Assembly (NCBI GenBank): GCA_021731385.1
Contig: JAKFXM010000207.1
Span: 1-19,270 of the forward strand
Length of the DNA: 19,270 nt
DNA from: Methanobacteriota archaeon
GTDB taxonomy: Archaea > Altiarchaeota > Altiarchaeia > IMC4 > QMZM01
Reading direction: 5' to 3'
Part shown: piece after piece, positions 1 to 19,270 of the stretch
How the letters are laid out: the number at the start of each line of letters is the position of its first letter
How positions within the stretch are numbered: position 1 is the stretch's first letter
Made by a program: the position numbers and the translations under genes
The notes under the pieces: model-generated
What the model saw: only the letters and a program-made list of their open reading frames with translations
Database searches by the model: none
What the model was told of the DNA's origin: nothing

Positions 1-107
1 AATTCGCACCCGGATTGCATTATGTGAATTGGACCCAAAAACTGCCTTGCAGTTTTTCGGGCGGCAAAATCATATATCTCAATAAGAAATGTTGCCATAG
101 TTATTTA

Positions 108-773
108 TTATTCAATCGTCCTCAAAAACTGCTCTGCTATCTCAGCCACATTCTCGTCAGCCTTTATTCCAGTCCAAGGGTCTTCTCTACCTACAATATT
201 CACAACAACAATATTCGCACCATTGAAAATTGCGCTTCTTGCCTCCCTTAAATCAACGCCTCCTGCAGCAGAAATCATGACATCGTATTTGCTCTTTATT
301 TTGTTGATATGCTTGTATTTTATGACCTTCCCCCTCGTTGTTTCTTCATCCCTGCCTTTATGAAGCACAACTACATCTGGCGGAGTTTTCAGTTTTAACA
401 AAACCTTCAAAGGTTCTTCAACACCGAGCATATCAATCATTGAGTCTAAGCCGAATTCTTTGCATTTTTGTATAAATAGGTTAAGTGTTTCAACTGTTGC
501 ACTTCCAAGAACCGTTGCAGCAGAAGCGCCAGAATTATGAGCAAATTCAACCTCTTCCAGCGCGCCATCCACAGTCTTTAAATCTGCAACAACCATGCCA
601 TGCCAAAGCTTAGAAATTCTTCTTATTCCTCTAAAACCCTCTCTTTTGATAAATGGTGTACCTGCCTCAATCAGAATTCTATCATTTCTTGGAATTGTTG
701 GAAGAATTCTGCTTACAGAATACATATCATCATTAAAAGCTATCTGTAAATAACGGGTTTTGTGTTCCAGCAT
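108..773 (-). CDS. KGPDC/HPS-family protein (3-hexulose-6-phosphate synthase-like, OMP-decarboxylase fold)
   Basis: 221 aa. Motifs LQIAFNDD...EAGTPFIK (Asp/Lys near N-terminus), ADLKTVD, ATVLGSA, VLHKGRDE and SAAGGVDL...GANIVVVN match the 3-hexulose-6-phosphate synthase / KGPDC pattern as I recall it. ATG at 771-773 and TAA at 108-110 were verified in the sequence. The gene lies 9 bp downstream of the stomatin gene on the same strand. Confidence 0.65.
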   Translation of the reverse strand: MLEHKTRYLQIAFNDDMYSVSRILPTIPRNDRILIEAGTPFIKREGFRGIRRISKLWHGMVVADLKTVDGALEEVEFAHNSGASAATVLGSATVETLNLFIQKCKEFGLDSMIDMLGVEEPLKVLLKLKTPPDVVVLHKGRDEETTRGKVIKYKHINKIKSKYDVMISAAGGVDLREARSAIFNGANIVVVNIVGREDPWTGIKADENVAEIAEQFLRTIE

Positions 774-782
774 TTGAAATCA

Positions 783-1541
783 CTATTTTCCACCGAATTT
801 CCTGATTATCTCTCCCATATCTGAAGGTAGAAACAAAACAATCTTTTCTGAAGGATCGGCTGCAATATCCCTTATTGTCTGCAGGGTTCTTAGCTGAATG
901 GCAATCGGATTTTCAGATAAATTATCGGCAGCTTTTCTTAAATTTTCGGAAGCCTTTAATTCTCCTTCGGCAGTTATAATAACTGCTCTCTTTTCCCTTT
1001 CAGCCTCAGCTTGTTTGGCCATTGCCCTCTTCATCTCTGCTGGGAGCTCTATTTCCTGGATTTTTATTGATTCTATGTCAACGCCCCACTCAGAGGTTTC
1101 CGAGTCAACAATTTGTTTCATACTGCTCGCTATCTTCTCCCTCTCAGTCAAAACAAAGTCCAGGTCAGAATTTCCTACAACATCCCTCAATGCAGCCTGC
1201 GTATATTGCCGAACGGCATACTCGAAGTCTTCAATCTTTATAATCGCATCTGCGGGTCTTTCAACTTTAAAGTATACGACAGTATTTGCAAGAAGTGGAA
1301 TGTTATCCTTTGTCATAACCTCCTGACGAGGAATATCAGCAGTTTTAATTCGAATATCTACTTTCCTCATTGTCTGAATTACAGGTATAATCCACACTAA
1401 ACCCGGATCTTTAACATGACTGAATTTACCTAAGGTAAAAACAACACCGCGTTCATATTGGTATAACAACCTAAGTCCTAATAGTAGAAAAATTCCAATA
1501 AAAAATATTACAGGAATTAATCCAAATAATGCAAGTGCCAT
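783..1541 (-). CDS. SPFH/band-7 (stomatin/prohibitin-like) membrane protein
   Basis: 252 aa. It has an N-terminal TM helix followed by YERGVVFTLGKF...GL..IIPV, which is the typical start of an SPFH domain. The C-terminus is a charged coiled-coil region (AEMKRAMAKQAEAEREKRA). ATG at 1539-1541. Confidence 0.7.
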   Translation of the reverse strand: MALALFGLIPVIFFIGIFLLLGLRLLYQYERGVVFTLGKFSHVKDPGLVWIIPVIQTMRKVDIRIKTADIPRQEVMTKDNIPLLANTVVYFKVERPADAIIKIEDFEYAVRQYTQAALRDVVGNSDLDFVLTEREKIASSMKQIVDSETSEWGVDIESIKIQEIELPAEMKRAMAKQAEAEREKRAVIITAEGELKASENLRKAADNLSENPIAIQLRTLQTIRDIAADPSEKIVLFLPSDMGEIIRKFGGK

Positions 1542-1551
1542 TTTATTAGAT

Positions 1552-2481
1552 TTATATGCCTCTGCCCTTCATTATCCCCTTCTCAACTATCTCTTCTTCG
1601 TATCTGAGGCTTGCCTTTGATATAGAATCTTTCAATCCAAGTCCAAGGGCTATTGCTATCCCTATTGACACGCCTATGGCTAATATCCTGAATGAGTCTT
1701 CAAGGATTGATACATTTGTTATTCCAAACTTAGGCAGTGCAAGGACCGCACCAAAGAAGATTATAATAACCTCGGCGCCTAATGCAAGTATTTCTGCAAA
1801 TCCAACATTTCTATGTTTGATTCTACTGCCTGCAAAATCCGCGATTATAAGTGCCACAAGTATTACAAGAATTCCAAGGATTGCATCTGGTATATAATTT
1901 ACAAGAGCATTCATGCGTGAGGTAAGTCCTGGCAATCCAAGCTTTATAACTCCTTCCTCAAGGAAGACAAGGACAAGATACCACTTTGCTATTCCGGAGA
2001 TTATGGTTGAAATTTTGACCCCGCCGATAGCGTCAGAGAGTCCATGCCTTGCCATCTCAGTTTCAATTCCAATAGCAATCAGGGCATCCTTTATTAATTT
2101 TTGCAATATCCCTCCAAGAAGCAAACCAATTACTGCAAGTATTATGAACCAGAAAAACCGTGTTAGGAACCCGAATACGGACGTAATTATCTCGATATTA
2201 ATTGCAGAAAGAACTGCAATTGTTATGAACCACTTGGAATATTGTGCTATGAAATTCACAATCGAACCCCAAAGTTCCCTGCTCGCCGCGCCATAACCCG
2301 AAAGAAGATTCTCCAACTCGTTTGTTTTTAGTATCCTCTGGATCACATTTGACATAAGATACCCGAGTACATAACCCACAACAGCCAATCCAATTATCTC
2401 CAATACAAGAATTCCAGCATCGGTTGCAGTTTTTGTTATTTCGCCCAAAACAATATCTGTTAAAGCCATATTTATCACCAT
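1552..2481 (-). CDS. polytopic integral membrane protein of unknown function, first gene of the stomatin operon
   Basis: 309 aa, almost entirely hydrophobic helices rich in I, L, G and A. ATG at 2479-2481. The stop lies 10 bp upstream of the stomatin start. It is not an NfeD-type partner, as there is no OB-fold C-terminus, so function is not inferable from sequence alone. Confidence 0.5.
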   Translation of the reverse strand: MVINMALTDIVLGEITKTATDAGILVLEIIGLAVVGYVLGYLMSNVIQRILKTNELENLLSGYGAASRELWGSIVNFIAQYSKWFITIAVLSAINIEIITSVFGFLTRFFWFIILAVIGLLLGGILQKLIKDALIAIGIETEMARHGLSDAIGGVKISTIISGIAKWYLVLVFLEEGVIKLGLPGLTSRMNALVNYIPDAILGILVILVALIIADFAGSRIKHRNVGFAEILALGAEVIIIFFGAVLALPKFGITNVSILEDSFRILAIGVSIGIAIALGLGLKDSISKASLRYEEEIVEKGIMKGRGI

Positions 2482-2532
2482 TATTAGTAAATTATTAACT
2501 TGTTATAGTATAAAAACCCCTCTCTCAACCTT

Positions 2533-2600
2533 TTTCTTTCAAAAAGAAACCCGAAAAACCCGCTGGGTTTTTGGGCCCAAAAATTTGCTTTGCAAATTTT
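2533..2600. repeat. chain of overlapping perfect palindromes/hairpins in a divergent intergenic region
   Basis: Four elements were read directly from the sequence. These are tttcttt..aaagaaa (2533-2549), aaaaaccc-gct-gggttttt (2554-2572), the 16-nt perfect palindrome tttttgggcccaaaaa (2568-2583) and aaaatttgc-ttt-gcaaatttt (2580-2600). Confidence 0.6.
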
Positions 2601-2606
2601 TCGGGA

Positions 2607-2791
2607 AGGTTGATCAAAAAGAAAGGAATTTGCTCACTTCGTTCGCAGCGACAGGCTATGCCTGTCGCGTCTCAACAGCCTTCGGCTGTTGATCGCAAAT
2701 TCTGATTGAATAAAATTTAATGATTGAAATTACTATTATGTGGGGTGCGAAGCACCCCACCTATTTTGATCAACCTTTTGTTAAAAGGTTG
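2607..2791. repeat. inverted-repeat-bounded structured element of about 172 bp (MITE-like or regulatory) ending at the rfcL start
   Basis: An inverted repeat of AAGGTTGATCAAAA (2607-2620) and TTTTGATCAACCTT (2765-2778) bounds the element. Internal hairpins are gcgacaggc-tat-gcctgtcgc (2648-2668), aacagcc-ttcg-gctgtt (2674-2690) and gtggggtgc-gaa-gcaccccac (2739-2759, followed by ctatttt). A terminal hairpin caacctttt-gtt-aaaaggttg (2771-2791) is also present. The motif GTTGATC recurs at 2609, 2688, 2766 and 2788. Confidence 0.5.
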
Positions 2792-2796
2792 ATTTA

Positions 2797-4080
2797 ATGA
2801 TGGAATTCAATATGCAATATGACCCATCTTTAGATGGGTCAGTAAGTGGTGATGATCAACCTCCCGAATCAGAGTCAATGGCTCTGATTGGGCCCAATGA
2901 GCCTAAAGGCTCATTAGGGTTCAGAAGGTTGATGTGGATCAGGAAATATAAGCCGGGGCACCTTGATGAGATTGCAGGCAATGCAAAATTGGTTGAGGAG
3001 TTAAGGAAATACAACTGGAAAAAACCATTGCTTGTCTATGGTCCTCCCGGTACTGGAAAGACCGTCATCGTTGAGGCGCTTGCTGTTGATTTGGGATTTG
3101 AATTAACCGAGATAAACGACAGGAATATTGAAAATGCAAAAACAATTATGCAGACTTCAAGTATCTTTGGAGACAGAAAATTAATTCTAATTGACAATGT
3201 TGATCAGATTGGTAATATTGCGTTATTAACGGATGCAATAAAAGAGACAAGAAACCCGACAATTCTGATAACCTCCGAATTTCAGTCCAAAAGATTGAAG
3301 ACAATAAAACTGCTTTGTGAGAAGATTCAGATGAGGAGGCTCCTTTCCACAACAATTGCAAACCTCCTTCAAAAAATATGCAAAAGTGAGGGGATCGAGG
3401 CTGATAAGAGCATACTTGCAAAAATTGCAGAAAATGCCAATGGTGATGCAAGGTCTGCAATAAATGACCTCGAGATGATTGGAAAGGGAAAGAAAAAACT
3501 AACTGCTGAAGATACTGAACTCCTTGGATCAAGGAACAGGTTAATTGATGTTTATAGTGCCCTTAGTTCGATATTGGCAAAAAGGGATTTTAAAGAGGCT
3601 TTAAATTCTACAATGAATCTTGACTTGGAGCCAAGGGATACCCTTTTGTGGATCGATGAGAATCTCCCAAGGGTTTTTAAGGGTAAAAAAGAAATAAGCA
3701 GCGGATATAACTATATCTCAAGGGCCGATATATTTATCGGCAGGATCCAAAGCAGGCAATACTGGGGCTTTTTAAGATATGCAGTTCCATTGATGACCGG
3801 CGGTGTTAATGTTTCAAAAGGTACGTCACCTGTTAATTACGCAAGATACCAGTTTCCAATGTATATTGCAAAATTGGGACAGACAAAAAAGGAAAGATCA
3901 CTTAAAAAATCAATATCCGGGAAATTATCTCCAAAACTTCATGTCTCCTCTAAAATTGTGGTGCGGGATTATATCCCATTATTCAGAATATTGCTTAAGA
4001 ATAAAAAGATAGCCGAGAGGGAACTTGCCGAAAGATTTAAATTTGAGGATGAGGAGTTGGAGTACATCAAGGGCGATTAG
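2797..4080 (+). CDS. rfcL: replication factor C large subunit (clamp loader, AAA+)
   Basis: 427 aa. WIRKYKP is followed by the Walker A motif LLVYGPPGTGKT, then DNVD (the Walker B-like box) and a sensor region, ending in a long C-terminal helical domain. ATG ATG at 2797-2802 sits directly after a hairpin. An alternative in-frame ATG at 2932 (MWIRKYKP) would give the canonical N-terminus. TAG at 4078-4080. Confidence 0.75.
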   Translation: MMEFNMQYDPSLDGSVSGDDQPPESESMALIGPNEPKGSLGFRRLMWIRKYKPGHLDEIAGNAKLVEELRKYNWKKPLLVYGPPGTGKTVIVEALAVDLGFELTEINDRNIENAKTIMQTSSIFGDRKLILIDNVDQIGNIALLTDAIKETRNPTILITSEFQSKRLKTIKLLCEKIQMRRLLSTTIANLLQKICKSEGIEADKSILAKIAENANGDARSAINDLEMIGKGKKKLTAEDTELLGSRNRLIDVYSALSSILAKRDFKEALNSTMNLDLEPRDTLLWIDENLPRVFKGKKEISSGYNYISRADIFIGRIQSRQYWGFLRYAVPLMTGGVNVSKGTSPVNYARYQFPMYIAKLGQTKKERSLKKSISGKLSPKLHVSSKIVVRDYIPLFRILLKNKKIAERELAERFKFEDEELEYIKGD

Positions 4081-5000
4081 CCGGAATTCCCGGCATTCTC
4101 CTCAAATTTTATCTCATTTCTCTCAAGTAATATCCTGAAATCTTCCATGCTGAGCCTTTTCTTGCTCTGCAATTTCTCCTTTGCCTCAATTACGCTTTCC
4201 TCCTTCTTCCTTTCTTCCCTATCAGATCTTATCTTTTCAAGTTCTGTTATAAACGGTGCAACCTTTTCCTGGATCTCCTTGATTTCCTTCTTAATTGAGG
4301 TTACATTGTCCCTGAGAGGATTCATATAATCATACTTTTCAAGAAGCCCCTTATGACATTCATCAGAATGCTTCCGCAATTCGTCAATCTCCTTATATCT
4401 CTTCATTGCATTCTCATGATTATTTTGCGATTCTTGCGCAAGATTCTGTATCTTGTCATGAATGTCATCAAGTTCTTTATTTACATCCTTTATCCCCCCA
4501 TAAGTCTCCGAAACATCTTTGTGCATCGTATTTGCCTTTTTGGCTGCAATGAATCTGTCCTTTATTTCAAATAAATTCTCAAAAATCCTGATTTCGTCCT
4601 GCAGGGGTATGTCTTTATTCAGCAGGGTATCCAGACCGTTTTCATAGGAAATCTGAAGCCTTTCGCTTGTACCCCCCGCGATTCTGTTTAATTCATCCCT
4701 TTGAACCTTTGTATCCCTCATATTGCTTCTGAGGCTCTTTATCTCGGTTAGAAGTATTGTGCGCCTTTTCTTAAATTCGGATATTTCGTTATTAACAGAA
4801 TCCCTTTTCTTTATAAACTCCTTTGCCTCTGTGTTAAGTTTCTTGATTTTGTCAGTTGATTCGTCCCTCTCTACTCTCAACCTGTCGGCTTCTGCCTTGT
4901 GAAAATTTATCTCCTTGTATAACCTCTTTATCTCCTTATCCTTTCTGTCTATCTCGTGCCTTAGGGCGTTTATTTTTTCCTTCAGTTCCTTTTCGTTCAT
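4077..5000 (-). CDS. coiled-coil protein of unknown function
   Basis: 307 aa, K/E/R-rich heptad-like sequence throughout. Strong SD AAGGAGGAAACCTG immediately precedes ATG at 4998-5000. The stop TAA (revcomp of 4077-4079) overlaps the rfcL TAG, so the two genes converge. Confidence 0.55.
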   Translation of the reverse strand: MNEKELKEKINALRHEIDRKDKEIKRLYKEINFHKAEADRLRVERDESTDKIKKLNTEAKEFIKKRDSVNNEISEFKKRRTILLTEIKSLRSNMRDTKVQRDELNRIAGGTSERLQISYENGLDTLLNKDIPLQDEIRIFENLFEIKDRFIAAKKANTMHKDVSETYGGIKDVNKELDDIHDKIQNLAQESQNNHENAMKRYKEIDELRKHSDECHKGLLEKYDYMNPLRDNVTSIKKEIKEIQEKVAPFITELEKIRSDREERKKEESVIEAKEKLQSKKRLSMEDFRILLERNEIKFEENAGNSG

Positions 5001-5391
5001 CAGGTTTCCTCCTTACTACTGAAAAATCCTTATATTTGTTGTTCCAATACTCTATTGCATCTTTGTGCATACTAATATGTTGTTCAAGCCAGGGTGATCT
5101 GCTATTCTTATTTACAATTCCGTCGGGCTGAAATTCCTTCAGTTCGTTCTTCAAATTTATTATCTCCGTATCCGTAATTTTCTTTTCATTCAGATATTTT
5201 TTATAATTCGGATTTTCTTCATCATTGCTGGCTGAATCCATCCAGTACTTCAACTGCTCCTGCTTTTCATTCAGTACATTAAGTTTACTAATTACATCAA
5301 ATTCCCTTTTATAACCCCCAAGAAATTTTCTGTGCTTTTCAATGAGGATGTTCGATAATTGCTTTGGGGTTACTTTTTCAGGCGGAGTCAT
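4936..5391 (-). CDS. hypothetical hydrophilic protein
   Basis: 151 aa. ATG at 5389-5391 lies 27 nt downstream of the CDP-alcohol phosphatidyltransferase stop. The 3' end overlaps the next gene by 65 nt in a different frame. No recognisable motif. Confidence 0.35.
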   Translation of the reverse strand: MTPPEKVTPKQLSNILIEKHRKFLGGYKREFDVISKLNVLNEKQEQLKYWMDSASNDEENPNYKKYLNEKKITDTEIINLKNELKEFQPDGIVNKNSRSPWLEQHISMHKDAIEYWNNKYKDFSVVRRKPDERKGTEGKNKRPKARDRQKG

Positions 5392-5418
5392 CTTTTTTAA
5401 GGAATTAAGGAATATACT

Positions 5419-6006
5419 TTATTTTTTATAATTAAAAACAAACCAGATCCTTTGTAATGCCGTTATATTTCCCAAAATTGCGGCAAGTTTGATTATATAT
5501 AAAAGCCATGAGAAATCAAAGTGTCCCAATAACATGCCGATGTAGATTAATGTCAAACGTTCACCCCTTTCTAAAATCCCACCCATTCTCCTATGATCTT
5601 CTGGTTCTGTTACAACCCCCCGATGGTCTGCATAAGCCCTGACAAATGAGGGCATAATAGCACCAAAGATCAAAAGAGAAATCCATAGTCCGGAAATCCC
5701 ATAGAAGAGAAGCCCCAAATATAACAAAATTTCAACATATCTGTCAACAATGCCATCAAGAAATGCACCAAAACTTGTTACACGCCCGGTAACCCTTGCA
5801 ACCGAACCATCGATTGCATCAATTATTCCTGAGATCAGGAAAAGGATGAGACCATAAATAAGGTGATGTGTGTACAATGCACCAAATCCTAAAACTGCAG
5901 GGATTATTGAGATAAGTGTCCATATATTCGGTGAAATTCCGAATCTTGAGAATATTATTCCAATCTTTATGGAAATTCCATCCGTATTGAATTTTGATTT
6001 GATCAT
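5419..6006 (-). CDS. CDP-alcohol phosphatidyltransferase family protein (archaeal polar-lipid head-group transferase)
   Basis: 195 aa. It carries the family signature D-x2-DG-x2-AR-x8-G-x3-G-x3-D-x3-D, seen here as DAIDGSVARVTGRVTSFGAFLDGIVD, within a multi-TM protein. SD GAGGG lies 7 nt before ATG at 6004-6006. The gene sits 9 bp downstream of the radical SAM gene. Confidence 0.7.
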   Translation of the reverse strand: MIKSKFNTDGISIKIGIIFSRFGISPNIWTLISIIPAVLGFGALYTHHLIYGLILFLISGIIDAIDGSVARVTGRVTSFGAFLDGIVDRYVEILLYLGLLFYGISGLWISLLIFGAIMPSFVRAYADHRGVVTEPEDHRRMGGILERGERLTLIYIGMLLGHFDFSWLLYIIKLAAILGNITALQRIWFVFNYKK

Positions 6007-6015
6007 TACTTTCCC

Positions 6016-7500
6016 TCATCGCTCCTTTTTACTGCCTCTTTCCACCCCTTCCCTGTGCAATGCATTGTAACTGCAGAACGGAATCAGCCTTCCATCAGGA
6101 GTTGAATAATGTATCGTACACCTCTCAACCCTCTGCGTGTCAAAATTCCAGGGATCCATAAAGTGCATGCAGCCAATCATAAGTGCATTTTCATGGAAAG
6201 ATGCGGTTGCATCATAAGTACCTGTTTTGAGAAGTTGCAGTATGGTATTTCTATACTTCGGGTTGTGAATGCTACCGATTGTCTCGCTGAGGAATTTTGC
6301 ATTAATTTTTAGTTTTCCGGCATTCAGTCTTTTTGAAATTGAATTTTCATTTCTTAGTTCTTCCGCACCCTCTTTTAATATCCTGAAGAATCTATCAACT
6401 TCAACAATTTCGTTTATTGGCGTGTATGTCTTATCATCGTTTATAATTATGTATGTTCCAACGCCGCAGCAGGGATGAACGCTCATCTTCACTGCAGGGA
6501 TTCCTGTATATGCCTCGACAAAATTCGAAAGGTGCATCATTGACGGTACAGGATAGAAGTATTTTGCCTTTATCATACTCCTTGTCTGATTTTCAACCAA
6601 ATTTATAAAGTCATATGTGGTTATCCTGTTCCCCTTAACCTCAATTTTTGATGCCTTCCCCGCAAACGAAAGCGGCTGGAAGTTAACGCATTTTATAATA
6701 TCGCTATTCTCTGCTGCGAACTTTATTATCCCCCCAACCTGATTGTCATTTATGCCTTTTACAAGTGTCACTACAAGAACAACATTCTTCAGCCCGATTC
6801 TCCTGCAGTTTTCAATTGCGGTGATTTTTTTGTCAAGCAGGTCAACACCCCTGAGTTTTCTGTAGATTCCATCATCAAGTCCATCAAATTGGAGATAGAA
6901 GGAATCCATGCCAGCATCTTTAAGTGCCTTAAGGTAATTTATATCATTTGCAATTCTAATTCCATTAGTATCGACCATTATATAGAGGAAACCTAATTTT
7001 CTGCCAATCCTTACCAATTCCGGGAGGTCATCCCTCATTGTAGGCTCCCCACCCGAGAACTGGAATGCATATGCAGGAACCGGCTTGTTATCCCTCAGAT
7101 TTTTGAGCATTTTTTCTATCTTCTCGGCAGATGGCTCGTATATCTCCTTACTAGAACCTGCATTTGCAAAGCATACCGGACAGCGAAGATTGCATCTGTT
7201 GGTAACATCAACTATACCAAGAACTGTATGGCTTTTATGCCCATTACATAGACCACAGTCATAAGGACATCCTTTATCCCTTTTTGTTCCGGGATTCTCT
7301 ATACCATTTCCATCATTTTGGAATCCCATAACCCATTTGTAGTGTTCAGCATTGCCCCAGTAGATATCCTCGAAATTCCCATGGTCATTGCAGGTTTTTT
7401 TTATCTTAATTTTACCATCCTCCTCAACAAGTTCTGCAGGAATTTTCTTTAAGCACCTTGGGCAAAGGCTTTCTGTAGTTCTGATAACCCTTGATTTCAT
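6016..7500 (-). CDS. radical SAM enzyme, Tes / GDGT-MAS (MJ0619-like) family candidate
   Basis: 494 aa. An N-terminal Cys-rich ribbon (CPRC...C.DHG) is followed by the radical SAM core CNLRCPVC (CX3CX2C), with SGGEPT and several additional conserved Cys towards the C-terminus. Length and architecture fit the archaeal tetraether-synthase / MJ0619 family as I recall it. Its position directly upstream of a lipid head-group transferase is contextual support. Confidence 0.5.
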   Translation of the reverse strand: MKSRVIRTTESLCPRCLKKIPAELVEEDGKIKIKKTCNDHGNFEDIYWGNAEHYKWVMGFQNDGNGIENPGTKRDKGCPYDCGLCNGHKSHTVLGIVDVTNRCNLRCPVCFANAGSSKEIYEPSAEKIEKMLKNLRDNKPVPAYAFQFSGGEPTMRDDLPELVRIGRKLGFLYIMVDTNGIRIANDINYLKALKDAGMDSFYLQFDGLDDGIYRKLRGVDLLDKKITAIENCRRIGLKNVVLVVTLVKGINDNQVGGIIKFAAENSDIIKCVNFQPLSFAGKASKIEVKGNRITTYDFINLVENQTRSMIKAKYFYPVPSMMHLSNFVEAYTGIPAVKMSVHPCCGVGTYIIINDDKTYTPINEIVEVDRFFRILKEGAEELRNENSISKRLNAGKLKINAKFLSETIGSIHNPKYRNTILQLLKTGTYDATASFHENALMIGCMHFMDPWNFDTQRVERCTIHYSTPDGRLIPFCSYNALHREGVERGSKKER

Positions 7501-7596
7501 TCTCTAAGAGGTGTAACTAAATATGAGTTCTTTACTAAATACTAAAAATTTTACTTCATGCAAATTTAATATGAAATTCTTTGAGAATTTTATATA

Positions 7597-8808
7597 TCAC
7601 TCATATCTCAATGCGTCAACCGGCTTAAGATTTGCAGCCTGCCTTGCCGGAAGAAAACCTGAAATACATCCGACAATGAAGGAAAACAATAAAGCGCCTA
7701 TGATGAGCTGTGGGGTGATTGCCGCCTGTACAATGGTCTGATCTAATTGCACCACTGCTATATATTCGACTATCTTGCCTAGCGTTGCTCCGATGAGGCA
7801 CCCTACAACTCCTCCGATCAGACCTATCAGGCCGGATTCCATCATGAACATGACGACTATGTTAGAGTTTTTTGCACCTATTGCTTTCATGACACCGATT
7901 TCTCTTGTCCTTTCAAGGACTGATGTATACATGGTATTCATTATCCCGACACCCCCGACGATCAGGGAGATACCTGCTATGCCCGCAACTATCGCCTGCA
8001 CTGCATCAAGTATTGTCCCAACAGACGACCTTACCTGTTCGAGTGTTATTACATTGAAGTCTTCTTCCCCTTTTTTAAGACCTCTATCCTGCCTCATTTT
8101 TTCTTTTATCTTATCTGCGACGACTTTTACATTATAGCCATCTTTGATTCGTATCATTATTTCTATGTAGTCATCTTTGACGCTGAATAGATTCTTTGCG
8201 TCTTCGGCAGTTATGTAGAGGTGGCTGTCATCGTCGGGGTTTCCTATCCTGCTTACAAATGCAGATACTGTGAATCTCCTATCATTGATGGTAATTTTGT
8301 CGCCTATCTTAAGCGGCTGATCAAATGCTTTTCCACCCCAGTATTCATACCCTACGGCTACCTTGTTAGTGTCCCCGGGCTTAAACCTCTGTTGCCCTTT
8401 TTCTATCTTGACCCCTGTGCCTTCCAGTAGAATGTCCTGCGTATCTCCACTGTCCACACCAACAACCATAGGATACACAATCTTATCCTGAAACTTTACC
8501 TTGGCTATCTTGCCGATAATACCCCCTGCGAGTTCAACGCCTTTAACGCCTTTTATAAGTCTTATGTCATGGTCTGTGAGTTTTGATGCTGCCCCTCCGG
8601 GGCCGAACAAACCCCCAGGCATGATGAATACGAGGTTTGGCCCAAGTATTGCGAACTGCTGGTTTATTGCATACTGCAAACCTTGGCCTAAGGAGATAAG
8701 AGATACTATGGCCGCTATCCCTATCACTATGCCTATGACCGTCAGCCAGCTTCTTATCCCCTTGTTCTTGATGCTTTTAAGCGATATATTCAGAAATTCA
8801 TCCAGCAT
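7597..8808 (-). CDS. ABC transporter permease, MacB/FtsX-type (large extracytoplasmic domain plus 4 TM)
   Basis: 403 aa. An N-terminal TM helix is followed by a domain of about 250 aa outside the membrane and a C-terminal FtsX-like 3-TM bundle ending KPVDALRYE. It is a paralogue of the upstream permease. Confidence 0.7.
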   Translation of the reverse strand: MLDEFLNISLKSIKNKGIRSWLTVIGIVIGIAAIVSLISLGQGLQYAINQQFAILGPNLVFIMPGGLFGPGGAASKLTDHDIRLIKGVKGVELAGGIIGKIAKVKFQDKIVYPMVVGVDSGDTQDILLEGTGVKIEKGQQRFKPGDTNKVAVGYEYWGGKAFDQPLKIGDKITINDRRFTVSAFVSRIGNPDDDSHLYITAEDAKNLFSVKDDYIEIMIRIKDGYNVKVVADKIKEKMRQDRGLKKGEEDFNVITLEQVRSSVGTILDAVQAIVAGIAGISLIVGGVGIMNTMYTSVLERTREIGVMKAIGAKNSNIVVMFMMESGLIGLIGGVVGCLIGATLGKIVEYIAVVQLDQTIVQAAITPQLIIGALLFSFIVGCISGFLPARQAANLKPVDALRYE

Positions 8809-8813
8809 TTTCG

Positions 8814-10037
8814 TTACCTGTATCTTAATGCATCGACTGGTTTCATATTAGCCGCTCTTATTGCAGGCATGTACCCTGAAATGCATCCTACGAGAAATGA
8901 AAACGCAAGTGCCCCTAATATTAAATCCGGTCCTGCATAGATGGCGAAATCCTTTATTCCATAGGACCTTACTACATTTTCAGCTATCAGGCTGGCGATG
9001 AGACCGAGTATTACCCCTATTATGCCCCCTACGAGACCAAGAAGTCCGGATTCCGCTATGAATATCAGGAGTATGTCGGAGTTTCTCGCACCGATTGATT
9101 TCATTATGCCTATCTGCCTTGTCCTTTCAATGACGGACGTGTACATGGTAGTCATTATGCCTATACCCCCAACAATCAGGGATATTGCGGCTATGCCGGA
9201 TAAAACGAGCGTGACTATGTTCAGTACGATCTTGAATGATGCAACGATATTTTCAGAAGTCTGAACAGAAAAGTCCTCCTCTTTTTCCTTAACGTGCCTG
9301 TGTTGTCGCAGGCGATCCTTAATCTTTTCTGCAACATCTGACGGTTCGGATCCCTTCTTTACCTTTACCGAGATCATTGAGTACTCGTCTGTTTTGTTAA
9401 AAAGATCCTTTGCAGTGTCAAGGGGTATTATTATCCTACTGGCTGTAAATGGGTCTCCGGTATCTTTATTTATGCCGACGACGTCGAATTCAACATCATT
9501 TATCTTAATCTTACTGCCTAATCTAATGTCTTTTTTAAACAGGCCTTCTCCAACATTAGGACCTATAATCGCCTTGTATCTATCGCTCTTCTTGAGATAA
9601 CCTCCCTTCTCAACCTTTGAGAAGTCCGAATCCCTAAGAAATGGCAGATACTCTGGGTCTGTTGATATCCCTACTACAGAACCAAACTTCTTTTTATTAT
9701 TGTATTCGATATCAGCTGTCACGAAGATTATACCAAGGGCCATGTCAACACCCCTCACCCTCTTGACGACGTCAACATCGCTTTCATGTAACTTGGCCGA
9801 AGTAAGCGTTCCGCCGGGAGGACCGCTCTGGAATCCCCCGCCTCCAGGGGTGACGATTATCCTATCACCACCTATAGCCTCAAACTGCCTATCTATGTAT
9901 TTCTGCAAACCCTGACCAAGGGAAATAAGGGTAACCACGGCAATTATGCCTATGAACACCCCTACCATTGTAAGCCAGCTCCTGACCTTCCTGTTGGCTA
10001 TGCCATCCAAGGCAAGCTTTAGATAATCGCTCCACAT
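8814..10037 (-). CDS. ABC transporter permease, MacB/FtsX-type (tandem paralogue)
   Basis: 407 aa with the same architecture and clear sequence similarity to the 7597-8808 product, for example the shared end ...MKPVDALRY. ATG at 10035-10037. Confidence 0.7.
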   Translation of the reverse strand: MWSDYLKLALDGIANRKVRSWLTMVGVFIGIIAVVTLISLGQGLQKYIDRQFEAIGGDRIIVTPGGGGFQSGPPGGTLTSAKLHESDVDVVKRVRGVDMALGIIFVTADIEYNNKKKFGSVVGISTDPEYLPFLRDSDFSKVEKGGYLKKSDRYKAIIGPNVGEGLFKKDIRLGSKIKINDVEFDVVGINKDTGDPFTASRIIIPLDTAKDLFNKTDEYSMISVKVKKGSEPSDVAEKIKDRLRQHRHVKEKEEDFSVQTSENIVASFKIVLNIVTLVLSGIAAISLIVGGIGIMTTMYTSVIERTRQIGIMKSIGARNSDILLIFIAESGLLGLVGGIIGVILGLIASLIAENVVRSYGIKDFAIYAGPDLILGALAFSFLVGCISGYMPAIRAANMKPVDALRYR

Positions 10038-10050
10038 GATTCATTAAAAA

Positions 10051-11688
10051 TCAAACCTTTCTCTTGAAGATTTTTCTGTCTATATAGCCTGTGAAAAGCA
10101 GGAGGAGTTTATAGACAAACCAAAGAACCAATCCAACAACGATTAAACCGACCAATAAACTCACTCCAGTGATTATAAGCGATACAGCGCTCCCTGTCGG
10201 CTGCTTACTTGCATACTCCTGTACTGAAAGGATGTTAAGGTCCAAATCCACCGTATCGATGTGGTCTATGTTACTGTTCTTTTCCTTGTAACTTACTTCA
10301 AGCTTCAGGGGTATTTTTCCCGCAGGGACGTTGTCTTTTATCTGTATCTCGAATTCCTGAGTGTCTGTTGCATCCGAGTCAAGGTTTCCTATATAGGCTT
10401 CAGTTGAGGAGAGCATATTGTAGTTTCCGGTAGGTAGGAGTTTAAGATTCAGGAATTTAACTTCAGCAAATCCTTTATTGACCACATTGATGGTTATCTT
10501 TCCCTTGCTTCCTGAAGTAAACAGGTCTGCTTTTTCAAGGATGAGTTTTATCTCGGGTTTACCGCTTACTTGTATGCCGATTGATTTCTTAACCGTATGC
10601 TTTAAGCCGGCTGAATCAAAGTAATCGATGCTTATAGGTACATCGTAGGCTTTTATGTCGGCTGTGGAGTCAATCATGGCTTGGAAATTTATTTTCTTTG
10701 TCTCATGGCCTTTGATTTTCCCGGCGTATCTATCAGATGACCCGACCGCGGTAAAGGGGCTTTCAAGGTCCAGTGTTACACTGACATCATCTGCAGGGGC
10801 GCTTCCTACATTGTTAATCTCTATGGAGATATTAGATACCGTTCCAGGATTTGTATTCTCATAAATTACGTTTGTTATCTTGAAGTCTACATCATATCTG
10901 TTAACATCTATTCCTACCAGCAGGGTCTCTGTTAAGGGATTGCCAGAAGCATCAGAATAATCGAGAATAAGGTTTAAAGAGCACACACCTACACTCACCG
11001 GTTGTATTAAATATTCCAGTTTAAAGTTTTCTCCTTTGCCTAAGTTCCCCATGTATGATTTCGAAGAACCAAGTATAGAAGCACATGATGATGAAAGCGT
11101 TGCAGAAATATCTCTTGCCCCGTCCTGCGTACTACCTATGATAACAAGTTTCTCGCTGATGTCTTCAAAAAAATCTGCTTTTTCTACATCAACCTTGAAA
11201 TTAGCCTTTCCATAAGTCCTCAACGGAAAATCCCAGAGGGAAAGCTGATTGTTTTTCCTGTTTCCTTTAGAGTCATAACCATCGTAGCTTATCCTTACCT
11301 GTAGAGTGTGAAGACCTATAGAAGCGTCTTTTGATATAGATACAGTCGTTGATACGGTTTTTGTACTTAACGGGTCTATTCTGCCTACATCCCATCTCCT
11401 GTCAACGTGTACATCGCTTGTCCCGGGTATGTAGACCTGTACATTTTCCGCAGACTGTAAGCCGACATTCTTTACCACAACCTGCAGAACACCTGAATCA
11501 CCCGGCTTAAGGTTGCTGTCTATGTGCGTCAGATCATAATCCAATACTACGTTTGTCGGTGTAAGAACTGTCTGCGTTGCAGTTGTAGTCATGCTTGCCG
11601 TTTCCTGAATTGTTGCATTGACTATTCCGATAATCACTGAAAATATAGCCAACAGAAGCATTCCCTTATAAATTCTTTTCATATTCAT
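10051..11688 (-). CDS. secreted or surface-anchored protein with repeated COG1361/DUF11-like (CARDB-type) beta domains
   Basis: 545 aa. The N-terminal signal peptide is MNMKRIYKGMLLLAIFSVIIGIVNA. Repeated segments of the form NVG....V.V.L follow (VKNVGLQSAENVQVYIP, IEINNVGSAPADDVSVTL, ITINVVNKGFAEVKFLNL). The C-terminus has a TM helix and a basic tail (LIVVGLVLWFVYKLL...RKIFKRKV). SD GGAGG lies 10 nt before ATG at 11686-11688. Confidence 0.6.
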   Translation of the reverse strand: MNMKRIYKGMLLLAIFSVIIGIVNATIQETASMTTTATQTVLTPTNVVLDYDLTHIDSNLKPGDSGVLQVVVKNVGLQSAENVQVYIPGTSDVHVDRRWDVGRIDPLSTKTVSTTVSISKDASIGLHTLQVRISYDGYDSKGNRKNNQLSLWDFPLRTYGKANFKVDVEKADFFEDISEKLVIIGSTQDGARDISATLSSSCASILGSSKSYMGNLGKGENFKLEYLIQPVSVGVCSLNLILDYSDASGNPLTETLLVGIDVNRYDVDFKITNVIYENTNPGTVSNISIEINNVGSAPADDVSVTLDLESPFTAVGSSDRYAGKIKGHETKKINFQAMIDSTADIKAYDVPISIDYFDSAGLKHTVKKSIGIQVSGKPEIKLILEKADLFTSGSKGKITINVVNKGFAEVKFLNLKLLPTGNYNMLSSTEAYIGNLDSDATDTQEFEIQIKDNVPAGKIPLKLEVSYKEKNSNIDHIDTVDLDLNILSVQEYASKQPTGSAVSLIITGVSLLVGLIVVGLVLWFVYKLLLLFTGYIDRKIFKRKV

Positions 11689-11753
11689 TTTTCGCTATCC
11701 TCCTTTATTTTTATTATAATAAATTTTATGTGTCCGCATGAATTTTATGGATT

Positions 11754-12443
11754 TTATTCTGCGGGAACAACCTTGCCGTCTTTTAGATTTACAGACCTTT
11801 TGGCATATTTAGCCACATTTGGATCGTGCGTTACCATTACGATGGTTTTGCCTTCTCTGGAGTGCAAATCCGAAAGCATCGTCATAACTTCTCTCCCGGT
11901 TTTTGTGTCAAGGTTTCCCGTAGGCTCGTCTGCCAGTATAACCTCCGGATTGTTTGCAAGCGATCTCGCTATAGCAACCCTCTGCTGCTGACCTCCCGAC
12001 AGTTCCATTGGTTTGTGATTTAGTCTGTCGCCTAAGCCCACTGATACCAGGAGTTCTTTTGCTCTTTTCTCTCTTTGGTCTCTTGGAACTCCTTGGAATG
12101 TCATTGGTAGCATTATATTTTCAAGCGCTGTGAGCCCCGGCATGAGATTGAATGTCTGGAATATGAATCCTATCTTTTTGCCTCTTATTTGCGCGAGGTC
12201 GCTTTCCGAGAGCTGGGATATGTCTTGGCCTGAAAGGAAGATTTTCCCTCTTGTAGGCACATCCAGACACCCCACCATGTTCATCGCAGTTGATTTTCCA
12301 CTTCCGCTTGGACCCATTATGGCTACAAACTCTCCATGAAAGACTTTAAGGCTAATTCCTCTAAGTGCGGGCACCTCTACATTGCCCATATTGTAGATTT
12401 TCCAGACATCCTGCAACTCTATTACTGGATTTTGATTTTCCAT
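11754..12443 (-). CDS. ABC transporter ATP-binding protein (MacB/LolD-like)
   Basis: 229 aa. It carries Walker A GPSGSGKST, the signature LSGGQQQRVAIAR, Walker B ILADEPTGNLD and an H-loop VTHD. ATG at 12441-12443. Confidence 0.85.
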   Translation of the reverse strand: MENQNPVIELQDVWKIYNMGNVEVPALRGISLKVFHGEFVAIMGPSGSGKSTAMNMVGCLDVPTRGKIFLSGQDISQLSESDLAQIRGKKIGFIFQTFNLMPGLTALENIMLPMTFQGVPRDQREKRAKELLVSVGLGDRLNHKPMELSGGQQQRVAIARSLANNPEVILADEPTGNLDTKTGREVMTMLSDLHSREGKTIVMVTHDPNVAKYAKRSVNLKDGKVVPAE

Positions 12444-12487
12444 CTGGGATACCAGTATATTATGGAACGCTTACAGAAATACAAAAA

Positions 12488-13510
12488 ATGCGCCACTATT
12501 CCATCTGGCTTGAAAGGTATAACAGCAGAAGAGACCAGATTCTAAGAAATCTCAGGGTATACAAGGATGAGGTAAATTCAATAAAGAAAATCATATCAGA
12601 TAAAAACCTTATACTCCCGCTGAAAGAAACAAATGTTGATATGGGGGGGAGAATGTGCTTTGTCGATGGCGGTGAAGGAGTAACTGAACTTCTTGGTGCA
12701 TCAGTCTACTTTATACGCGCATCAGGATTGATTTTAGACAGGGCGCAAAATGCGCCAAAGGAAGAATTTGTCAGGGATCTCGATATTGACGTGATAGATC
12801 ATAATGAACATACAAAAGAGAGGATTGAATTCCTCCGAAGTGCGATGGAATTTGATGTTGCCATGAGATGCATAGAGAAGCATAATCCGGAATATCTCTT
12901 TATTGATGGCTCGCTATATGTAAATTCGGAAAAGAGGCCAATAGAGTGCAGTGAATACCACTCGTATAGAAAAAAATTTGCACGGCTCTTGAAATCCTGC
13001 AAAAAGAATTCAGTTCACATCGTCGGGGTTTCTGAAGACAGCCAGTCAAGACTTTTTATGAATTATCTTTCAATGAAGTACAGAATAAAATTTCCGAAAT
13101 TTATGACAGATTCAAGTATTCTCAGGCTAATTTCATTGAATACGAAATTCAGAACCATAGAATTTATCCCGCGGTCCGTCTTTGAATCCGATTCTTCTTC
13201 ACCCCTAACGGTGTCATTCCCTACCATTTACATCCAGCCGACAAGCCTCTCAAATCCGTTAAGGGTTGATGTTCCTGACTGGGAACAGGATTTCAAGAAG
13301 GTTATAAGCCTCATACTACAACTCTCAAAGGGCTCAAAGCAGTATGGTTATCCCCTGCCGTTATACCTTGTTCATCTTGATGCAAGAATTGAAGAAAAGC
13401 AGACCGAATGGAGCACAAGGCAGATTATACACCACATCTCGAGAGAGGATCCTGAACTTTATGAAACGATCCTGAGAGAGAAGCGGAGGGGATTCAGACC
13501 GAAAAGCTGA
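12488..13510 (+). CDS. nurA: NurA-family 5'-3' nuclease (orphan; no HerA in window)
   Basis: About 340 aa from ATG 12488. NurA motifs, as I recall them, appear in order: CFVDGG (first Asp motif), YLFIDGSLY (second Asp motif), IVGVSEDSQS (GVxKxS-like) and YGYPLPLYLVHLDA (GYP...L..H). The six-frame ORF extends to a GTG at 12365, but that portion overlaps the ABC ATPase gene on the other strand and is likely not translated. Confidence 0.55.
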   Translation: MRHYSIWLERYNSRRDQILRNLRVYKDEVNSIKKIISDKNLILPLKETNVDMGGRMCFVDGGEGVTELLGASVYFIRASGLILDRAQNAPKEEFVRDLDIDVIDHNEHTKERIEFLRSAMEFDVAMRCIEKHNPEYLFIDGSLYVNSEKRPIECSEYHSYRKKFARLLKSCKKNSVHIVGVSEDSQSRLFMNYLSMKYRIKFPKFMTDSSILRLISLNTKFRTIEFIPRSVFESDSSSPLTVSFPTIYIQPTSLSNPLRVDVPDWEQDFKKVISLILQLSKGSKQYGYPLPLYLVHLDARIEEKQTEWSTRQIIHHISREDPELYETILREKRRGFRPKS

Positions 13511-13587
13511 GATATCTTTGTTTAATAGTATGGTATATTCTTATTCATTCAATTTAATATTAAAGTATCTCTATAACTGGTGATTCT

Positions 13588-16500
13588 ATGGCACAAAGCA
13601 AACCCCAAATTAGTTCTAAAGACAAGAAAAATTTTGCCAACCCGAAAAATTCCAAAGGAATTTTTGGGCCCATTGAGCCAGAGGCTCAATCGGGTGGCAA
13701 AATTTTTGTGCCCAATCAGAAACTTATAGTTTCTGATTCGGGCAAGAAGGAAAAATTTATTCTCTGGTTTGATGAAATCGGCATTGAGGATGTCCCTCTT
13801 GTAGGCGGAAAAAATGCATCCTTGGGGGAGATGATAAGAGAGTTAAGCAGCGAGGGGATAAATGTTCCAAACGGTTTTGCAATAACTGCCTATGCATATA
13901 ACTATCTGCTGAAAAATGCCAAGATTGAGGAGAAGATTAAATCCGCTCTCGCAGACCTTGACACACATAACATTAACAACTTAATGGAAAGGGGCAAAAA
14001 GGTCAGGGATATAATTCTCAAAGCTGAATTTCCGGAAGAACTAAAATCTGAAATAATAGATGCATATTCCCAGATGCACAAGAAATTTGGCTATGAAGGA
14101 AATCCGGATGTCGCTATTCGCTCAAGCGCAACTGCAGAGGATTTGCCAGATGCTTCTTTTGCAGGGCAGCAGGACACCTACCTCAACATCAGGGGTCCTG
14201 ATGCTGTGATTGATGCGTGTAAAAAATGTTTTGCAAGCCTCTTTACCGACCGGGCAATCTCGTACCGGACGGATAAGGGCTTCAACCATTTTGATGTCTA
14301 CCTTTCAATTGCCGTCCAAAAGATGGTCCGGAGCGATTCTGCGAGTTCCGGTGTCGTTTTCTCGATAGATACTGAGTCTGGTTTTAAGGATGTTGTTTTT
14401 ATAACGGGTTCTTACGGTCTTGGTGAAAACATTGTCAAGGGTGCAGTAAATCCAGATGAAATCTATGTATTCAAGCCAACACTGAAAAAGGGAAAGAAAC
14501 CAATTATTGGAAAGAAATTGGGGACAAAGAAGATAAAGATGGTTTATTCCGATACCGGAACTAAGAATATAGACACACCGGAAGAAGAGAGTAACAGATT
14601 CTGCATGACGGATGATGAGGCATTGAAATTGGCCGAGTGGACATGCATCATTGAGGATCACTACAGTAAAAAGGCAGGTTATTACAAGCCCATGGACATA
14701 GAATGGGCAAAGGATGGTGACGGAATAAAAATTGGATCTGGCAAATTATTCGTTGTCCAGGCAAGACCGGAAACAGTGCATTCTCAGAAAAATTCAAAGA
14801 TAATAAGGACATACATACTGAAGGAAACGGGCACGGTTCTTATTACGGGTCAGGCAGTAGGGGAACTTATTGGAAAGGGCGAAGCGAATAATATTGCAAG
14901 TTCTGAAGAGATAACGAAATTCAAAAAAGGTCAGGTTCTTGTAACAGACATGACTGATCCGGATTGGGAGCCGATAATGAAGATAGCATCTGCGATTGTT
15001 ACGAATAGGGGGGGCAGGACATGTTTCTCTGGAGATACTAAAATTTTAACTAACAATGGATTTATGACTATGAGTGAAATTTTTGAAAATCATGAAGGGC
15101 TGTTTGTTCCTTCTCTGAACAGAAATACCCTAAAAATAGAATGGAAGTCTATTCTAGCTGTAATGAAAAGACAAAGCGAGGTTATTGAAATTGAAACATC
15201 ATTAACAGGAAGGATGAAAGGCAACAGACTTAAACTTACACCAGACCATAAGATGCTCACATTTGAGAATAGGCAACTTGTTACAAAGGAAATAGATAAA
15301 ATCGTAGAAGAGAAAGAATACCTAACAATAATGGACGCCCTTCCAGCATTATCAAGCAGTTCTGAAAGAGAAAATGATCTTGCATATCTGCTGGGTGCAA
15401 TATCAACTGATGGCCATATATATCTAACAAAAACTCATGGAGAAGTTCAATTAATCCAAAAACCAACAAAGGAAAAAGAGGCTTTTATTAAAGAGGTTGA
15501 TGGTTGCTTAAACAAGGTTTACGGCAAAAGATTTAATCCGAAATTCAGAGAATTTCGGAGCTTCGATTTTCCTCTGGAAAATCGAATTAAGGTCAGCAAA
15601 AAGCAAGAGAGTGAAGGGAGTATTAGAGGAAAACCTTGTATAGGCTCTGCAAATGCTTACAGATGTTACGGTAAACAAATAGCTATAAGTTTATTAGAAG
15701 AACAACAAAATTTCATTCAGACACTCTTATATGCTGATGAGAGCCTAATTCTTAATTTCCTGGCAGGGGTTATTGATGGCGATGGTTCAATTAACGGGGA
15801 AGGAACAAGAATCAATATATATTGTTCAAAAGAAGGTCTTTTACAGCAAATAGTTGTTGGATGTCTTAGATTAGGCATACTCCTGCAGGTTACAAGAAAC
15901 AGGAATATTTACAATGTGCAAATCGTTGAGAAGTTAGATAGAATATTAGAATTTACGAAACGGGTTAAATGTCATAACAAGAAAAATTTCCTTTCAGGAA
16001 ATTTTTGTGTGGCTGAGCCCAAAGGGCTCAGACACGTGTCTGAGGCGAAGCCTCAGCCACATGCCCAATCAGCCTTAAAGGCTGATTCGGGTAAAAATGA
16101 TAGAAAGCGTATTGGGACAAGATTCTTTTCTGCAAGACAACTCCTTGATGATGTTAAACACAAGGTGAATTATAAGGGCAGAACTTTGCCGTGCATAGAC
16201 AAAAACCTGTTAATTGACTCTGAAAAAATTAAGAGGGATCTACTTGGATTGTGTCCTGAAAAAATTAAAAACGAAATTATGAAGATACTATCCTCAGATA
16301 CAAGAATGCAAAGAGTTAGGAAAACTGCCAATTTAGGGGTTCAGGATGTTTATAATATAACAATTGCAGATAATCACAATTATGTTGTTTTCACTGATAG
16401 ATACACACCAATAATTGTCAATAACTGTCACGCAGCAATAGTGTCAAGGGAACTCGGAATTCCATGCATTATCGGAACAGGTAATGGAACGGAAATTCTT

Positions 16501-17598
16501 AAATCCGGTAAAAAGGTTACAGTTTCCTGCGCAGAAGGCGAGATCGGGAGTGTCTATGACGGGCTTCTTGATTTTGAGATAAAGGAAATTGATCTTAAGG
16601 AATTGCCAAAGACAAAGACAAAGATAATGATGAATGTGGGGATGCCTGACAAGGCATTTGTCCAGGGTCAGATCCCATGTGATGGCGTCGGGCTTGCAAG
16701 GGAGGAATTCATAATAAATTCATACATAGGAATACATCCTCTTGCACTGCTAAATTATGACAAATTAAAGGAAACTGCAAGATCTGACAAAAGGATTGCC
16801 GATGTTATAAAAATTATAGACGAAAAAGCAAAGGGCTATGGGAACAAGGTTGAATTCTTTATTGACGAACTTGCAAGGGGAATTGCAAGGATTGCAGCAG
16901 GCTTTTACCCGAATGATGTAATTGTCAGATTCTCTGATTTCAAATCAAACGAGTATGCAAATCTTGTAGGCGGGTTCCTATATGAGCCGATGGAGCATAA
17001 TCCGATGATAGGATGGAGGGGTGCTTCAAGGTACTATGACAAGAATTTCAAGCCCGCATTTGGCCTGGAGTGCAAGGCAATCCTCAGGGTGAGAAATGAA
17101 TTTGGGCTTGAGAATGTAAAGGTAATGGTTCCATTCTGCAGGACTATTGATGAAGGTAAAAAGGTCATAGAAACAATGAGGGAATTTGGATTAAATCAAG
17201 GAGAGAATAATCTGCAGGTATATGTGATGTGCGAAATTCCAAGTAATGTTATACTTGCAGACAAATTTTCTGAAATATTTGATGGATTCAGCATTGGTTC
17301 AAATGACCTGACGCAACTTACCTTAGGACTTGACAGGGATTCATCTCTTGTTGCTCCCATATATGACGAGAGAAATGAGGCTGTGAAGAGGCTGGTGAAG
17401 CATGTCATAGAGGTTGTGCATAAACATAAGCCAAGAAGAAAGATAGGAATCTGCGGGCAAGCCCCTAGTGATCATGAAGATTTCGCCGCATTTTTGGTTG
17501 AGTGCGGGATTGATTCAATTTCCTTGAATCCTGATACAGTAATAAAGACAAGATTAAAGATCGCGGAAAAGGAGAGAGAGATTGGAATTTCTGCGTGA
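13588..17598 (+). CDS. ppsA: phosphoenolpyruvate synthase (pyruvate, water dikinase), intein-containing precursor
   Basis: 1336-aa ORF. The N-terminus ILWFDEIGIEDVPLVGGKNASLGEM matches the PpsA start. The phosphohistidine motif TNRGGRT/CHAAIVSRELGIPC is split by a 468-aa insertion, and the C-terminal PEP-utilising domain is present (NDLTQLTLGLDRDS). Extein length is about 868 aa, including a Lys-rich N-terminal extension of about 50 aa. An alternative GTG start exists at 13708. Confidence 0.85.
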   Translation: MAQSKPQISSKDKKNFANPKNSKGIFGPIEPEAQSGGKIFVPNQKLIVSDSGKKEKFILWFDEIGIEDVPLVGGKNASLGEMIRELSSEGINVPNGFAITAYAYNYLLKNAKIEEKIKSALADLDTHNINNLMERGKKVRDIILKAEFPEELKSEIIDAYSQMHKKFGYEGNPDVAIRSSATAEDLPDASFAGQQDTYLNIRGPDAVIDACKKCFASLFTDRAISYRTDKGFNHFDVYLSIAVQKMVRSDSASSGVVFSIDTESGFKDVVFITGSYGLGENIVKGAVNPDEIYVFKPTLKKGKKPIIGKKLGTKKIKMVYSDTGTKNIDTPEEESNRFCMTDDEALKLAEWTCIIEDHYSKKAGYYKPMDIEWAKDGDGIKIGSGKLFVVQARPETVHSQKNSKIIRTYILKETGTVLITGQAVGELIGKGEANNIASSEEITKFKKGQVLVTDMTDPDWEPIMKIASAIVTNRGGRTCFSGDTKILTNNGFMTMSEIFENHEGLFVPSLNRNTLKIEWKSILAVMKRQSEVIEIETSLTGRMKGNRLKLTPDHKMLTFENRQLVTKEIDKIVEEKEYLTIMDALPALSSSSERENDLAYLLGAISTDGHIYLTKTHGEVQLIQKPTKEKEAFIKEVDGCLNKVYGKRFNPKFREFRSFDFPLENRIKVSKKQESEGSIRGKPCIGSANAYRCYGKQIAISLLEEQQNFIQTLLYADESLILNFLAGVIDGDGSINGEGTRINIYCSKEGLLQQIVVGCLRLGILLQVTRNRNIYNVQIVEKLDRILEFTKRVKCHNKKNFLSGNFCVAEPKGLRHVSEAKPQPHAQSALKADSGKNDRKRIGTRFFSARQLLDDVKHKVNYKGRTLPCIDKNLLIDSEKIKRDLLGLCPEKIKNEIMKILSSDTRMQRVRKTANLGVQDVYNITIADNHNYVVFTDRYTPIIVNNCHAAIVSRELGIPCIIGTGNGTEILKSGKKVTVSCAEGEIGSVYDGLLDFEIKEIDLKELPKTKTKIMMNVGMPDKAFVQGQIPCDGVGLAREEFIINSYIGIHPLALLNYDKLKETARSDKRIADVIKIIDEKAKGYGNKVEFFIDELARGIARIAAGFYPNDVIVRFSDFKSNEYANLVGGFLYEPMEHNPMIGWRGASRYYDKNFKPAFGLECKAILRVRNEFGLENVKVMVPFCRTIDEGKKVIETMREFGLNQGENNLQVYVMCEIPSNVILADKFSEIFDGFSIGSNDLTQLTLGLDRDSSLVAPIYDERNEAVKRLVKHVIEVVHKHKPRRKIGICGQAPSDHEDFAAFLVECGIDSISLNPDTVIKTRLKIAEKEREIGISA
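15022..16425 (+). mobile_element. intein with LAGLIDADG homing-endonuclease domain inside ppsA
   Basis: The intein starts CFSGDTKILT (block A) directly after GGRT. Block B is LKLTPDH. The two LAGLIDADG motifs are LAYLLGAISTDGHIY and LNFLAGVIDGDGSI. Block F/G is VYNITIADNHNYVVF...IIVNN, followed by the extein CHAAIV. The insertion is 1404 nt (468 aa) and in frame. The penultimate residue is Asn rather than the usual His. Confidence 0.85.
15984..16087. repeat. hairpin-chain repeat element (copy A of conserved core) embedded in frame in the intein
   Basis: Hairpins are aaatttcc-tttca-ggaaattt (15984-16004), ctgagccc-aaa-gggctcag (16013-16031) and ctgaggc-gaa-gcctcag (16040-16056). The palindrome gacacgtgtc sits at 16031-16040, followed by ccacatg and then aatcagcc-ttaaa-ggctgatt (16067-16087). 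The segment is GC-rich relative to its flanks and encodes VAEPKGLRHVSEAKPQPHAQSALKADSG. Confidence 0.6.
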
Positions 17599-17642
17599 TT
17601 GAGTGAAATTTTGAGTAGGGTATCTAGATAAATTGAAGTTTC

Positions 17643-17691
17643 GACACCTTTGGTCCCGAACCGAATGTTTCGGTCTTGAACCGCAGGTGTC
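17643..17691. repeat. nested hairpin between ppsA stop and the next gene (possible terminator or structured 5' region)
   Basis: The outer stem is gacacct (17643-17649) pairing with aggtgtc (17685-17691). It encloses the inner hairpin accgaa-tgt-ttcggt (17660-17674) and an imperfect direct repeat ggtcccgaacc / ggtcttgaacc. cttgccctta follows. Confidence 0.4.
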
Positions 17692-17716
17692 TTGCCCTTA
17701 TAACGGAGGTGTTAGA

Positions 17717-18553
17717 GTGGATATTATCTTCCTTTCCGTAAATGATGTCCAGAGTTCAGAATACATAAGAGAGGGCAGCAAAAACCTGCTGAAGACAAGA
17801 TTCTGTACAGCAGATACAATTGCACTCTGCGGGAGGCTTGAGGACGCTGAGAGAACAAAATACGGTCCCAGGTTATGGATAAACGACGGGGAGAGATTCC
17901 CTGTCGTTATAGGAACCTTCAACAAGAATGTTCGGAGGGATGCGGAACAGATTGTTGACGAATTCAAAAAAAATAGCAAAAAAGAGACCTATGTCCTGAT
18001 CTATGGGAATCCCTATGAAACAGATAAGATCTACATAAATGTCAATCATGAGAATTGTGTCATTGTTGTGGATAAAGCAGTATATGAAAAATTCCACGAG
18101 ATGCGGAAACTTGCGGAGCAGCATGTGACAGAGCGACTTCGTCGCCCGAAAAATCGCAAGGCGATTTTTGGGTGTGGCGGAGAACCTTTGGTTCTCCGAC
18201 ATATATCTGAGCGATTTCATCGCTCAGCTATACCCAATTTGCCTCCGGCAAATTCGGGCTCTGACATATGTCCGAGAGGTTTTACCTCTCGGCCACATCT
18301 TACAAAGAAATCCGACACAAGTGAGAAAAAGATTGAGATAGTCAGGGAAAAAGGAATTTCCGGGGAAATTTCTGATTCTGATATAATAAATCTTATAAAG
18401 AAGGGGGATAAGAGTAGTGGGGTAAGGATTGATGAATTTCTAAAACTATTTGAAATTGAATCAAGGGCTAATATTGAAGAAAAAATCTATCAGATGGTTG
18501 AATCAGGCGAACTCTATGAGCCGAGGGCGGGATTTGTGAAGGTTGTTGAATAA
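17717..18553 (+). CDS. hypothetical protein with C-terminal winged-helix-like domain, carrying an in-frame hairpin-repeat insertion
   Basis: Start chosen at GTG 17717, which has the perfect SD GGAGGT at 17705-17710 and a 6-nt spacer. The six-frame ORF begins at an upstream TTG (17633) inside the hairpin region and is rejected. The K/E/I/N-rich N-domain and C-terminal helix-turn-helix-like segment (IINLIKKGDKSSGVRIDEFLKLF...) flank an R/P/G/S/C-rich insert of about 60 aa. Confidence 0.5.
   Translation: MDIIFLSVNDVQSSEYIREGSKNLLKTRFCTADTIALCGRLEDAERTKYGPRLWINDGERFPVVIGTFNKNVRRDAEQIVDEFKKNSKKETYVLIYGNPYETDKIYINVNHENCVIVVDKAVYEKFHEMRKLAEQHVTERLRRPKNRKAIFGCGGEPLVLRHISERFHRSAIPNLPPANSGSDICPRGFTSRPHLTKKSDTSEKKIEIVREKGISGEISDSDIINLIKKGDKSSGVRIDEFLKLFEIESRANIEEKIYQMVESGELYEPRAGFVKVVE
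18133..18299. repeat. hairpin-chain repeat element (copy B of conserved core) lying in frame inside the 17717-18553 CDS
   Basis: Six consecutive hairpins run in order: gcgac-ttc-gtcgc, aaaatcgc-aag-gcgatttt (18150-18168), ggagaacc-ttt-ggttctcc (18179-18197), tgagcgat-ttc-atcgctca (18208-18226), aatttgcc-tcc-ggcaaatt (18237-18255) and ccgagaggt-ttt-acctctcgg (18272-18292). The core gggctctgacatatgtc (18256-18272) and ccacatc are present. The frame has no stop codon and the segment is GC-rich relative to the surrounding gene. Confidence 0.6.
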
Positions 18554-18558
18554 AAAAC

Positions 18559-18942
18559 CTAAACCCTGCAAAACTCATTCCACACCCTGCCCATCCCTAA
18601 AACGTAAGAGGAGAATTCTTCTGAAATTCTTAGTTCATGAACCCCTCTGCTCTTATTATAGACCTTCTCCACCATTCCGGCATTTCTAAGCCTTTTCAGC
18701 ATGTTATGATATATGCTTTGCGTTATGCCCTTTTTTGTGCAGTAATTCTCCCAGCCCTTAACGCTGTATGGTGAGTCTGTCCTGCCCCATTCCTTTATAT
18801 GGCTCAGGAATTCCTTAGATATTTGGACAAGTTCAGGATTTTTCCAGAATATCTGTCTTAGAATGTGTTCTATGCTGTCTGGTGGTTCTTTTGGTTTGAA
18901 TTCAATCTTCAGTTTTGGTTTTTTCTTTATTATTTCCTTCAT
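18559..18942 (-). CDS. small putative winged-helix DNA-binding protein
   Basis: 127 aa. ATG at 18940-18942 is preceded by an AT-rich, TATA-like region (18943-19030). An HTH-like segment GITQSIYHNMLKRLRNAGMVEKV is present. It lies convergent with the upstream gene. Confidence 0.45.
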   Translation of the reverse strand: MKEIIKKKPKLKIEFKPKEPPDSIEHILRQIFWKNPELVQISKEFLSHIKEWGRTDSPYSVKGWENYCTKKGITQSIYHNMLKRLRNAGMVEKVYNKSRGVHELRISEEFSSYVLGMGRVWNEFCRV

Positions 18943-19035
18943 ATCTTATATTATCTCATCATGATATAAATATAAAAATAATTCAATATTTCATATAATT
19001 TGAAATAACATACAAAAAAATAAGAATATAAACAA

Positions 19036-19060
19036 CTGTCGGCTAAAGCCGACAGTTTTT
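19036..19060 (+). terminator. stem-loop followed by T5 (intrinsic-terminator-like)
   Basis: ctgtcggc-taaa-gccgacag (19036-19055) is followed by ttttt (19056-19060). It sits in the AT-rich spacer upstream of the minus-strand 18559-18942 gene, so orientation and function are uncertain. It could also be the first hairpin of the adjacent repeat element. Confidence 0.3.
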
Positions 19061-19068
19061 ATGCGCCT

Positions 19069-19270
19069 GAATCTGCCCCATATATTGAACTGCCCATTAA
19101 TCCGAGACCAGAGGTCTCGGAGCTTCGATGTGGCAGAGCCCTATGGGCTCTGACATATGTCGGAGGCATAGCCTCCGCCACACACCAAATGTGTCGAATT
19201 ATATGAAACTCCTAAAGGAGTTTCATAGATATGAATCTGCTTTGCAGATTCATATTAAAAGGGGCAGATT
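19069..19270. repeat. TIR-bounded hairpin-chain element (copy C of conserved core), MITE-like, truncated by window end
   Basis: The terminal inverted repeat is gaatctgcccc (19069-19079) pairing with ggggcagatt (19261-19270, running to the window end). Internal hairpins are ccgagacc-aga-ggtctcgg (19102-19120), cagagccc-tat-gggctctg (19134-19152), ggaggc-ata-gcctcc (19162-19176), gaaactcc-taaa-ggagtttc (19205-19224) and tgaatctgc-ttt-gcagattca (19232-19252). The palindrome gacatatgtc sits at 19152-19161, followed by ccacacacc. The core matches copies A and B. Confidence 0.6.

Follow-up and report, generated by a model that had tools for sequence, protein, structure and literature searches.

A Tes/GDGT-MAS orthologue adjoins a probable archaetidylinositol-phosphate synthase module in an altiarchaeal contig, a pairing that is not conserved

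The window (the whole 19,270-nt stretch of contig JAKFXM010000207.1 that was analysed) carries four co-oriented minus-strand genes, coding for a 494-aa radical SAM protein (6016..7500), a 195-aa CDP-alcohol phosphatidyltransferase that is a membrane protein (5419..6006), a small conserved helical protein of 151 aa with a ~110-aa core and a basic tail (4936..5391) and a 307-aa coiled-coil protein of the DUF7121/COG1340 type (4077..5000). Homology searches returned strong homologues elsewhere for all four, thus none of them is a chance ORF, and the best named matches of the radical SAM protein, the transferase and the coiled-coil protein were all from Altiarchaeota or Altiarchaeales. The 3' end of the coiled-coil gene reaches 4 nt into a convergent plus-strand gene encoding the replication factor C (RFC) large subunit (2797..4080; NCBIfam NF003229, 290 bits with a cutoff of 280).

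An AT-rich spacer of 96 nt (7501..7596, minus strand) lies between a MacB-type permease gene and the radical SAM gene. It contains the TATA-like stretches TATATAAAA and AAATTTTTAGTATTTAG and is a candidate site for the latter gene's own archaeal promoter. Exactly 9 nt (GGGAAAGTA; 6007..6015, minus strand) separate the radical SAM stop codon from the transferase ATG; a GAGG motif for ribosome binding lies just ahead of this ATG and overlaps the stop, and no TATA-like box was found in the last ~100 nt of the radical SAM gene. Because of this spacing and the ribosome-binding site, co-transcription of the two genes in the window organism, as suggested in a first-pass annotation of this DNA, is likely. 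The ORFs for the small helical protein and the coiled-coil protein overlap by 65 nt, an AGGAGG Shine-Dalgarno sequence precedes the coiled-coil ATG at 5000, and the two genes are probably translationally coupled.

Profile searches and alignment identify the radical SAM protein as an orthologue of Tes/GDGT-MAS in which all four metal sites are kept, in agreement with the family placement first proposed. It scored 637.9 bits against the Tes model NF045702 (NCBIfam), above the curated equivalog threshold of 450, and 525.7 bits against MJ0619 (PDB 7TOL), to which it has a 51% identity over 484 aa, the full length. Domain analysis revealed Radical_SAM (97 bits) and Zn_ribbon_HMPTM (72 bits) domains in Pfam. 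The Cys ribbon, CX3CX2C core and extra C-terminal cysteines noted in the first-pass annotation are all present, and were compared with the metal-ligand motifs described for the MJ0619 structure (PMC9433317). The rubredoxin-type site CX2CX20CX2H is present with exact spacing (C13, C16, C37, H40); C37 and H40 are invariant in 22 Tes homologues and C13 and C16 are kept in at least 90%. The N-terminal auxiliary [4Fe-4S] site consists of C78, C82 and C85 (CX3CX2C), which align with C73, C77 and C80 of MJ0619, together with H88, all invariant in the 22 homologues, and C103, C107 and C110 make up the radical SAM CX3CX2C core. The C-terminal cysteines are C344/345, C444, C461 and C476, and the ligands of the C-terminal [4Fe-4S] site, individually assigned by alignment as C345, C461, C476 and M445, are invariant in the same 22 homologues; M445 aligns with the MHFMD motif of MJ0619, which holds Met439.

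The window protein shares both the four-domain layout and the ligands (CX2CX20CX2H, CX3CX2C plus His, radical SAM CX3CX2C, C-terminal Cys3 plus Met) of MJ0619 (PDB 7TOL/7TOM), MA_1486 of M. acetivorans and Tes of S. acidocaldarius. It differs from the Tes family consensus in a slightly shorter C-terminal tail, and from known Tes genes in having a MacB-type ABC operon upstream and a module resembling archaetidylinositol-phosphate synthase (AIPS) downstream. That it is not a lipid enzyme at all, but a pterin methylase as in the older annotation of MJ0619 or a paralogue resembling TrsS, is scarcely credible: although the Pfam N-terminal domain still carries the HMPTM name and the model of the nearest paralogue, TrsS, also matches (407 bits, NCBIfam), this score is under the TrsS cutoff of 490 and far below that for Tes, and the MJ0619 structure has a hydrophobic lipid tunnel (PMC9433317). 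The pterin methylase role of MJ0619 was not corroborated by its crystallographers, who on structural grounds took it to be wrong (PMC9433317); the methanopterin annotation, initially given as a source of doubt, is outdated and adds little uncertainty. By homology, Tes would couple archaeal glycerolipids through the methyl ends of two saturated phytanyl chains, yielding GDGT and/or macrocyclic archaeol. Tes was already predicted in Altiarchaeota and tetraethers were known from one clade of the phylum, Tes homologues and GDGT-0 having been reported (PMC13003381).

The neighbour encoded 9 bp downstream is a CDP-alcohol phosphatidyltransferase, as first described (Pfam CDP-OH_P_transf PF01066, 64 bits), with the signature D63xxD66G67xxA70R71x8G80xxxD84xxxD88. 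Across 24 homologues R71 is kept in at least 90%, and the remaining signature residues (D63, D66, G67, A70, G80, D84, D88) show no exception. Its best NCBIfam match was the AIPS model NF040950 (132.9 bits, under the cutoff of 180), followed by other inositol-phosphate enzymes, with pgsA and pssA models reaching only 25-32 bits. All PDB relatives were inositol-phosphate transferases. R150 (in R147-G-E-R150) and R186, both invariant in the 24 homologues, align with MtPIPS R155 and R195, which bind the phosphate of inositol phosphate (PMC4634129). A myo-inositol-1-phosphate synthase (MIPS) gene, identified at orthologous loci by PF01658 (125 bits) and TIGR03450 (507 bits), was the commonest upstream neighbour of the transferase orthologues; among the 54 orthologous loci whose flanks were long enough, 18 had it immediately upstream on the same strand, and it lay upstream in about 30 of 80 transferase loci overall, as well as at L173 and a JGI locus. 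Since the best HMM match, the PDB relatives, the retained R150 and R186 and the MIPS linkage of orthologues all point the same way, the transferase is most likely an AIPS, whose most probable reaction is the formation of archaetidylinositol phosphate out of CDP-archaeol and myo-inositol-1-phosphate. This gives a likely function to an Altiarchaeota-specific clade that is named only generically by automatic annotation.

The CDP-alcohol signature, a length of ~195-210 aa, a multi-pass membrane topology and the RxxR and C-terminal arginines for the phosphate of inositol phosphate are common to the window transferase, AIPS (NF040950) and the bacterial PIP synthases (RsPIPS, 5D91; MtPgsA1, 6H53). 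The Altiarchaeota-type clade differs from AIPS in being followed by two soluble helical proteins, and previously described AIPS genes are not known to be followed by such a pair. Attachment of another head group (glycerol phosphate, serine or a novel alcohol), which would make the clade a new specificity within the family, is quite improbable. It would be consistent with the clade's NF040950 scores of 116-141 bits, every scanned member falling under the 180 equivalog cutoff (22 of 24 members match at E <= 1e-30, the best at 2.4e-41), and with the literature on Altiarchaeum, in which the intact lipids are glycosidic and no inositol-phosphate lipids are reported; the low pgsA and pssA scores, the two phosphate-binding arginines and the prevalence of MIPS upstream of orthologues argue against it and for AIPS. 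No MIPS gene lies within the window, where Tes occupies the MIPS position.

Both proteins downstream of the transferase had been described as coiled coils. This held for the 307-aa protein, which was modelled as one long antiparallel helical hairpin (AlphaFold, pLDDT 89) and contains 44% charged residues, whereas the 151-aa protein is only predicted to be helical (three helices at low confidence; single-sequence AlphaFold, pLDDT 63), a coiled coil being unproven. Alignment nevertheless marks the 151-aa protein, for which no Pfam family was matched, as the product of a genuine and conserved gene: homologues occur at 38 loci, K19, H20, Y27, E42, Q46, W50 and W116 are invariant in 13 aligned copies, and of the 69 metagenome loci with room for it, 29 have a homologue as the next gene after the transferase. 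The 307-aa protein scored 20.4 bits against PF23435 (DUF7121; Pfam cutoff 29), its L089 orthologue scored 30.8 and all 29 of its 29 database homologues carry the domain; Foldseek searches with the model gave generic SMC-arm-like matches only. It shares a length of ~300 aa and the long antiparallel hairpin with DUF7121/COG1340 ("uncharacterized archaeal coiled-coil protein"), but it is in the window clade specifically that the gene is linked to a phospholipid synthase, a distant member (L176) having other neighbours. These loci place DUF7121 and the unnamed small protein in a genomic context for the first time.

The gene order AIPS, ~110-aa helical protein, DUF7121 coiled coil is conserved while both flanks vary, and this triad recurs as a module across Altiarchaeota-like archaea. 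Its two helical proteins are partners of the transferase and not of Tes, with which they had first been associated. Altiarchaeota have two membranes. It is possible, though doubtful, that the AIPS-like transferase and both helical proteins constitute an obligate machine of three proteins with which Altiarchaeota make or position inositol phospholipids, the helical pair for example scaffolding the synthase or standing in for the still-elusive step that follows AIP synthesis, and that the placement of this module behind Tes would then be adaptive, coupling the supply of inositol head groups to the formation of tetraethers.

The Tes–transferase pair proved not to be conserved in related genomes, an outcome that the first-pass annotation had named as refuting its reading. 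None of 80 Tes loci from species-representative genomes had a CDP-alcohol transferase within 6 kb of Tes, and Tes was near the transferase in none of 80 metagenome AIPS-like loci, 50 of which extend 1.6 kb or more upstream. The pairing was also absent in the closest Tes relatives (85–87% identity) and in those with 70% and 68% identity. Synteny with the 85% relative (L082) goes no further than the Tes stop codon, and MgtE comes next after Tes in the 87% relative (L088). In L087, a ~80% identical relative, all that is left of Tes ahead of the AIPS gene is a frame-broken remnant of 39 N-terminal and about 40 C-terminal codons, out of frame, with a gap of 107 nt before the transferase compared to 9 nt in the window; both contigs, L087 and L088, are short and were assembled from single samples, possibly of one genome. 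Because L087 retains this remnant, the adjacency predates the split of the window and L087 lineages and persisted for some time. The pairing is real in the window organism yet not conserved.

In other archaea, CarS adjoins Tes in 18-20 methanogen loci and MIPS adjoins Tes in Thorarchaeota and Bathyarchaeia. The MIPS cases, from two other phyla, hint that linking Tes to genes for inositol lipids can be favoured. As in the CarS–Tes loci of Methanobacteriaceae and the GGR genes (ma1484-1485) beside Tes MA_1486, Tes in the window adjoins a membrane-lipid synthesis gene, but its partner is a head-group transferase and not CarS, GGR or MIPS, and the two genes are closely spaced in tandem, not divergent. 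Tes beside head-group pathway genes (CarS, MIPS, AIPS) is now a documented pattern in several phyla, which agrees with the biochemical finding that tetraethers are formed on saturated, already head-grouped lipids. Such neighbours fit Tes acting on head-group-bearing diethers, without identifying the substrate.

The locus was probably formed by the joining of two separate units, Tes and the AIPS-like triad, through a recent rearrangement. In the window lineage this would have put the triad directly behind Tes, with the spacer shrunk to 9 nt, so that the module would now probably be transcribed with Tes. The juxtaposition would be recent and weakly selected, and not a dedicated pathway operon. 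A selected operon, in which Tes would preferentially couple the archaetidylinositol(-phosphate) supplied by the transferase into inositol-phospho-GDGTs and the helical proteins would organise a membrane complex, is unlikely. Such an operon would suit the 9-nt spacing, ribosome-binding site and shared strand, an adjacency older than the L087 split, and the MIPS and CarS neighbours of Tes elsewhere, but it is difficult to reconcile with a pairing absent from 160 surveyed loci and the closest relatives, a sister lineage that let the Tes copy at the same site decay, triads without Tes everywhere else and the non-specific head-group binding of GDGT-MAS (PMC9433317). This non-specific binding also weakens the earlier suggestion that the adjacency reveals the polar-lipid substrate of Tes, and the adjacency here is unusable as evidence for Tes function or a preferred substrate. 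Several observations count against the main interpretation as a whole, with its probable AIPS and its recent joining of two units: the transferase clade falls below the AIPS cutoff, MIPS is missing from the window, Altiarchaeum has no reported inositol-phosphate lipids, the L087 remnant marks an older adjacency and Tes occurs beside MIPS elsewhere.

Overall the finding is an ordinary one, with the conserved triad as a modest new lead. The RFC gene is convergent after the coiled-coil gene at twelve other loci, and Kdp or OTCase genes take its position in other triad loci; the RFC large subunit gene is a frequent syntenic neighbour of the triad but probably no functional part of it.

Four co-oriented ORFs occupy positions 4077-7500 of the minus strand: a 494-aa radical SAM protein (6016-7500, minus strand), a 195-aa CDP-alcohol phosphatidyltransferase (5419-6006, minus strand) and two ORFs of 151 aa (4936-5391, minus strand) and 307 aa (4077-5000, minus strand). 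ORF coordinates and Pfam searches confirmed the first-pass annotation in placing the transferase 9 nt 3' of the radical SAM gene with a full CDP-alcohol signature (D63xxD66GxxARx8Gx3Dx3D88). A scan for sigma-70 promoters and intrinsic terminators gave sites not above the shuffled-sequence count and, as these models are not applicable to archaea, the junctions were inspected by eye. Only 9 nt separate the stop codon of the radical SAM gene from the start of the 195-aa ORF, with a GAGG motif just 5' of the transferase ATG, and the 151-aa and 307-aa ORFs overlap by 65 nt with AGGAGG preceding the ATG of the latter. The tight junction between the radical SAM gene and the transferase is real, and in the window the two are probably co-transcribed.

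The 494-aa protein carries the Pfam Radical_SAM domain together with an N-terminal zinc-ribbon domain named after HMPTM. Against the NCBIfam equivalog model for tetraether lipid synthase (Tes, also GDGT-MAS) it scored 637.9 bits (cutoff 450), and against the nearest paralogue model, TrsS, 407 bits (cutoff 490). It matched the crystallised GDGT-MAS of M. jannaschii, MJ0619 (PDB 7TOL), at 525.7 bits with 51% identity across 484 residues. The cysteine pattern described earlier was present in the sequence, with C13x2C16x20C37x2H40, C78x3C82x2C85, C103x3C107x2C110 and the C-terminal C345, C461 and C476. GDGT-MAS holds its metals through a CX2CX20CX2H rubredoxin site, a Cys3-His N-terminal cluster, a radical SAM cluster and a C-terminal cluster with a labile Met ligand (PMC9433317). 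All of the published metal ligands are kept in the 494-aa protein, and among 22 Tes homologues they are invariant except C13 and C16, each conserved in at least 90%. Profile score, identity and complete ligands thus bear out the proposed membership of the Tes/MJ0619 family, and by sequence the protein is assigned as a Tes orthologue. Its specificity had been called uncertain owing to a methanopterin-biosynthesis annotation in the family. The methanopterin-methylase annotation of MJ0619 was not reproducible and the MJ0619 structure has a hydrophobic lipid tunnel (PMC9433317), so this doubt is mostly of historical interest. Zeng et al. had already noted homologues of Tes in Altiarchaeota, and GDGT-0 and extended tetraethers were ascribed to Ca. 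Altiarchaeum in a 2026 study (PMC13003381). The Tes gene of the window is ordinary and adds little new about Tes itself.

The best NCBIfam match of the transferase, over its full length, was archaetidylinositol-phosphate synthase (AIPS; 132.9 bits), although the entire transferase clade scores under the AIPS cutoff. Bacterial PIP synthases and DIPP synthases followed, the PgsA and PssA models gave merely 25-32 bits, and its relatives of solved structure are all inositol-phosphate transferases. Mutagenesis of MtPIPS showed that R155 and R195 bind the phosphate of inositol phosphate (PMC4634129); R150 and R186 of the transferase align with these residues and are invariant among 24 clade members. 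When the upstream neighbours of transferase orthologues were clustered across 80 metagenomic loci, the commonest was a co-oriented gene for myo-inositol-1-phosphate synthase (MIPS; PF01658 125 bits, TIGR03450 507 bits). About 30 of the 80 loci had this gene; among the 54 whose upstream flank reached 1.2 kb or more, it ended less than 600 bp 5' of the transferase in 18. It was seen again upstream of the transferase in loci found independently through the coiled-coil protein encoded by the 307-aa ORF. This gene context is the strongest evidence for the AIPS assignment. Published lipidomes of Altiarchaeum list glycosidic lipids, not inositol lipids. Taking sequence and gene context together, the 195-aa protein is most likely an archaetidylinositol-phosphate synthase.

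The AIPS-like gene belongs to a conserved triad with the two helical-protein genes 3' of it. Of 69 loci long enough to show it, 29 had a homologue of the 151-aa protein directly 3' of the transferase, and a homologue of the 307-aa protein came next in 21 of 57; the loci with these partners belong to closer relatives, whose identity exceeds roughly 52%. The triad stays intact while both flanks vary, with MIPS, DnaJ, GcvH, an NAD-binding protein or Tes upstream and the replication factor C (RFC) large subunit, Kdp or ornithine carbamoyltransferase downstream. It was observed as a unit at L089 8001-9924, L173 2924-5903, L174 3787-5945 and about 30 more loci, frequently with MIPS upstream and a convergent RFC large subunit gene downstream.

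One gene caller skipped the 151-aa ORF, which raised the possibility that it was spurious; this was rejected because the protein remains conserved, at 23-64% identity, between loci that have diverged at the DNA level. Its invariant residues are K19, H20, Y27, E42, Q46, W50 and W116, and the small protein is clearly under purifying selection. The stop codon of the small-protein gene overlaps the beginning of the coiled-coil gene at many loci; this overlap suggests that the two are translationally coupled. The 307-aa protein belongs to the DUF7121/COG1340 family, and a distant DUF7121 member has unrelated neighbours; the link between DUF7121 and the transferase is therefore clade-specific. Both downstream products had been described as coiled-coil proteins, and this held for one of them. 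The AlphaFold model of the 307-aa protein (pLDDT 89) is a hairpin in which helix 133-278 doubles back along helix 3-108, and the protein is firmly predicted to be a coiled coil. The 151-aa protein could be called helical but not a coiled coil, as its single-sequence AlphaFold model is of low confidence (pLDDT 63) and was used for helix content alone. Neither protein has a hydrophobic segment. A Foldseek search of the 307-aa model against the PDB returned generic SMC, Rad50 and chemoreceptor helical hairpins alone (E >= 1e-3), giving no functional lead. No description of the triad was met in the literature read, which did not include a triad-specific search; we regard its newness as moderate, compared to low for Tes.

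The Tes-transferase pairing, whose conservation across archaea the first-pass annotation had proposed to survey, is not conserved. No CDP-alcohol transferase was detected within ±6 kb of Tes at any of 80 species-representative genome loci, which take in the two nearest named Altiarchaeota, by a strict signature regex, BLASTP or an iterated HMM. Similarly, Tes was near the transferase in none of 80 metagenomic transferase-clade loci, 50 of which extend 1.6 kb or more upstream. The closest long-contig Tes relative (L082, 85% identity) is syntenic with the window through NurA, an ABC/MacB operon and Tes, and this synteny breaks off some 25 nt short of the Tes stop codon. In an 87% Tes relative (L088) Tes is followed by MgtE genes, and the pairing was not present in the 70% and 68% relatives. 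The closest transferase relative (L087, 85%) has a Tes remnant directly 5' of the transferase (L087 1381-1620), in which the first 117 nt of the gene (39 N-terminal codons; 85% identical to the window) run on, in a different frame, into the final ~100 nt (~40 codons), with about 1.2 kb deleted. The adjacency was therefore already in place in the common ancestor of the window and L087 lineages. The adjacency is restricted to this narrow group, and the Tes copy has decayed in one branch. The gap between remnant and transferase is 107 nt in L087 compared to 9 nt in the window, so the region 5' of the module has apparently been lost in the window, where the triad may in this way have become dependent on Tes transcription. 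The apparent operon came about by a lineage-specific juxtaposition, in which an ordinary Tes gene lies next to a conserved inositol-phospholipid module. L087, an approximately 80%-identical relative, has a gene for a 352-aa NAD-binding protein upstream, where the window has a MacB permease.

Clustering of Tes neighbours at 85 loci, three genes to either side, showed that CDP-archaeol synthase (CarS; NF003114, >210 bits, cutoff 148) is the immediate divergent neighbour of Tes in 18-20 loci (L008, L010, L017, L032, L034-L036, L059, L060, L070, L073, L075, L076 and others), from Methanobacteriaceae, Methanolliviera and Methanohalarchaeum, with gaps of 24 to 772 bp. MIPS immediately adjoins Tes co-oriented in Thorarchaeota (L037 4509-7485; L081 4493-7485) and divergently in a Bathyarchaeia MAG (L018 3126-5941). 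Tes is thus beside a CDP-archaeol or head-group pathway gene in five or six separate lineages including the window, a post hoc, raw count uncorrected for phylogeny. GDGT-MAS acts on saturated lipids bearing head groups (PMC9433317), and the adjacency agrees with this biochemistry as well as with the loose head-group binding of the enzyme. It had been suggested that the pairing would point to the polar lipid used by Tes; head-group binding by GDGT-MAS is non-specific (PMC9433317), and adjacency therefore cannot name the substrate.

Tes also adjoins an operon of an ABC ATPase, a CARDB-domain surface protein and two MacB/FtsX-type permeases (window 7597-12443; L082 3526-7961; L088 2-376; L003 8060-12872; L031 2918-4880). 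This operon was found beside Tes in the window, the 85-87% relatives and an Aenigmatarchaeota MAG, while an Altiarchaeota relative at 61% has it on the opposite side of Tes. In Altiarchaeota its linkage to Tes is more conserved than that of Tes to AIPS.

Among named sequences, the best relatives come without exception from MAGs of Candidatus Altiarchaeota or Altiarchaeales, at 66% and 61% for Tes, 55-65% for the transferase and 43-51% for the coiled-coil protein. The closest homologues of the transferase are without exception Altiarchaeota-type, and for this reason its acquisition by horizontal transfer was rejected. The spacer at 2482-2796, between a mechanosensitive-channel-like gene and the RFC large subunit gene, is a run of short perfect hairpins with a conserved core at 2532-2633; tRNA and Rfam searches of it gave no hit above threshold. 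About 100 nt of it have 89% identity to an intergenic segment in L082 (853-952), above the conservation of the neighbouring genes. A sibling assembly (GCA_017973895.1) has 99.7% identity to the window across 12.4 kb. The assembly accessions gave no hit in the literature. The PEP synthase gene (13588-17598) is interrupted in the window by a 467-codon intein (about 15025-16425) with a Pfam LAGLIDADG domain, which is precisely missing in the 99.7%-identical sibling (L001), where identity falls to 97.8% just past the insertion site. The intein is a presence/absence polymorphism between near-identical strains.

Follow-up and report, generated by a model that had tools for sequence, protein, structure and literature searches.

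Nested palindromic doublets, probably selfish mobile DNA, in the genes and intergenic regions of an Altiarchaeota contig

The stretch of DNA analyzed here (19,270 nucleotides; hereafter the window) constitutes an entire Altiarchaeota contig of 19.3 kb. It carries an annotated replication factor C (RFC) large-subunit ORF, a phosphoenolpyruvate (PEP) synthase gene (13588..17598, forward strand) hosting a LAGLIDADG intein (15022-16425), and a gene for an RPA32/Stn1-like protein consisting of an OB fold, a linker and a C-terminal winged helix (17717..18553, forward strand). A scan for perfect hairpins (stem of at least 7 bp, loop of 3–6 nt) returned 68 raw matches, representing about 35 distinct hairpins, against 7.2 ± 2.6 raw matches in dinucleotide shuffles. 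Nine hairpin clusters, located at 30-62, 2529-2796, 2818-2919, 13627-13742, 15535-15588, 15973-16092, 17643-17691, 18124-18297 and 19032-19270, total 1157 nt or 6.0% of the window, in agreement with an earlier note on this DNA, made from its letters only, which had put the palindromic fraction above 5%. Three of these clusters and one hairpin of a fourth are within coding sequence. The window gave no match in an Rfam scan and none in a tRNA scan.

A near-identical core had been described at three loci, and it was found as quoted: GGGCTCWGACAYRTGTC is present at 16024, 18256 and 19145 (copies A, B and C), every copy on the forward strand, with a shuffle expectation of 0.01 matches and none of 200 shuffles reaching four. 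The core does recur, but it does not form a repeat unit by itself; it is one junction of a two-hairpin module of 54–60 nt, TGTGG-[CNGAR stem-loop]-ACAY|RTGT-[stem-loop]-CCACA, in which two hairpin units stand tail to tail. Each unit reads, in order, TGTGG, a stem of 7–9 bp beginning CNGAR, a loop of 3–5 nt and ACAY, and the palindrome ACAY|RTGT is common to both units. The flanks of a unit form an extra 3-bp GTG/CAC clamp, with a constant G.A mismatch between clamp and stem; the ends of the module form a 5-6-bp inverted repeat, RTGTGG/CCACAY.

Thirteen such units were collected from the window and from two other contigs, L001 and L012. Twelve of the 13 begin (T)GTGG, the remaining one being degenerate (TATAG), and all 13 sit in tail-to-tail doublets. 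In this set 96% of the cells are paired, against 76% in shuffles; in eight of 12 pairs both partners have changed, stem position 2 occurs as each of the four Watson-Crick pairs whereas the positions next to it are invariant, and pairing is lost when the 3′ partners are slid. The TGTGG units are thus one family with a selected structure, whose stems covary strongly. The left flanks of seven modules (TTTG, GGG, GCA, TCGA, GGAA, TGAA and AGAA) have no conserved target tetranucleotide, and three of the seven modules lie at a doublet junction directly 5′ of CCCAAT.

A second type of doublet, named F/R, has the form CCCG-stem-GGG|CCC-stem-CGGG, with a CCC/GGG clamp and a fixed one-base bulge. Its hairpins carry a CCCG tag, so that the GT[A/G]G tag is limited to the TGTGG family. 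Eleven CCC-clamped hairpins are present in the window, eight found by scan and three by eye, against none in 200 shuffles scanned by the same script, and an R hairpin directly follows every F hairpin on its 3′ side. The local density is therefore four TGTGG modules and 11 CCC-clamped hairpins per 19 kb, and the sequence sampled from this repeat-rich lineage comes to about 23 kb, of which all but about 4 kb is the 19.3-kb window. The doublet families distinguished number at least two (TGTGG module and F/R), and at least three have contributed nested insertions to the chains.

A single R-type hairpin, CCC-AAAAACTGC-ctt-GCAGTTTTT-CGGG, lies at 34..61, and its 28 nt recur base for base in L001 (808-835). 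An intergenic chain of nested hairpins occupies 2529..2796; it comprises an F/R doublet (2550-2575 and 2576-2605), an outer stem GGAATTTGC/GCAAATTC surrounding hairpins 2648-2668 and 2672-2692, further hairpins at 2740-2760 and 2769-2793, and long-range arms AAGGTTGATCAAAA/TTTTGATCAACCTT. The next cluster (2818..2919), made of hairpin 2820-2841 and an F/R-like doublet (2863-2892, with one mismatch, and 2893-2919), is within the annotated RFC ORF, probably upstream of the true RFC start, M46 (ATG at 2932). A nested hairpin 5′ of the RPA32-like gene (17643..17691), with an outer stem GACACCT/AGGTGTC around CCGAA..TTCGG, is the same in a near-identical strain, L003, and fits neither doublet family.

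The PEP synthase gene and its intein contain several elements. In the 52-aa N-terminal extension or leader, a K-type hairpin, (CAAG)AAAAATTTTGCCA..TGGCAAAATTTTT (13627..13707), holds in its loop a 54-nt F/R doublet (F 13641-13668, R 13669-13694). A GTG links it to an R-type hairpin, CCC-AATCAGAAACT-tat-AGTTTCTGATT-CGGG (13711..13742), which is within even the shortest plausible PEP synthase ORF, that starting at the GTG at 13708. The intein bears two insertions on the forward strand. The first, at 15535..15588, is a 54-nt hairpin doublet, TCCGAAATTC-aga-GAATTTCGGA, GC, TTCGATTTTCC-tct-GGAAAATCGAA, that encodes the peptide NPKFREFRSFDFPLENRI. The second, of about 120 nt (15973..16092, ends ± 3 nt), has module A in its middle, with a K-type hairpin (15982-16006) on the 5′ side and an R-type hairpin (16064-16091) on the 3′ side. 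Module A, which contains copy A, spans 54 nt (16008..16061, forward strand) and reads TGTGG-CTGAGCCC-aaa-GGGCTCAG-ACACGTGT-CTGAGGC-gaa-GCCTCAG-CCACA. The K-GTG-R arrangement at 13627-13742 represents the empty, paralogous counterpart of the composite K-[module A]-R found at 15982-16091. The 54-nt and 120-nt hairpin segments are absent from all 11 homologous inteins compared.

Copy B lies in the RPA32-like gene, within an in-frame insertion of 174 nt (58 aa) in the linker (18124..18297, forward strand), so that copies A and B are both in frame inside coding sequences, as the earlier note had it. Copy B had been listed as a simple copy of the repeat; the core is there, but copy B is the right half of a module split by two nested elements, and the insertion resolves into three elements of 60, 54 and 60 nt. 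Module B (60 nt, TGTGA..CCACA) is split by an F/R doublet and by module B′. The doublet (18145..18258, forward strand; F 18145-18172, R 18233-18258; 54 nt without B′) interrupts the first unit of module B in its 3′ arm (GTCG^CTCTG), with a target-site duplication of at most 1 nt, and its removal from module B restores a perfect 9-bp stem, CAGAGCGAC/GTCGCTCTG. Module B′ (18173..18232, forward strand; 60 nt, TGTGG..CTATA, with degenerate ends) lies in turn exactly at the F|R junction, GGG^CCC. The 174-nt insertion is missing from 16 homologues, also when checked at the DNA level, and the insert residues are not conserved. Both this insertion and the 120-nt one of the intein are free of stop codons in the host frame only. 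An AlphaFold model of the RPA32-like protein gives the insertion a pLDDT below 50 between two confidently folded domains, which suggests that it is tolerated in a flexible linker.

In L003, whose sequence is 99.6% identical, the 60-nt module B′ is absent with exact boundaries, and there is no other indel in 14 kb. The flanks in GGG|TGTGG..CTATA|CCC have no base in common, so that a target-site duplication, for which the earlier note had proposed a search, is impossible at B′. Replication slippage was rejected as the source of this indel since the junctions have neither direct repeat nor microhomology. The presence or absence of B′ in such similar strains represents a recent gain or loss, by insertion or precise deletion, and argues for recent mobility.

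The hairpins could have a role as selected functional RNA or DNA motifs (leader hairpins, terminators, processing signals or protein-binding sites) that would not be mobile. Strong covariation speaks for such motifs, as do the several chains that stop 10–15 nt upstream of probable starts (at the RFC, PEP synthase, L005 and L009 loci), the presence of L012 modules in tRNA spacers, and the A5/T5 runs in many hairpins, oligo-T being an archaeal termination signal. However, units occur in both orientations on one strand, and also within the intein and a protein linker; they are missing in orthologues and variable between near-identical strains, match no Rfam family and, judged by eye, fold into neither bulge-helix-bulge nor kink-turn geometry. 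Moreover, chain positions are richer in SNPs between the two strains (six in 515 nt) than the rest (68 in 13709 nt). Such a role is consequently very unlikely. As particular candidates, bulge-helix-bulge RNA splicing was discarded on the lack of that geometry in the folds and on the host frame being the only one open in the 120- and 174-nt insertions, and the kink-turn on the presence of one G.A mismatch and no 3-nt bulge. CRISPR, retrons and integron cassettes were likewise set aside, there being no arrays and no associated genes.

Palindromes could also originate on the spot, through template switching or hairpin-primed repair synthesis where replication forks or breaks occur, and be spread from array to array by gene conversion without a dedicated transposase. 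The about 35 stems are perfect despite their diverse sequences, and loop sequences vary even between strains about 99% identical; newer elements lie in loops, arms and dyad centres of older palindromes; and the variable stem position 2 is nearly always complementary, as if one arm templated the other. By contrast, the non-palindromic frame (TGTGG, CNGAR and ACAY, the fixed G.A mismatch, the fixed bulge) is constant across unrelated loci and three assemblies, and identical units recur in different genes, so that copying from a template element is required. In addition, three SNPs between the two strains break stems and stand uncorrected. Local synthesis is on these grounds quite improbable as the origin of the elements.

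Copy C is found at the 3′ end of the window, downstream of a hairpin, AACTGTCGGC-taaa-GCCGACAGTT (19034..19057), whose stem is broken by one SNP in L003. It had been assigned to an element of at least 202 bp bounded by terminal inverted repeats (TIRs). There is indeed a perfect 13-bp inverted repeat delimiting 207 bp (19067..19270, with the final 3 nt past the window and seen in L003), its arms being CTGAATCTGCCCC at 19067-19079 and GGGGCAGATT(CAG) at 19261-19273. The interior holds hairpins 19101-19121, 19202-19227 and 19229-19255 together with module C (19129..19182, forward strand; 54 nt), TGTGG-CAGAGCCC-tat-GGGCTCTG-ACATATGT-CGGAGGC-ata-GCCTCCG-CCACA. The intact hairpin 19229-19255 matches the arms in sequence, and the "TIR" may therefore represent a hairpin whose two arms were separated, as opposed to the end of a transposon.

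These features lead to the question of classical MITEs, that is, TIR-bounded deletion derivatives of DDE-type insertion sequences (IS) that move by cut-and-paste with target-site duplication. The inverted ends of the copy C element abut the flanks TGCGC/TGCGT, which match at four of five positions (chance about 0.016), and the modules themselves end in inverted repeats. In a census of MITE density, the archaeal maximum was that of Ca. Altiarchaeum hamiconexum (PMC11602168), and Altiarchaeota have the highest median IS content among archaeal phyla (PMC13343696). Yet the flank match falls to three of five in L003 (TGCAC/TGCGT), the arms may be those of a split hairpin, and the module ends pair over just 5 bp. 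A duplication is impossible at B′, the sole insertion for which a near-identical strain offers an exact empty site, and can measure 1 nt at most at the F/R doublet that interrupts module B in its first unit. Classical MITEs are accordingly an unlikely description of these elements.

Further copies, for which the earlier note had proposed a search, were found in two more Altiarchaeota contigs, L001 (JGI metagenome) and L012 (another MAG), and in a protein. The tRNA-Pro/Thr spacer of L012 carries a module, whereas the orthologous spacer of L010 is 32 nt long and has none. The peptide of module A recurs in the N-terminus of a MoxR-type ATPase (P0086) with 26 of 37 residues identical, including VAEPxGLRHVSEAKPQPHAQS. 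The core pattern with a CCACA anchor had no match in 185,579 species-representative genomes, among which the source species is not included; in JGI metagenomes it gave one true match (L001) and one chance match in GC-rich coding DNA (L002). Viral contigs had no match to the module pattern or to the F/R junction pattern, and a covariance model (R1) run on 138 kb of Altiarchaeota loci returned no units besides those already seen. A 535-aa concatenate of chain peptides, compared with a protein database, retrieved P0085 and P0086 only; it missed P0001 and P0002, although these share 58 aa and 38 aa with the concatenate, so that the lack of other matches carries no information. Neither a transposase nor a RAYT gene appears in the window or in the gene tables of L004 and L014.

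An artefact of assembly or amplification, such as chimeric inverted repeats, would agree with the breaking of second-assembly contigs at or beside hairpin clusters. Nevertheless, the elements are alike base for base in two independent assemblies, related ones occur in the JGI contig and the other MAG, and long reading frames stay open through them, making an artefact hardly credible.

Combined, these results indicate that the elements are probably selfish, non-autonomous palindromic mobile DNA of REP/REPIN- and RPE-like type in an Altiarchaeota genome. The empty sites in orthologues, inteins and a near-identical strain identify the hairpin segments as insertions. Most likely they have no host function, as they look selfish and tolerated. 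The replicating entity would be the 54–60-nt doublet of two short inverted hairpins. New copies would arrive without duplicating the target site and would often settle in a doublet already present, at its junction or in a loop or arm, and repeated arrivals would generate nested chains. In intergenic DNA the elements could accumulate freely, and in genes they would survive only if in frame, stop-free and placed in flexible regions. Being in frame is a weaker sign of selection here, because the modal length of 54 nt is already a multiple of three.

As for movement, a tentative proposal is that single-stranded DNA hairpins may be cut and rejoined in trans by a structure-specific enzyme of HUH/Y1 type (RAYT or similar to the TnpA of IS200/IS605). 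A more speculative idea, which we consider somewhat doubtful, is that this could be the first REPIN-type system in Archaea, with single-stranded doublets propagated by a dedicated enzyme, be it a RAYT-like Y1 transposase or a new structure-specific nuclease/ligase. What that enzyme recognises would be no sequence but the 3-bp clamp together with the fixed mismatch or bulge. It would direct new elements to junctions and loops of existing ones, hence the nesting, and would restore perfect stems by using one arm as template for its partner. Essential replication proteins such as the RPA32-like one, and even inteins, would then regularly gain new linker peptides from these elements.

Much is known of small palindromic REP-type replicators in bacteria, whereas in archaea they are said to be undetected, and an archaeal family with empty sites, strain polymorphism and a nesting grammar offers a concrete place to seek the mobilising enzyme. 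The family would account for the high "MITE" density that the census gave Altiarchaeum, and it extends the RPE phenomenon of in-frame palindromic insertions to archaeal replication proteins and an intein. In practical terms, metagenome assemblies are interrupted at these chains, ORF predictions come out too long at the N-terminus, and the chains could be used to tell strains apart.

Among known systems, integron attC sites share a conserved frame around a variable but paired interior, and conserved extrahelical bases in attC mark one strand of a folded single-stranded substrate. By contrast, attC sites flank gene cassettes beside an integrase gene, and nothing similar is seen here. PATEs are derivatives of IS200/IS605 type, defined by hairpins and not by terminal inverted repeats. 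With them and other archaeal MITEs (Sulfolobus SM1-4, Haloquadratum PATEs; archaeal MITEs are listed in PMC10969869) the present elements share being short, non-autonomous archaeal repeats. MITEs and PATEs are, however, larger (about 100–400 bp) and recognisably derived from resident IS, and neither nested hairpin doublets nor in-frame gene insertions are reported for them. IS200/IS605 derivatives are similar in having hairpins and no duplication, but the conserved left-flank target of the canonical rule is not seen. Mitochondrial double-hairpin and repetitive hairpin-forming elements (DHE/RHE) and yeast mitochondrial GC clusters are very short one- or two-hairpin elements, mainly intergenic and in some cases in rRNA or protein genes (PMC2800124). 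Lineage-specific abundance is a further likeness to DHE/RHE, as are the flanks without duplication of the Allomyces element (PMC2800124), although these repeats and the GC clusters belong to organelle genomes and are unrelated in sequence.

The earlier note had pointed to bacterial REP/BIME arrays and to Rickettsia palindromic elements (RPEs), and both parallels prove apt. As in REP, BIME and REPIN sequences, the hairpins measure 20–30 nt, have a 5′ GT[A/G]G tag (in the TGTGG family only) and contain a constant mismatch or bulge in the stem; the apparent unit of movement is the inverted doublet, the elements cluster in arrays, and the 60-nt polymorphism removes a whole doublet; in-frame intragenic copies are occasional, and target duplication is not evident. 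GTGG-tagged REPs occur in P. fluorescens SBW25 (PMC2817692), and it is the inverted doublet that seems to move in REPs (PMC3116915). REP dimers may be tail-to-tail or combine hairpins of unlike stem, and in rare cases REPs lie inside genes, where dimers encode 20–30 aa and clusters 43–82 aa, in some cases in replication or repair genes (PMC3733652). The present elements differ in their archaeal host; according to bioRxiv 10.1101/2021.07.10.451892, archaea have yielded no REPINs. Within one doublet the hairpins differ in their stems and do not pair mutually, whereas the REPs of a classical REPIN pair together; the tag of the TGTGG units is itself base-paired in the GTG/CAC clamp; and nesting is heavy, with intragenic copies at the proportion given above, whereas REPs are almost exclusively extragenic.

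RPEs are likewise in-frame palindromes in unrelated housekeeping genes, translated in tolerant regions and with empty sites in orthologues (PMC10969869), and RPE-4 and RPE-6 are CGTC-type REPs (PMC3733652). Classical RPEs are, however, bacterial, about 100–150 bp long and tagged with CGTC, whereas the archaeal elements described here measure 54–60 nt and carry TGTGG or CCCG tags. The two have no sequence relationship, and the insertions of the Altiarchaeota contig are visibly built of nested 54-60-nt doublets.

The window encodes, by its gene annotation, ordinary archaeal housekeeping proteins, including an OMP-decarboxylase/HUMPS-family protein, the large subunit of replication factor C (RFC), a radical-SAM enzyme, two MacB-type permeases with their ATPase, NurA and a phosphoenolpyruvate (PEP) synthase split by a 468-aa LAGLIDADG intein (15022-16425); no transposase gene is encoded anywhere in the 19,270-nt contig, which the window spans completely and which comes from an uncultivated Altiarchaeota archaeon. 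A scan for perfect stems of at least 7 bp with loops of 3-6 nt yielded 68 raw hits, about 35 of them distinct, versus 7.2 ± 2.6 raw hits in dinucleotide shuffles. Nine hairpin clusters, whose minimum-energy folds are very stable and nested, occupy 1157 nt, or 6.0% of the window, in agreement with the earlier note, which had put the palindromic share above 5%. Hairpin density was 1.45 per kb in the window, 2.8 in L003, a contig of the same species, and 5.8 in the JGI metagenome contig L001; it ranged from 0 to 0.6 per kb across nine other Altiarchaeota loci and was about 0.05 per kb in shuffles. Two direct repeats, D1 and D2 (183 nt, 75% identity), are unrelated to the hairpin elements and correspond to tandem paralogous MacB/FtsX-type permease genes (7597-8808 and 8814-10037). 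A/T-rich overlapping palindromes (CTTTTTCTTTT..AAAAGAAAAAG) lie beside GC-rich hairpin chains at 985-1021 of L001 and 2529-2549 of the window, and may represent another repeat type or a termination signal.

The recurring core described in the earlier note is real, 17 nt being found three times in the window against 0.01 matches expected. This core is conserved, but it is not itself the repeat unit: it corresponds to the junction of hairpin 1 and the central palindrome within a two-hairpin module, which reads TGTGG, hairpin 1, ACAY/RTGT, hairpin 2, CCACA. Module length is 54 nt for A (16008-16061) and C (19129-19182) and 60 nt for B (within 18124-18297) and B' (18173-18232). The unit is the half module, consisting of TGTGG, a stem of 7-9 bp opening C-N-G-A-R, a loop of 3-5 nt and ACAY, with flanks that lengthen the stem by three pairs (GTG/CAC) past a fixed G.A mismatch. 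The module is a tail-to-tail doublet in which unit 2 is unit 1 inverted, the TGTGG heads facing outward. Covariation was assessed on 13 units, seven from the window, two from L001 and four from the Altiarchaeota locus L012. In these stems 96% of cells were paired, versus 76% in shuffles, both sides had changed in 8 of 12 pairs, and the covariation score was 0.54, versus 0.17 in shuffles; pairing fell to 15-46% when the 3' partners were slid by one to three columns. Stem position 2 appeared as T-A, A-T, G-C and C-G, and positions 1, 3 and 4 were invariant. Pairing in the doublets is maintained through compensatory change.

Two further hairpin types accompany the modules. The second family comprises CCC/GGG-clamped hairpins with a one-base bulge, in form F (CCCG..GGG, bulged G in the 5' arm) or its reverse complement, form R (CCC..CGGG, bulged C in the 3' arm). 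Eleven were found in the window, eight by a scan that returned none in 200 shuffles and three by eye, and every F runs straight into an R across GGG/CCC, generating doublets of 54-59 nt. A third type, K, (CAAG)AAAAAT.., is present at 13627 and 15982 of the window and in L005 and L009, loci of other Altiarchaeota. Hairpin doublets opening CAAG-AAAAA occur in these species at L005 5568-5625 and at L009 1050-1105 and 3186-3248, with nearly identical second hairpins (GATAAAGT..ACTTTATC), and a start codon or tRNA-Lys gene follows 10-25 nt downstream; the doublets may reflect a conserved leader or promoter-proximal position, or the same element family.

Comparison with homologues showed that, as the earlier note had proposed, the hairpin segments within genes are insertions and not native sequence. 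ORF 17717-18553, which hosts copy B of the core, encodes 278 aa, whereas its 40 homologues, named Candidatus Altiarchaeales or Altiarchaeota, are mostly of 206-221 aa, and the 58-aa segment VTERL..SRPH is absent from 16 of 18 aligned homologues. The DNA of the nearest other species reads gagcag-tat-cttaca, versus gagcag-CA(TGTGA..174 nt..CCACA)T-cttaca in the window. In the intein, segments of 18 aa (15535-15588) and about 40 aa (15973-16092) are missing from all 11 homologous inteins compared (41-63% identity), whose host proteins are PEP synthases and RtcB proteins from a range of archaea and bacteria. Outside genes, a module lies in the tRNA-Pro/tRNA-Thr spacer of L012, and the orthologous spacer of L010, another Altiarchaeota locus, is 32 nt long and contains no module. 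In the tRNA-Ala(GGC) gene, an intron-like insert is present in L010 (13558-13645) and L009 (about 5165-5260) and absent from L012 (5585-5658); ARAGORN calls the L010 gene 'tRNA-???', 88 nt.

The insertions keep the host reading frame, measuring 54, 120 and 174 nt, the last with a 60-nt module nested in it, all multiples of three, although that also holds for the modal element length of 54 nt. Of the six frames through the 120- and 174-nt segments, only that of the host lacks stop codons, which argues for translation and against splicing out; the predicted peptides include GLRHVSEAKPQPH and ICPRGFTSRPH. The product of ORF 17717-18553, P0001, has no Pfam match. In its AlphaFold model an OB fold (residues 1-140) and a C-terminal winged helix (213-278) are both confidently predicted. 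Foldseek hits (lowest E-value 8e-8) were to chains of RPA32, Stn1 and Pyrococcus abyssi RPA. The predicted fold is that of an RPA32/Stn1-like protein, probably the middle subunit of an archaeal single-strand-binding complex, in a family that appears widespread in Altiarchaeota. The 58-aa insertion fills the linker (pLDDT below 50), where homologues show unrelated length variation. Two chains, 2818-2919 and 13627-13707, are probably noncoding, because homology begins at M46 of RFC and at residue 52-55 of PEP synthase; the hairpin at 13711-13742, by contrast, falls within the PEP synthase ORF even in its shortest canonical form. Stop-free hairpin chains lengthen ORF predictions at the N-terminus (window 2797-2931 and 13588-13750), and the N-terminus of P0086, a MoxR-type ATPase, may be likewise lengthened.

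A near-identical second assembly, GCA_017973895.1 (contigs L003 and L014), provided a comparison between strains. Over 14.2 kb at 97.8-99.7% identity only two indels were found: one is the intein, and the other coincides precisely with the 60-nt module B'. With the module present the sequence runs TTTTTGGG/TGTGG..CTATA/CCCAAT, and without it TTTTTGGG/CCCAAT; there is no target-site duplication, as no base could be common to both flanks. Slippage deletion was rejected as the source of the difference, there being no microhomology at the junction. An origin as a DDE-type MITE, which the 207-bp copy C element would fit with its 13-bp arms and TGCGC/TGCGT flanks, fits that element only and is contradicted by the clean junctions of module B'. 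Adjoining the copy C element is a 127-aa ORF on the minus strand (18559-18942), assigned to Pfam PF27297 (AF_0843) in the L003 gene table, despite the absence of a match in our own Pfam scan at E ≤ 0.01.

The PEP synthase intein is itself polymorphic, a strain 99.7% identical upstream carrying an intein-free allele (P0085, 868 aa, on L014). Within about 240 nt directly 3' of the intein site (16443-16680) there are 27 SNPs, compared with one in the last 1 kb of the gene; this cluster resembles a tract co-converted during intein homing or through allelic recombination. Contigs of GCA_017973895.1 begin or end at or beside hairpin chains (the L014 and L003 ends correspond to window positions of about 2576 and 17626), and L003 sequence upstream of window position 17625 is unrelated to the window. 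It seems that the repeats either break up metagenome assemblies or mark junctions that vary between strains.

The elements are nested in one another. The 174-nt insertion consists of exactly three, module B (60 nt), an F/R doublet (54 nt) and module B' (60 nt). The doublet interrupts module B in the 3' arm of its first unit; with the doublet removed, the perfect stem CAGAGCGAC/GTCGCTCTG is restored. Module B' lies at the F/R junction of that doublet. A K hairpin in the leader of PEP synthase carries an F/R doublet in its loop, and the K-G(module A)TG-R of the intein has its unfilled counterpart in K-GTG-R at 13627-13742. Three of seven independent modules thus sit at the junction of an older doublet, directly 5' of CCCAAT. 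Copies also recur elsewhere: a 28-nt R hairpin is identical at 34-61 of the window and 808-835 of L001, and the N-terminal region of P0086, encoded on another NCBI contig, repeats at the protein level module A and its flanking hairpin types, with 26 of 37 residues identical (VAEPxGLRHVSEAKPQPHAQS conserved) and differing flanking-hairpin apices. Local generation by template switching would account for the perfect stems and the nesting, but it leaves unexplained both the conserved non-palindromic frame and the identical copies in unrelated genes. Combined, the results show discrete, repeatedly copied palindromic doublets that enter DNA without duplication and prefer earlier copies as targets.

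Across 138 kb from 13 sources, the unit covariance model matched only the window, L003, L001 and L012, a patchy distribution across Altiarchaeota within the small sample available. The presence of the elements in four independent assemblies excludes an assembly artefact. That they serve as a functional RNA or DNA motif is unlikely, given that they occur in both orientations and within coding sequence and an intein, that orthologues lack the copies, that SNPs are denser in chains (6 in 515 nt versus 68 in 13709 nt), and that an Rfam scan of the window gave no match. We consider it probable, with some confidence, that the elements are selfish, non-autonomous, REP/RPE-like mobile palindromes. A tentative mechanism is that single-stranded hairpin doublets would be mobilised in trans. 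Structure-specific single-strand enzymes read substrates of this kind, in which a paired stem of free sequence is combined with a 3-bp clamp and a fixed mismatch or bulge. IS200/IS605 TnpA and attC integrases are such enzymes, reading single-strand hairpins, and insertion or excision by them is scarless. Mobilisation in trans is favoured because the doublets would suit structure-specific enzymes that leave no scar; against it count the lack of a visible conserved left-flank target at the modules and of a candidate gene for the mobilising enzyme in the window, as well as the absence of pairing between the two hairpins of a doublet. The RAYTs that act on REPs are also structure-specific single-strand enzymes (PMC2817692, PMC3116915).

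Overall, the observation of the earlier note was confirmed and its interpretation supported with refinements, including the likeness it drew to REP and RPE elements: the closest known elements are bacterial GT[A/G]G-tagged REPs/REPINs, together with the RPEs, which are intragenic relatives of these. Di Nocera et al. described REP doublets that are tail-to-tail and heterodimeric, occur in clusters and have mismatched or bulged stems, and in-frame intragenic REP dimers encoding 20-30 aa (PMC3733652); every one of these features is also present in the Altiarchaeota elements. By contrast, the two hairpins of classical REPINs pair with each other, and those of the Altiarchaeota doublets do not. In their architecture the Altiarchaeota doublets have an analogue in the double-hairpin and RHE elements of mitochondria (PMC2800124). 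A 2024 census placed Ca. Altiarchaeum hamiconexum first among archaea in MITE density, at 146 per Mb, the elements being left uncharacterised there (PMC11602168). The elements of the window are not assigned to the REPIN-RAYT system and would be a new, archaeal member of a broad class of small, non-autonomous palindromic repeats with REP- and RPE-like behaviour.

What the first reader, a model, noticed from the sequence alone, without database searches (positions are those of the whole stretch)
15984..16087. Hairpin repeat nested inside an intein that is itself nested inside ppsA (three-level nesting of selfish elements)
Copy A of the repeat core lies within the 468-aa LAGLIDADG intein, between the endonuclease domain and splicing block F, and preserves the frame. 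For PEP synthase to be active, the intein must still splice with this extra segment of about 30 aa present. So either the insertion is neutral to splicing or the locus is decaying. A MITE-like element inside a homing intein is unusual, and it is useful for dating the relative timing of the intein and repeat invasions.
Basis: partly seen in the sequence, partly recalled or inferred. Interest (0 to 1): 0.7.

Follow-up and report, generated by a model that had tools for sequence, protein, structure and literature searches.

The report
Mobile hairpin repeats inside a ppsA intein
Two tiny mobile hairpin-forming DNA repeats have landed in frame inside a self-splicing, mobile protein insert (an intein) that itself interrupts an archaeon's PEP synthase gene. 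They seem to be tolerated as floppy surface loops, which makes this a rare, datable stack of selfish elements nested four deep.

Summary

- **The intein.** The ppsA ORF (13588-17598) carries a 468-aa LAGLIDADG intein (15022-16425). The intein is precisely absent from a 99.7%-identical sister MAG. A 255-nt tract of mostly synonymous differences follows it, which looks like co-conversion during homing.
- **Insert A.** The intein has a 40-codon insert (about 15970-16089) that all 25 homologous inteins spanning the site lack. Its DNA is four perfect hairpins (folding z = -11.6) arranged H(+)-M2-H(-), the same layout as copy B (18125-18298).
- **Copy B.** Copy B is itself a 58-codon in-frame insert in a neighbouring gene. 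Its 60-nt M2 core is present in the window and absent in the sister MAG, with no target duplication.
- **Second intein insert.** A different 50-nt two-hairpin element (15537-15586) also sits in the intein. It is flanked by a TTAA duplication, and removing it restores the homologue consensus.
- **Tolerance.** Only one of six frames is open through A and through B, and it is the frame in use. AlphaFold models a confident intein fold whose only low-confidence segments are the two inserts.
- **Family.** M2 recurs in 14 metagenome contigs, with 198 of 199 stem positions paired across 14 different arm sequences.

Best reading: REP/RPE-like mobile hairpin elements of an archaeon (probably Altiarchaeota), tolerated as loops in a recently mobile intein. 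Splicing and the transposase remain untested.

The parts
13588..17598 (+). ppsA (PEP synthase) precursor ORF, 1336 aa. The exteins total 868 aa.
   Evidence: Pfam PPDK_N 2.9e-122, PEP-utilizers, PEP-utilizers_C. The sister MAG encodes the 868-aa intein-less protein.
15022..16425 (+). 468-aa LAGLIDADG homing intein, inserted at GGRT|CHAA next to the phospho-histidine.
   Evidence: Pfam Intein_splicing and LAGLIDADG_3. Boundaries. Precisely absent in L081. AlphaFold pLDDT 86; Foldseek best matches are TliVMA, PI-PfuI, PI-TkoII and PI-SceI.
15970..16089 (+). Insert A: a 40-codon in-frame composite hairpin insertion, as placed by the protein alignment. An alternative placement is 15970-16091 plus a TAAA duplication.
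   Evidence: Absent from 25 of 25 homologous inteins. Folding z = -11.6. GC 49.5% against 33.9% for the rest of the intein. pLDDT < 50 for intein residues 321-361.
15982..16006 (+). H(+)-like hairpin of insert A (AAAAATTTCCT-TTC-AGGAAATTTTT), with degenerate CCCG/GGG clamps.
   Evidence: 11-bp perfect stem. Occupies the same position as the CCCGAAAAA...TTTTTGGG unit of copy B.
16008..16061 (.). M2 dimer of insert A: TGTGG-CTGAGCCC(AAA)GGGCTCAG-ACACGTGT-CTGAGGC(GAA)GCCTCAG-CCACA. It is dyad-symmetric.
   Evidence: The pattern hits on both strands. Parsed against 12 other copies.
16064..16091 (-). H(-) unit of insert A: CCC-AATCAGCCT(TAA)AGGCTGATT-C-GGG. This is the CCCG...GGG unit read on the minus strand, with one bulged base.
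   Evidence: Pattern hit. Fold shown.
15533..15590 (+). Second intein insert. The 50-nt two-hairpin 'T-type' element is 15537-15586, flanked by TTAA at 15533-15536 and TTAA at 15587-15590. Together they add 54 nt, or 18 codons (NPKFREFRSFDFPLENRI).
   Evidence: Absent from 26 of 26 homologues. Removing the element plus one TTAA gives GKRF|KVSKK, which matches the homologues. Folding z = -5.9. pLDDT < 50 at intein residues 174-189. A sister copy lies at 19101.
16443..16680 (+). Putative co-conversion tract in the C-extein, immediately 3' of the intein.
   Evidence: 26 of the 27 downstream differences from L081 fall here. There are none in the 357 nt upstream of the intein. Of 23 differing codons, 19 are synonymous.
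18125..18298 (+). Copy B: a 174-nt (58-codon) nested hairpin composite, in frame in ORF 17717-18553. The host gene is a conserved hypothetical protein that is 206-221 aa in relatives.
   Evidence: Absent in P0049-51 and in L083. Folding z = -10.8. Only 1 of 6 frames is open.
18173..18232 (+). Inner M2 dimer of copy B, 60 nt. It is present in the window and absent in the sister MAG, at a GGG|CCC junction, with no target duplication.
   Evidence: L082 joins window 18172 directly to 18233. P0048 lacks the 20 aa CGGEPLVLRHISERFHRSAI.
19097..19202 (+). Intergenic T-type element (19101-19198, flanked by TTAA and TTAT). M2 copy C (19129-19182) is nested in its second hairpin.
13641..13742 (+). Three H-type hairpin units in frame in the 55-aa N-terminal extension of the ppsA ORF. 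They read PKNSKGIFG / PIEPEAQSG / PNQKLIVSDSG.
   Evidence: tblastn matches of other PpsA proteins start at about query residues 50-57.
2533..2918 (.). Intergenic and 5'-leader array of at least 10 hairpin units, including H(+)/H(-) pairs at 2550-2605 and 2863-2918.
   Evidence: The L081 contig ends inside this array.

Best explanation
**Overall picture.** The segment is a nested stack of selfish elements in an archaeal genome, probably Altiarchaeota, that is saturated with short mobile hairpin modules.

**Level 1, the intein (shown).** A LAGLIDADG homing intein sits in ppsA at GGRT|CHAA. It is a recent arrival, or a current polymorphism, in this lineage.

**Levels 2 to 4, the hairpin elements.** Two independent hairpin-element insertions landed inside the intein ORF.
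- (a) A 50-nt two-hairpin element with a TTAA target duplication, in the endonuclease domain.
- (b) The composite H(+)-M2-H(-), at the linker after the second LAGLIDADG half-domain. M2 is a dyad-symmetric doublet of two hairpins of 23-29 nt. H is a CCCG-stem-loop-stem-GGG hairpin with one bulged base.
- That M2 moves on its own is shown by the 60-nt indel in copy B. That it prefers to sit between or inside other hairpin units is seen in A, B, C and L087.

**Mobilisation (inferred).** The modules move as structured single-stranded DNA, REP/REPIN-like: a clamp plus an irregularity plus a perfect stem is what is recognised. M2 leaves no duplication. The T-type element uses a cut-and-paste enzyme that duplicates TTAA.

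**Why the host gene survives (inferred).** In coding DNA only insertions that are a multiple of 3 long, free of stop codons and placed in surface loops survive. They are then translated as disordered loops that do not stop the intein from folding and splicing, so PEP synthase is still made.

**Confidence by step.** Nesting and foreign origin of both inserts, about 0.9. Neutrality to splicing, about 0.6. Single-stranded-DNA, REP-like mobilisation, about 0.3.
For: **Intein identity and mobility.**
- Pfam and boundaries.
- Fold: pLDDT 86, pTM 0.85, with best PDB matches TliVMA, PI-PfuI, PI-TkoII and PI-SceI.
- L081, from MAG GCA_017973895.1, is 99.73% identical over 12.4 kb and lacks exactly nt 15022-16425.
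- 26 of 27 downstream differences lie within 255 nt after the intein, and 19 of 23 differing codons are synonymous.
- The intein is 33.9% GC against 41.7% for the extein.

**The inserts are foreign to the intein.**
- Homologues have 0-1 aligned residues at both sites: 25 of 25 and 26 of 26.
- Insert A is 49.5% GC.
- Folding z = -11.6 for A and -5.9 for the second insert.
- The TTAA/TTAA duplication allows exact restoration of the homologue consensus.

**The repeats form a family.**
- Pattern statistics.
- 14 metagenome contigs carry M2.
- Across 13 M2 copies, 198 of 199 stem positions are Watson-Crick with 14 distinct arm sequences.
- A T-type sister copy has identical flanks.

**Mobility.**
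- A 60-nt M2 indel separates the window from L082.
- The whole of composite B is absent in L083 and in P0049-51.

**Tolerance and selection.**
- Only 1 of 6 frames is open through A and through B, and both use the same element-relative frame.
- Every element insertion that can be sized in coding DNA is a multiple of 3 long (54, 54, 60, 120 and 174 nt), while intergenic M2 copies are mostly 56 nt.
- The only segments with pLDDT < 50 are intein residues 174-189 and 321-361, which are the two inserts.
- Splicing residues are conserved: C1, TPDH, and terminal N followed by C.

**Context.** Ca. Altiarchaeum hamiconexum is reported to have the highest MITE density among archaea (PMC11602168).
Against: - No splicing, expression or proteome data exist. 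Integrity of the ORF is the only evidence that the precursor works.
- Low pLDDT in the inserts is partly expected, because those columns have no homologues in the alignment.
- No transposase was identified, whether a RAYT/Y1 enzyme or an IS parent. A scan of 66 ORFs from the metagenome loci showed none among the 25 families listed.
- A and B differ in every stem, so no donor copy of A is known. The boundaries of A are ambiguous (120 nt, or 122 nt plus TAAA).
- The direction of the M2 indel, insertion or precise excision, cannot be set without an outgroup that has H(+)H(-) only.
- The intein is known from this one contig only. The nearest homologue is 55% identical, so the insertions cannot be dated against the last homing event.
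- The taxonomic assignment rests on named homologues of one gene at about 40-56% identity.
Confidence: 0.7

Rival explanations
1. The locus is decaying. The hairpin insertions have disabled splicing or the endonuclease, so this strain's ppsA yields an unspliced, inactive precursor and is on its way to becoming a pseudogene.
For: - There are two insertions in one intein.
- Insert A lies between the endonuclease core and the C-terminal splicing region.
- There is no functional data.
- An intein-less allele exists in the population, so the intein-bearing allele could be a deleterious minority variant.
Against: - The 1336-codon ORF has no stop or frameshift.
- Both inserts are a multiple of 3 long, and only the frame in use is open through A. 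That is what purifying selection on the ORF would leave.
- Splicing blocks and both LAGLIDADG motifs are conserved.
- The model keeps a confident HINT plus endonuclease fold.
- By general biochemistry, PEP synthase is needed for gluconeogenesis in an autotroph.
Confidence: 0.12
2. The hairpins were not transposed. They arose in situ through palindrome-generating replication errors (template switching or snap-back synthesis), and the resemblance between copies reflects a shared mutational mechanism.
For: - Stems are essentially always perfect although their sequences differ.
- A and B share architecture but no stem sequence.
- No transposase was found.
- The M2 indel has no target duplication.
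Against: - Conserved non-stem frames recur in unrelated contexts and in contigs of 30-48% GC: TGTGG / GACAYRTGTC / CCACA, CCCG...GGG, and TTAA|TCCGA...TCGGAGCTTCGA.
- The T-type element has a clean TTAA duplication.
- M2 copies keep a nearly constant length of 54-56 nt with different arm lengths.
Confidence: 0.1
3. The hairpin segment has been co-opted. As mRNA structure or as a peptide loop, it regulates translation, precursor folding or conditional splicing of PpsA.
For: - The predicted RNA structure in the coding region is very stable, -63.8 kcal/mol, z = -11.2.
- Inserts A, B and the ppsA N-terminal array are all read in the same element-relative frame.
Against: - The same modules are scattered in intergenic DNA and in unrelated genes.
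- The sister strain makes PpsA without the intein or the inserts.
- Use of a single frame is explained by stop codons in the other five frames.
Confidence: 0.05
4. The segment is a native, lineage-specific variable linker of this intein, or an assembly artefact, and its similarity to copies B and C is coincidental.
For: The linker after TKRVK varies somewhat in length among homologues. The intein is known from a single metagenomic contig.
Against: - 25 of 25 homologues lack it.
- It consists of four perfect hairpins, z = -11.6.
- The exact family pattern has 0 matches expected by chance.
- Its GC content is 15 points above the rest of the intein.
- An artefact would not be expected to keep a 1336-codon frame open.
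Confidence: 0.03

Closest known systems
Rickettsia palindromic elements (RPEs)
   Same: Both are palindromic repeats that insert in frame into unrelated protein-coding genes. They add a peptide segment that appears compatible with the host protein's fold (review PMC10969869). Here that happens in the intein (twice), in ORF 17717-18553, in the ppsA N-terminus and in a transposase-like ORF in L084.
   Different: RPEs are about 100-150 bp, bacterial, and have family-specific conserved peptides. The modules here are 25-60 nt, archaeal, have variable stems, nest inside each other, and one host is an intein. No sequence relationship was tested or is expected.
REP / REPIN / BIME elements mobilised by RAYT (HUH/Y1) transposases
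   Same: - Both use 20-40-nt hairpins with a conserved foot and an irregularity.
- Units occur as inverted doublets (M2 is two hairpins in opposite orientation) and in clustered arrays.
- The polymorphic M2 copy has no target duplication.
- REPs are documented inside genes, where dimers encode 20-30 aa and clusters 43-82 aa (PMC3733652; REPINs in PMC3116915, listed).
   Different: The defining GTAG or CGTC tag is absent; the feet here are GTGG/CCAC and CCCG/GGG. No RAYT gene was found. The host is an archaeon. Stems are almost never mismatched.
Prokaryotic MITEs, including the high cMITE load reported for Ca. Altiarchaeum hamiconexum
   Same: The T-type element has a 4-bp TTAA target duplication and imperfect terminal inverted repeats (TCCGA... 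/ ...TCGAA). The genome context is rich in such elements (PMC11602168).
   Different: At 50 nt it sits at the very bottom of the MITE size range. No parent IS was identified. M2 shows no duplication. Whether these families are among the published cMITEs was not checked.
Small dispersed repeats (SDR) of Nostoc/Anabaena (Elhai et al. 2008, Genome Res, 'Very small mobile repeated elements in cyanobacterial genomes')
   Same: From memory, as the paper was not read here: tiny hairpin-forming mobile repeats that insert into one another to give nested arrays.
   Different: The host domain and the sequences differ. This is a recalled lead only. The title was seen in the citing papers listed.
PEP synthase inteins and solved LAGLIDADG inteins (TliVMA 7qss, PI-PfuI 1dq3, PI-TkoII 2cw7, PI-SceI)
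   Same: - The architecture is a HINT domain plus a LAGLIDADG endonuclease.
- The insertion site is at T|CH next to the catalytic histidine, shared with 20+ PpsA inteins.
- The penultimate residue is not His across the family.
   Different: None of the homologues carries the two hairpin-encoded loops. The nearest sequence is only 55% identical.

Membership tests
Intein with LAGLIDADG homing endonuclease | N-terminal Cys/Ser/Thr, block B TxxH, C-terminal Asn followed by a Cys/Ser/Thr +1 residue | tested here: met
   C1 (CFSGDTK), TPDH, and ...IIVNN|C. Pfam Intein_splicing 2e-13.
Intein with LAGLIDADG homing endonuclease | Two LAGLIDADG motifs and the endonuclease fold | tested here: met
   LAYLLGAISTDG and LNFLAGVIDGDG. 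Pfam LAGLIDADG_3. Foldseek hits to TliVMA, PI-PfuI and I-DmoI at probability 1.00.
Intein with LAGLIDADG homing endonuclease | Precise in-frame presence/absence relative to an intein-less allele | tested here: met
   L081 reads GGRT|CHAA with exactly nt 15022-16425 missing.
Intein with LAGLIDADG homing endonuclease | Protein splicing and homing endonuclease activity | not testable with these tools
   There is only indirect evidence: the intact ORF and the flanking co-conversion-like tract.
REP/REPIN (RAYT-mobilised) | Short (20-40 nt) imperfect palindrome, often as inverted doublets and arrays | tested here: met
   M2 half-units are 23-29 nt and occur in opposite orientation. H units are 26-32 nt with a bulged base. 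Arrays lie at 2533-2918, 13641-13742 and 18125-18298.
REP/REPIN (RAYT-mobilised) | Conserved GTAG or CGTC tetranucleotide tag at one end | tested here: not met
   The feet are (T)GTGG...CCAC(A) and CCCG...GGG. The definition is from PMC3733652.
REP/REPIN (RAYT-mobilised) | Cognate RAYT (HUH/Y1) transposase gene flanked by the repeats | tested here: inconclusive
   None was found in the window. None was among the 25 families displayed for 66 ORFs of the M2-bearing contigs. No whole genome was available.
MITE | Target-site duplication | tested here: met
   This holds for the T-type element only: TTAA at 15533-15536 and 15587-15590, and TTAA/TTAT around 19101-19198. It is not met for the M2 indel, which has a clean GGG|CCC junction.
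MITE | Terminal inverted repeats matching a parent IS | tested here: inconclusive
   Imperfect terminal inverted repeats exist: TCCGAAATTC/TTCGATTTTC for T-type and (A)TGTGG/CCACA(T) for M2. No parent IS was found.
Rickettsia palindromic elements | Palindromic repeat inserted in frame in ORFs, adding a peptide segment | tested here: met
   There are five in-frame cases that can be sized, each a multiple of 3 long.
Rickettsia palindromic elements | Sequence membership in RPE-1 to RPE-10 families; Rickettsiales host | not tested
   The host is an archaeon (RFC, NurA and methanopterin-pathway genes). No RPE sequences were compared.

The most novel reading that the evidence does not exclude
The H, M2 and T modules may be an undescribed archaeal family of mobile elements defined by structure rather than sequence. 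They would be REPIN analogues without the GTAG/CGTC tag that nest preferentially inside one another and are routinely translated as disordered protein segments. Because two of them sit in a homing intein that was recently transferred between lineages (it is polymorphic and has a co-conversion tract), the intein could act as a vehicle that carries hairpin elements into new genomes: selfish elements hitch-hiking on a selfish element.
Probability: 0.3. Interest if true: 0.75.

Novelty: new variant of a known kind. Interest (0 to 1): 0.6.

Why it matters
**A natural tolerance experiment.** Two foreign loops, of 18 and 40 residues, are apparently accommodated at defined positions in a LAGLIDADG intein. 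These are ready-made permissive sites for intein engineering, and they test how robust splicing is to insertions.

**A rare view of layered selfish elements with polarity.**
- The intein is polymorphic between genomes that are 99.7% identical.
- It carries a flanking conversion tract about 11% divergent.
- It contains elements that 25-26 homologous inteins from other lineages lack.
- So the order of events (intein spread within the lineage, then hairpin invasion, then M2 nesting) can be reconstructed and dated once more genomes are available.

**Extension to archaea.** In-frame REP/RPE-type 'protein decoration' is known from Rickettsia and some other bacteria. This case extends it to an archaeon. 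It also points to a hairpin-element system whose transposase is unknown.

**A practical point.** These arrays break metagenomic assemblies and inflate predicted N-termini.

Tried and rejected
- **Rfam.** The gathering-threshold search of the whole window found no family, so these are not known structured RNAs.
- **Exact-protein look-ups.** The 1336-aa precursor and the ABC ATPase are not on record. The radical-SAM neighbour did find the sister MAG.
- **Genome-contig scan with PpsA.** It returned 80 loci, all intein-less ppsA of other lineages at 51-74% identity. None has the window's hairpin density: 0.44 per kb at most, against 1.45 per kb.
- **IMG/VR scan for M2.** 0 hits, so there is no sign of a viral origin.
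- **Intein homologue search.** Nothing is closer than 55% identity, so neither the donor lineage nor an insert-free near-identical intein could be found.
- **Literature searches.** The MAG accession, 'Altiarchaeum + intein', 'intein + MITE' and 'intein + REP' gave no report of a repeat element inside an intein.
- **Transposase search.** A scan of 66 ORFs from the M2-bearing contigs was inconclusive.
- **Considered and dropped.**
  - CRISPR array: there is no regular spacing.
  - Terminator hairpins: they lie inside ORFs and mostly have no T-run.
  - A peptide search of the protein database for other element-decorated proteins: 18-aa matches cannot reach significance against 5.8 billion sequences.
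Full report
**What is at the coordinates**

The ORF 13588-17598 encodes a 1336-aa PEP synthase (PPDK_N, PEP-utilizers, PEP-utilizers_C) interrupted by an Intein_splicing/LAGLIDADG_3 region. The intein is residues 479-946 (nt 15022-16425, 468 aa). It begins CFSGDTK after GGRT and ends IIVNN before CHAAIV. The reported interval 15984-16087 lies in a run of four perfect hairpins: 15982-16006, 16013-16031, 16040-16056 and 16067-16087. As single-stranded DNA the 121-nt segment folds at -40.1 kcal/mol against -13.7 +/- 2.3 for shuffles (z = -11.6). As RNA z = -11.2. Rfam has nothing there.

**Is it an extra loop?**

Yes. I collected 44 homologues of the intein. The best is 55% identical. They come mostly from PpsA of diverse bacteria and archaea, with a few from RtcB. 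In a MAFFT alignment, CHNKKNFLSGNFCVAEPKGLRHVSEAKPQPHAQSALKADS sits in a gap between the conserved TKRVK and G..(R/N)RK..G(T/S)RFFSA. In the larger alignment A2, all 25 homologues that span the site have 0-1 residues there.

The insert is 40 codons (about nt 15970-16089). One ambiguity remains: it can also be read as 122 nt plus a TAAA duplication (15966-15969 and 16092-16095).

**A second insert in the intein**

The same alignments show a second insert unique to the window, NPKFREFRSFDFPLENRI, with 26 of 26 homologues gapped. Its DNA is two perfect hairpins at 15537-15559 and 15562-15586. They are flanked by TTAA on both sides. Deleting the 50-nt element and one TTAA gives GKRF|KVSKK, exactly the homologue consensus. 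A sister element with the same frame (TTAA|TCCGA-n-AGA-n-TCGGAGCTTCGA...TCGAA|TTAT) lies at 19101-19198.

**The repeat family**

Copy A has three parts.
- An H(+)-like hairpin.
- An M2 dimer: TGTGG-CNGAG..CTCNG-ACAYRTGT-CNGAG..CTCNG-CCACA.
- An H(-) unit, which is CCCG-stem-loop-stem-GGG with one bulged base, read on the minus strand.

Copy B (18125-18298) has the same H(+)-M2-H(-) core, nested in the first hairpin of an outer M2. Copy C (19129-19182) is an M2 nested in the T-type element.

The patterns are far beyond chance.
- The M2 half-site hits 6 times against 0 in 200 shuffles.
- The H unit hits 9 times against 0.1 expected.
- The window has 1.45 perfect hairpins per kb, against at most 0.44 per kb in 80 ppsA loci from other genomes.

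One scan of JGI metagenomes found M2 in 14 contigs of 30-48% GC. Their genes are archaeal, including TBP, formylmethanofuran-H4MPT formyltransferase and an intein-bearing A-ATPase. In 13 non-redundant M2 copies, 198 of 199 stem positions are Watson-Crick although there are 14 different arm sequences. Total length stays at 54-56 nt, occasionally 62.

**Evidence of mobility**

An exact-protein look-up of the neighbouring radical-SAM gene found contig L081 of MAG GCA_017973895.1. It is 99.73% identical to window 2576-15024. It then continues at 16426, so the intein is precisely absent and ppsA there encodes 868 aa.

Of the 27 differences downstream, 26 lie in 16443-16680, and there are none in the 357 nt upstream of the intein. 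Of 23 differing codons, 19 are synonymous. This is the pattern expected if the intein came in by homing from a related but diverged allele, with one-sided co-conversion. The intein is also compositionally foreign: 33.9% GC without the inserts, against 41.7% for the exteins. Insert A is 49.5% GC.

Contig L082 of the same MAG matches window 17625-18172 and then 18233-19270. So the 60-nt inner M2 of copy B is a clean indel at a GGG|CCC junction with no duplication. A more distant relative (L083, about 80% identical) and proteins P0049-51 lack the whole 174-nt composite.

**Consequences for the proteins**

Copy B adds 58 residues to a conserved 206-221-aa protein, in the linker between its two conserved halves. 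Three H units are read in frame in a 55-aa N-terminal extension of PpsA that other PpsA proteins lack. A 54-nt M2 lies in frame in a transposase-like ORF in L084.

Through A and through B only one of the six frames is free of stops. It is the frame in use, and it is the same frame relative to the element in both. The five coding-region insertions that can be sized (the two intein inserts, copy B, its inner M2, and the L084 M2) are each a multiple of 3 long, whereas intergenic M2 copies are mostly 56 nt. That is the signature of selection keeping the host ORFs open.

AlphaFold2 with 29 sequences gives a confident model (pLDDT 86, pTM 0.85). Its only segments below pLDDT 50 are intein residues 174-189 and 321-361, which are the two inserts. 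Low confidence there is partly expected, because no homologue covers those columns. The rest of the model matches the TliVMA, PI-PfuI, PI-TkoII and PI-SceI inteins. Insert A falls after the second LAGLIDADG half-domain and before a helical region that precedes the C-terminal splicing strands.

**Interpretation**

Shown:
- The intein, the M2 dimer and the composite B each differ in presence between related genomes.
- Both intein inserts are foreign to the intein family and belong to repeat families with other copies.
- The ORF stays open.

Inferred:
- The modules are mobilised as structured single-stranded DNA. M2 and H would move in a REP/REPIN-like way with no duplication. The T-type element would move by an enzyme that duplicates TTAA.
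- They prefer to land in or between existing hairpins.
- In coding DNA only neutral loop insertions survive.
- The intein still splices.

The source organism is an archaeon, as shown by RFC, NurA and a methanopterin-pathway radical-SAM enzyme. It is probably Altiarchaeota, because the only named homologues of ORF 17717-18553 are Altiarchaeales/Altiarchaeota. This fits the report that Ca. Altiarchaeum hamiconexum has the highest MITE density among archaea (PMC11602168).

**Comparison with known systems**

In-frame palindromic insertions are classic for Rickettsia RPEs (PMC10969869). They are also documented for GTAG/CGTC REPs, whose dimers encode 20-30 aa and whose clusters encode 43-82 aa (PMC3733652). 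The present elements work like these but fail the defining REP tag, since they have no GTAG or CGTC, and no RAYT was found. The T-type element meets the MITE criterion of a target duplication. I found no report of such an element inside an intein.

**Verdict**

This is a new variant of a known kind. It is moderately to highly interesting as a datable stack of selfish elements and as a natural test of intein tolerance. Splicing competence and the mobilising enzyme remain open.

Noticed in passing
window 15533-15590: A second mobile element lies inside the same intein. It is a 50-nt two-hairpin unit with a perfect TTAA/TTAA duplication. Excising it restores the homologue consensus GKRF|KVSKK. 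A sister copy lies at 19101-19198.
   Followed up: yes
window 17626 (L081 tail / L082 1-104): The sister MAG carries a roughly 100-nt element here that the window lacks. It has imperfect terminal inverted repeats (TAGTAACAGACAT... / ...ATGTCATTTGCTA) and an apparent TA duplication. This is another recently mobile MITE-like element.
   Followed up: partly
window 13588-13752: The ppsA ORF has a 55-aa N-terminal extension that other PpsA proteins lack. Much of it (13641-13742) is three H-type hairpin units read in frame. The ATG at 13588 is preceded by GGTGA, so the extension may really be translated. The sister MAG shares it.
   Followed up: partly
window 2797-2932: The RFC large-subunit ORF is extended about 45 codons upstream of the conserved MWIRKYKP start, through three more hairpin units (2820-2841, 2863-2892, 2893-2918). 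This is probably a 5' leader mis-read as coding.
   Followed up: no
window 1-71, 19229-19270; L081 and L082 contig ends: The window is a complete 19,270-nt contig. Both of its ends, and the ends of the sister MAG's contigs, fall inside hairpin arrays. These repeats therefore fragment metagenomic assemblies.
   Followed up: partly
P0014, P0019, P0022: Inteins in RtcB RNA ligase are clear homologues (34-39% identity) of this PpsA intein. Both insertion sites read T|CH(A/G)A, which suggests the intein family jumped between two genes with similar local sequence.
   Followed up: no
window 16420-16428 and alignment: The penultimate intein residue is Asn, and in homologues Asn/Glu/Trp/Lys/Ser, rather than the usual His. 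The whole PpsA/RtcB intein family lacks the penultimate histidine.
   Followed up: no
window 7597-10037: Two tandem MacB/FtsX-type permease paralogues (403 and 407 aa) share a 183-nt stretch at 75% identity (7801-7983 and 9015-9197). This is an ordinary tandem gene duplication.
   Followed up: no
L087 407-520; window 18125-18298: M2 hairpins can themselves be split by further hairpin units inserted in their loops. This happens in the L087 second hairpin and in the first hairpin of the outer M2 of copy B, which suggests a preference for landing in existing hairpins.
   Followed up: partly
L086 2295-4607, L094 5696-8008, L095 2799-5156: At least two of these M2-bearing metagenome contigs, which come from related archaea, encode an A-type ATPase subunit with an intein. 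An M2 copy lies about 100 nt downstream of the stop codon. Inteins and hairpin elements therefore co-occur repeatedly in this group.
   Followed up: no

Follow-up and report, generated by a model that had tools for sequence, protein, structure and literature searches.

An in-frame stack of nested palindromic modules, probably mobile, in an RPA32-like gene of an uncultivated archaeon

The gene at positions 17717-18553 (plus strand) of the window, i.e. of the whole stretch of 19,270 nucleotides analysed here, encodes an RPA32-like protein of 278 aa with a GTG start and carries an in-frame insert of 174 bp (E6, 18122-18295; 58 codons, aa 136-193). We consider it probable, at roughly 80%, that small non-autonomous mobile elements of palindromic build (REP/MITE/RPE-like), nested in a stack, make up this segment, which survives in frame in a tolerant region of the protein. 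Protein-coding palindromes inserted in frame have so far been treated as a peculiarity of Rickettsia, besides scattered intragenic REPs of bacteria, and no archaeal case of in-frame palindromic inserts was found in the literature searched. Here, four such inserts occur within 19 kb of DNA from an uncultivated subsurface archaeon, among them one in a core replication protein and two inside an intein. The window offers a natural system for asking how new protein loops arise from selfish DNA, how well flexible linkers and inteins tolerate insertions and which enzyme moves structure-defined hairpins in archaea. A practical consequence for Altiarchaeota MAGs is that gene calls and assemblies become inflated or broken where such inserts occur.

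Limits and nested architecture of the insert

The limits of the insert were set from the gap against homologues and from the empty site of orthologues. Orthologues at 76-79% identity show a clean empty site, which in one locus (L002) reads GAGCAG|TATCTT and places the insert at 18122-18295; limits of 18125-18298 are equally valid, because CAT is repeated at both junctions and leaves the boundary ambiguous by 3 nt. The original prediction had located an insertion of about 167 bp at 18133-18299. An insert is indeed found there, but it measures 174 bp and starts about 10 nt further upstream. The gap of about 55-60 aa expected in orthologues was observed at exactly 58 aa, and the segment is absent from 39 of 41 homologues, the carriers being the window protein and that of one near-identical strain. 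Four longer homologues (P0026, P0027, P0030, P0041) were considered as candidates for independent hairpin inserts and rejected; their DNA (L012-L015) contains no hairpin clusters and they represent ordinary linker expansions.

Five perfect stems, all with 3-nt loops, lie at 18149-18169, 18178-18198, 18207-18227 and 18272-18292 (9 bp each) and at 18236-18254 (8 bp). Six hairpins with stems of 8-9 bp had been predicted; five of them stand, but the sixth, GCGAC-TTC-GTCGC at 18133-18145, which was read from the sequence and is present in the minus-strand fold, has a stem of only 5 bp, and a palindrome of 10 nt comes in addition. The RNA fold of 18120-18310 was calculated at -92.7 kcal/mol versus -50.0 +/- 4.1 kcal/mol for shuffled sequences (z = -10.5; 0 of 200 shuffles as stable), with z = -8.5 for the minus strand of this region. 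The 174-nt insert itself folds at -90.6 kcal/mol, compared to -33.5 +/- 9 for random 174-nt pieces of the window. In agreement with the predicted GC-richness relative to the gene, GC content is 0.52 at 18100-18299 as compared to 0.32-0.45 in the flanks. Scans for tRNA and tmRNA genes found none.

Concerning their arrangement, the hairpins do not form the tandem chain that had been proposed. They are stacked within one another and belong to three or more recurring module types, the building blocks of 26-60 bp lying in one another's centres. The outer element is a type 2 module with the layout TGTGGC-hairpin-GACATATGTC-hairpin-GCCACA. Its left terminus at 18124-18129 reads TGTGAC, while strain L001 has the canonical TGTGGC at this place. 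AGAGC at 18130-18134, the 5' arm of the first hairpin according to the minimum free energy (MFE) fold and to comparison with an un-nested copy (19135-19151), pairs with GCTCT at 18258-18262 and thereby encloses the nested modules. The central palindrome GACATATGTC (10 nt, located by motif search) occupies 18263-18272, the second hairpin, CCGAGAGGT-TTT-ACCTCTCGG, found by hairpin search, 18272-18292, and the right terminus GCCACA 18292-18297. Within the first hairpin, two U units are joined head to head, CCCGAA..TTGGG | CCCAA..TTCGGG. U units are 26-32 nt long and combine a conserved foot (CCC, a bulged G, AA...TT, GGG) with a variable tip. By motif search and pairing check, U(+), CCCGAAAAATCGC-AAG-GCGATTTTTGGG, was assigned to 18145-18172 on the plus strand and its inverted partner U(-), CCCAATTTGCC-TCC-GGCAAATTCGGG, to 18233-18258 on the minus strand. 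Exactly at the GGG|CCC centre of this pair sits an inner type 2 module of 60 bp, TGTGGC-hairpin-GACATATATC-hairpin-GCTATA (18173-18232).

This inner module is absent from L001, a contig of GCA_017973895.1, which is an independent assembly of a near-identical strain. L001 is ~99.6% identical in the gene and lacks exactly 60 bp of the insert, i.e. one whole module; this is the sole indel relative to the window, next to 3 substitutions over ~780 bp of the gene. The 60-bp difference reflects either a recent gain or a precise loss of the module. Because strains this similar differ by a module, the insertion process appears to be ongoing. The genome GCA_053536115.1 (L023, L024) harbours intergenic copies of the modules, yet has the empty form of both the RPA32-like and the PEP synthase genes. 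As a side observation, the sister-strain contig ends within ~100 bp of the start of the RPA32-like gene.

Sibling inserts and further module copies

The PEP synthase gene adjoins the RPA32-like gene and contains further inserts, which makes four in-frame inserts in two genes of the 19-kb window. E3 (13627-13743; 117 bp, 39 aa), recognised by its absence in relatives, lies in the N-terminal tail of PEP synthase and is built of U units, one U pair being nested in the loop of another U. It is absent from relatives at 88-92% identity (P0043, P0058, P0078) and from all others, and present in a 99.7%-identical strain (L022). E4 (15535-15588; 54 bp, 18 aa) and E5 (15979-16092; 114 bp, 38 aa) lie in the PEP synthase intein. 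E4 is a TTAA-flanked two-hairpin module of type 3, which is absent from P0043 and other inteins and occurs again at 19101-19200, while in E5 a type 2 module occupies the centre of a U pair. All three PEP synthase inserts are stop-free and absent from the 88%-identity relative.

The modules are found in intergenic DNA as well, in either orientation. The intergenic hairpin chain E2 (2526-2793) includes a composite in which TCAACCTT and AAGGTTGA enclose a small hairpin and a U(+)U(-) pair; positions ~8523-8594 of L023, a non-orthologous site, match it in opposite orientation with 97% identity over 72 bp. A second composite copy, with TCAACCT and AGGTTGA around a U(+)U(-) pair, spans 2847-2932 and ends at the probable true start of the RFC large subunit, ATG 2933. 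The 45-aa N-terminal extension called on this subunit is likely spurious. The intergenic chain E7 (19034-19255) comprises a type 3 module, whose second hairpin harbours a type 2 module, and after it two more hairpins, and a solitary U unit, identified by motif and pairing, lies near the window start (34-61, minus strand).

Copy numbers are drawn from ~60 kb of sequence of the lineage. In the window, 5 occurrences of the U motif compare with 0.04 expected. Nine U units of the window, as well as further ones from other archaeal contigs, pair with one mismatch at most. Genuine copies pair over 7-11 bp, perfectly save for single mismatches in two of them, and every tip is different; chance matches to the U pattern do not pair. 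U units paired around GGG|CCC are present in the window, L023, L017 and L018, the latter two being the only real loci among five returned by a metagenome scan for U pairs, as the others form no hairpins. Scans of viral contigs gave no match. Type 2 copies lie at 16008-16061, 18173-18232 and 19129-19182 and in L023, and the palindrome GACATATGTC has 6 matches (3 exact, 3 with one mismatch) versus 1.07 expected, the other exact copies being at 16031 and 19152. The hairpin region at 18272-18292 matches a type 2 copy of L023 (~14850-14891, opposite orientation) with 90% identity over 42 bp. The MAFFT alignment of type 2 copies was disturbed by length variation, and the insert peptides also align poorly. 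The same module families were detected in GCA_053536115.1 and in JGI contigs.

Reading frame and host protein

The ORF 17717-18553 reads through the insert without a stop. The insert is open in the frame used, with 1-2 stops in each of the five other frames, and its translation had been given correctly in the original prediction. The chance of 58 stop-free codons was computed as 0.08 by mononucleotide shuffling, 0.13 by dinucleotide shuffling and 0.06 from the stop rate of intergenic copies; the earlier estimate of roughly 5% was of the right order of magnitude. Both the 174-bp insert and its strain-variable 60-bp sub-module are multiples of three in length, as had been proposed for checking, and all five coding module events (174 = 114 + 60, then 117, 54 and 114 bp) are 3n and stop-free. 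E3 is open in one minus-strand frame too, and the 54-bp E4 in three further frames. All six frames of the intergenic copies are interrupted by stops, and among the type 2 copies, an intergenic one in L023 is 58 bp long, which is not a multiple of three. Selection on the frame had been suggested in the sense either of favouring frame-preserving insertions or of removing disruptive ones. Only frame-preserving events are seen in coding sequence, but in view of the intergenic stops and the 58-bp copy, "selection for" such insertions is better read as survivorship.

The host had been described as a hypothetical winged-helix protein. It does have a winged helix, but its fuller identity is that of an RPA32-like protein with an OB fold plus a winged helix. 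Pfam gave no match for the protein, and this identity came from fold and profile searches. Foldseek matched the AlphaFold model to human RPA32 and to Pyrococcus abyssi RPA chain B (E 4e-7 to 1e-6) and also to Stn1, and the family profile matched P. abyssi RPA32 in the PDB (E 9e-7). In the model, an OB fold (aa 1-118) is followed by a helix (aa 120-142), the insert with the linker and a winged helix (aa ~215-278), so that the predicted structure has the RPA32/Rpa2 layout of OB fold, helix, flexible linker and C-terminal winged helix. The insert is placed where the post-OB helix ends and the disordered linker starts. As anticipated for a foreign loop between the N-terminal domain and the winged helix, the OB domain, helix and winged helix came out alike in AlphaFold models of the protein with the insert and of the protein lacking it. 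The pLDDT is below 50 over aa 146-159 and 173-213, comprising most inserted residues, and about 64 for a helix within the insert (aa 158-171). As judged from these models, the insertion site is a region tolerant of extra residues. The dN/dS of the host gene is 0.13-0.20, and that of the part downstream of the insert 0.14-0.20, i.e. the latter is under purifying selection. As the ORF is unbroken in two independent assemblies, the alternative that 17717-18553 is really two genes, or a product of sequencing error, is excluded.

Origin of the insert and comparison with known elements

In the reading that we prefer, the stack would have landed at the end of the post-OB helix of the RPA32-like protein, where the linker to the winged helix begins. 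It would be transcribed and translated as 58 extra residues, mostly predicted to be disordered, and would persist by virtue of its 3n length, its stop-free frame and the tolerant site, disruptive insertions being presumably purged by selection. The modules would move by transposition, apparently with a preference for existing palindromes, at whose apex or centre they would insert, and the protein would be made with an extra loop.

Hairpins might also be made on the spot by template switching or snap-back synthesis during replication, with no mobile element involved. Perfect stems, tips that differ in every copy and junction microhomologies of variable length fit such an origin, and repeated fold-back copying could yield nested palindromes. 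We nevertheless regard it as highly improbable, since feet and termini are shared with unrelated loci and with another genome (97% over 72 bp, 90% over 42 bp), the U motif is enriched (5 occurrences, 0.04 expected) and the inserted sequence is unrelated to the flanking host sequence. A structure under selection in RNA or DNA, acting for instance on translational pausing or mRNA stability, or an element excised from the mRNA in the manner of an archaeal bulge-helix-bulge intron, would account for the very stable predicted fold on both strands, for pairing kept while tips vary and for the position at a domain boundary. That close relatives and nearly all homologues do without the segment, that the modules also lie in intergenic DNA in either orientation and that Rfam at gathering thresholds reports no family in the window or in nine archaeal loci makes this unlikely, too. 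Excision from RNA, moreover, would require neither the 3n length nor the stop-free frame of all five coding events. The bulge-helix-bulge intron is further disfavoured by the same frames, which argue for read-through, and by the MFE fold, in which 18121-18134 pairs with 18258-18271 and the 3' boundary of the insert is left outside the pairing, so that the insert boundaries are not joined; the fold is a prediction only. Readings as replication origin (ORB) or transcription signals were set aside, because the same modules lie inside coding sequence.

The preferred stack of mobile elements must also be weighed against a function of the 58 residues themselves, as a new interaction loop of RPA32. 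The intact reading frame would agree with this, as would the short motif PKNxKxIFG, which three inserts share in the translation of their U units, E5 among them only in a loose form. This recurrence, however, follows from the conserved DNA foot being read in the one stop-free frame. The peptide has no relative beyond the window protein among 1.84 billion representative proteins (three giant repeat proteins that matched it were spurious, being scored by summed weak matches), it is predicted to be mostly disordered with a single low-confidence helix at residues 158-171, and the near-identical strain manages without one third of the peptide (20 aa). There is accordingly little to be expected of a functional loop, to which we give a very small chance. 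An artefact of assembly or amplification could be suspected on the grounds that the data come from metagenome-assembled genomes and that hairpins can confuse assemblers. Its probability is practically negligible, given that two independent assemblies contain the insert and differ in it by a clean 60 bp, and that E3 is also present in L022 and the module families in GCA_053536115.1 and the JGI contigs.

With regard to the way in which the modules of the preferred reading would move, terminal inverted repeats are TGTGGC...GCCACA in type 2, TCCGA.../...TCGAA in type 3 and TCAACCTT...AAGGTTGA in the composite. Junction repeats amount to ~10-12 nt in E3, 6 in E5, 4-5 in E4, 3 in E6 and 0 in the inner 60-bp module. 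A classical cut-and-paste DDE element would be expected to leave a fixed duplication. Only type 3 is consistent in this respect, being bordered on either side by TTAA or TTA in 2 of 2 copies; its empty site shows one TTAA only. To the left of five type 2 copies stand different sequences (GCAGCA, TTTGGG, TTTTTG, CTTCGA, ACAGAA), and the flanking bases of U units vary as well (gaaa, ccaa, gtcg, cctc). No transposase, RAYT included, was seen in the window or in loci L001, L009, L017, L018 and L021-L024. Different tips with perfect pairing all the same are unusual for simple copy-and-decay MITE families, and tip variation with pairing kept suggests selection on structure or a palindrome-regenerating mechanism. 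More speculatively, and in our estimation with rather low odds, the modules may belong to an undescribed class of mobile DNA in Altiarchaeota, and perhaps in other archaea with CCCGAA..TTGGG units. This class would consist of tiny structure-recognised modules with a conserved foot, a bulged base and a free tip, which would multiply by entering AT-rich coding sites as well as palindromes already present, the latter at their apex or centre. Their mechanism would act on hairpin or single-stranded DNA without leaving a fixed duplication, and insertions would be frequent enough to make in-frame survivors common in essential genes. If true, archaeal proteins would receive a steady supply of new disordered loops.

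Several known systems share single traits with the modules. Integron attC sites are structure-defined and have a conserved hairpin foot, strand-marking extrahelical bases and a variable rest, with a length of 57-141 nt. The conserved foot, bulge and variable rest of the U units bear a resemblance only, as the units measure 26-32 nt and neither cassettes nor an integrase lie nearby. The loops of REP palindromes are the target of IS1397 and ISKpn1, full-length members of the IS3 family that have a transposase. The nesting observed here likewise suggests targeting of the palindrome apex, but the guests are themselves tiny palindromes. PATE-like elements derived from IS200/IS605 insert without a duplication 3' of a conserved tetra- or pentanucleotide; the five type 2 copies share no such sequence on their left. 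MITEs are similarly small, non-coding and multi-copy with terminal inverted repeats, and the lineage matches the clade reported to be rich in them, Ca. Altiarchaeum hamiconexum having the highest MITE density reported among archaea (PMC11602168). No fixed target-site duplication was apparent in modules other than type 3, and the MITE census does not describe these modules, their in-frame insertion or their nesting (PMC11602168).

The closest known kinds are the intragenic REPs and the palindromic elements of Rickettsia (RPEs). REPs and BIMEs are imperfect palindromes of 20-40 nt with a bulge, arranged in head-to-head dimers and larger clusters and sometimes intragenic; intragenic REPs are known in bacteria, many of them in replication and repair genes (PMC3733652). 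Their GTAG or CGTC tag is absent here, where the conserved part is CCCGAA..TTGGG, and REP stems are conserved within a family whereas the tips of the U units differ in every copy; no RAYT was seen in the window or the loci examined. RPEs (Ogata et al. 2000, 2002) are palindromic inserts in frame in Rickettsia genes, as described in secondary accounts (PMC10969869; PMC3733652). According to these accounts, they resemble the present modules as small palindromic repeats in unrelated housekeeping genes that preserve the ORF, add a peptide where the fold tolerates it and have coding as well as intergenic copies; they differ in being single units of ~100-150 bp that share a consensus sequence and a conserved peptide and occur in Rickettsia only. 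Here, the host is archaeal (Altiarchaeota) and the modules of 26-60 bp have a conserved foot and a variable tip and stack in one another; the likeness drawn here is one of organisation. In the window, a palindromic insert lies in frame in an intact ORF (58 codons, with an empty site in orthologues and downstream constraint), and modules occur in several genes (RPA32-like, PEP synthase N-terminus, intein twice) and between genes (2526-2793, 19034-19255). By this analogy, the insert appears to be in archaea what the protein-coding palindromes are in Rickettsia.

An in-frame hairpin insert in an RPA32-like gene

The open reading frame at 17717-18553 starts with GTG, preceded by GGAGGT, and its translation runs without a stop across a chain of hairpins, as originally predicted. 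Between 18120 and 18310 we find five perfect hairpins with stems of 8-9 bp and loops of 3 nt (18149-18169, 18178-18198, 18207-18227, 18236-18254 and 18272-18292), a short one with a 5-bp stem (18133-18145) and the palindrome GACATATGTC (18263-18272). The predicted hairpin chain is thus real, with five rather than six stems of 8-9 bp. RNA folding of 18120-18310 gives -92.7 kcal/mol, as compared to -50.0 +/- 4.1 in dinucleotide shuffles (z = -10.5; opposite strand, z = -8.5). GC content of the insert region is 0.52 versus 0.32-0.45 in the surroundings.

A search with the 278-aa window protein yielded 41 homologues, most of them 206-221 aa long; the labels, where a source is named, read Candidatus Altiarchaeota or Altiarchaeales. 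In their alignment the stretch from ...KLAEQ to LT[KR]KS... is filled only in the window protein and the near-identical P0002. P0003-P0005, which at 76-79% identity are the nearest orthologues, show a clean gap of 58 aa, in line with the 55-60 aa expected. In four longer homologues considered as hairpin carriers (P0026, P0027, P0030, P0041) the linker is expanded in the ordinary way and has no hairpins. The empty site in the DNA of a related locus, L002, reads GAGCAG|TATCTTACA. Compared with it, the window has 174 additional bases, 18122-18295, with CAT at each junction; the claimed insertion at 18133-18299 therefore stands, with its left boundary corrected. P0002, encoded on contig L001 of the sister strain GCA_017973895.1, lacks exactly 18173-18232 (60 bp, 20 aa). 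Aside from this indel, window and L001 differ by 3 substitutions over approximately 780 bp of the gene; the 114 bp of insert that both have contain 1 difference. One 60-bp module was gained or lost very recently between the strains. An assembly artefact as the source of the insert is excluded, because the assemblies are independent.

Some observations concern the neighbourhood. In the sister strain the PEP synthase contig (L022) stops just past that gene and L001 (1-105) starts just ahead of the RPA32-like gene; the assembly therefore breaks within the short intervening spacer, which contains hairpin-like sequence (window 17640-17690). The gene downstream of the host (18559-18942, minus strand, 127 aa; assigned to Pfam AF_0843 in the L001 and L024 gene tables) carries 8 substitutions between window and sister strain versus 3 in the RPA32-like gene, which, judged from these counts, suggests that the contig has diverged unevenly or recombined along its length. 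Elsewhere, the gene for the undecaprenyl-diphosphatase BacA is called in the Altiarchaeota contig L014 (4072-4880) as two fragments, 117 aa and 79 aa, separated by 216 bp, and as a single 266-aa gene in the syntenic contig L015 of a relative (7387-8187); no hairpin cluster was seen at the split gene.

A Pfam search with the host protein gave no match. In its AlphaFold model (mean pLDDT 73) a beta-barrel domain spans residues 1-118, a long helix follows at 120-142, and about 215-278 form a winged helix (pLDDT >85), with segments 146-159 and 173-213 below 50. With E values from 4e-7 to 1e-4, Foldseek finds human RPA32, Stn1 and chain B of Pyrococcus abyssi RPA in the PDB, and the host-family profile matches P. 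abyssi RPA32 by sequence (E 9e-7). The host had been called a winged-helix protein; the C-terminal winged helix is there, and the fuller identity is RPA32-like. Insert-less P0003 is predicted to be built alike (pLDDT 84.6), with the helix at 119-139, a disordered stretch at 142-153 and the winged helix at 155-219. This model places the insertion point, Q134|Y135 in P0003 numbering, close to the C-terminal end of the post-OB helix, at the start of a flexible linker. The site is tolerant. Against L002, dN/dS is 0.13 in the N-domain and 0.14-0.20 past the insert, values averaged over the whole divergence, and the downstream frame has therefore been kept; the host gene is intact and constrained. 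Together, orthologue gap, empty site and frame bear out the interpretation as a foreign in-frame hairpin insert.

Module types, nesting and sibling inserts

The window contains 38 hairpins with stems of at least 7 bp (about 5 in shuffles), which sort into recurring types. U, CCCGAA-stem-loop-stem-TTGGG (26-32 nt), combines a CCC/GGG foot and a bulged G with a free tip, and occurs mostly as a head-to-head pair about GGG|CCC. Its motif is observed 5 times in the window against 0.04 expected, and a looser pattern finds nine copies. Genuine copies from all loci pair perfectly over 7-11 bp, save a single mismatch in two, and their tips all differ; chance matches to the looser pattern show no pairing. 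Type 2 is TGTGGC-hairpin-GACAYRTGTC-hairpin-GCCACA (54-60 bp) and type 3 TCCGA-x-AGA-x'-TCGGA GC TTCGA-y-loop-y'-TCGAA (54 bp).

The insert can be read as an outer type 2 element whose termini are 18124-18129 and 18292-18297. The first of its hairpins, formed by AGAGC (18130-18134) and GCTCT (18258-18262), encloses the small hairpin and, at 18145-18172 and 18233-18258, a U(+)U(-) pair, and at the exact GGG|CCC centre of this pair lies an inner type 2 element, 18173-18232, the 60 bp missing in the sister strain. Nesting recurs in the window and in locus L023, and the guest module always occupies the centre or apex of its host palindrome: a TCAACCTT hairpin contains a U pair at 2526-2617 and again at 2847-2932, a U unit has a U pair in its loop at 13627-13743, type 2 occupies a U-pair centre at 15979-16092, and type 2 lies within the second hairpin of type 3 at 19101-19200. 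The modules would thus seem to prefer palindrome centres, with the proviso that off-centre insertion destroys the host hairpin and makes it unrecognisable, a bias of which only the polymorphic 60-bp case is free. The RFC large subunit frame starts 45 codons upstream of the conserved MWIRKYKP start; this extension (2797-2932) is a TCAACCT[U(+)U(-)]AGGTTGA element, stop-free by chance, and translation probably begins in reality at ATG 2933, which overlaps the right end of the element.

PEP synthase was aligned with P0043 (88% identity, intein present) and intein-less relatives. It carries three further inserts, E3 in the N-terminal tail (13627-13743, 39 aa) and E4 (15535-15588, 18 aa) and E5 (15979-16092, 38 aa) in the intein, all of them hairpin modules without stops and with lengths that are multiples of 3. 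Counting the 60-bp module, there are five coding events, each of length 3n. E5 and the RPA32-like insert are open in the used frame only, E3 in one more and the short E4 in three more; intergenic chains have stops in 6/6 frames, and one intergenic type 2 copy measures 58 bp. A random 58-codon insert of the same composition would be stop-free with a chance of 6-13%, times 1/3 for frame. The original prediction left open selection for frame-preserving insertions or loss of disruptive ones; the pattern fits the latter, many insertions filtered by selection, and not elements designed for coding. A PKNxKxIFG-like peptide recurring among the translations stems from the conserved U foot, translated in a frame that happens to be stop-free. 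The intein itself (15022-16425, LAGLIDADG type, 468 aa) is absent from L022, which is 99.7% identical over 11.4 kb, and is therefore polymorphic within the population; its two hairpin inserts are not in the intein of the 88%-identical relative.

Recurrence in other genomes

Window positions 2548-2619 match L023 (about 8523-8594) with 97% identity over 72 bp, in opposite orientation and between different flanking genes, and the second hairpin of the insert's outer type 2 element matches a type 2 copy there (90%, 42 bp). L023 and L024 belong to one MAG, GCA_053536115.1, whose PEP synthase is 91% identical to the window's and which has empty sites in both genes. Hairpins of at least 8 bp are intergenic in 18/18 cases in L023; in the window 14/28 lie inside genes. 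In other Altiarchaeota loci (L002, L012-L015, L021) they are absent or nearly so. A scan of species-representative genomes for a U-containing pattern found 9 loci, of which 8 are archaeal and spread over several phyla; among metagenomes two U pairs proved real, both on contigs of archaea (L017, L018), and scans of viral contigs gave no match.

Further modules were noted. L023 has two copies of ACTAACC-x-TTCG-x'-GGTTATATTGCATATT (8440-8480 and 14797-14835), whose tips differ yet are complementary (TACTGC/GCAGTA versus CATTAC/GTAATG). Modules TATGAAACTC..GAGTTTCATA and TATGA..TCATAT lie immediately upstream of genes (L023 9894-9944, before ppsA; window 19202-19255). Conserved among other archaea is an element with multiple hairpins, about 70-130 nt long, TTCAA AA [CCCGAAAAA..TTTTTGGG][GCCCAGAGAATC..GATTCTCCCGGGGC] TTGAA, with extra flanking hairpins (L003 1378-1545, L004 4770-4930, L005 4590-4760, L007 1115-1290, L008 4280-4455, L009 1815-1960), in MAGs labelled Nanohaloarchaeota, Aenigmarchaeota, Bathyarchaeota or 'archaeon', one with two copies. 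It has compensatory changes at 3 stem pairs, no Rfam match and, in L003, two flanking copies of a direct repeat; the U hairpin is common to it and the Altiarchaeota modules.

Spread of the modules and known elements

The segment is an insertion relative to orthologues, built of nested modules that recur at unrelated sites and in another genome. Its removal at the RNA level is unlikely, because the coding inserts are 3n in length and stop-free and the predicted fold leaves the boundaries un-juxtaposed. A functional peptide is likewise unlikely, since it has no homologue among 1.84 billion proteins, is mostly predicted disordered and is one third dispensable in the sister strain. As for mobile modules, we infer transposition by an enzyme supplied in trans, with preferential landing in palindrome centres; no transposase was found in the window or any comparison locus examined. 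Junction repeats vary (about 10-12, 6, 4-5, 3 and 0 nt), only type 3 having a consistent TTAA/TTA. The tip of each copy is different yet perfectly paired, which suggests that structure is what is recognised or selected, as opposed to plain copy-and-decay. REPs bound by RAYTs, and attC sites, are recognised by structure. The insertion process appears active now.

The literature searched, whose coverage is incomplete, yielded no account of an archaeal palindromic insert in frame. A MITE census names Ca. Altiarchaeum hamiconexum as the archaeal genome of highest MITE density, the elements not being described there (PMC11602168). Bacterial genes, many with roles in replication and repair, have been reported to contain REPs (PMC3733652). 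The modules fall outside the REP/RAYT family, whose GTAG/CGTC tag they do not carry, and outside the IS200/IS605-derived class, whose conserved target is not present; they may or may not belong to the classical MITEs, their target duplications being variable and consistent only in type 3. We therefore file them as a variant among REP/MITE/RPE-like selfish palindromes. Distinctive are the archaeal host, the tiny structure-defined modules, their mutual stacking and the unusually dense in-frame survivors. The nearest known phenomenon is that of the Rickettsia palindromic elements, which likewise insert in frame into housekeeping genes (PMC10969869); the present case is not a new principle, though it is a clear example from a domain of life that is new.

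What the first reader, a model, noticed from the sequence alone, without database searches (positions are those of the whole stretch)
19036..19270. TIR-bounded palindromic element running off the window end
The sequence gaatctgcccc at 19069-19079 is the exact reverse complement of the last 10 nt of the window (ggggcagatt). Between them lie six perfect hairpins plus the shared core. The arm tgaatctgc appears both as the left terminus and again inside the final hairpin (tgaatctgc-ttt-gcagattca). That pattern could reflect a duplicated terminus or a target-site duplication. The element is non-coding, about 200 bp, and lies upstream of a small wHTH gene, all of which fits a non-autonomous transposable element. 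The right end may extend beyond the window.
Basis: seen in the sequence. Interest (0 to 1): 0.6.

Follow-up and report, generated by a model that had tools for sequence, protein, structure and literature searches.

The report
Nested hairpin insertion elements in Altiarchaeota
The hairpin-rich stretch at the end of this archaeal (Altiarchaeota) contig is a roughly 250-base pile-up of tiny palindromic mobile elements inserted one inside another, and the same elements also sit in-frame inside protein-coding genes elsewhere in the window.

Summary
Positions 19028-19270 hold six perfect hairpins (DNA fold z = -12.4). The terminal inverted repeat is genuine: in a near-identical strain (L004) it continues past the contig end to 13 perfect bp, plus a 3-bp foot. 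Two related genomes lack the whole ~250 nt at the orthologous spacer, so it is an insertion.

It is not one simple TIR-bounded MITE. It is a nest of small modules. A 54-nt double-hairpin element "X" (19129-19182) sits inside the stem of another hairpin, and deleting it restores a perfect hairpin.

The same modules recur across the window: 30 perfect hairpins against about 2 expected. Some lie in-frame inside the PEP-synthase intein and a 278-aa ORF. That ORF carries a triple nest of 60+54+60 nt, and the innermost 60 nt is polymorphic between strains with no target duplication.

X occurs in at least 14 other contigs; the named ones are Altiarchaeota. Its stems keep Watson-Crick pairing through compensated changes, with no G-T pairs. 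The mobilising enzyme is unknown.

Closest analogues are REP/BIME elements, Rickettsia palindromic elements and MITEs. I rate it a new variant of a known kind.

The parts
19028..19062 (.). H1 unit. A bulged hairpin, ATAAA(C)AACTGTCGGCT-AA-AGCCGACAGTT TTTAT: 5-bp foot, 1 extrahelical C, 11-bp stem. It lies outside the inverted repeat but inside the block that relatives lack.
   Evidence: Sequence; hairpin scans. The left edge of the gap against L005/L006 falls at about 19028. L004 has one uncompensated stem change, C19040T.
19063..19079 (.). Left arm of the outer inverted repeat (H0): foot GCG, extra C, then CTGAATCTGCCCC at 19067-19079.
   Evidence: (I3).
19080..19100 (.). Spacer holding a degenerate direct copy of the left arm (TGAACTGCCC, 19086-19095), followed by TTAA next to the Z doublet.
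   Evidence: Sequence. Origin unresolved.
19101..19121 (.). Z doublet, first hairpin: TCCGAGACC-AGA-GGTCTCGGA. It has the same skeleton (TCCGA..AGA..TCGGA GC TTCGA) as the Z doublet at 15537-15586.
19124..19198 (.). Z doublet, second hairpin (TTCGACAC-CAAAT-GTGTCGAA). It is split into 19124-19128 and 19183-19198 by the X element.
   Evidence: Deleting 19129-19182 restores a perfect 8-bp hairpin.
19129..19182 (.). X element, 54 nt: TGTGG-CAGAGCCC TAT GGGCTCTG-ACATATGT-CGGAGGC ATA GCCTCCG-CCACA. It is a two-fold symmetric double hairpin, nested in the Z doublet, with no target duplication.
   Evidence: The skeleton pattern hits 3 elements in the window against 0 expected. It also hits 3 genome contigs and 14 metagenome contigs. 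Covariation; peeling.
19202..19227 (.). W doublet, first hairpin: TATGAAACTCCT-AA-AGGAGTTTCATA.
   Evidence: (I10).
19229..19255 (.). W doublet, second hairpin: ATATGAATCTGC-TTT-GCAGATTCATAT. Its arms carry the same TGAATCTGC as the outer repeat.
   Evidence: (I7, D9, I16).
19261..19270 (.). Right arm of the outer inverted repeat, cut by the contig end. In L004 it continues CAG TGC G and then the flank TTTAAATTTT.
18124..18297 (+). Reference case of nesting inside the 278-aa ORF. Outer X is 60 nt. A 54-nt Y doublet (18145-18172 plus 18233-18258) is inserted in the outer X's first hairpin. A 60-nt X-type element (18173-18232) is inserted at the GGG^CCC centre of the Y doublet. Total 174 nt, or 58 codons.
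   Evidence: The 60-nt indel against L004 has unambiguous ends and no TSD. About 30 homologues lack the 58 aa. Stepwise removal restores perfect structures.
15970..16089 (+). 120-nt in-frame insertion in the PEP-synthase intein. It is a Y-type doublet (15982-16006 and 16064-16091) with X (16008-16061) at its centre.
   Evidence: A 40-aa block is absent from 7 homologous inteins. Hairpins and peeling.
15535..15588 (+). 54-nt in-frame insertion in the same intein. It is a Z doublet (15537-15586) flanked on both sides by TTAA.
   Evidence: An 18-aa block is absent from 7 homologous inteins. Sequence.
13641..13742 (.). A Y doublet (13641-13694, 54 nt) plus a single Y unit (13711-13742), in the 5' leader or annotated N-terminal extension of the PEP synthase ORF.
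2526..2915 (.). Largest cluster, about 10 hairpins, upstream of and running into the annotated start of the RFC large-subunit ORF. It includes Y doublets at 2550-2605 and 2863-2919. It also includes the hairpin ATCAACCTTTT-GTT-AAAAGGTTGAT (2769-2793) and a split version of it (TCAACCTT at 2525 and AAGGTTGA at 2606).
34..61 (.). A single Y unit, CCC AAAAACTGC-CTT-GCAGTTTTT CGGG, at the other end of the contig.

Best explanation
The region is a composite of very small (about 25-60 nt), non-coding, palindromic insertion elements that landed inside one another in an intergenic spacer of an Altiarchaeota chromosome.

The building block is a bulged hairpin: a short foot, 1-2 extrahelical bases, an 8-13 bp perfect stem and a loop of about 3 nt. 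These blocks are often joined head-to-head as two-fold symmetric double-hairpin elements. I call the families X, Y, Z and W.

Shown:
- The block 19028 to about 19277 is an insertion relative to orthologous spacers.
- X (19129-19182) is inserted precisely, without target duplication, in the stem of a Z hairpin.
- The same families occur elsewhere in the window, nested up to three deep and in-frame in ORFs.
- One 60-nt copy differs in presence between two strains that are about 99% identical.

Inferred:
- The 13-bp 'TIR' is the two halves of a hairpin stem. That hairpin is of the same kind as its neighbour at 19229-19255, and its loop was opened by later insertions.
- The elements are moved in trans by an unidentified structure-recognising DNA enzyme. 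It would read the conserved foot, bulge and lower stem, on either strand or on an extruded cruciform, and would join without staggered cuts.
- Selection then removes copies that break reading frames, leaving in-frame copies that are multiples of 3 in length.

The cluster probably has no host function. It also probably explains why the assembly stops here.
For: 1. Insertion status. L005 and L006 encode a wHTH orthologue 80-83% identical and have the same flanking Trm1 gene. Both lack the whole block, and the flanks align on either side.

2. Independent confirmation and extension in L004.

3. Precise nesting.
- Removing 19129-19182 restores TTCGACAC-CAAAT-GTGTCGAA.
- Removing 18173-18232 restores the GGGCCC centre, exactly as found in L004.
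- Removing the 54-nt Y doublet restores CAGAGCGAC-TTC-GTCGCTCTG.

4. Recent mobility. The 60-nt indel between the window and L004 has unambiguous ends, no repeat at the junctions and no microhomology.

5. Family status.
- The X skeleton occurs at 3 window loci against 0 expected.
- It occurs in 3 GTDB contigs, all Altiarchaeota or 'uncultured archaeon', and in 14 JGI metagenome contigs.
- There are nine Y units and two Z doublets in the window.

6. Structure under constraint at the DNA level. In 16 X copies, both hairpin helices are 100% Watson-Crick, with 3-4 pair types at three positions and no G-T pair. The covariation score is 0.321 against 0.082 +/- 0.017 in shuffles (0 of 500), and it collapses when partners are slid.

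7. ORF tolerance.
- Insertions of 54, 120 and 174 nt sit in the intein and the 278-aa ORF and are absent from homologues.
- X sits in a 1112-codon frame in L001.
- 14 of 16 X copies are 48, 54 or 60 nt long.

8. Lineage-specific burst. Hairpin density is 1.56/kb in the window and 2.78/kb in L004. It is 0.09-0.37/kb in the nearest relatives L021, L005 and L006, and about 0.11/kb in shuffles.

9. Literature. A MITE census found the highest archaeal MITE density in Ca. Altiarchaeum hamiconexum, 146 per Mb (PMC11602168).
Against: - No transposase or other partner was identified. A crude HUH-Y1 motif scan of 318 open frames in the fetched loci found nothing.
- No conserved target motif flanks X (flanks listed).
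- The polarity of the 60-nt polymorphism is unknown: it could be insertion or precise excision.
- The split-hairpin reading of the TIR is an inference from analogy. The spacer 19080-19100, with its extra left-arm-like copy, is not explained by it.
- Not all families behave alike. Z is flanked by TTAA on both sides, a possible TSD. A related composite in L022 is flanked by direct repeats of 19 and 22 nt. More than one mechanism may therefore be at work.
- The X copies used for covariation are not all independent. L009, L016 and L019 look orthologous.
Confidence: 0.72

Rival explanations
1. A single classical MITE. A roughly 211-nt non-autonomous transposon is bounded by 13-bp terminal inverted repeats and moved as a unit by a DDE-type transposase that makes a short TSD.
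For: - The inverted repeat is perfect for 13 bp once extended with L004.
- TGCG lies just outside both arms.
- Altiarchaeum genomes are reported to be MITE-rich.
- The whole block is absent from relatives.
- MITEs can acquire nested insertions after landing.
Against: - No other copy of the termini was found in about 127 kb.
- The missing block begins about 40 nt outside the left arm.
- The putative TSD is offset by 1 nt, is 3 of 4 in L004, and its right copy lies inside the inserted DNA.
- The arms duplicate the stem of the adjacent intact hairpin.
- The well-resolved insertions of this element zoo leave no TSD.
Confidence: 0.15
2. A host cis-regulatory or RNA element. For example, operator palindromes for the adjacent small DNA-binding protein, a structured 5' leader or sRNA, or a termination or processing signal between trm1 and the 127-aa gene.
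For: - It is located between two co-oriented genes and upstream of a putative regulator.
- The predicted structure is very strong.
- Stems are maintained by compensated changes.
Against: - It is absent from the orthologous spacer in relatives that keep both genes and the AT-rich promoter-proximal sequence.
- The same modules sit inside ORFs and an intein.
- There is no Rfam match at gathering score in the whole window, and only sub-threshold chance hits in the region.
- The stems show no G-T pairs and are two-fold symmetric, which is not what an RNA read from one strand looks like.
- The six hairpins all differ in sequence, so they cannot be sites for one regulator.
Confidence: 0.05
3. Locally generated palindromes. 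The hairpins would arise in place by snap-back or template-switch replication errors (quasi-palindrome formation) rather than by insertion of pre-existing elements.
For: - Stems are almost all perfect although the apical 2-5 bp and the loops differ in nearly every copy.
- Quasi-palindrome correction is an established mutational process (background knowledge).
Against: - The skeletons (foot, bulge, lower stem, centre) are conserved between loci and between genomes with 30-50% GC. The copies therefore share ancestry.
- The insertions have sharp ends and restore older structures when removed.
- The two in-situ stem changes seen between close strains are uncompensated: 19040 C/T between the window and L004, and one between L007 and L015.
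- Template switching may still contribute to apex turnover.
Confidence: 0.05
4. An assembly artefact. The contig end would be a chimeric or fold-back sequence produced by the assembler.
For: Palindromes at contig ends are a known artefact class, and both ends of this contig lie in hairpin elements.
Against: An independent assembly from another sample (L004) differs at 15 positions and carries the same cluster. It reads through it into the neighbouring gene.
Confidence: 0.02

Closest known systems
REP / BIME / REPIN elements of bacteria (mobilised by RAYT, a Y1 HUH transposase)
   Same: - Short hairpin-forming palindromes with a conserved base and a mismatch or bulge.
- They occur as inverted doublets and in clusters.
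- They are non-autonomous, with no TSD reported.
- Sequence families show compensated stem variation.
   Different: - No GTAG or CGTC head.
- The two hairpins of a doublet are not complementary to each other, so the doublet does not fold into one long REPIN hairpin.
- Many copies are intragenic and translated in-frame.
- The host is archaeal.
- No RAYT was found, and none could be searched for genome-wide.
Rickettsia palindromic elements (RPEs)
   Same: - Small palindromic repeats.
- They insert in-frame in protein-coding genes, add peptide segments at tolerated sites, and also occupy intergenic DNA.
- The mobilising enzyme is unknown.
   Different: - RPEs are about 100-150 bp and form single families of similar sequence in an alphaproteobacterial lineage (background knowledge).
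- These elements are 25-60 nt, nest within each other, form several skeleton families and occur in an archaeal phylum.
- Sequence similarity to RPEs was not tested.
Prokaryotic MITEs, including the 'cMITEs' counted in Ca. Altiarchaeum hamiconexum (PMC11602168)
   Same: Non-coding, short, repeated and non-autonomous, with inverted termini. A high density in Altiarchaeum has already been noted.
   Different: - The census used MITE-Tracker, which requires a TIR plus a TSD, and gives no anatomy.
- The best-resolved elements here (X, the Y doublet) leave no TSD.
- They are far smaller than typical MITEs.
- No parent IS with matching ends is known.
IS200/IS605-derived palindrome-associated elements (PATEs) and the ssDNA 'peel-and-paste' pathway
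   Same: - Insertion without a TSD, and seamless ends.
- Dependence on hairpin structure rather than stem sequence.
- IS200/IS605 is the most widespread IS family in archaea (PMC13343696).
   Different: - IS200/IS605 ends carry hairpins in the same orientation on one strand, and the element inserts 3' of a fixed tetra- or pentanucleotide (background knowledge).
- X is two-fold symmetric.
- No conserved flanking motif is seen.
Mitochondrial and plastid palindromic selfish elements: Allomyces double-hairpin elements, yeast GC clusters (PMC4478555), Volvox palindromic repeats (PMC2670323)
   Same: Tiny hairpin or double-hairpin elements that spread within one genome, insert into each other and into genes, and have no encoded enzyme.
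   Different: Those are organellar, with different sequences. The comparison rests on titles, abstracts and background knowledge, not on alignment.
Integron attC sites
   Same: Conserved folded shape with extrahelical bases and a variable stem sequence, recognised as folded DNA.
   Different: attC sites flank gene cassettes and are recombined by IntI at attI. Here there are no cassettes, no integrase context in the window and a two-fold symmetric layout. The resemblance is in principle only.

Membership tests
Classical MITE (for the 19067-19273 inverted-repeat-bounded unit) | Terminal inverted repeats of at least 10 bp | tested here: met
   13 perfect bp after extension with L004.
Classical MITE (for the 19067-19273 inverted-repeat-bounded unit) | Target-site duplication directly flanking the TIRs | tested here: inconclusive
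   TGCG lies on both sides. It is offset by 1 nt on the left, is 3 of 4 in L004, and the right copy lies within the DNA that relatives lack.
Classical MITE (for the 19067-19273 inverted-repeat-bounded unit) | Multiple copies with the same termini in the genome | tested here: not met
   No further copy with <=2 mismatches in about 127 kb of window plus L001-L020. Only about 22 kb of that is from this lineage, so the test is weak.
Classical MITE (for the 19067-19273 inverted-repeat-bounded unit) | An autonomous IS with matching ends | not testable with these tools
REP/BIME (RAYT-mobilised) | Conserved GTAG or CGTC tag at one end of the palindrome | tested here: not met
   Unit ends are TGTGG/CCACA, CCCG/CGGG and TCCGA/TCGAA. 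Tag definition from PMC3733652 (abstract).
REP/BIME (RAYT-mobilised) | Extragenic location | tested here: not met
   Copies lie inside the intein, the 278-aa ORF and a 1112-codon frame in L001.
REP/BIME (RAYT-mobilised) | A RAYT gene flanked by the repeats | not testable with these tools
   A crude HUH-Y motif scan of 318 frames found none. This does not amount to a genome search.
IS200/IS605-derived element | No TSD and seamless junctions | tested here: met
   The 60-nt indel, X in Z, the Y doublet in X, and the empty site in L021.
IS200/IS605-derived element | Insertion 3' of a conserved tetra- or pentanucleotide | tested here: not met
   The 5' flanks of about 15 X copies share no motif (AGCA, TCGA, TGGG, ATCA, GCGA, ATAA ...).
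IS200/IS605-derived element | Left- and right-end hairpins in the same orientation on one strand | tested here: not met
   X, Y and Z doublets are two-fold symmetric, with bulges on the outer side of each hairpin.
Rickettsia-type palindromic elements (functional class: in-frame palindromic insertions) | In-frame insertion in ORFs that stay open, absent from orthologues | tested here: met
   Blocks of 54, 120 and 174 nt.
Rickettsia-type palindromic elements (functional class: in-frame palindromic insertions) | Sequence homology to RPE families | not tested
The different domain of life and different size make homology unlikely.
Known RNA family (Rfam) | Match at or above the gathering score | tested here: not met
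   0 matches in the whole window. The best sub-threshold hit in the region has E = 0.023 and lies far below its cut-off.

The most novel reading that the evidence does not exclude
Altiarchaeota may carry a previously undescribed superfamily of ultra-small (about 50-60 nt) double-hairpin elements.
- They are two-fold symmetric.
- They integrate without target duplication.
- They land preferentially in the stems, loops or centres of other such elements, and in-frame in genes.
- Their conserved foot and bulge with a hypervariable but always Watson-Crick apex points to recognition of folded or cruciform DNA by a so far unknown archaeal enzyme. That enzyme would not fit the DDE, RAYT or IS200/IS605 patterns.
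Probability: 0.35. Interest if true: 0.7.

Novelty: new variant of a known kind. Interest (0 to 1): 0.55.

Why it matters
If the reading holds, this is a compact natural system for studying how hairpin DNA is recognised and moved in archaea. REP-like and RPE-like elements have hardly been described there.

It has four concrete consequences:
- It shows that 18-20-residue peptides are being added to archaeal proteins by selfish DNA. Here that includes an intein and a conserved 220-aa protein, with up to 58 extra residues from three nested hits.
- It gives presence/absence markers that separate near-identical Altiarchaeota strains.
- It explains why these MAGs fragment at such sites.
- For annotation, it warns that N-terminal 'extensions' and odd linkers in these genomes may be element-encoded.

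Tried and rejected
- Exact-protein look-ups of window genes failed, so the contig's own record and accession could not be recovered.
- A scan of viral contigs with the X skeleton found nothing.
- Rfam gave only chance-level hits.
- tRNA and tmRNA scan of the window: none.
- CRISPR array was rejected because the hairpins all differ in sequence.
- A replication origin (ORB boxes) was rejected because the modules are dispersed and intragenic.
- BHB-type archaeal introns were considered for the intragenic copies and rejected. X does not form a bulge-helix-bulge, and every intragenic copy keeps the frame open and is a multiple of 3. That would be unnecessary if the copies were spliced out.
- C/D-box sRNA was rejected. 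There is no C box, and the only hint is sR41 at E = 0.19.
- The MAFFT alignment of X copies is not in structural register for the variable upper stems, so covariation was counted only on the foot and lower-stem pairs.
- A long TSD was looked for at the finding's site, after 19- and 22-nt direct repeats were seen in L022. None is present.
- A crude HUH-Y1 motif search for a transposase in all fetched loci found none.
- A literature search for Altiarchaeota with hairpin, palindrome or MITE terms found only the density figure in PMC11602168 and IS statistics in PMC13343696.
Full report
**1. Context**

The window is an archaeal chromosome fragment of about 40% GC. Its genes include:
- the RFC large subunit
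- a radical-SAM protein
- a MacB-type ABC transporter
- NurA
- PEP synthase carrying a roughly 468-aa intein
- a conserved ORF of about 220 aa, which is 278 aa here
- a 127-aa protein of the AF_0843 family

No tRNA or Rfam family is present. A protein 100% identical to the 278-aa ORF is recorded on an NCBI contig of exactly 19270 nt. The window is therefore a whole contig, and the finding sits at a true contig end. Named relatives of its proteins and of its repeat elements are Altiarchaeota MAGs.

**2. The observation**

- AATCTGCCCC (19070-19079) is the reverse complement of the last 10 nt (19261-19270).
- TGAATCTGC recurs in the last hairpin.
- There are six perfect hairpins between 19034 and 19255. 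One of them, 19034-19057, lies outside the left repeat arm.

The DNA fold has z = -12.4. Shuffles give 0.07 hairpins where six are seen, and a terminal 10-mer inverted repeat appeared in 2 of 5000 shuffles.

**3. What lies beyond the end**

The 127-aa protein has a 98%-identical homologue on a 2.5-kb contig from GCA_017973895.1 (L004). Over 1646 aligned nt, L004 differs from the window by 15 substitutions and one indel. It is therefore an independent sequence from a near-identical strain.

L004 carries the same hairpin cluster and reads on as ...GGGGCAGATT|CAGTGCG TTTAAATTTT..., into the 3' end of a Trm1-type gene. The inverted repeat is thus CTGAATCTGCCCC / GGGGCAGATTCAG, 13 of 13. In L004 it is extended by GCA(C)/TGC.

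**4. It is an insertion**

Two more distant relatives (L005 and L006, protein 80-83% identical) have the same gene order. Their spacers align on both sides but lack the entire block from about 19028 to about 19277. The missing block equals two units:
- H1 (19028-19062), a bulged hairpin
- the repeat-bounded block, including its foot

No long direct repeat flanks the block.

**5. The wider pattern**

A scan of the whole window found 30 perfect hairpins (stem >=8, loop 1-5; 23 have 3-nt loops). Dinucleotide shuffles give 2.15 +/- 1.46. The hairpins are clustered at:
- 34-61
- 2526-2915
- 13641-13742
- 15537-15586
- 15982-16091
- 18124-18297
- 19028-19270

They are not random palindromes. They share skeletons while differing in the upper stem and loop:
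- X = TGTGG-CNGAG..CTCNG-ACAYRTGT-CNGAG..CTCNG-CCACA
- Y = CCC(G)AA..TT GGG, usually paired as CCCG..GGG|CCC..CGGG
- Z = TCCGA..AGA..TCGGA GC TTCGA..TCGAA
- W = TATGAA.CT..AG.TTCATA pairs

**6. Nesting and precise ends**

Removing X (19129-19182, 54 nt) from the finding region restores a perfect hairpin, TTCGACAC-CAAAT-GTGTCGAA. This completes a Z doublet like the one at 15537-15586.

In the 278-aa ORF the single indel against L004 is a 60-nt X-type element at 18173-18232. It sits exactly at the GGG^CCC centre of a Y doublet, its ends cannot be shifted, and it has no duplicated bases. Removing the 54-nt Y doublet in turn restores the perfect first hairpin of an outer 60-nt X.

The orthologue in L021 shows the empty site, GAGCAG^TATCTTAC. 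The gap is 174 nt, which is 60+54+60. About 30 homologous proteins lack the corresponding 58 residues.

In the intein, 18-aa and 40-aa blocks coincide with a Z doublet and with a Y doublet plus X. Both blocks are absent from seven homologous inteins. X also lies in a 1112-codon frame in L001. Of 16 X copies, 14 are 48, 54 or 60 nt long.

**7. Distribution**

The X skeleton pattern found:
- three GTDB contigs, two labelled Altiarchaeota and one 'uncultured archaeon'
- 14 JGI metagenome contigs with 30-48% GC
- nothing in viral contigs

Hairpin density is 1.56/kb in the window and 2.78/kb in L004. It is 0.09-0.37/kb in the closest other relatives, so this lineage has undergone a burst. A published MITE census reports the highest archaeal MITE density in Ca. 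Altiarchaeum hamiconexum. That census describes no anatomy and relies on a TIR+TSD detector.

**8. Structure constraint**

Across the 16 X copies, the lower-stem pairs of both hairpins are 100% Watson-Crick. Three positions carry 3-4 different pair types, and there is not a single G-T pair. The covariation score is 0.321 against 0.082 in shuffles (0 of 500), and the signal disappears when partners are slid.

Two-fold symmetry together with the absence of wobble pairs argues for a constraint on DNA read from both strands, or as a cruciform, rather than on an RNA. Some copies are probably orthologous, so the counts overstate the number of independent events.

Two substitutions seen in stems between close strains are uncompensated. 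There is therefore no sign of rapid in-place correction. Perfect stems more likely reflect young copies and turnover.

**9. Interpretation of the finding**

The region is best described as:
- H1 (19028-19062), followed by
- a hairpin H0 whose 13-bp stem is now the 'TIR' and whose loop holds:
  - a 21-nt spacer with a degenerate extra left arm
  - a Z doublet interrupted by X
  - a W doublet

H0 shares TGAATCTGC with the intact W hairpin beside it. Elsewhere the same situation is visible: an intact hairpin next to a split version of the same hairpin. One example is ATCAACCTTTT-GTT-AAAAGGTTGAT at 2769-2793 against TCAACCTT...AAGGTTGA around 2525-2613. Similar split arms appear in L009 and L016-L019.

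This reading is inferred, not proven. A unit MITE that later collected insertions remains possible, and I give it about 15%.

**10. Mechanism**

Shown: precise integration or excision without a TSD for X and for the Y doublet, nesting, and in-frame survival in ORFs.

Inferred: mobilisation in trans by an enzyme that recognises the foot, bulge and lower stem of folded DNA.

None of the known patterns fits fully:
- The RAYT/REP tags are absent, and the elements are not extragenic.
- The IS200/IS605 target motif and same-strand hairpin layout are absent.
- DDE-type TSDs are absent for X and Y.

Other families may differ. Z is flanked by TTAA on both sides. A three-hairpin composite in L022 is flanked by direct repeats of 19 and 22 nt, one of them the 5' end of a tRNA-Ser gene beside an integrase gene. 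No candidate enzyme was found in the limited sequence available.

**11. Verdict**

The phenomenon is a new archaeal variant of the REP / RPE / MITE class of small palindromic mobile DNA. Its features are unusually clean: triple nesting, a strain polymorphism, and in-frame hits in an intein. The mobilising mechanism remains open.

Noticed in passing
window 1-61 and 19028-19270: Both ends of the contig lie in hairpin elements: a Y unit at 34-61 and the finding at the other end. The elements probably break the assembly of these MAGs.
   Followed up: partly
window 13588-13752 and 2797-2932: The annotated N-terminal extensions of PEP synthase (about 55 aa before the conserved ILWFDEIG) and of the RFC large subunit (about 45 aa before LMWIRKYKP) are encoded by hairpin clusters. 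The true starts may lie downstream, or the proteins may carry element-encoded leaders.
   Followed up: no
L022 511-679 and 3394-3639 (Ga0209636_10004021): In another Altiarchaeota-like contig, the orthologue of the 278-aa ORF has an independent 150-nt in-frame hairpin composite at the same linker, flanked by a 19-nt direct repeat. A second copy of the composite has the same skeleton but different stem cores. It is flanked by a 22-nt repeat of the 5' end of a tRNA-Ser gene, next to a tyrosine-integrase gene (3814-5019). Duplications this long are unusual for transposons.
   Followed up: partly
L002 5760-5925; L003 836-1000; L022 1780-1900: Several hairpin elements, including X, lie directly next to tRNA genes.
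   Followed up: no
window 15022-16425: PEP synthase carries a large LAGLIDADG-type intein. Its closest homologues (up to 55% identity) are annotated from very different taxa, including Nanoarchaeota, Binatia, Methylococcaceae and Rokubacteria MAGs. That is consistent with horizontal spread of the intein.
   Followed up: no
window 2603-2616, 2769-2793, 2924-2933; L009, L016-L019: The motif AAGGTTGATCA and its complement ATCAACCTT recur close to gene starts in the window and in several metagenome contigs. They appear both as an intact hairpin and as arms bracketing hairpin clusters.
   Followed up: partly
X copies in all loci (alignment A2): The centre of X is either ACATATGT or ACACGTGT. It changes symmetrically on both halves and so stays a perfect palindrome, without matching changes in the outer flanks. 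This would fit recognition of the duplex centre by a dimer. Exceptions are L012 and the 60-nt window copy.
   Followed up: partly
L005 6413-6817: A Vsr-type very-short-patch repair endonuclease gene lies near the orthologous locus in the relative that lacks the elements. No link to the elements was examined.
   Followed up: no
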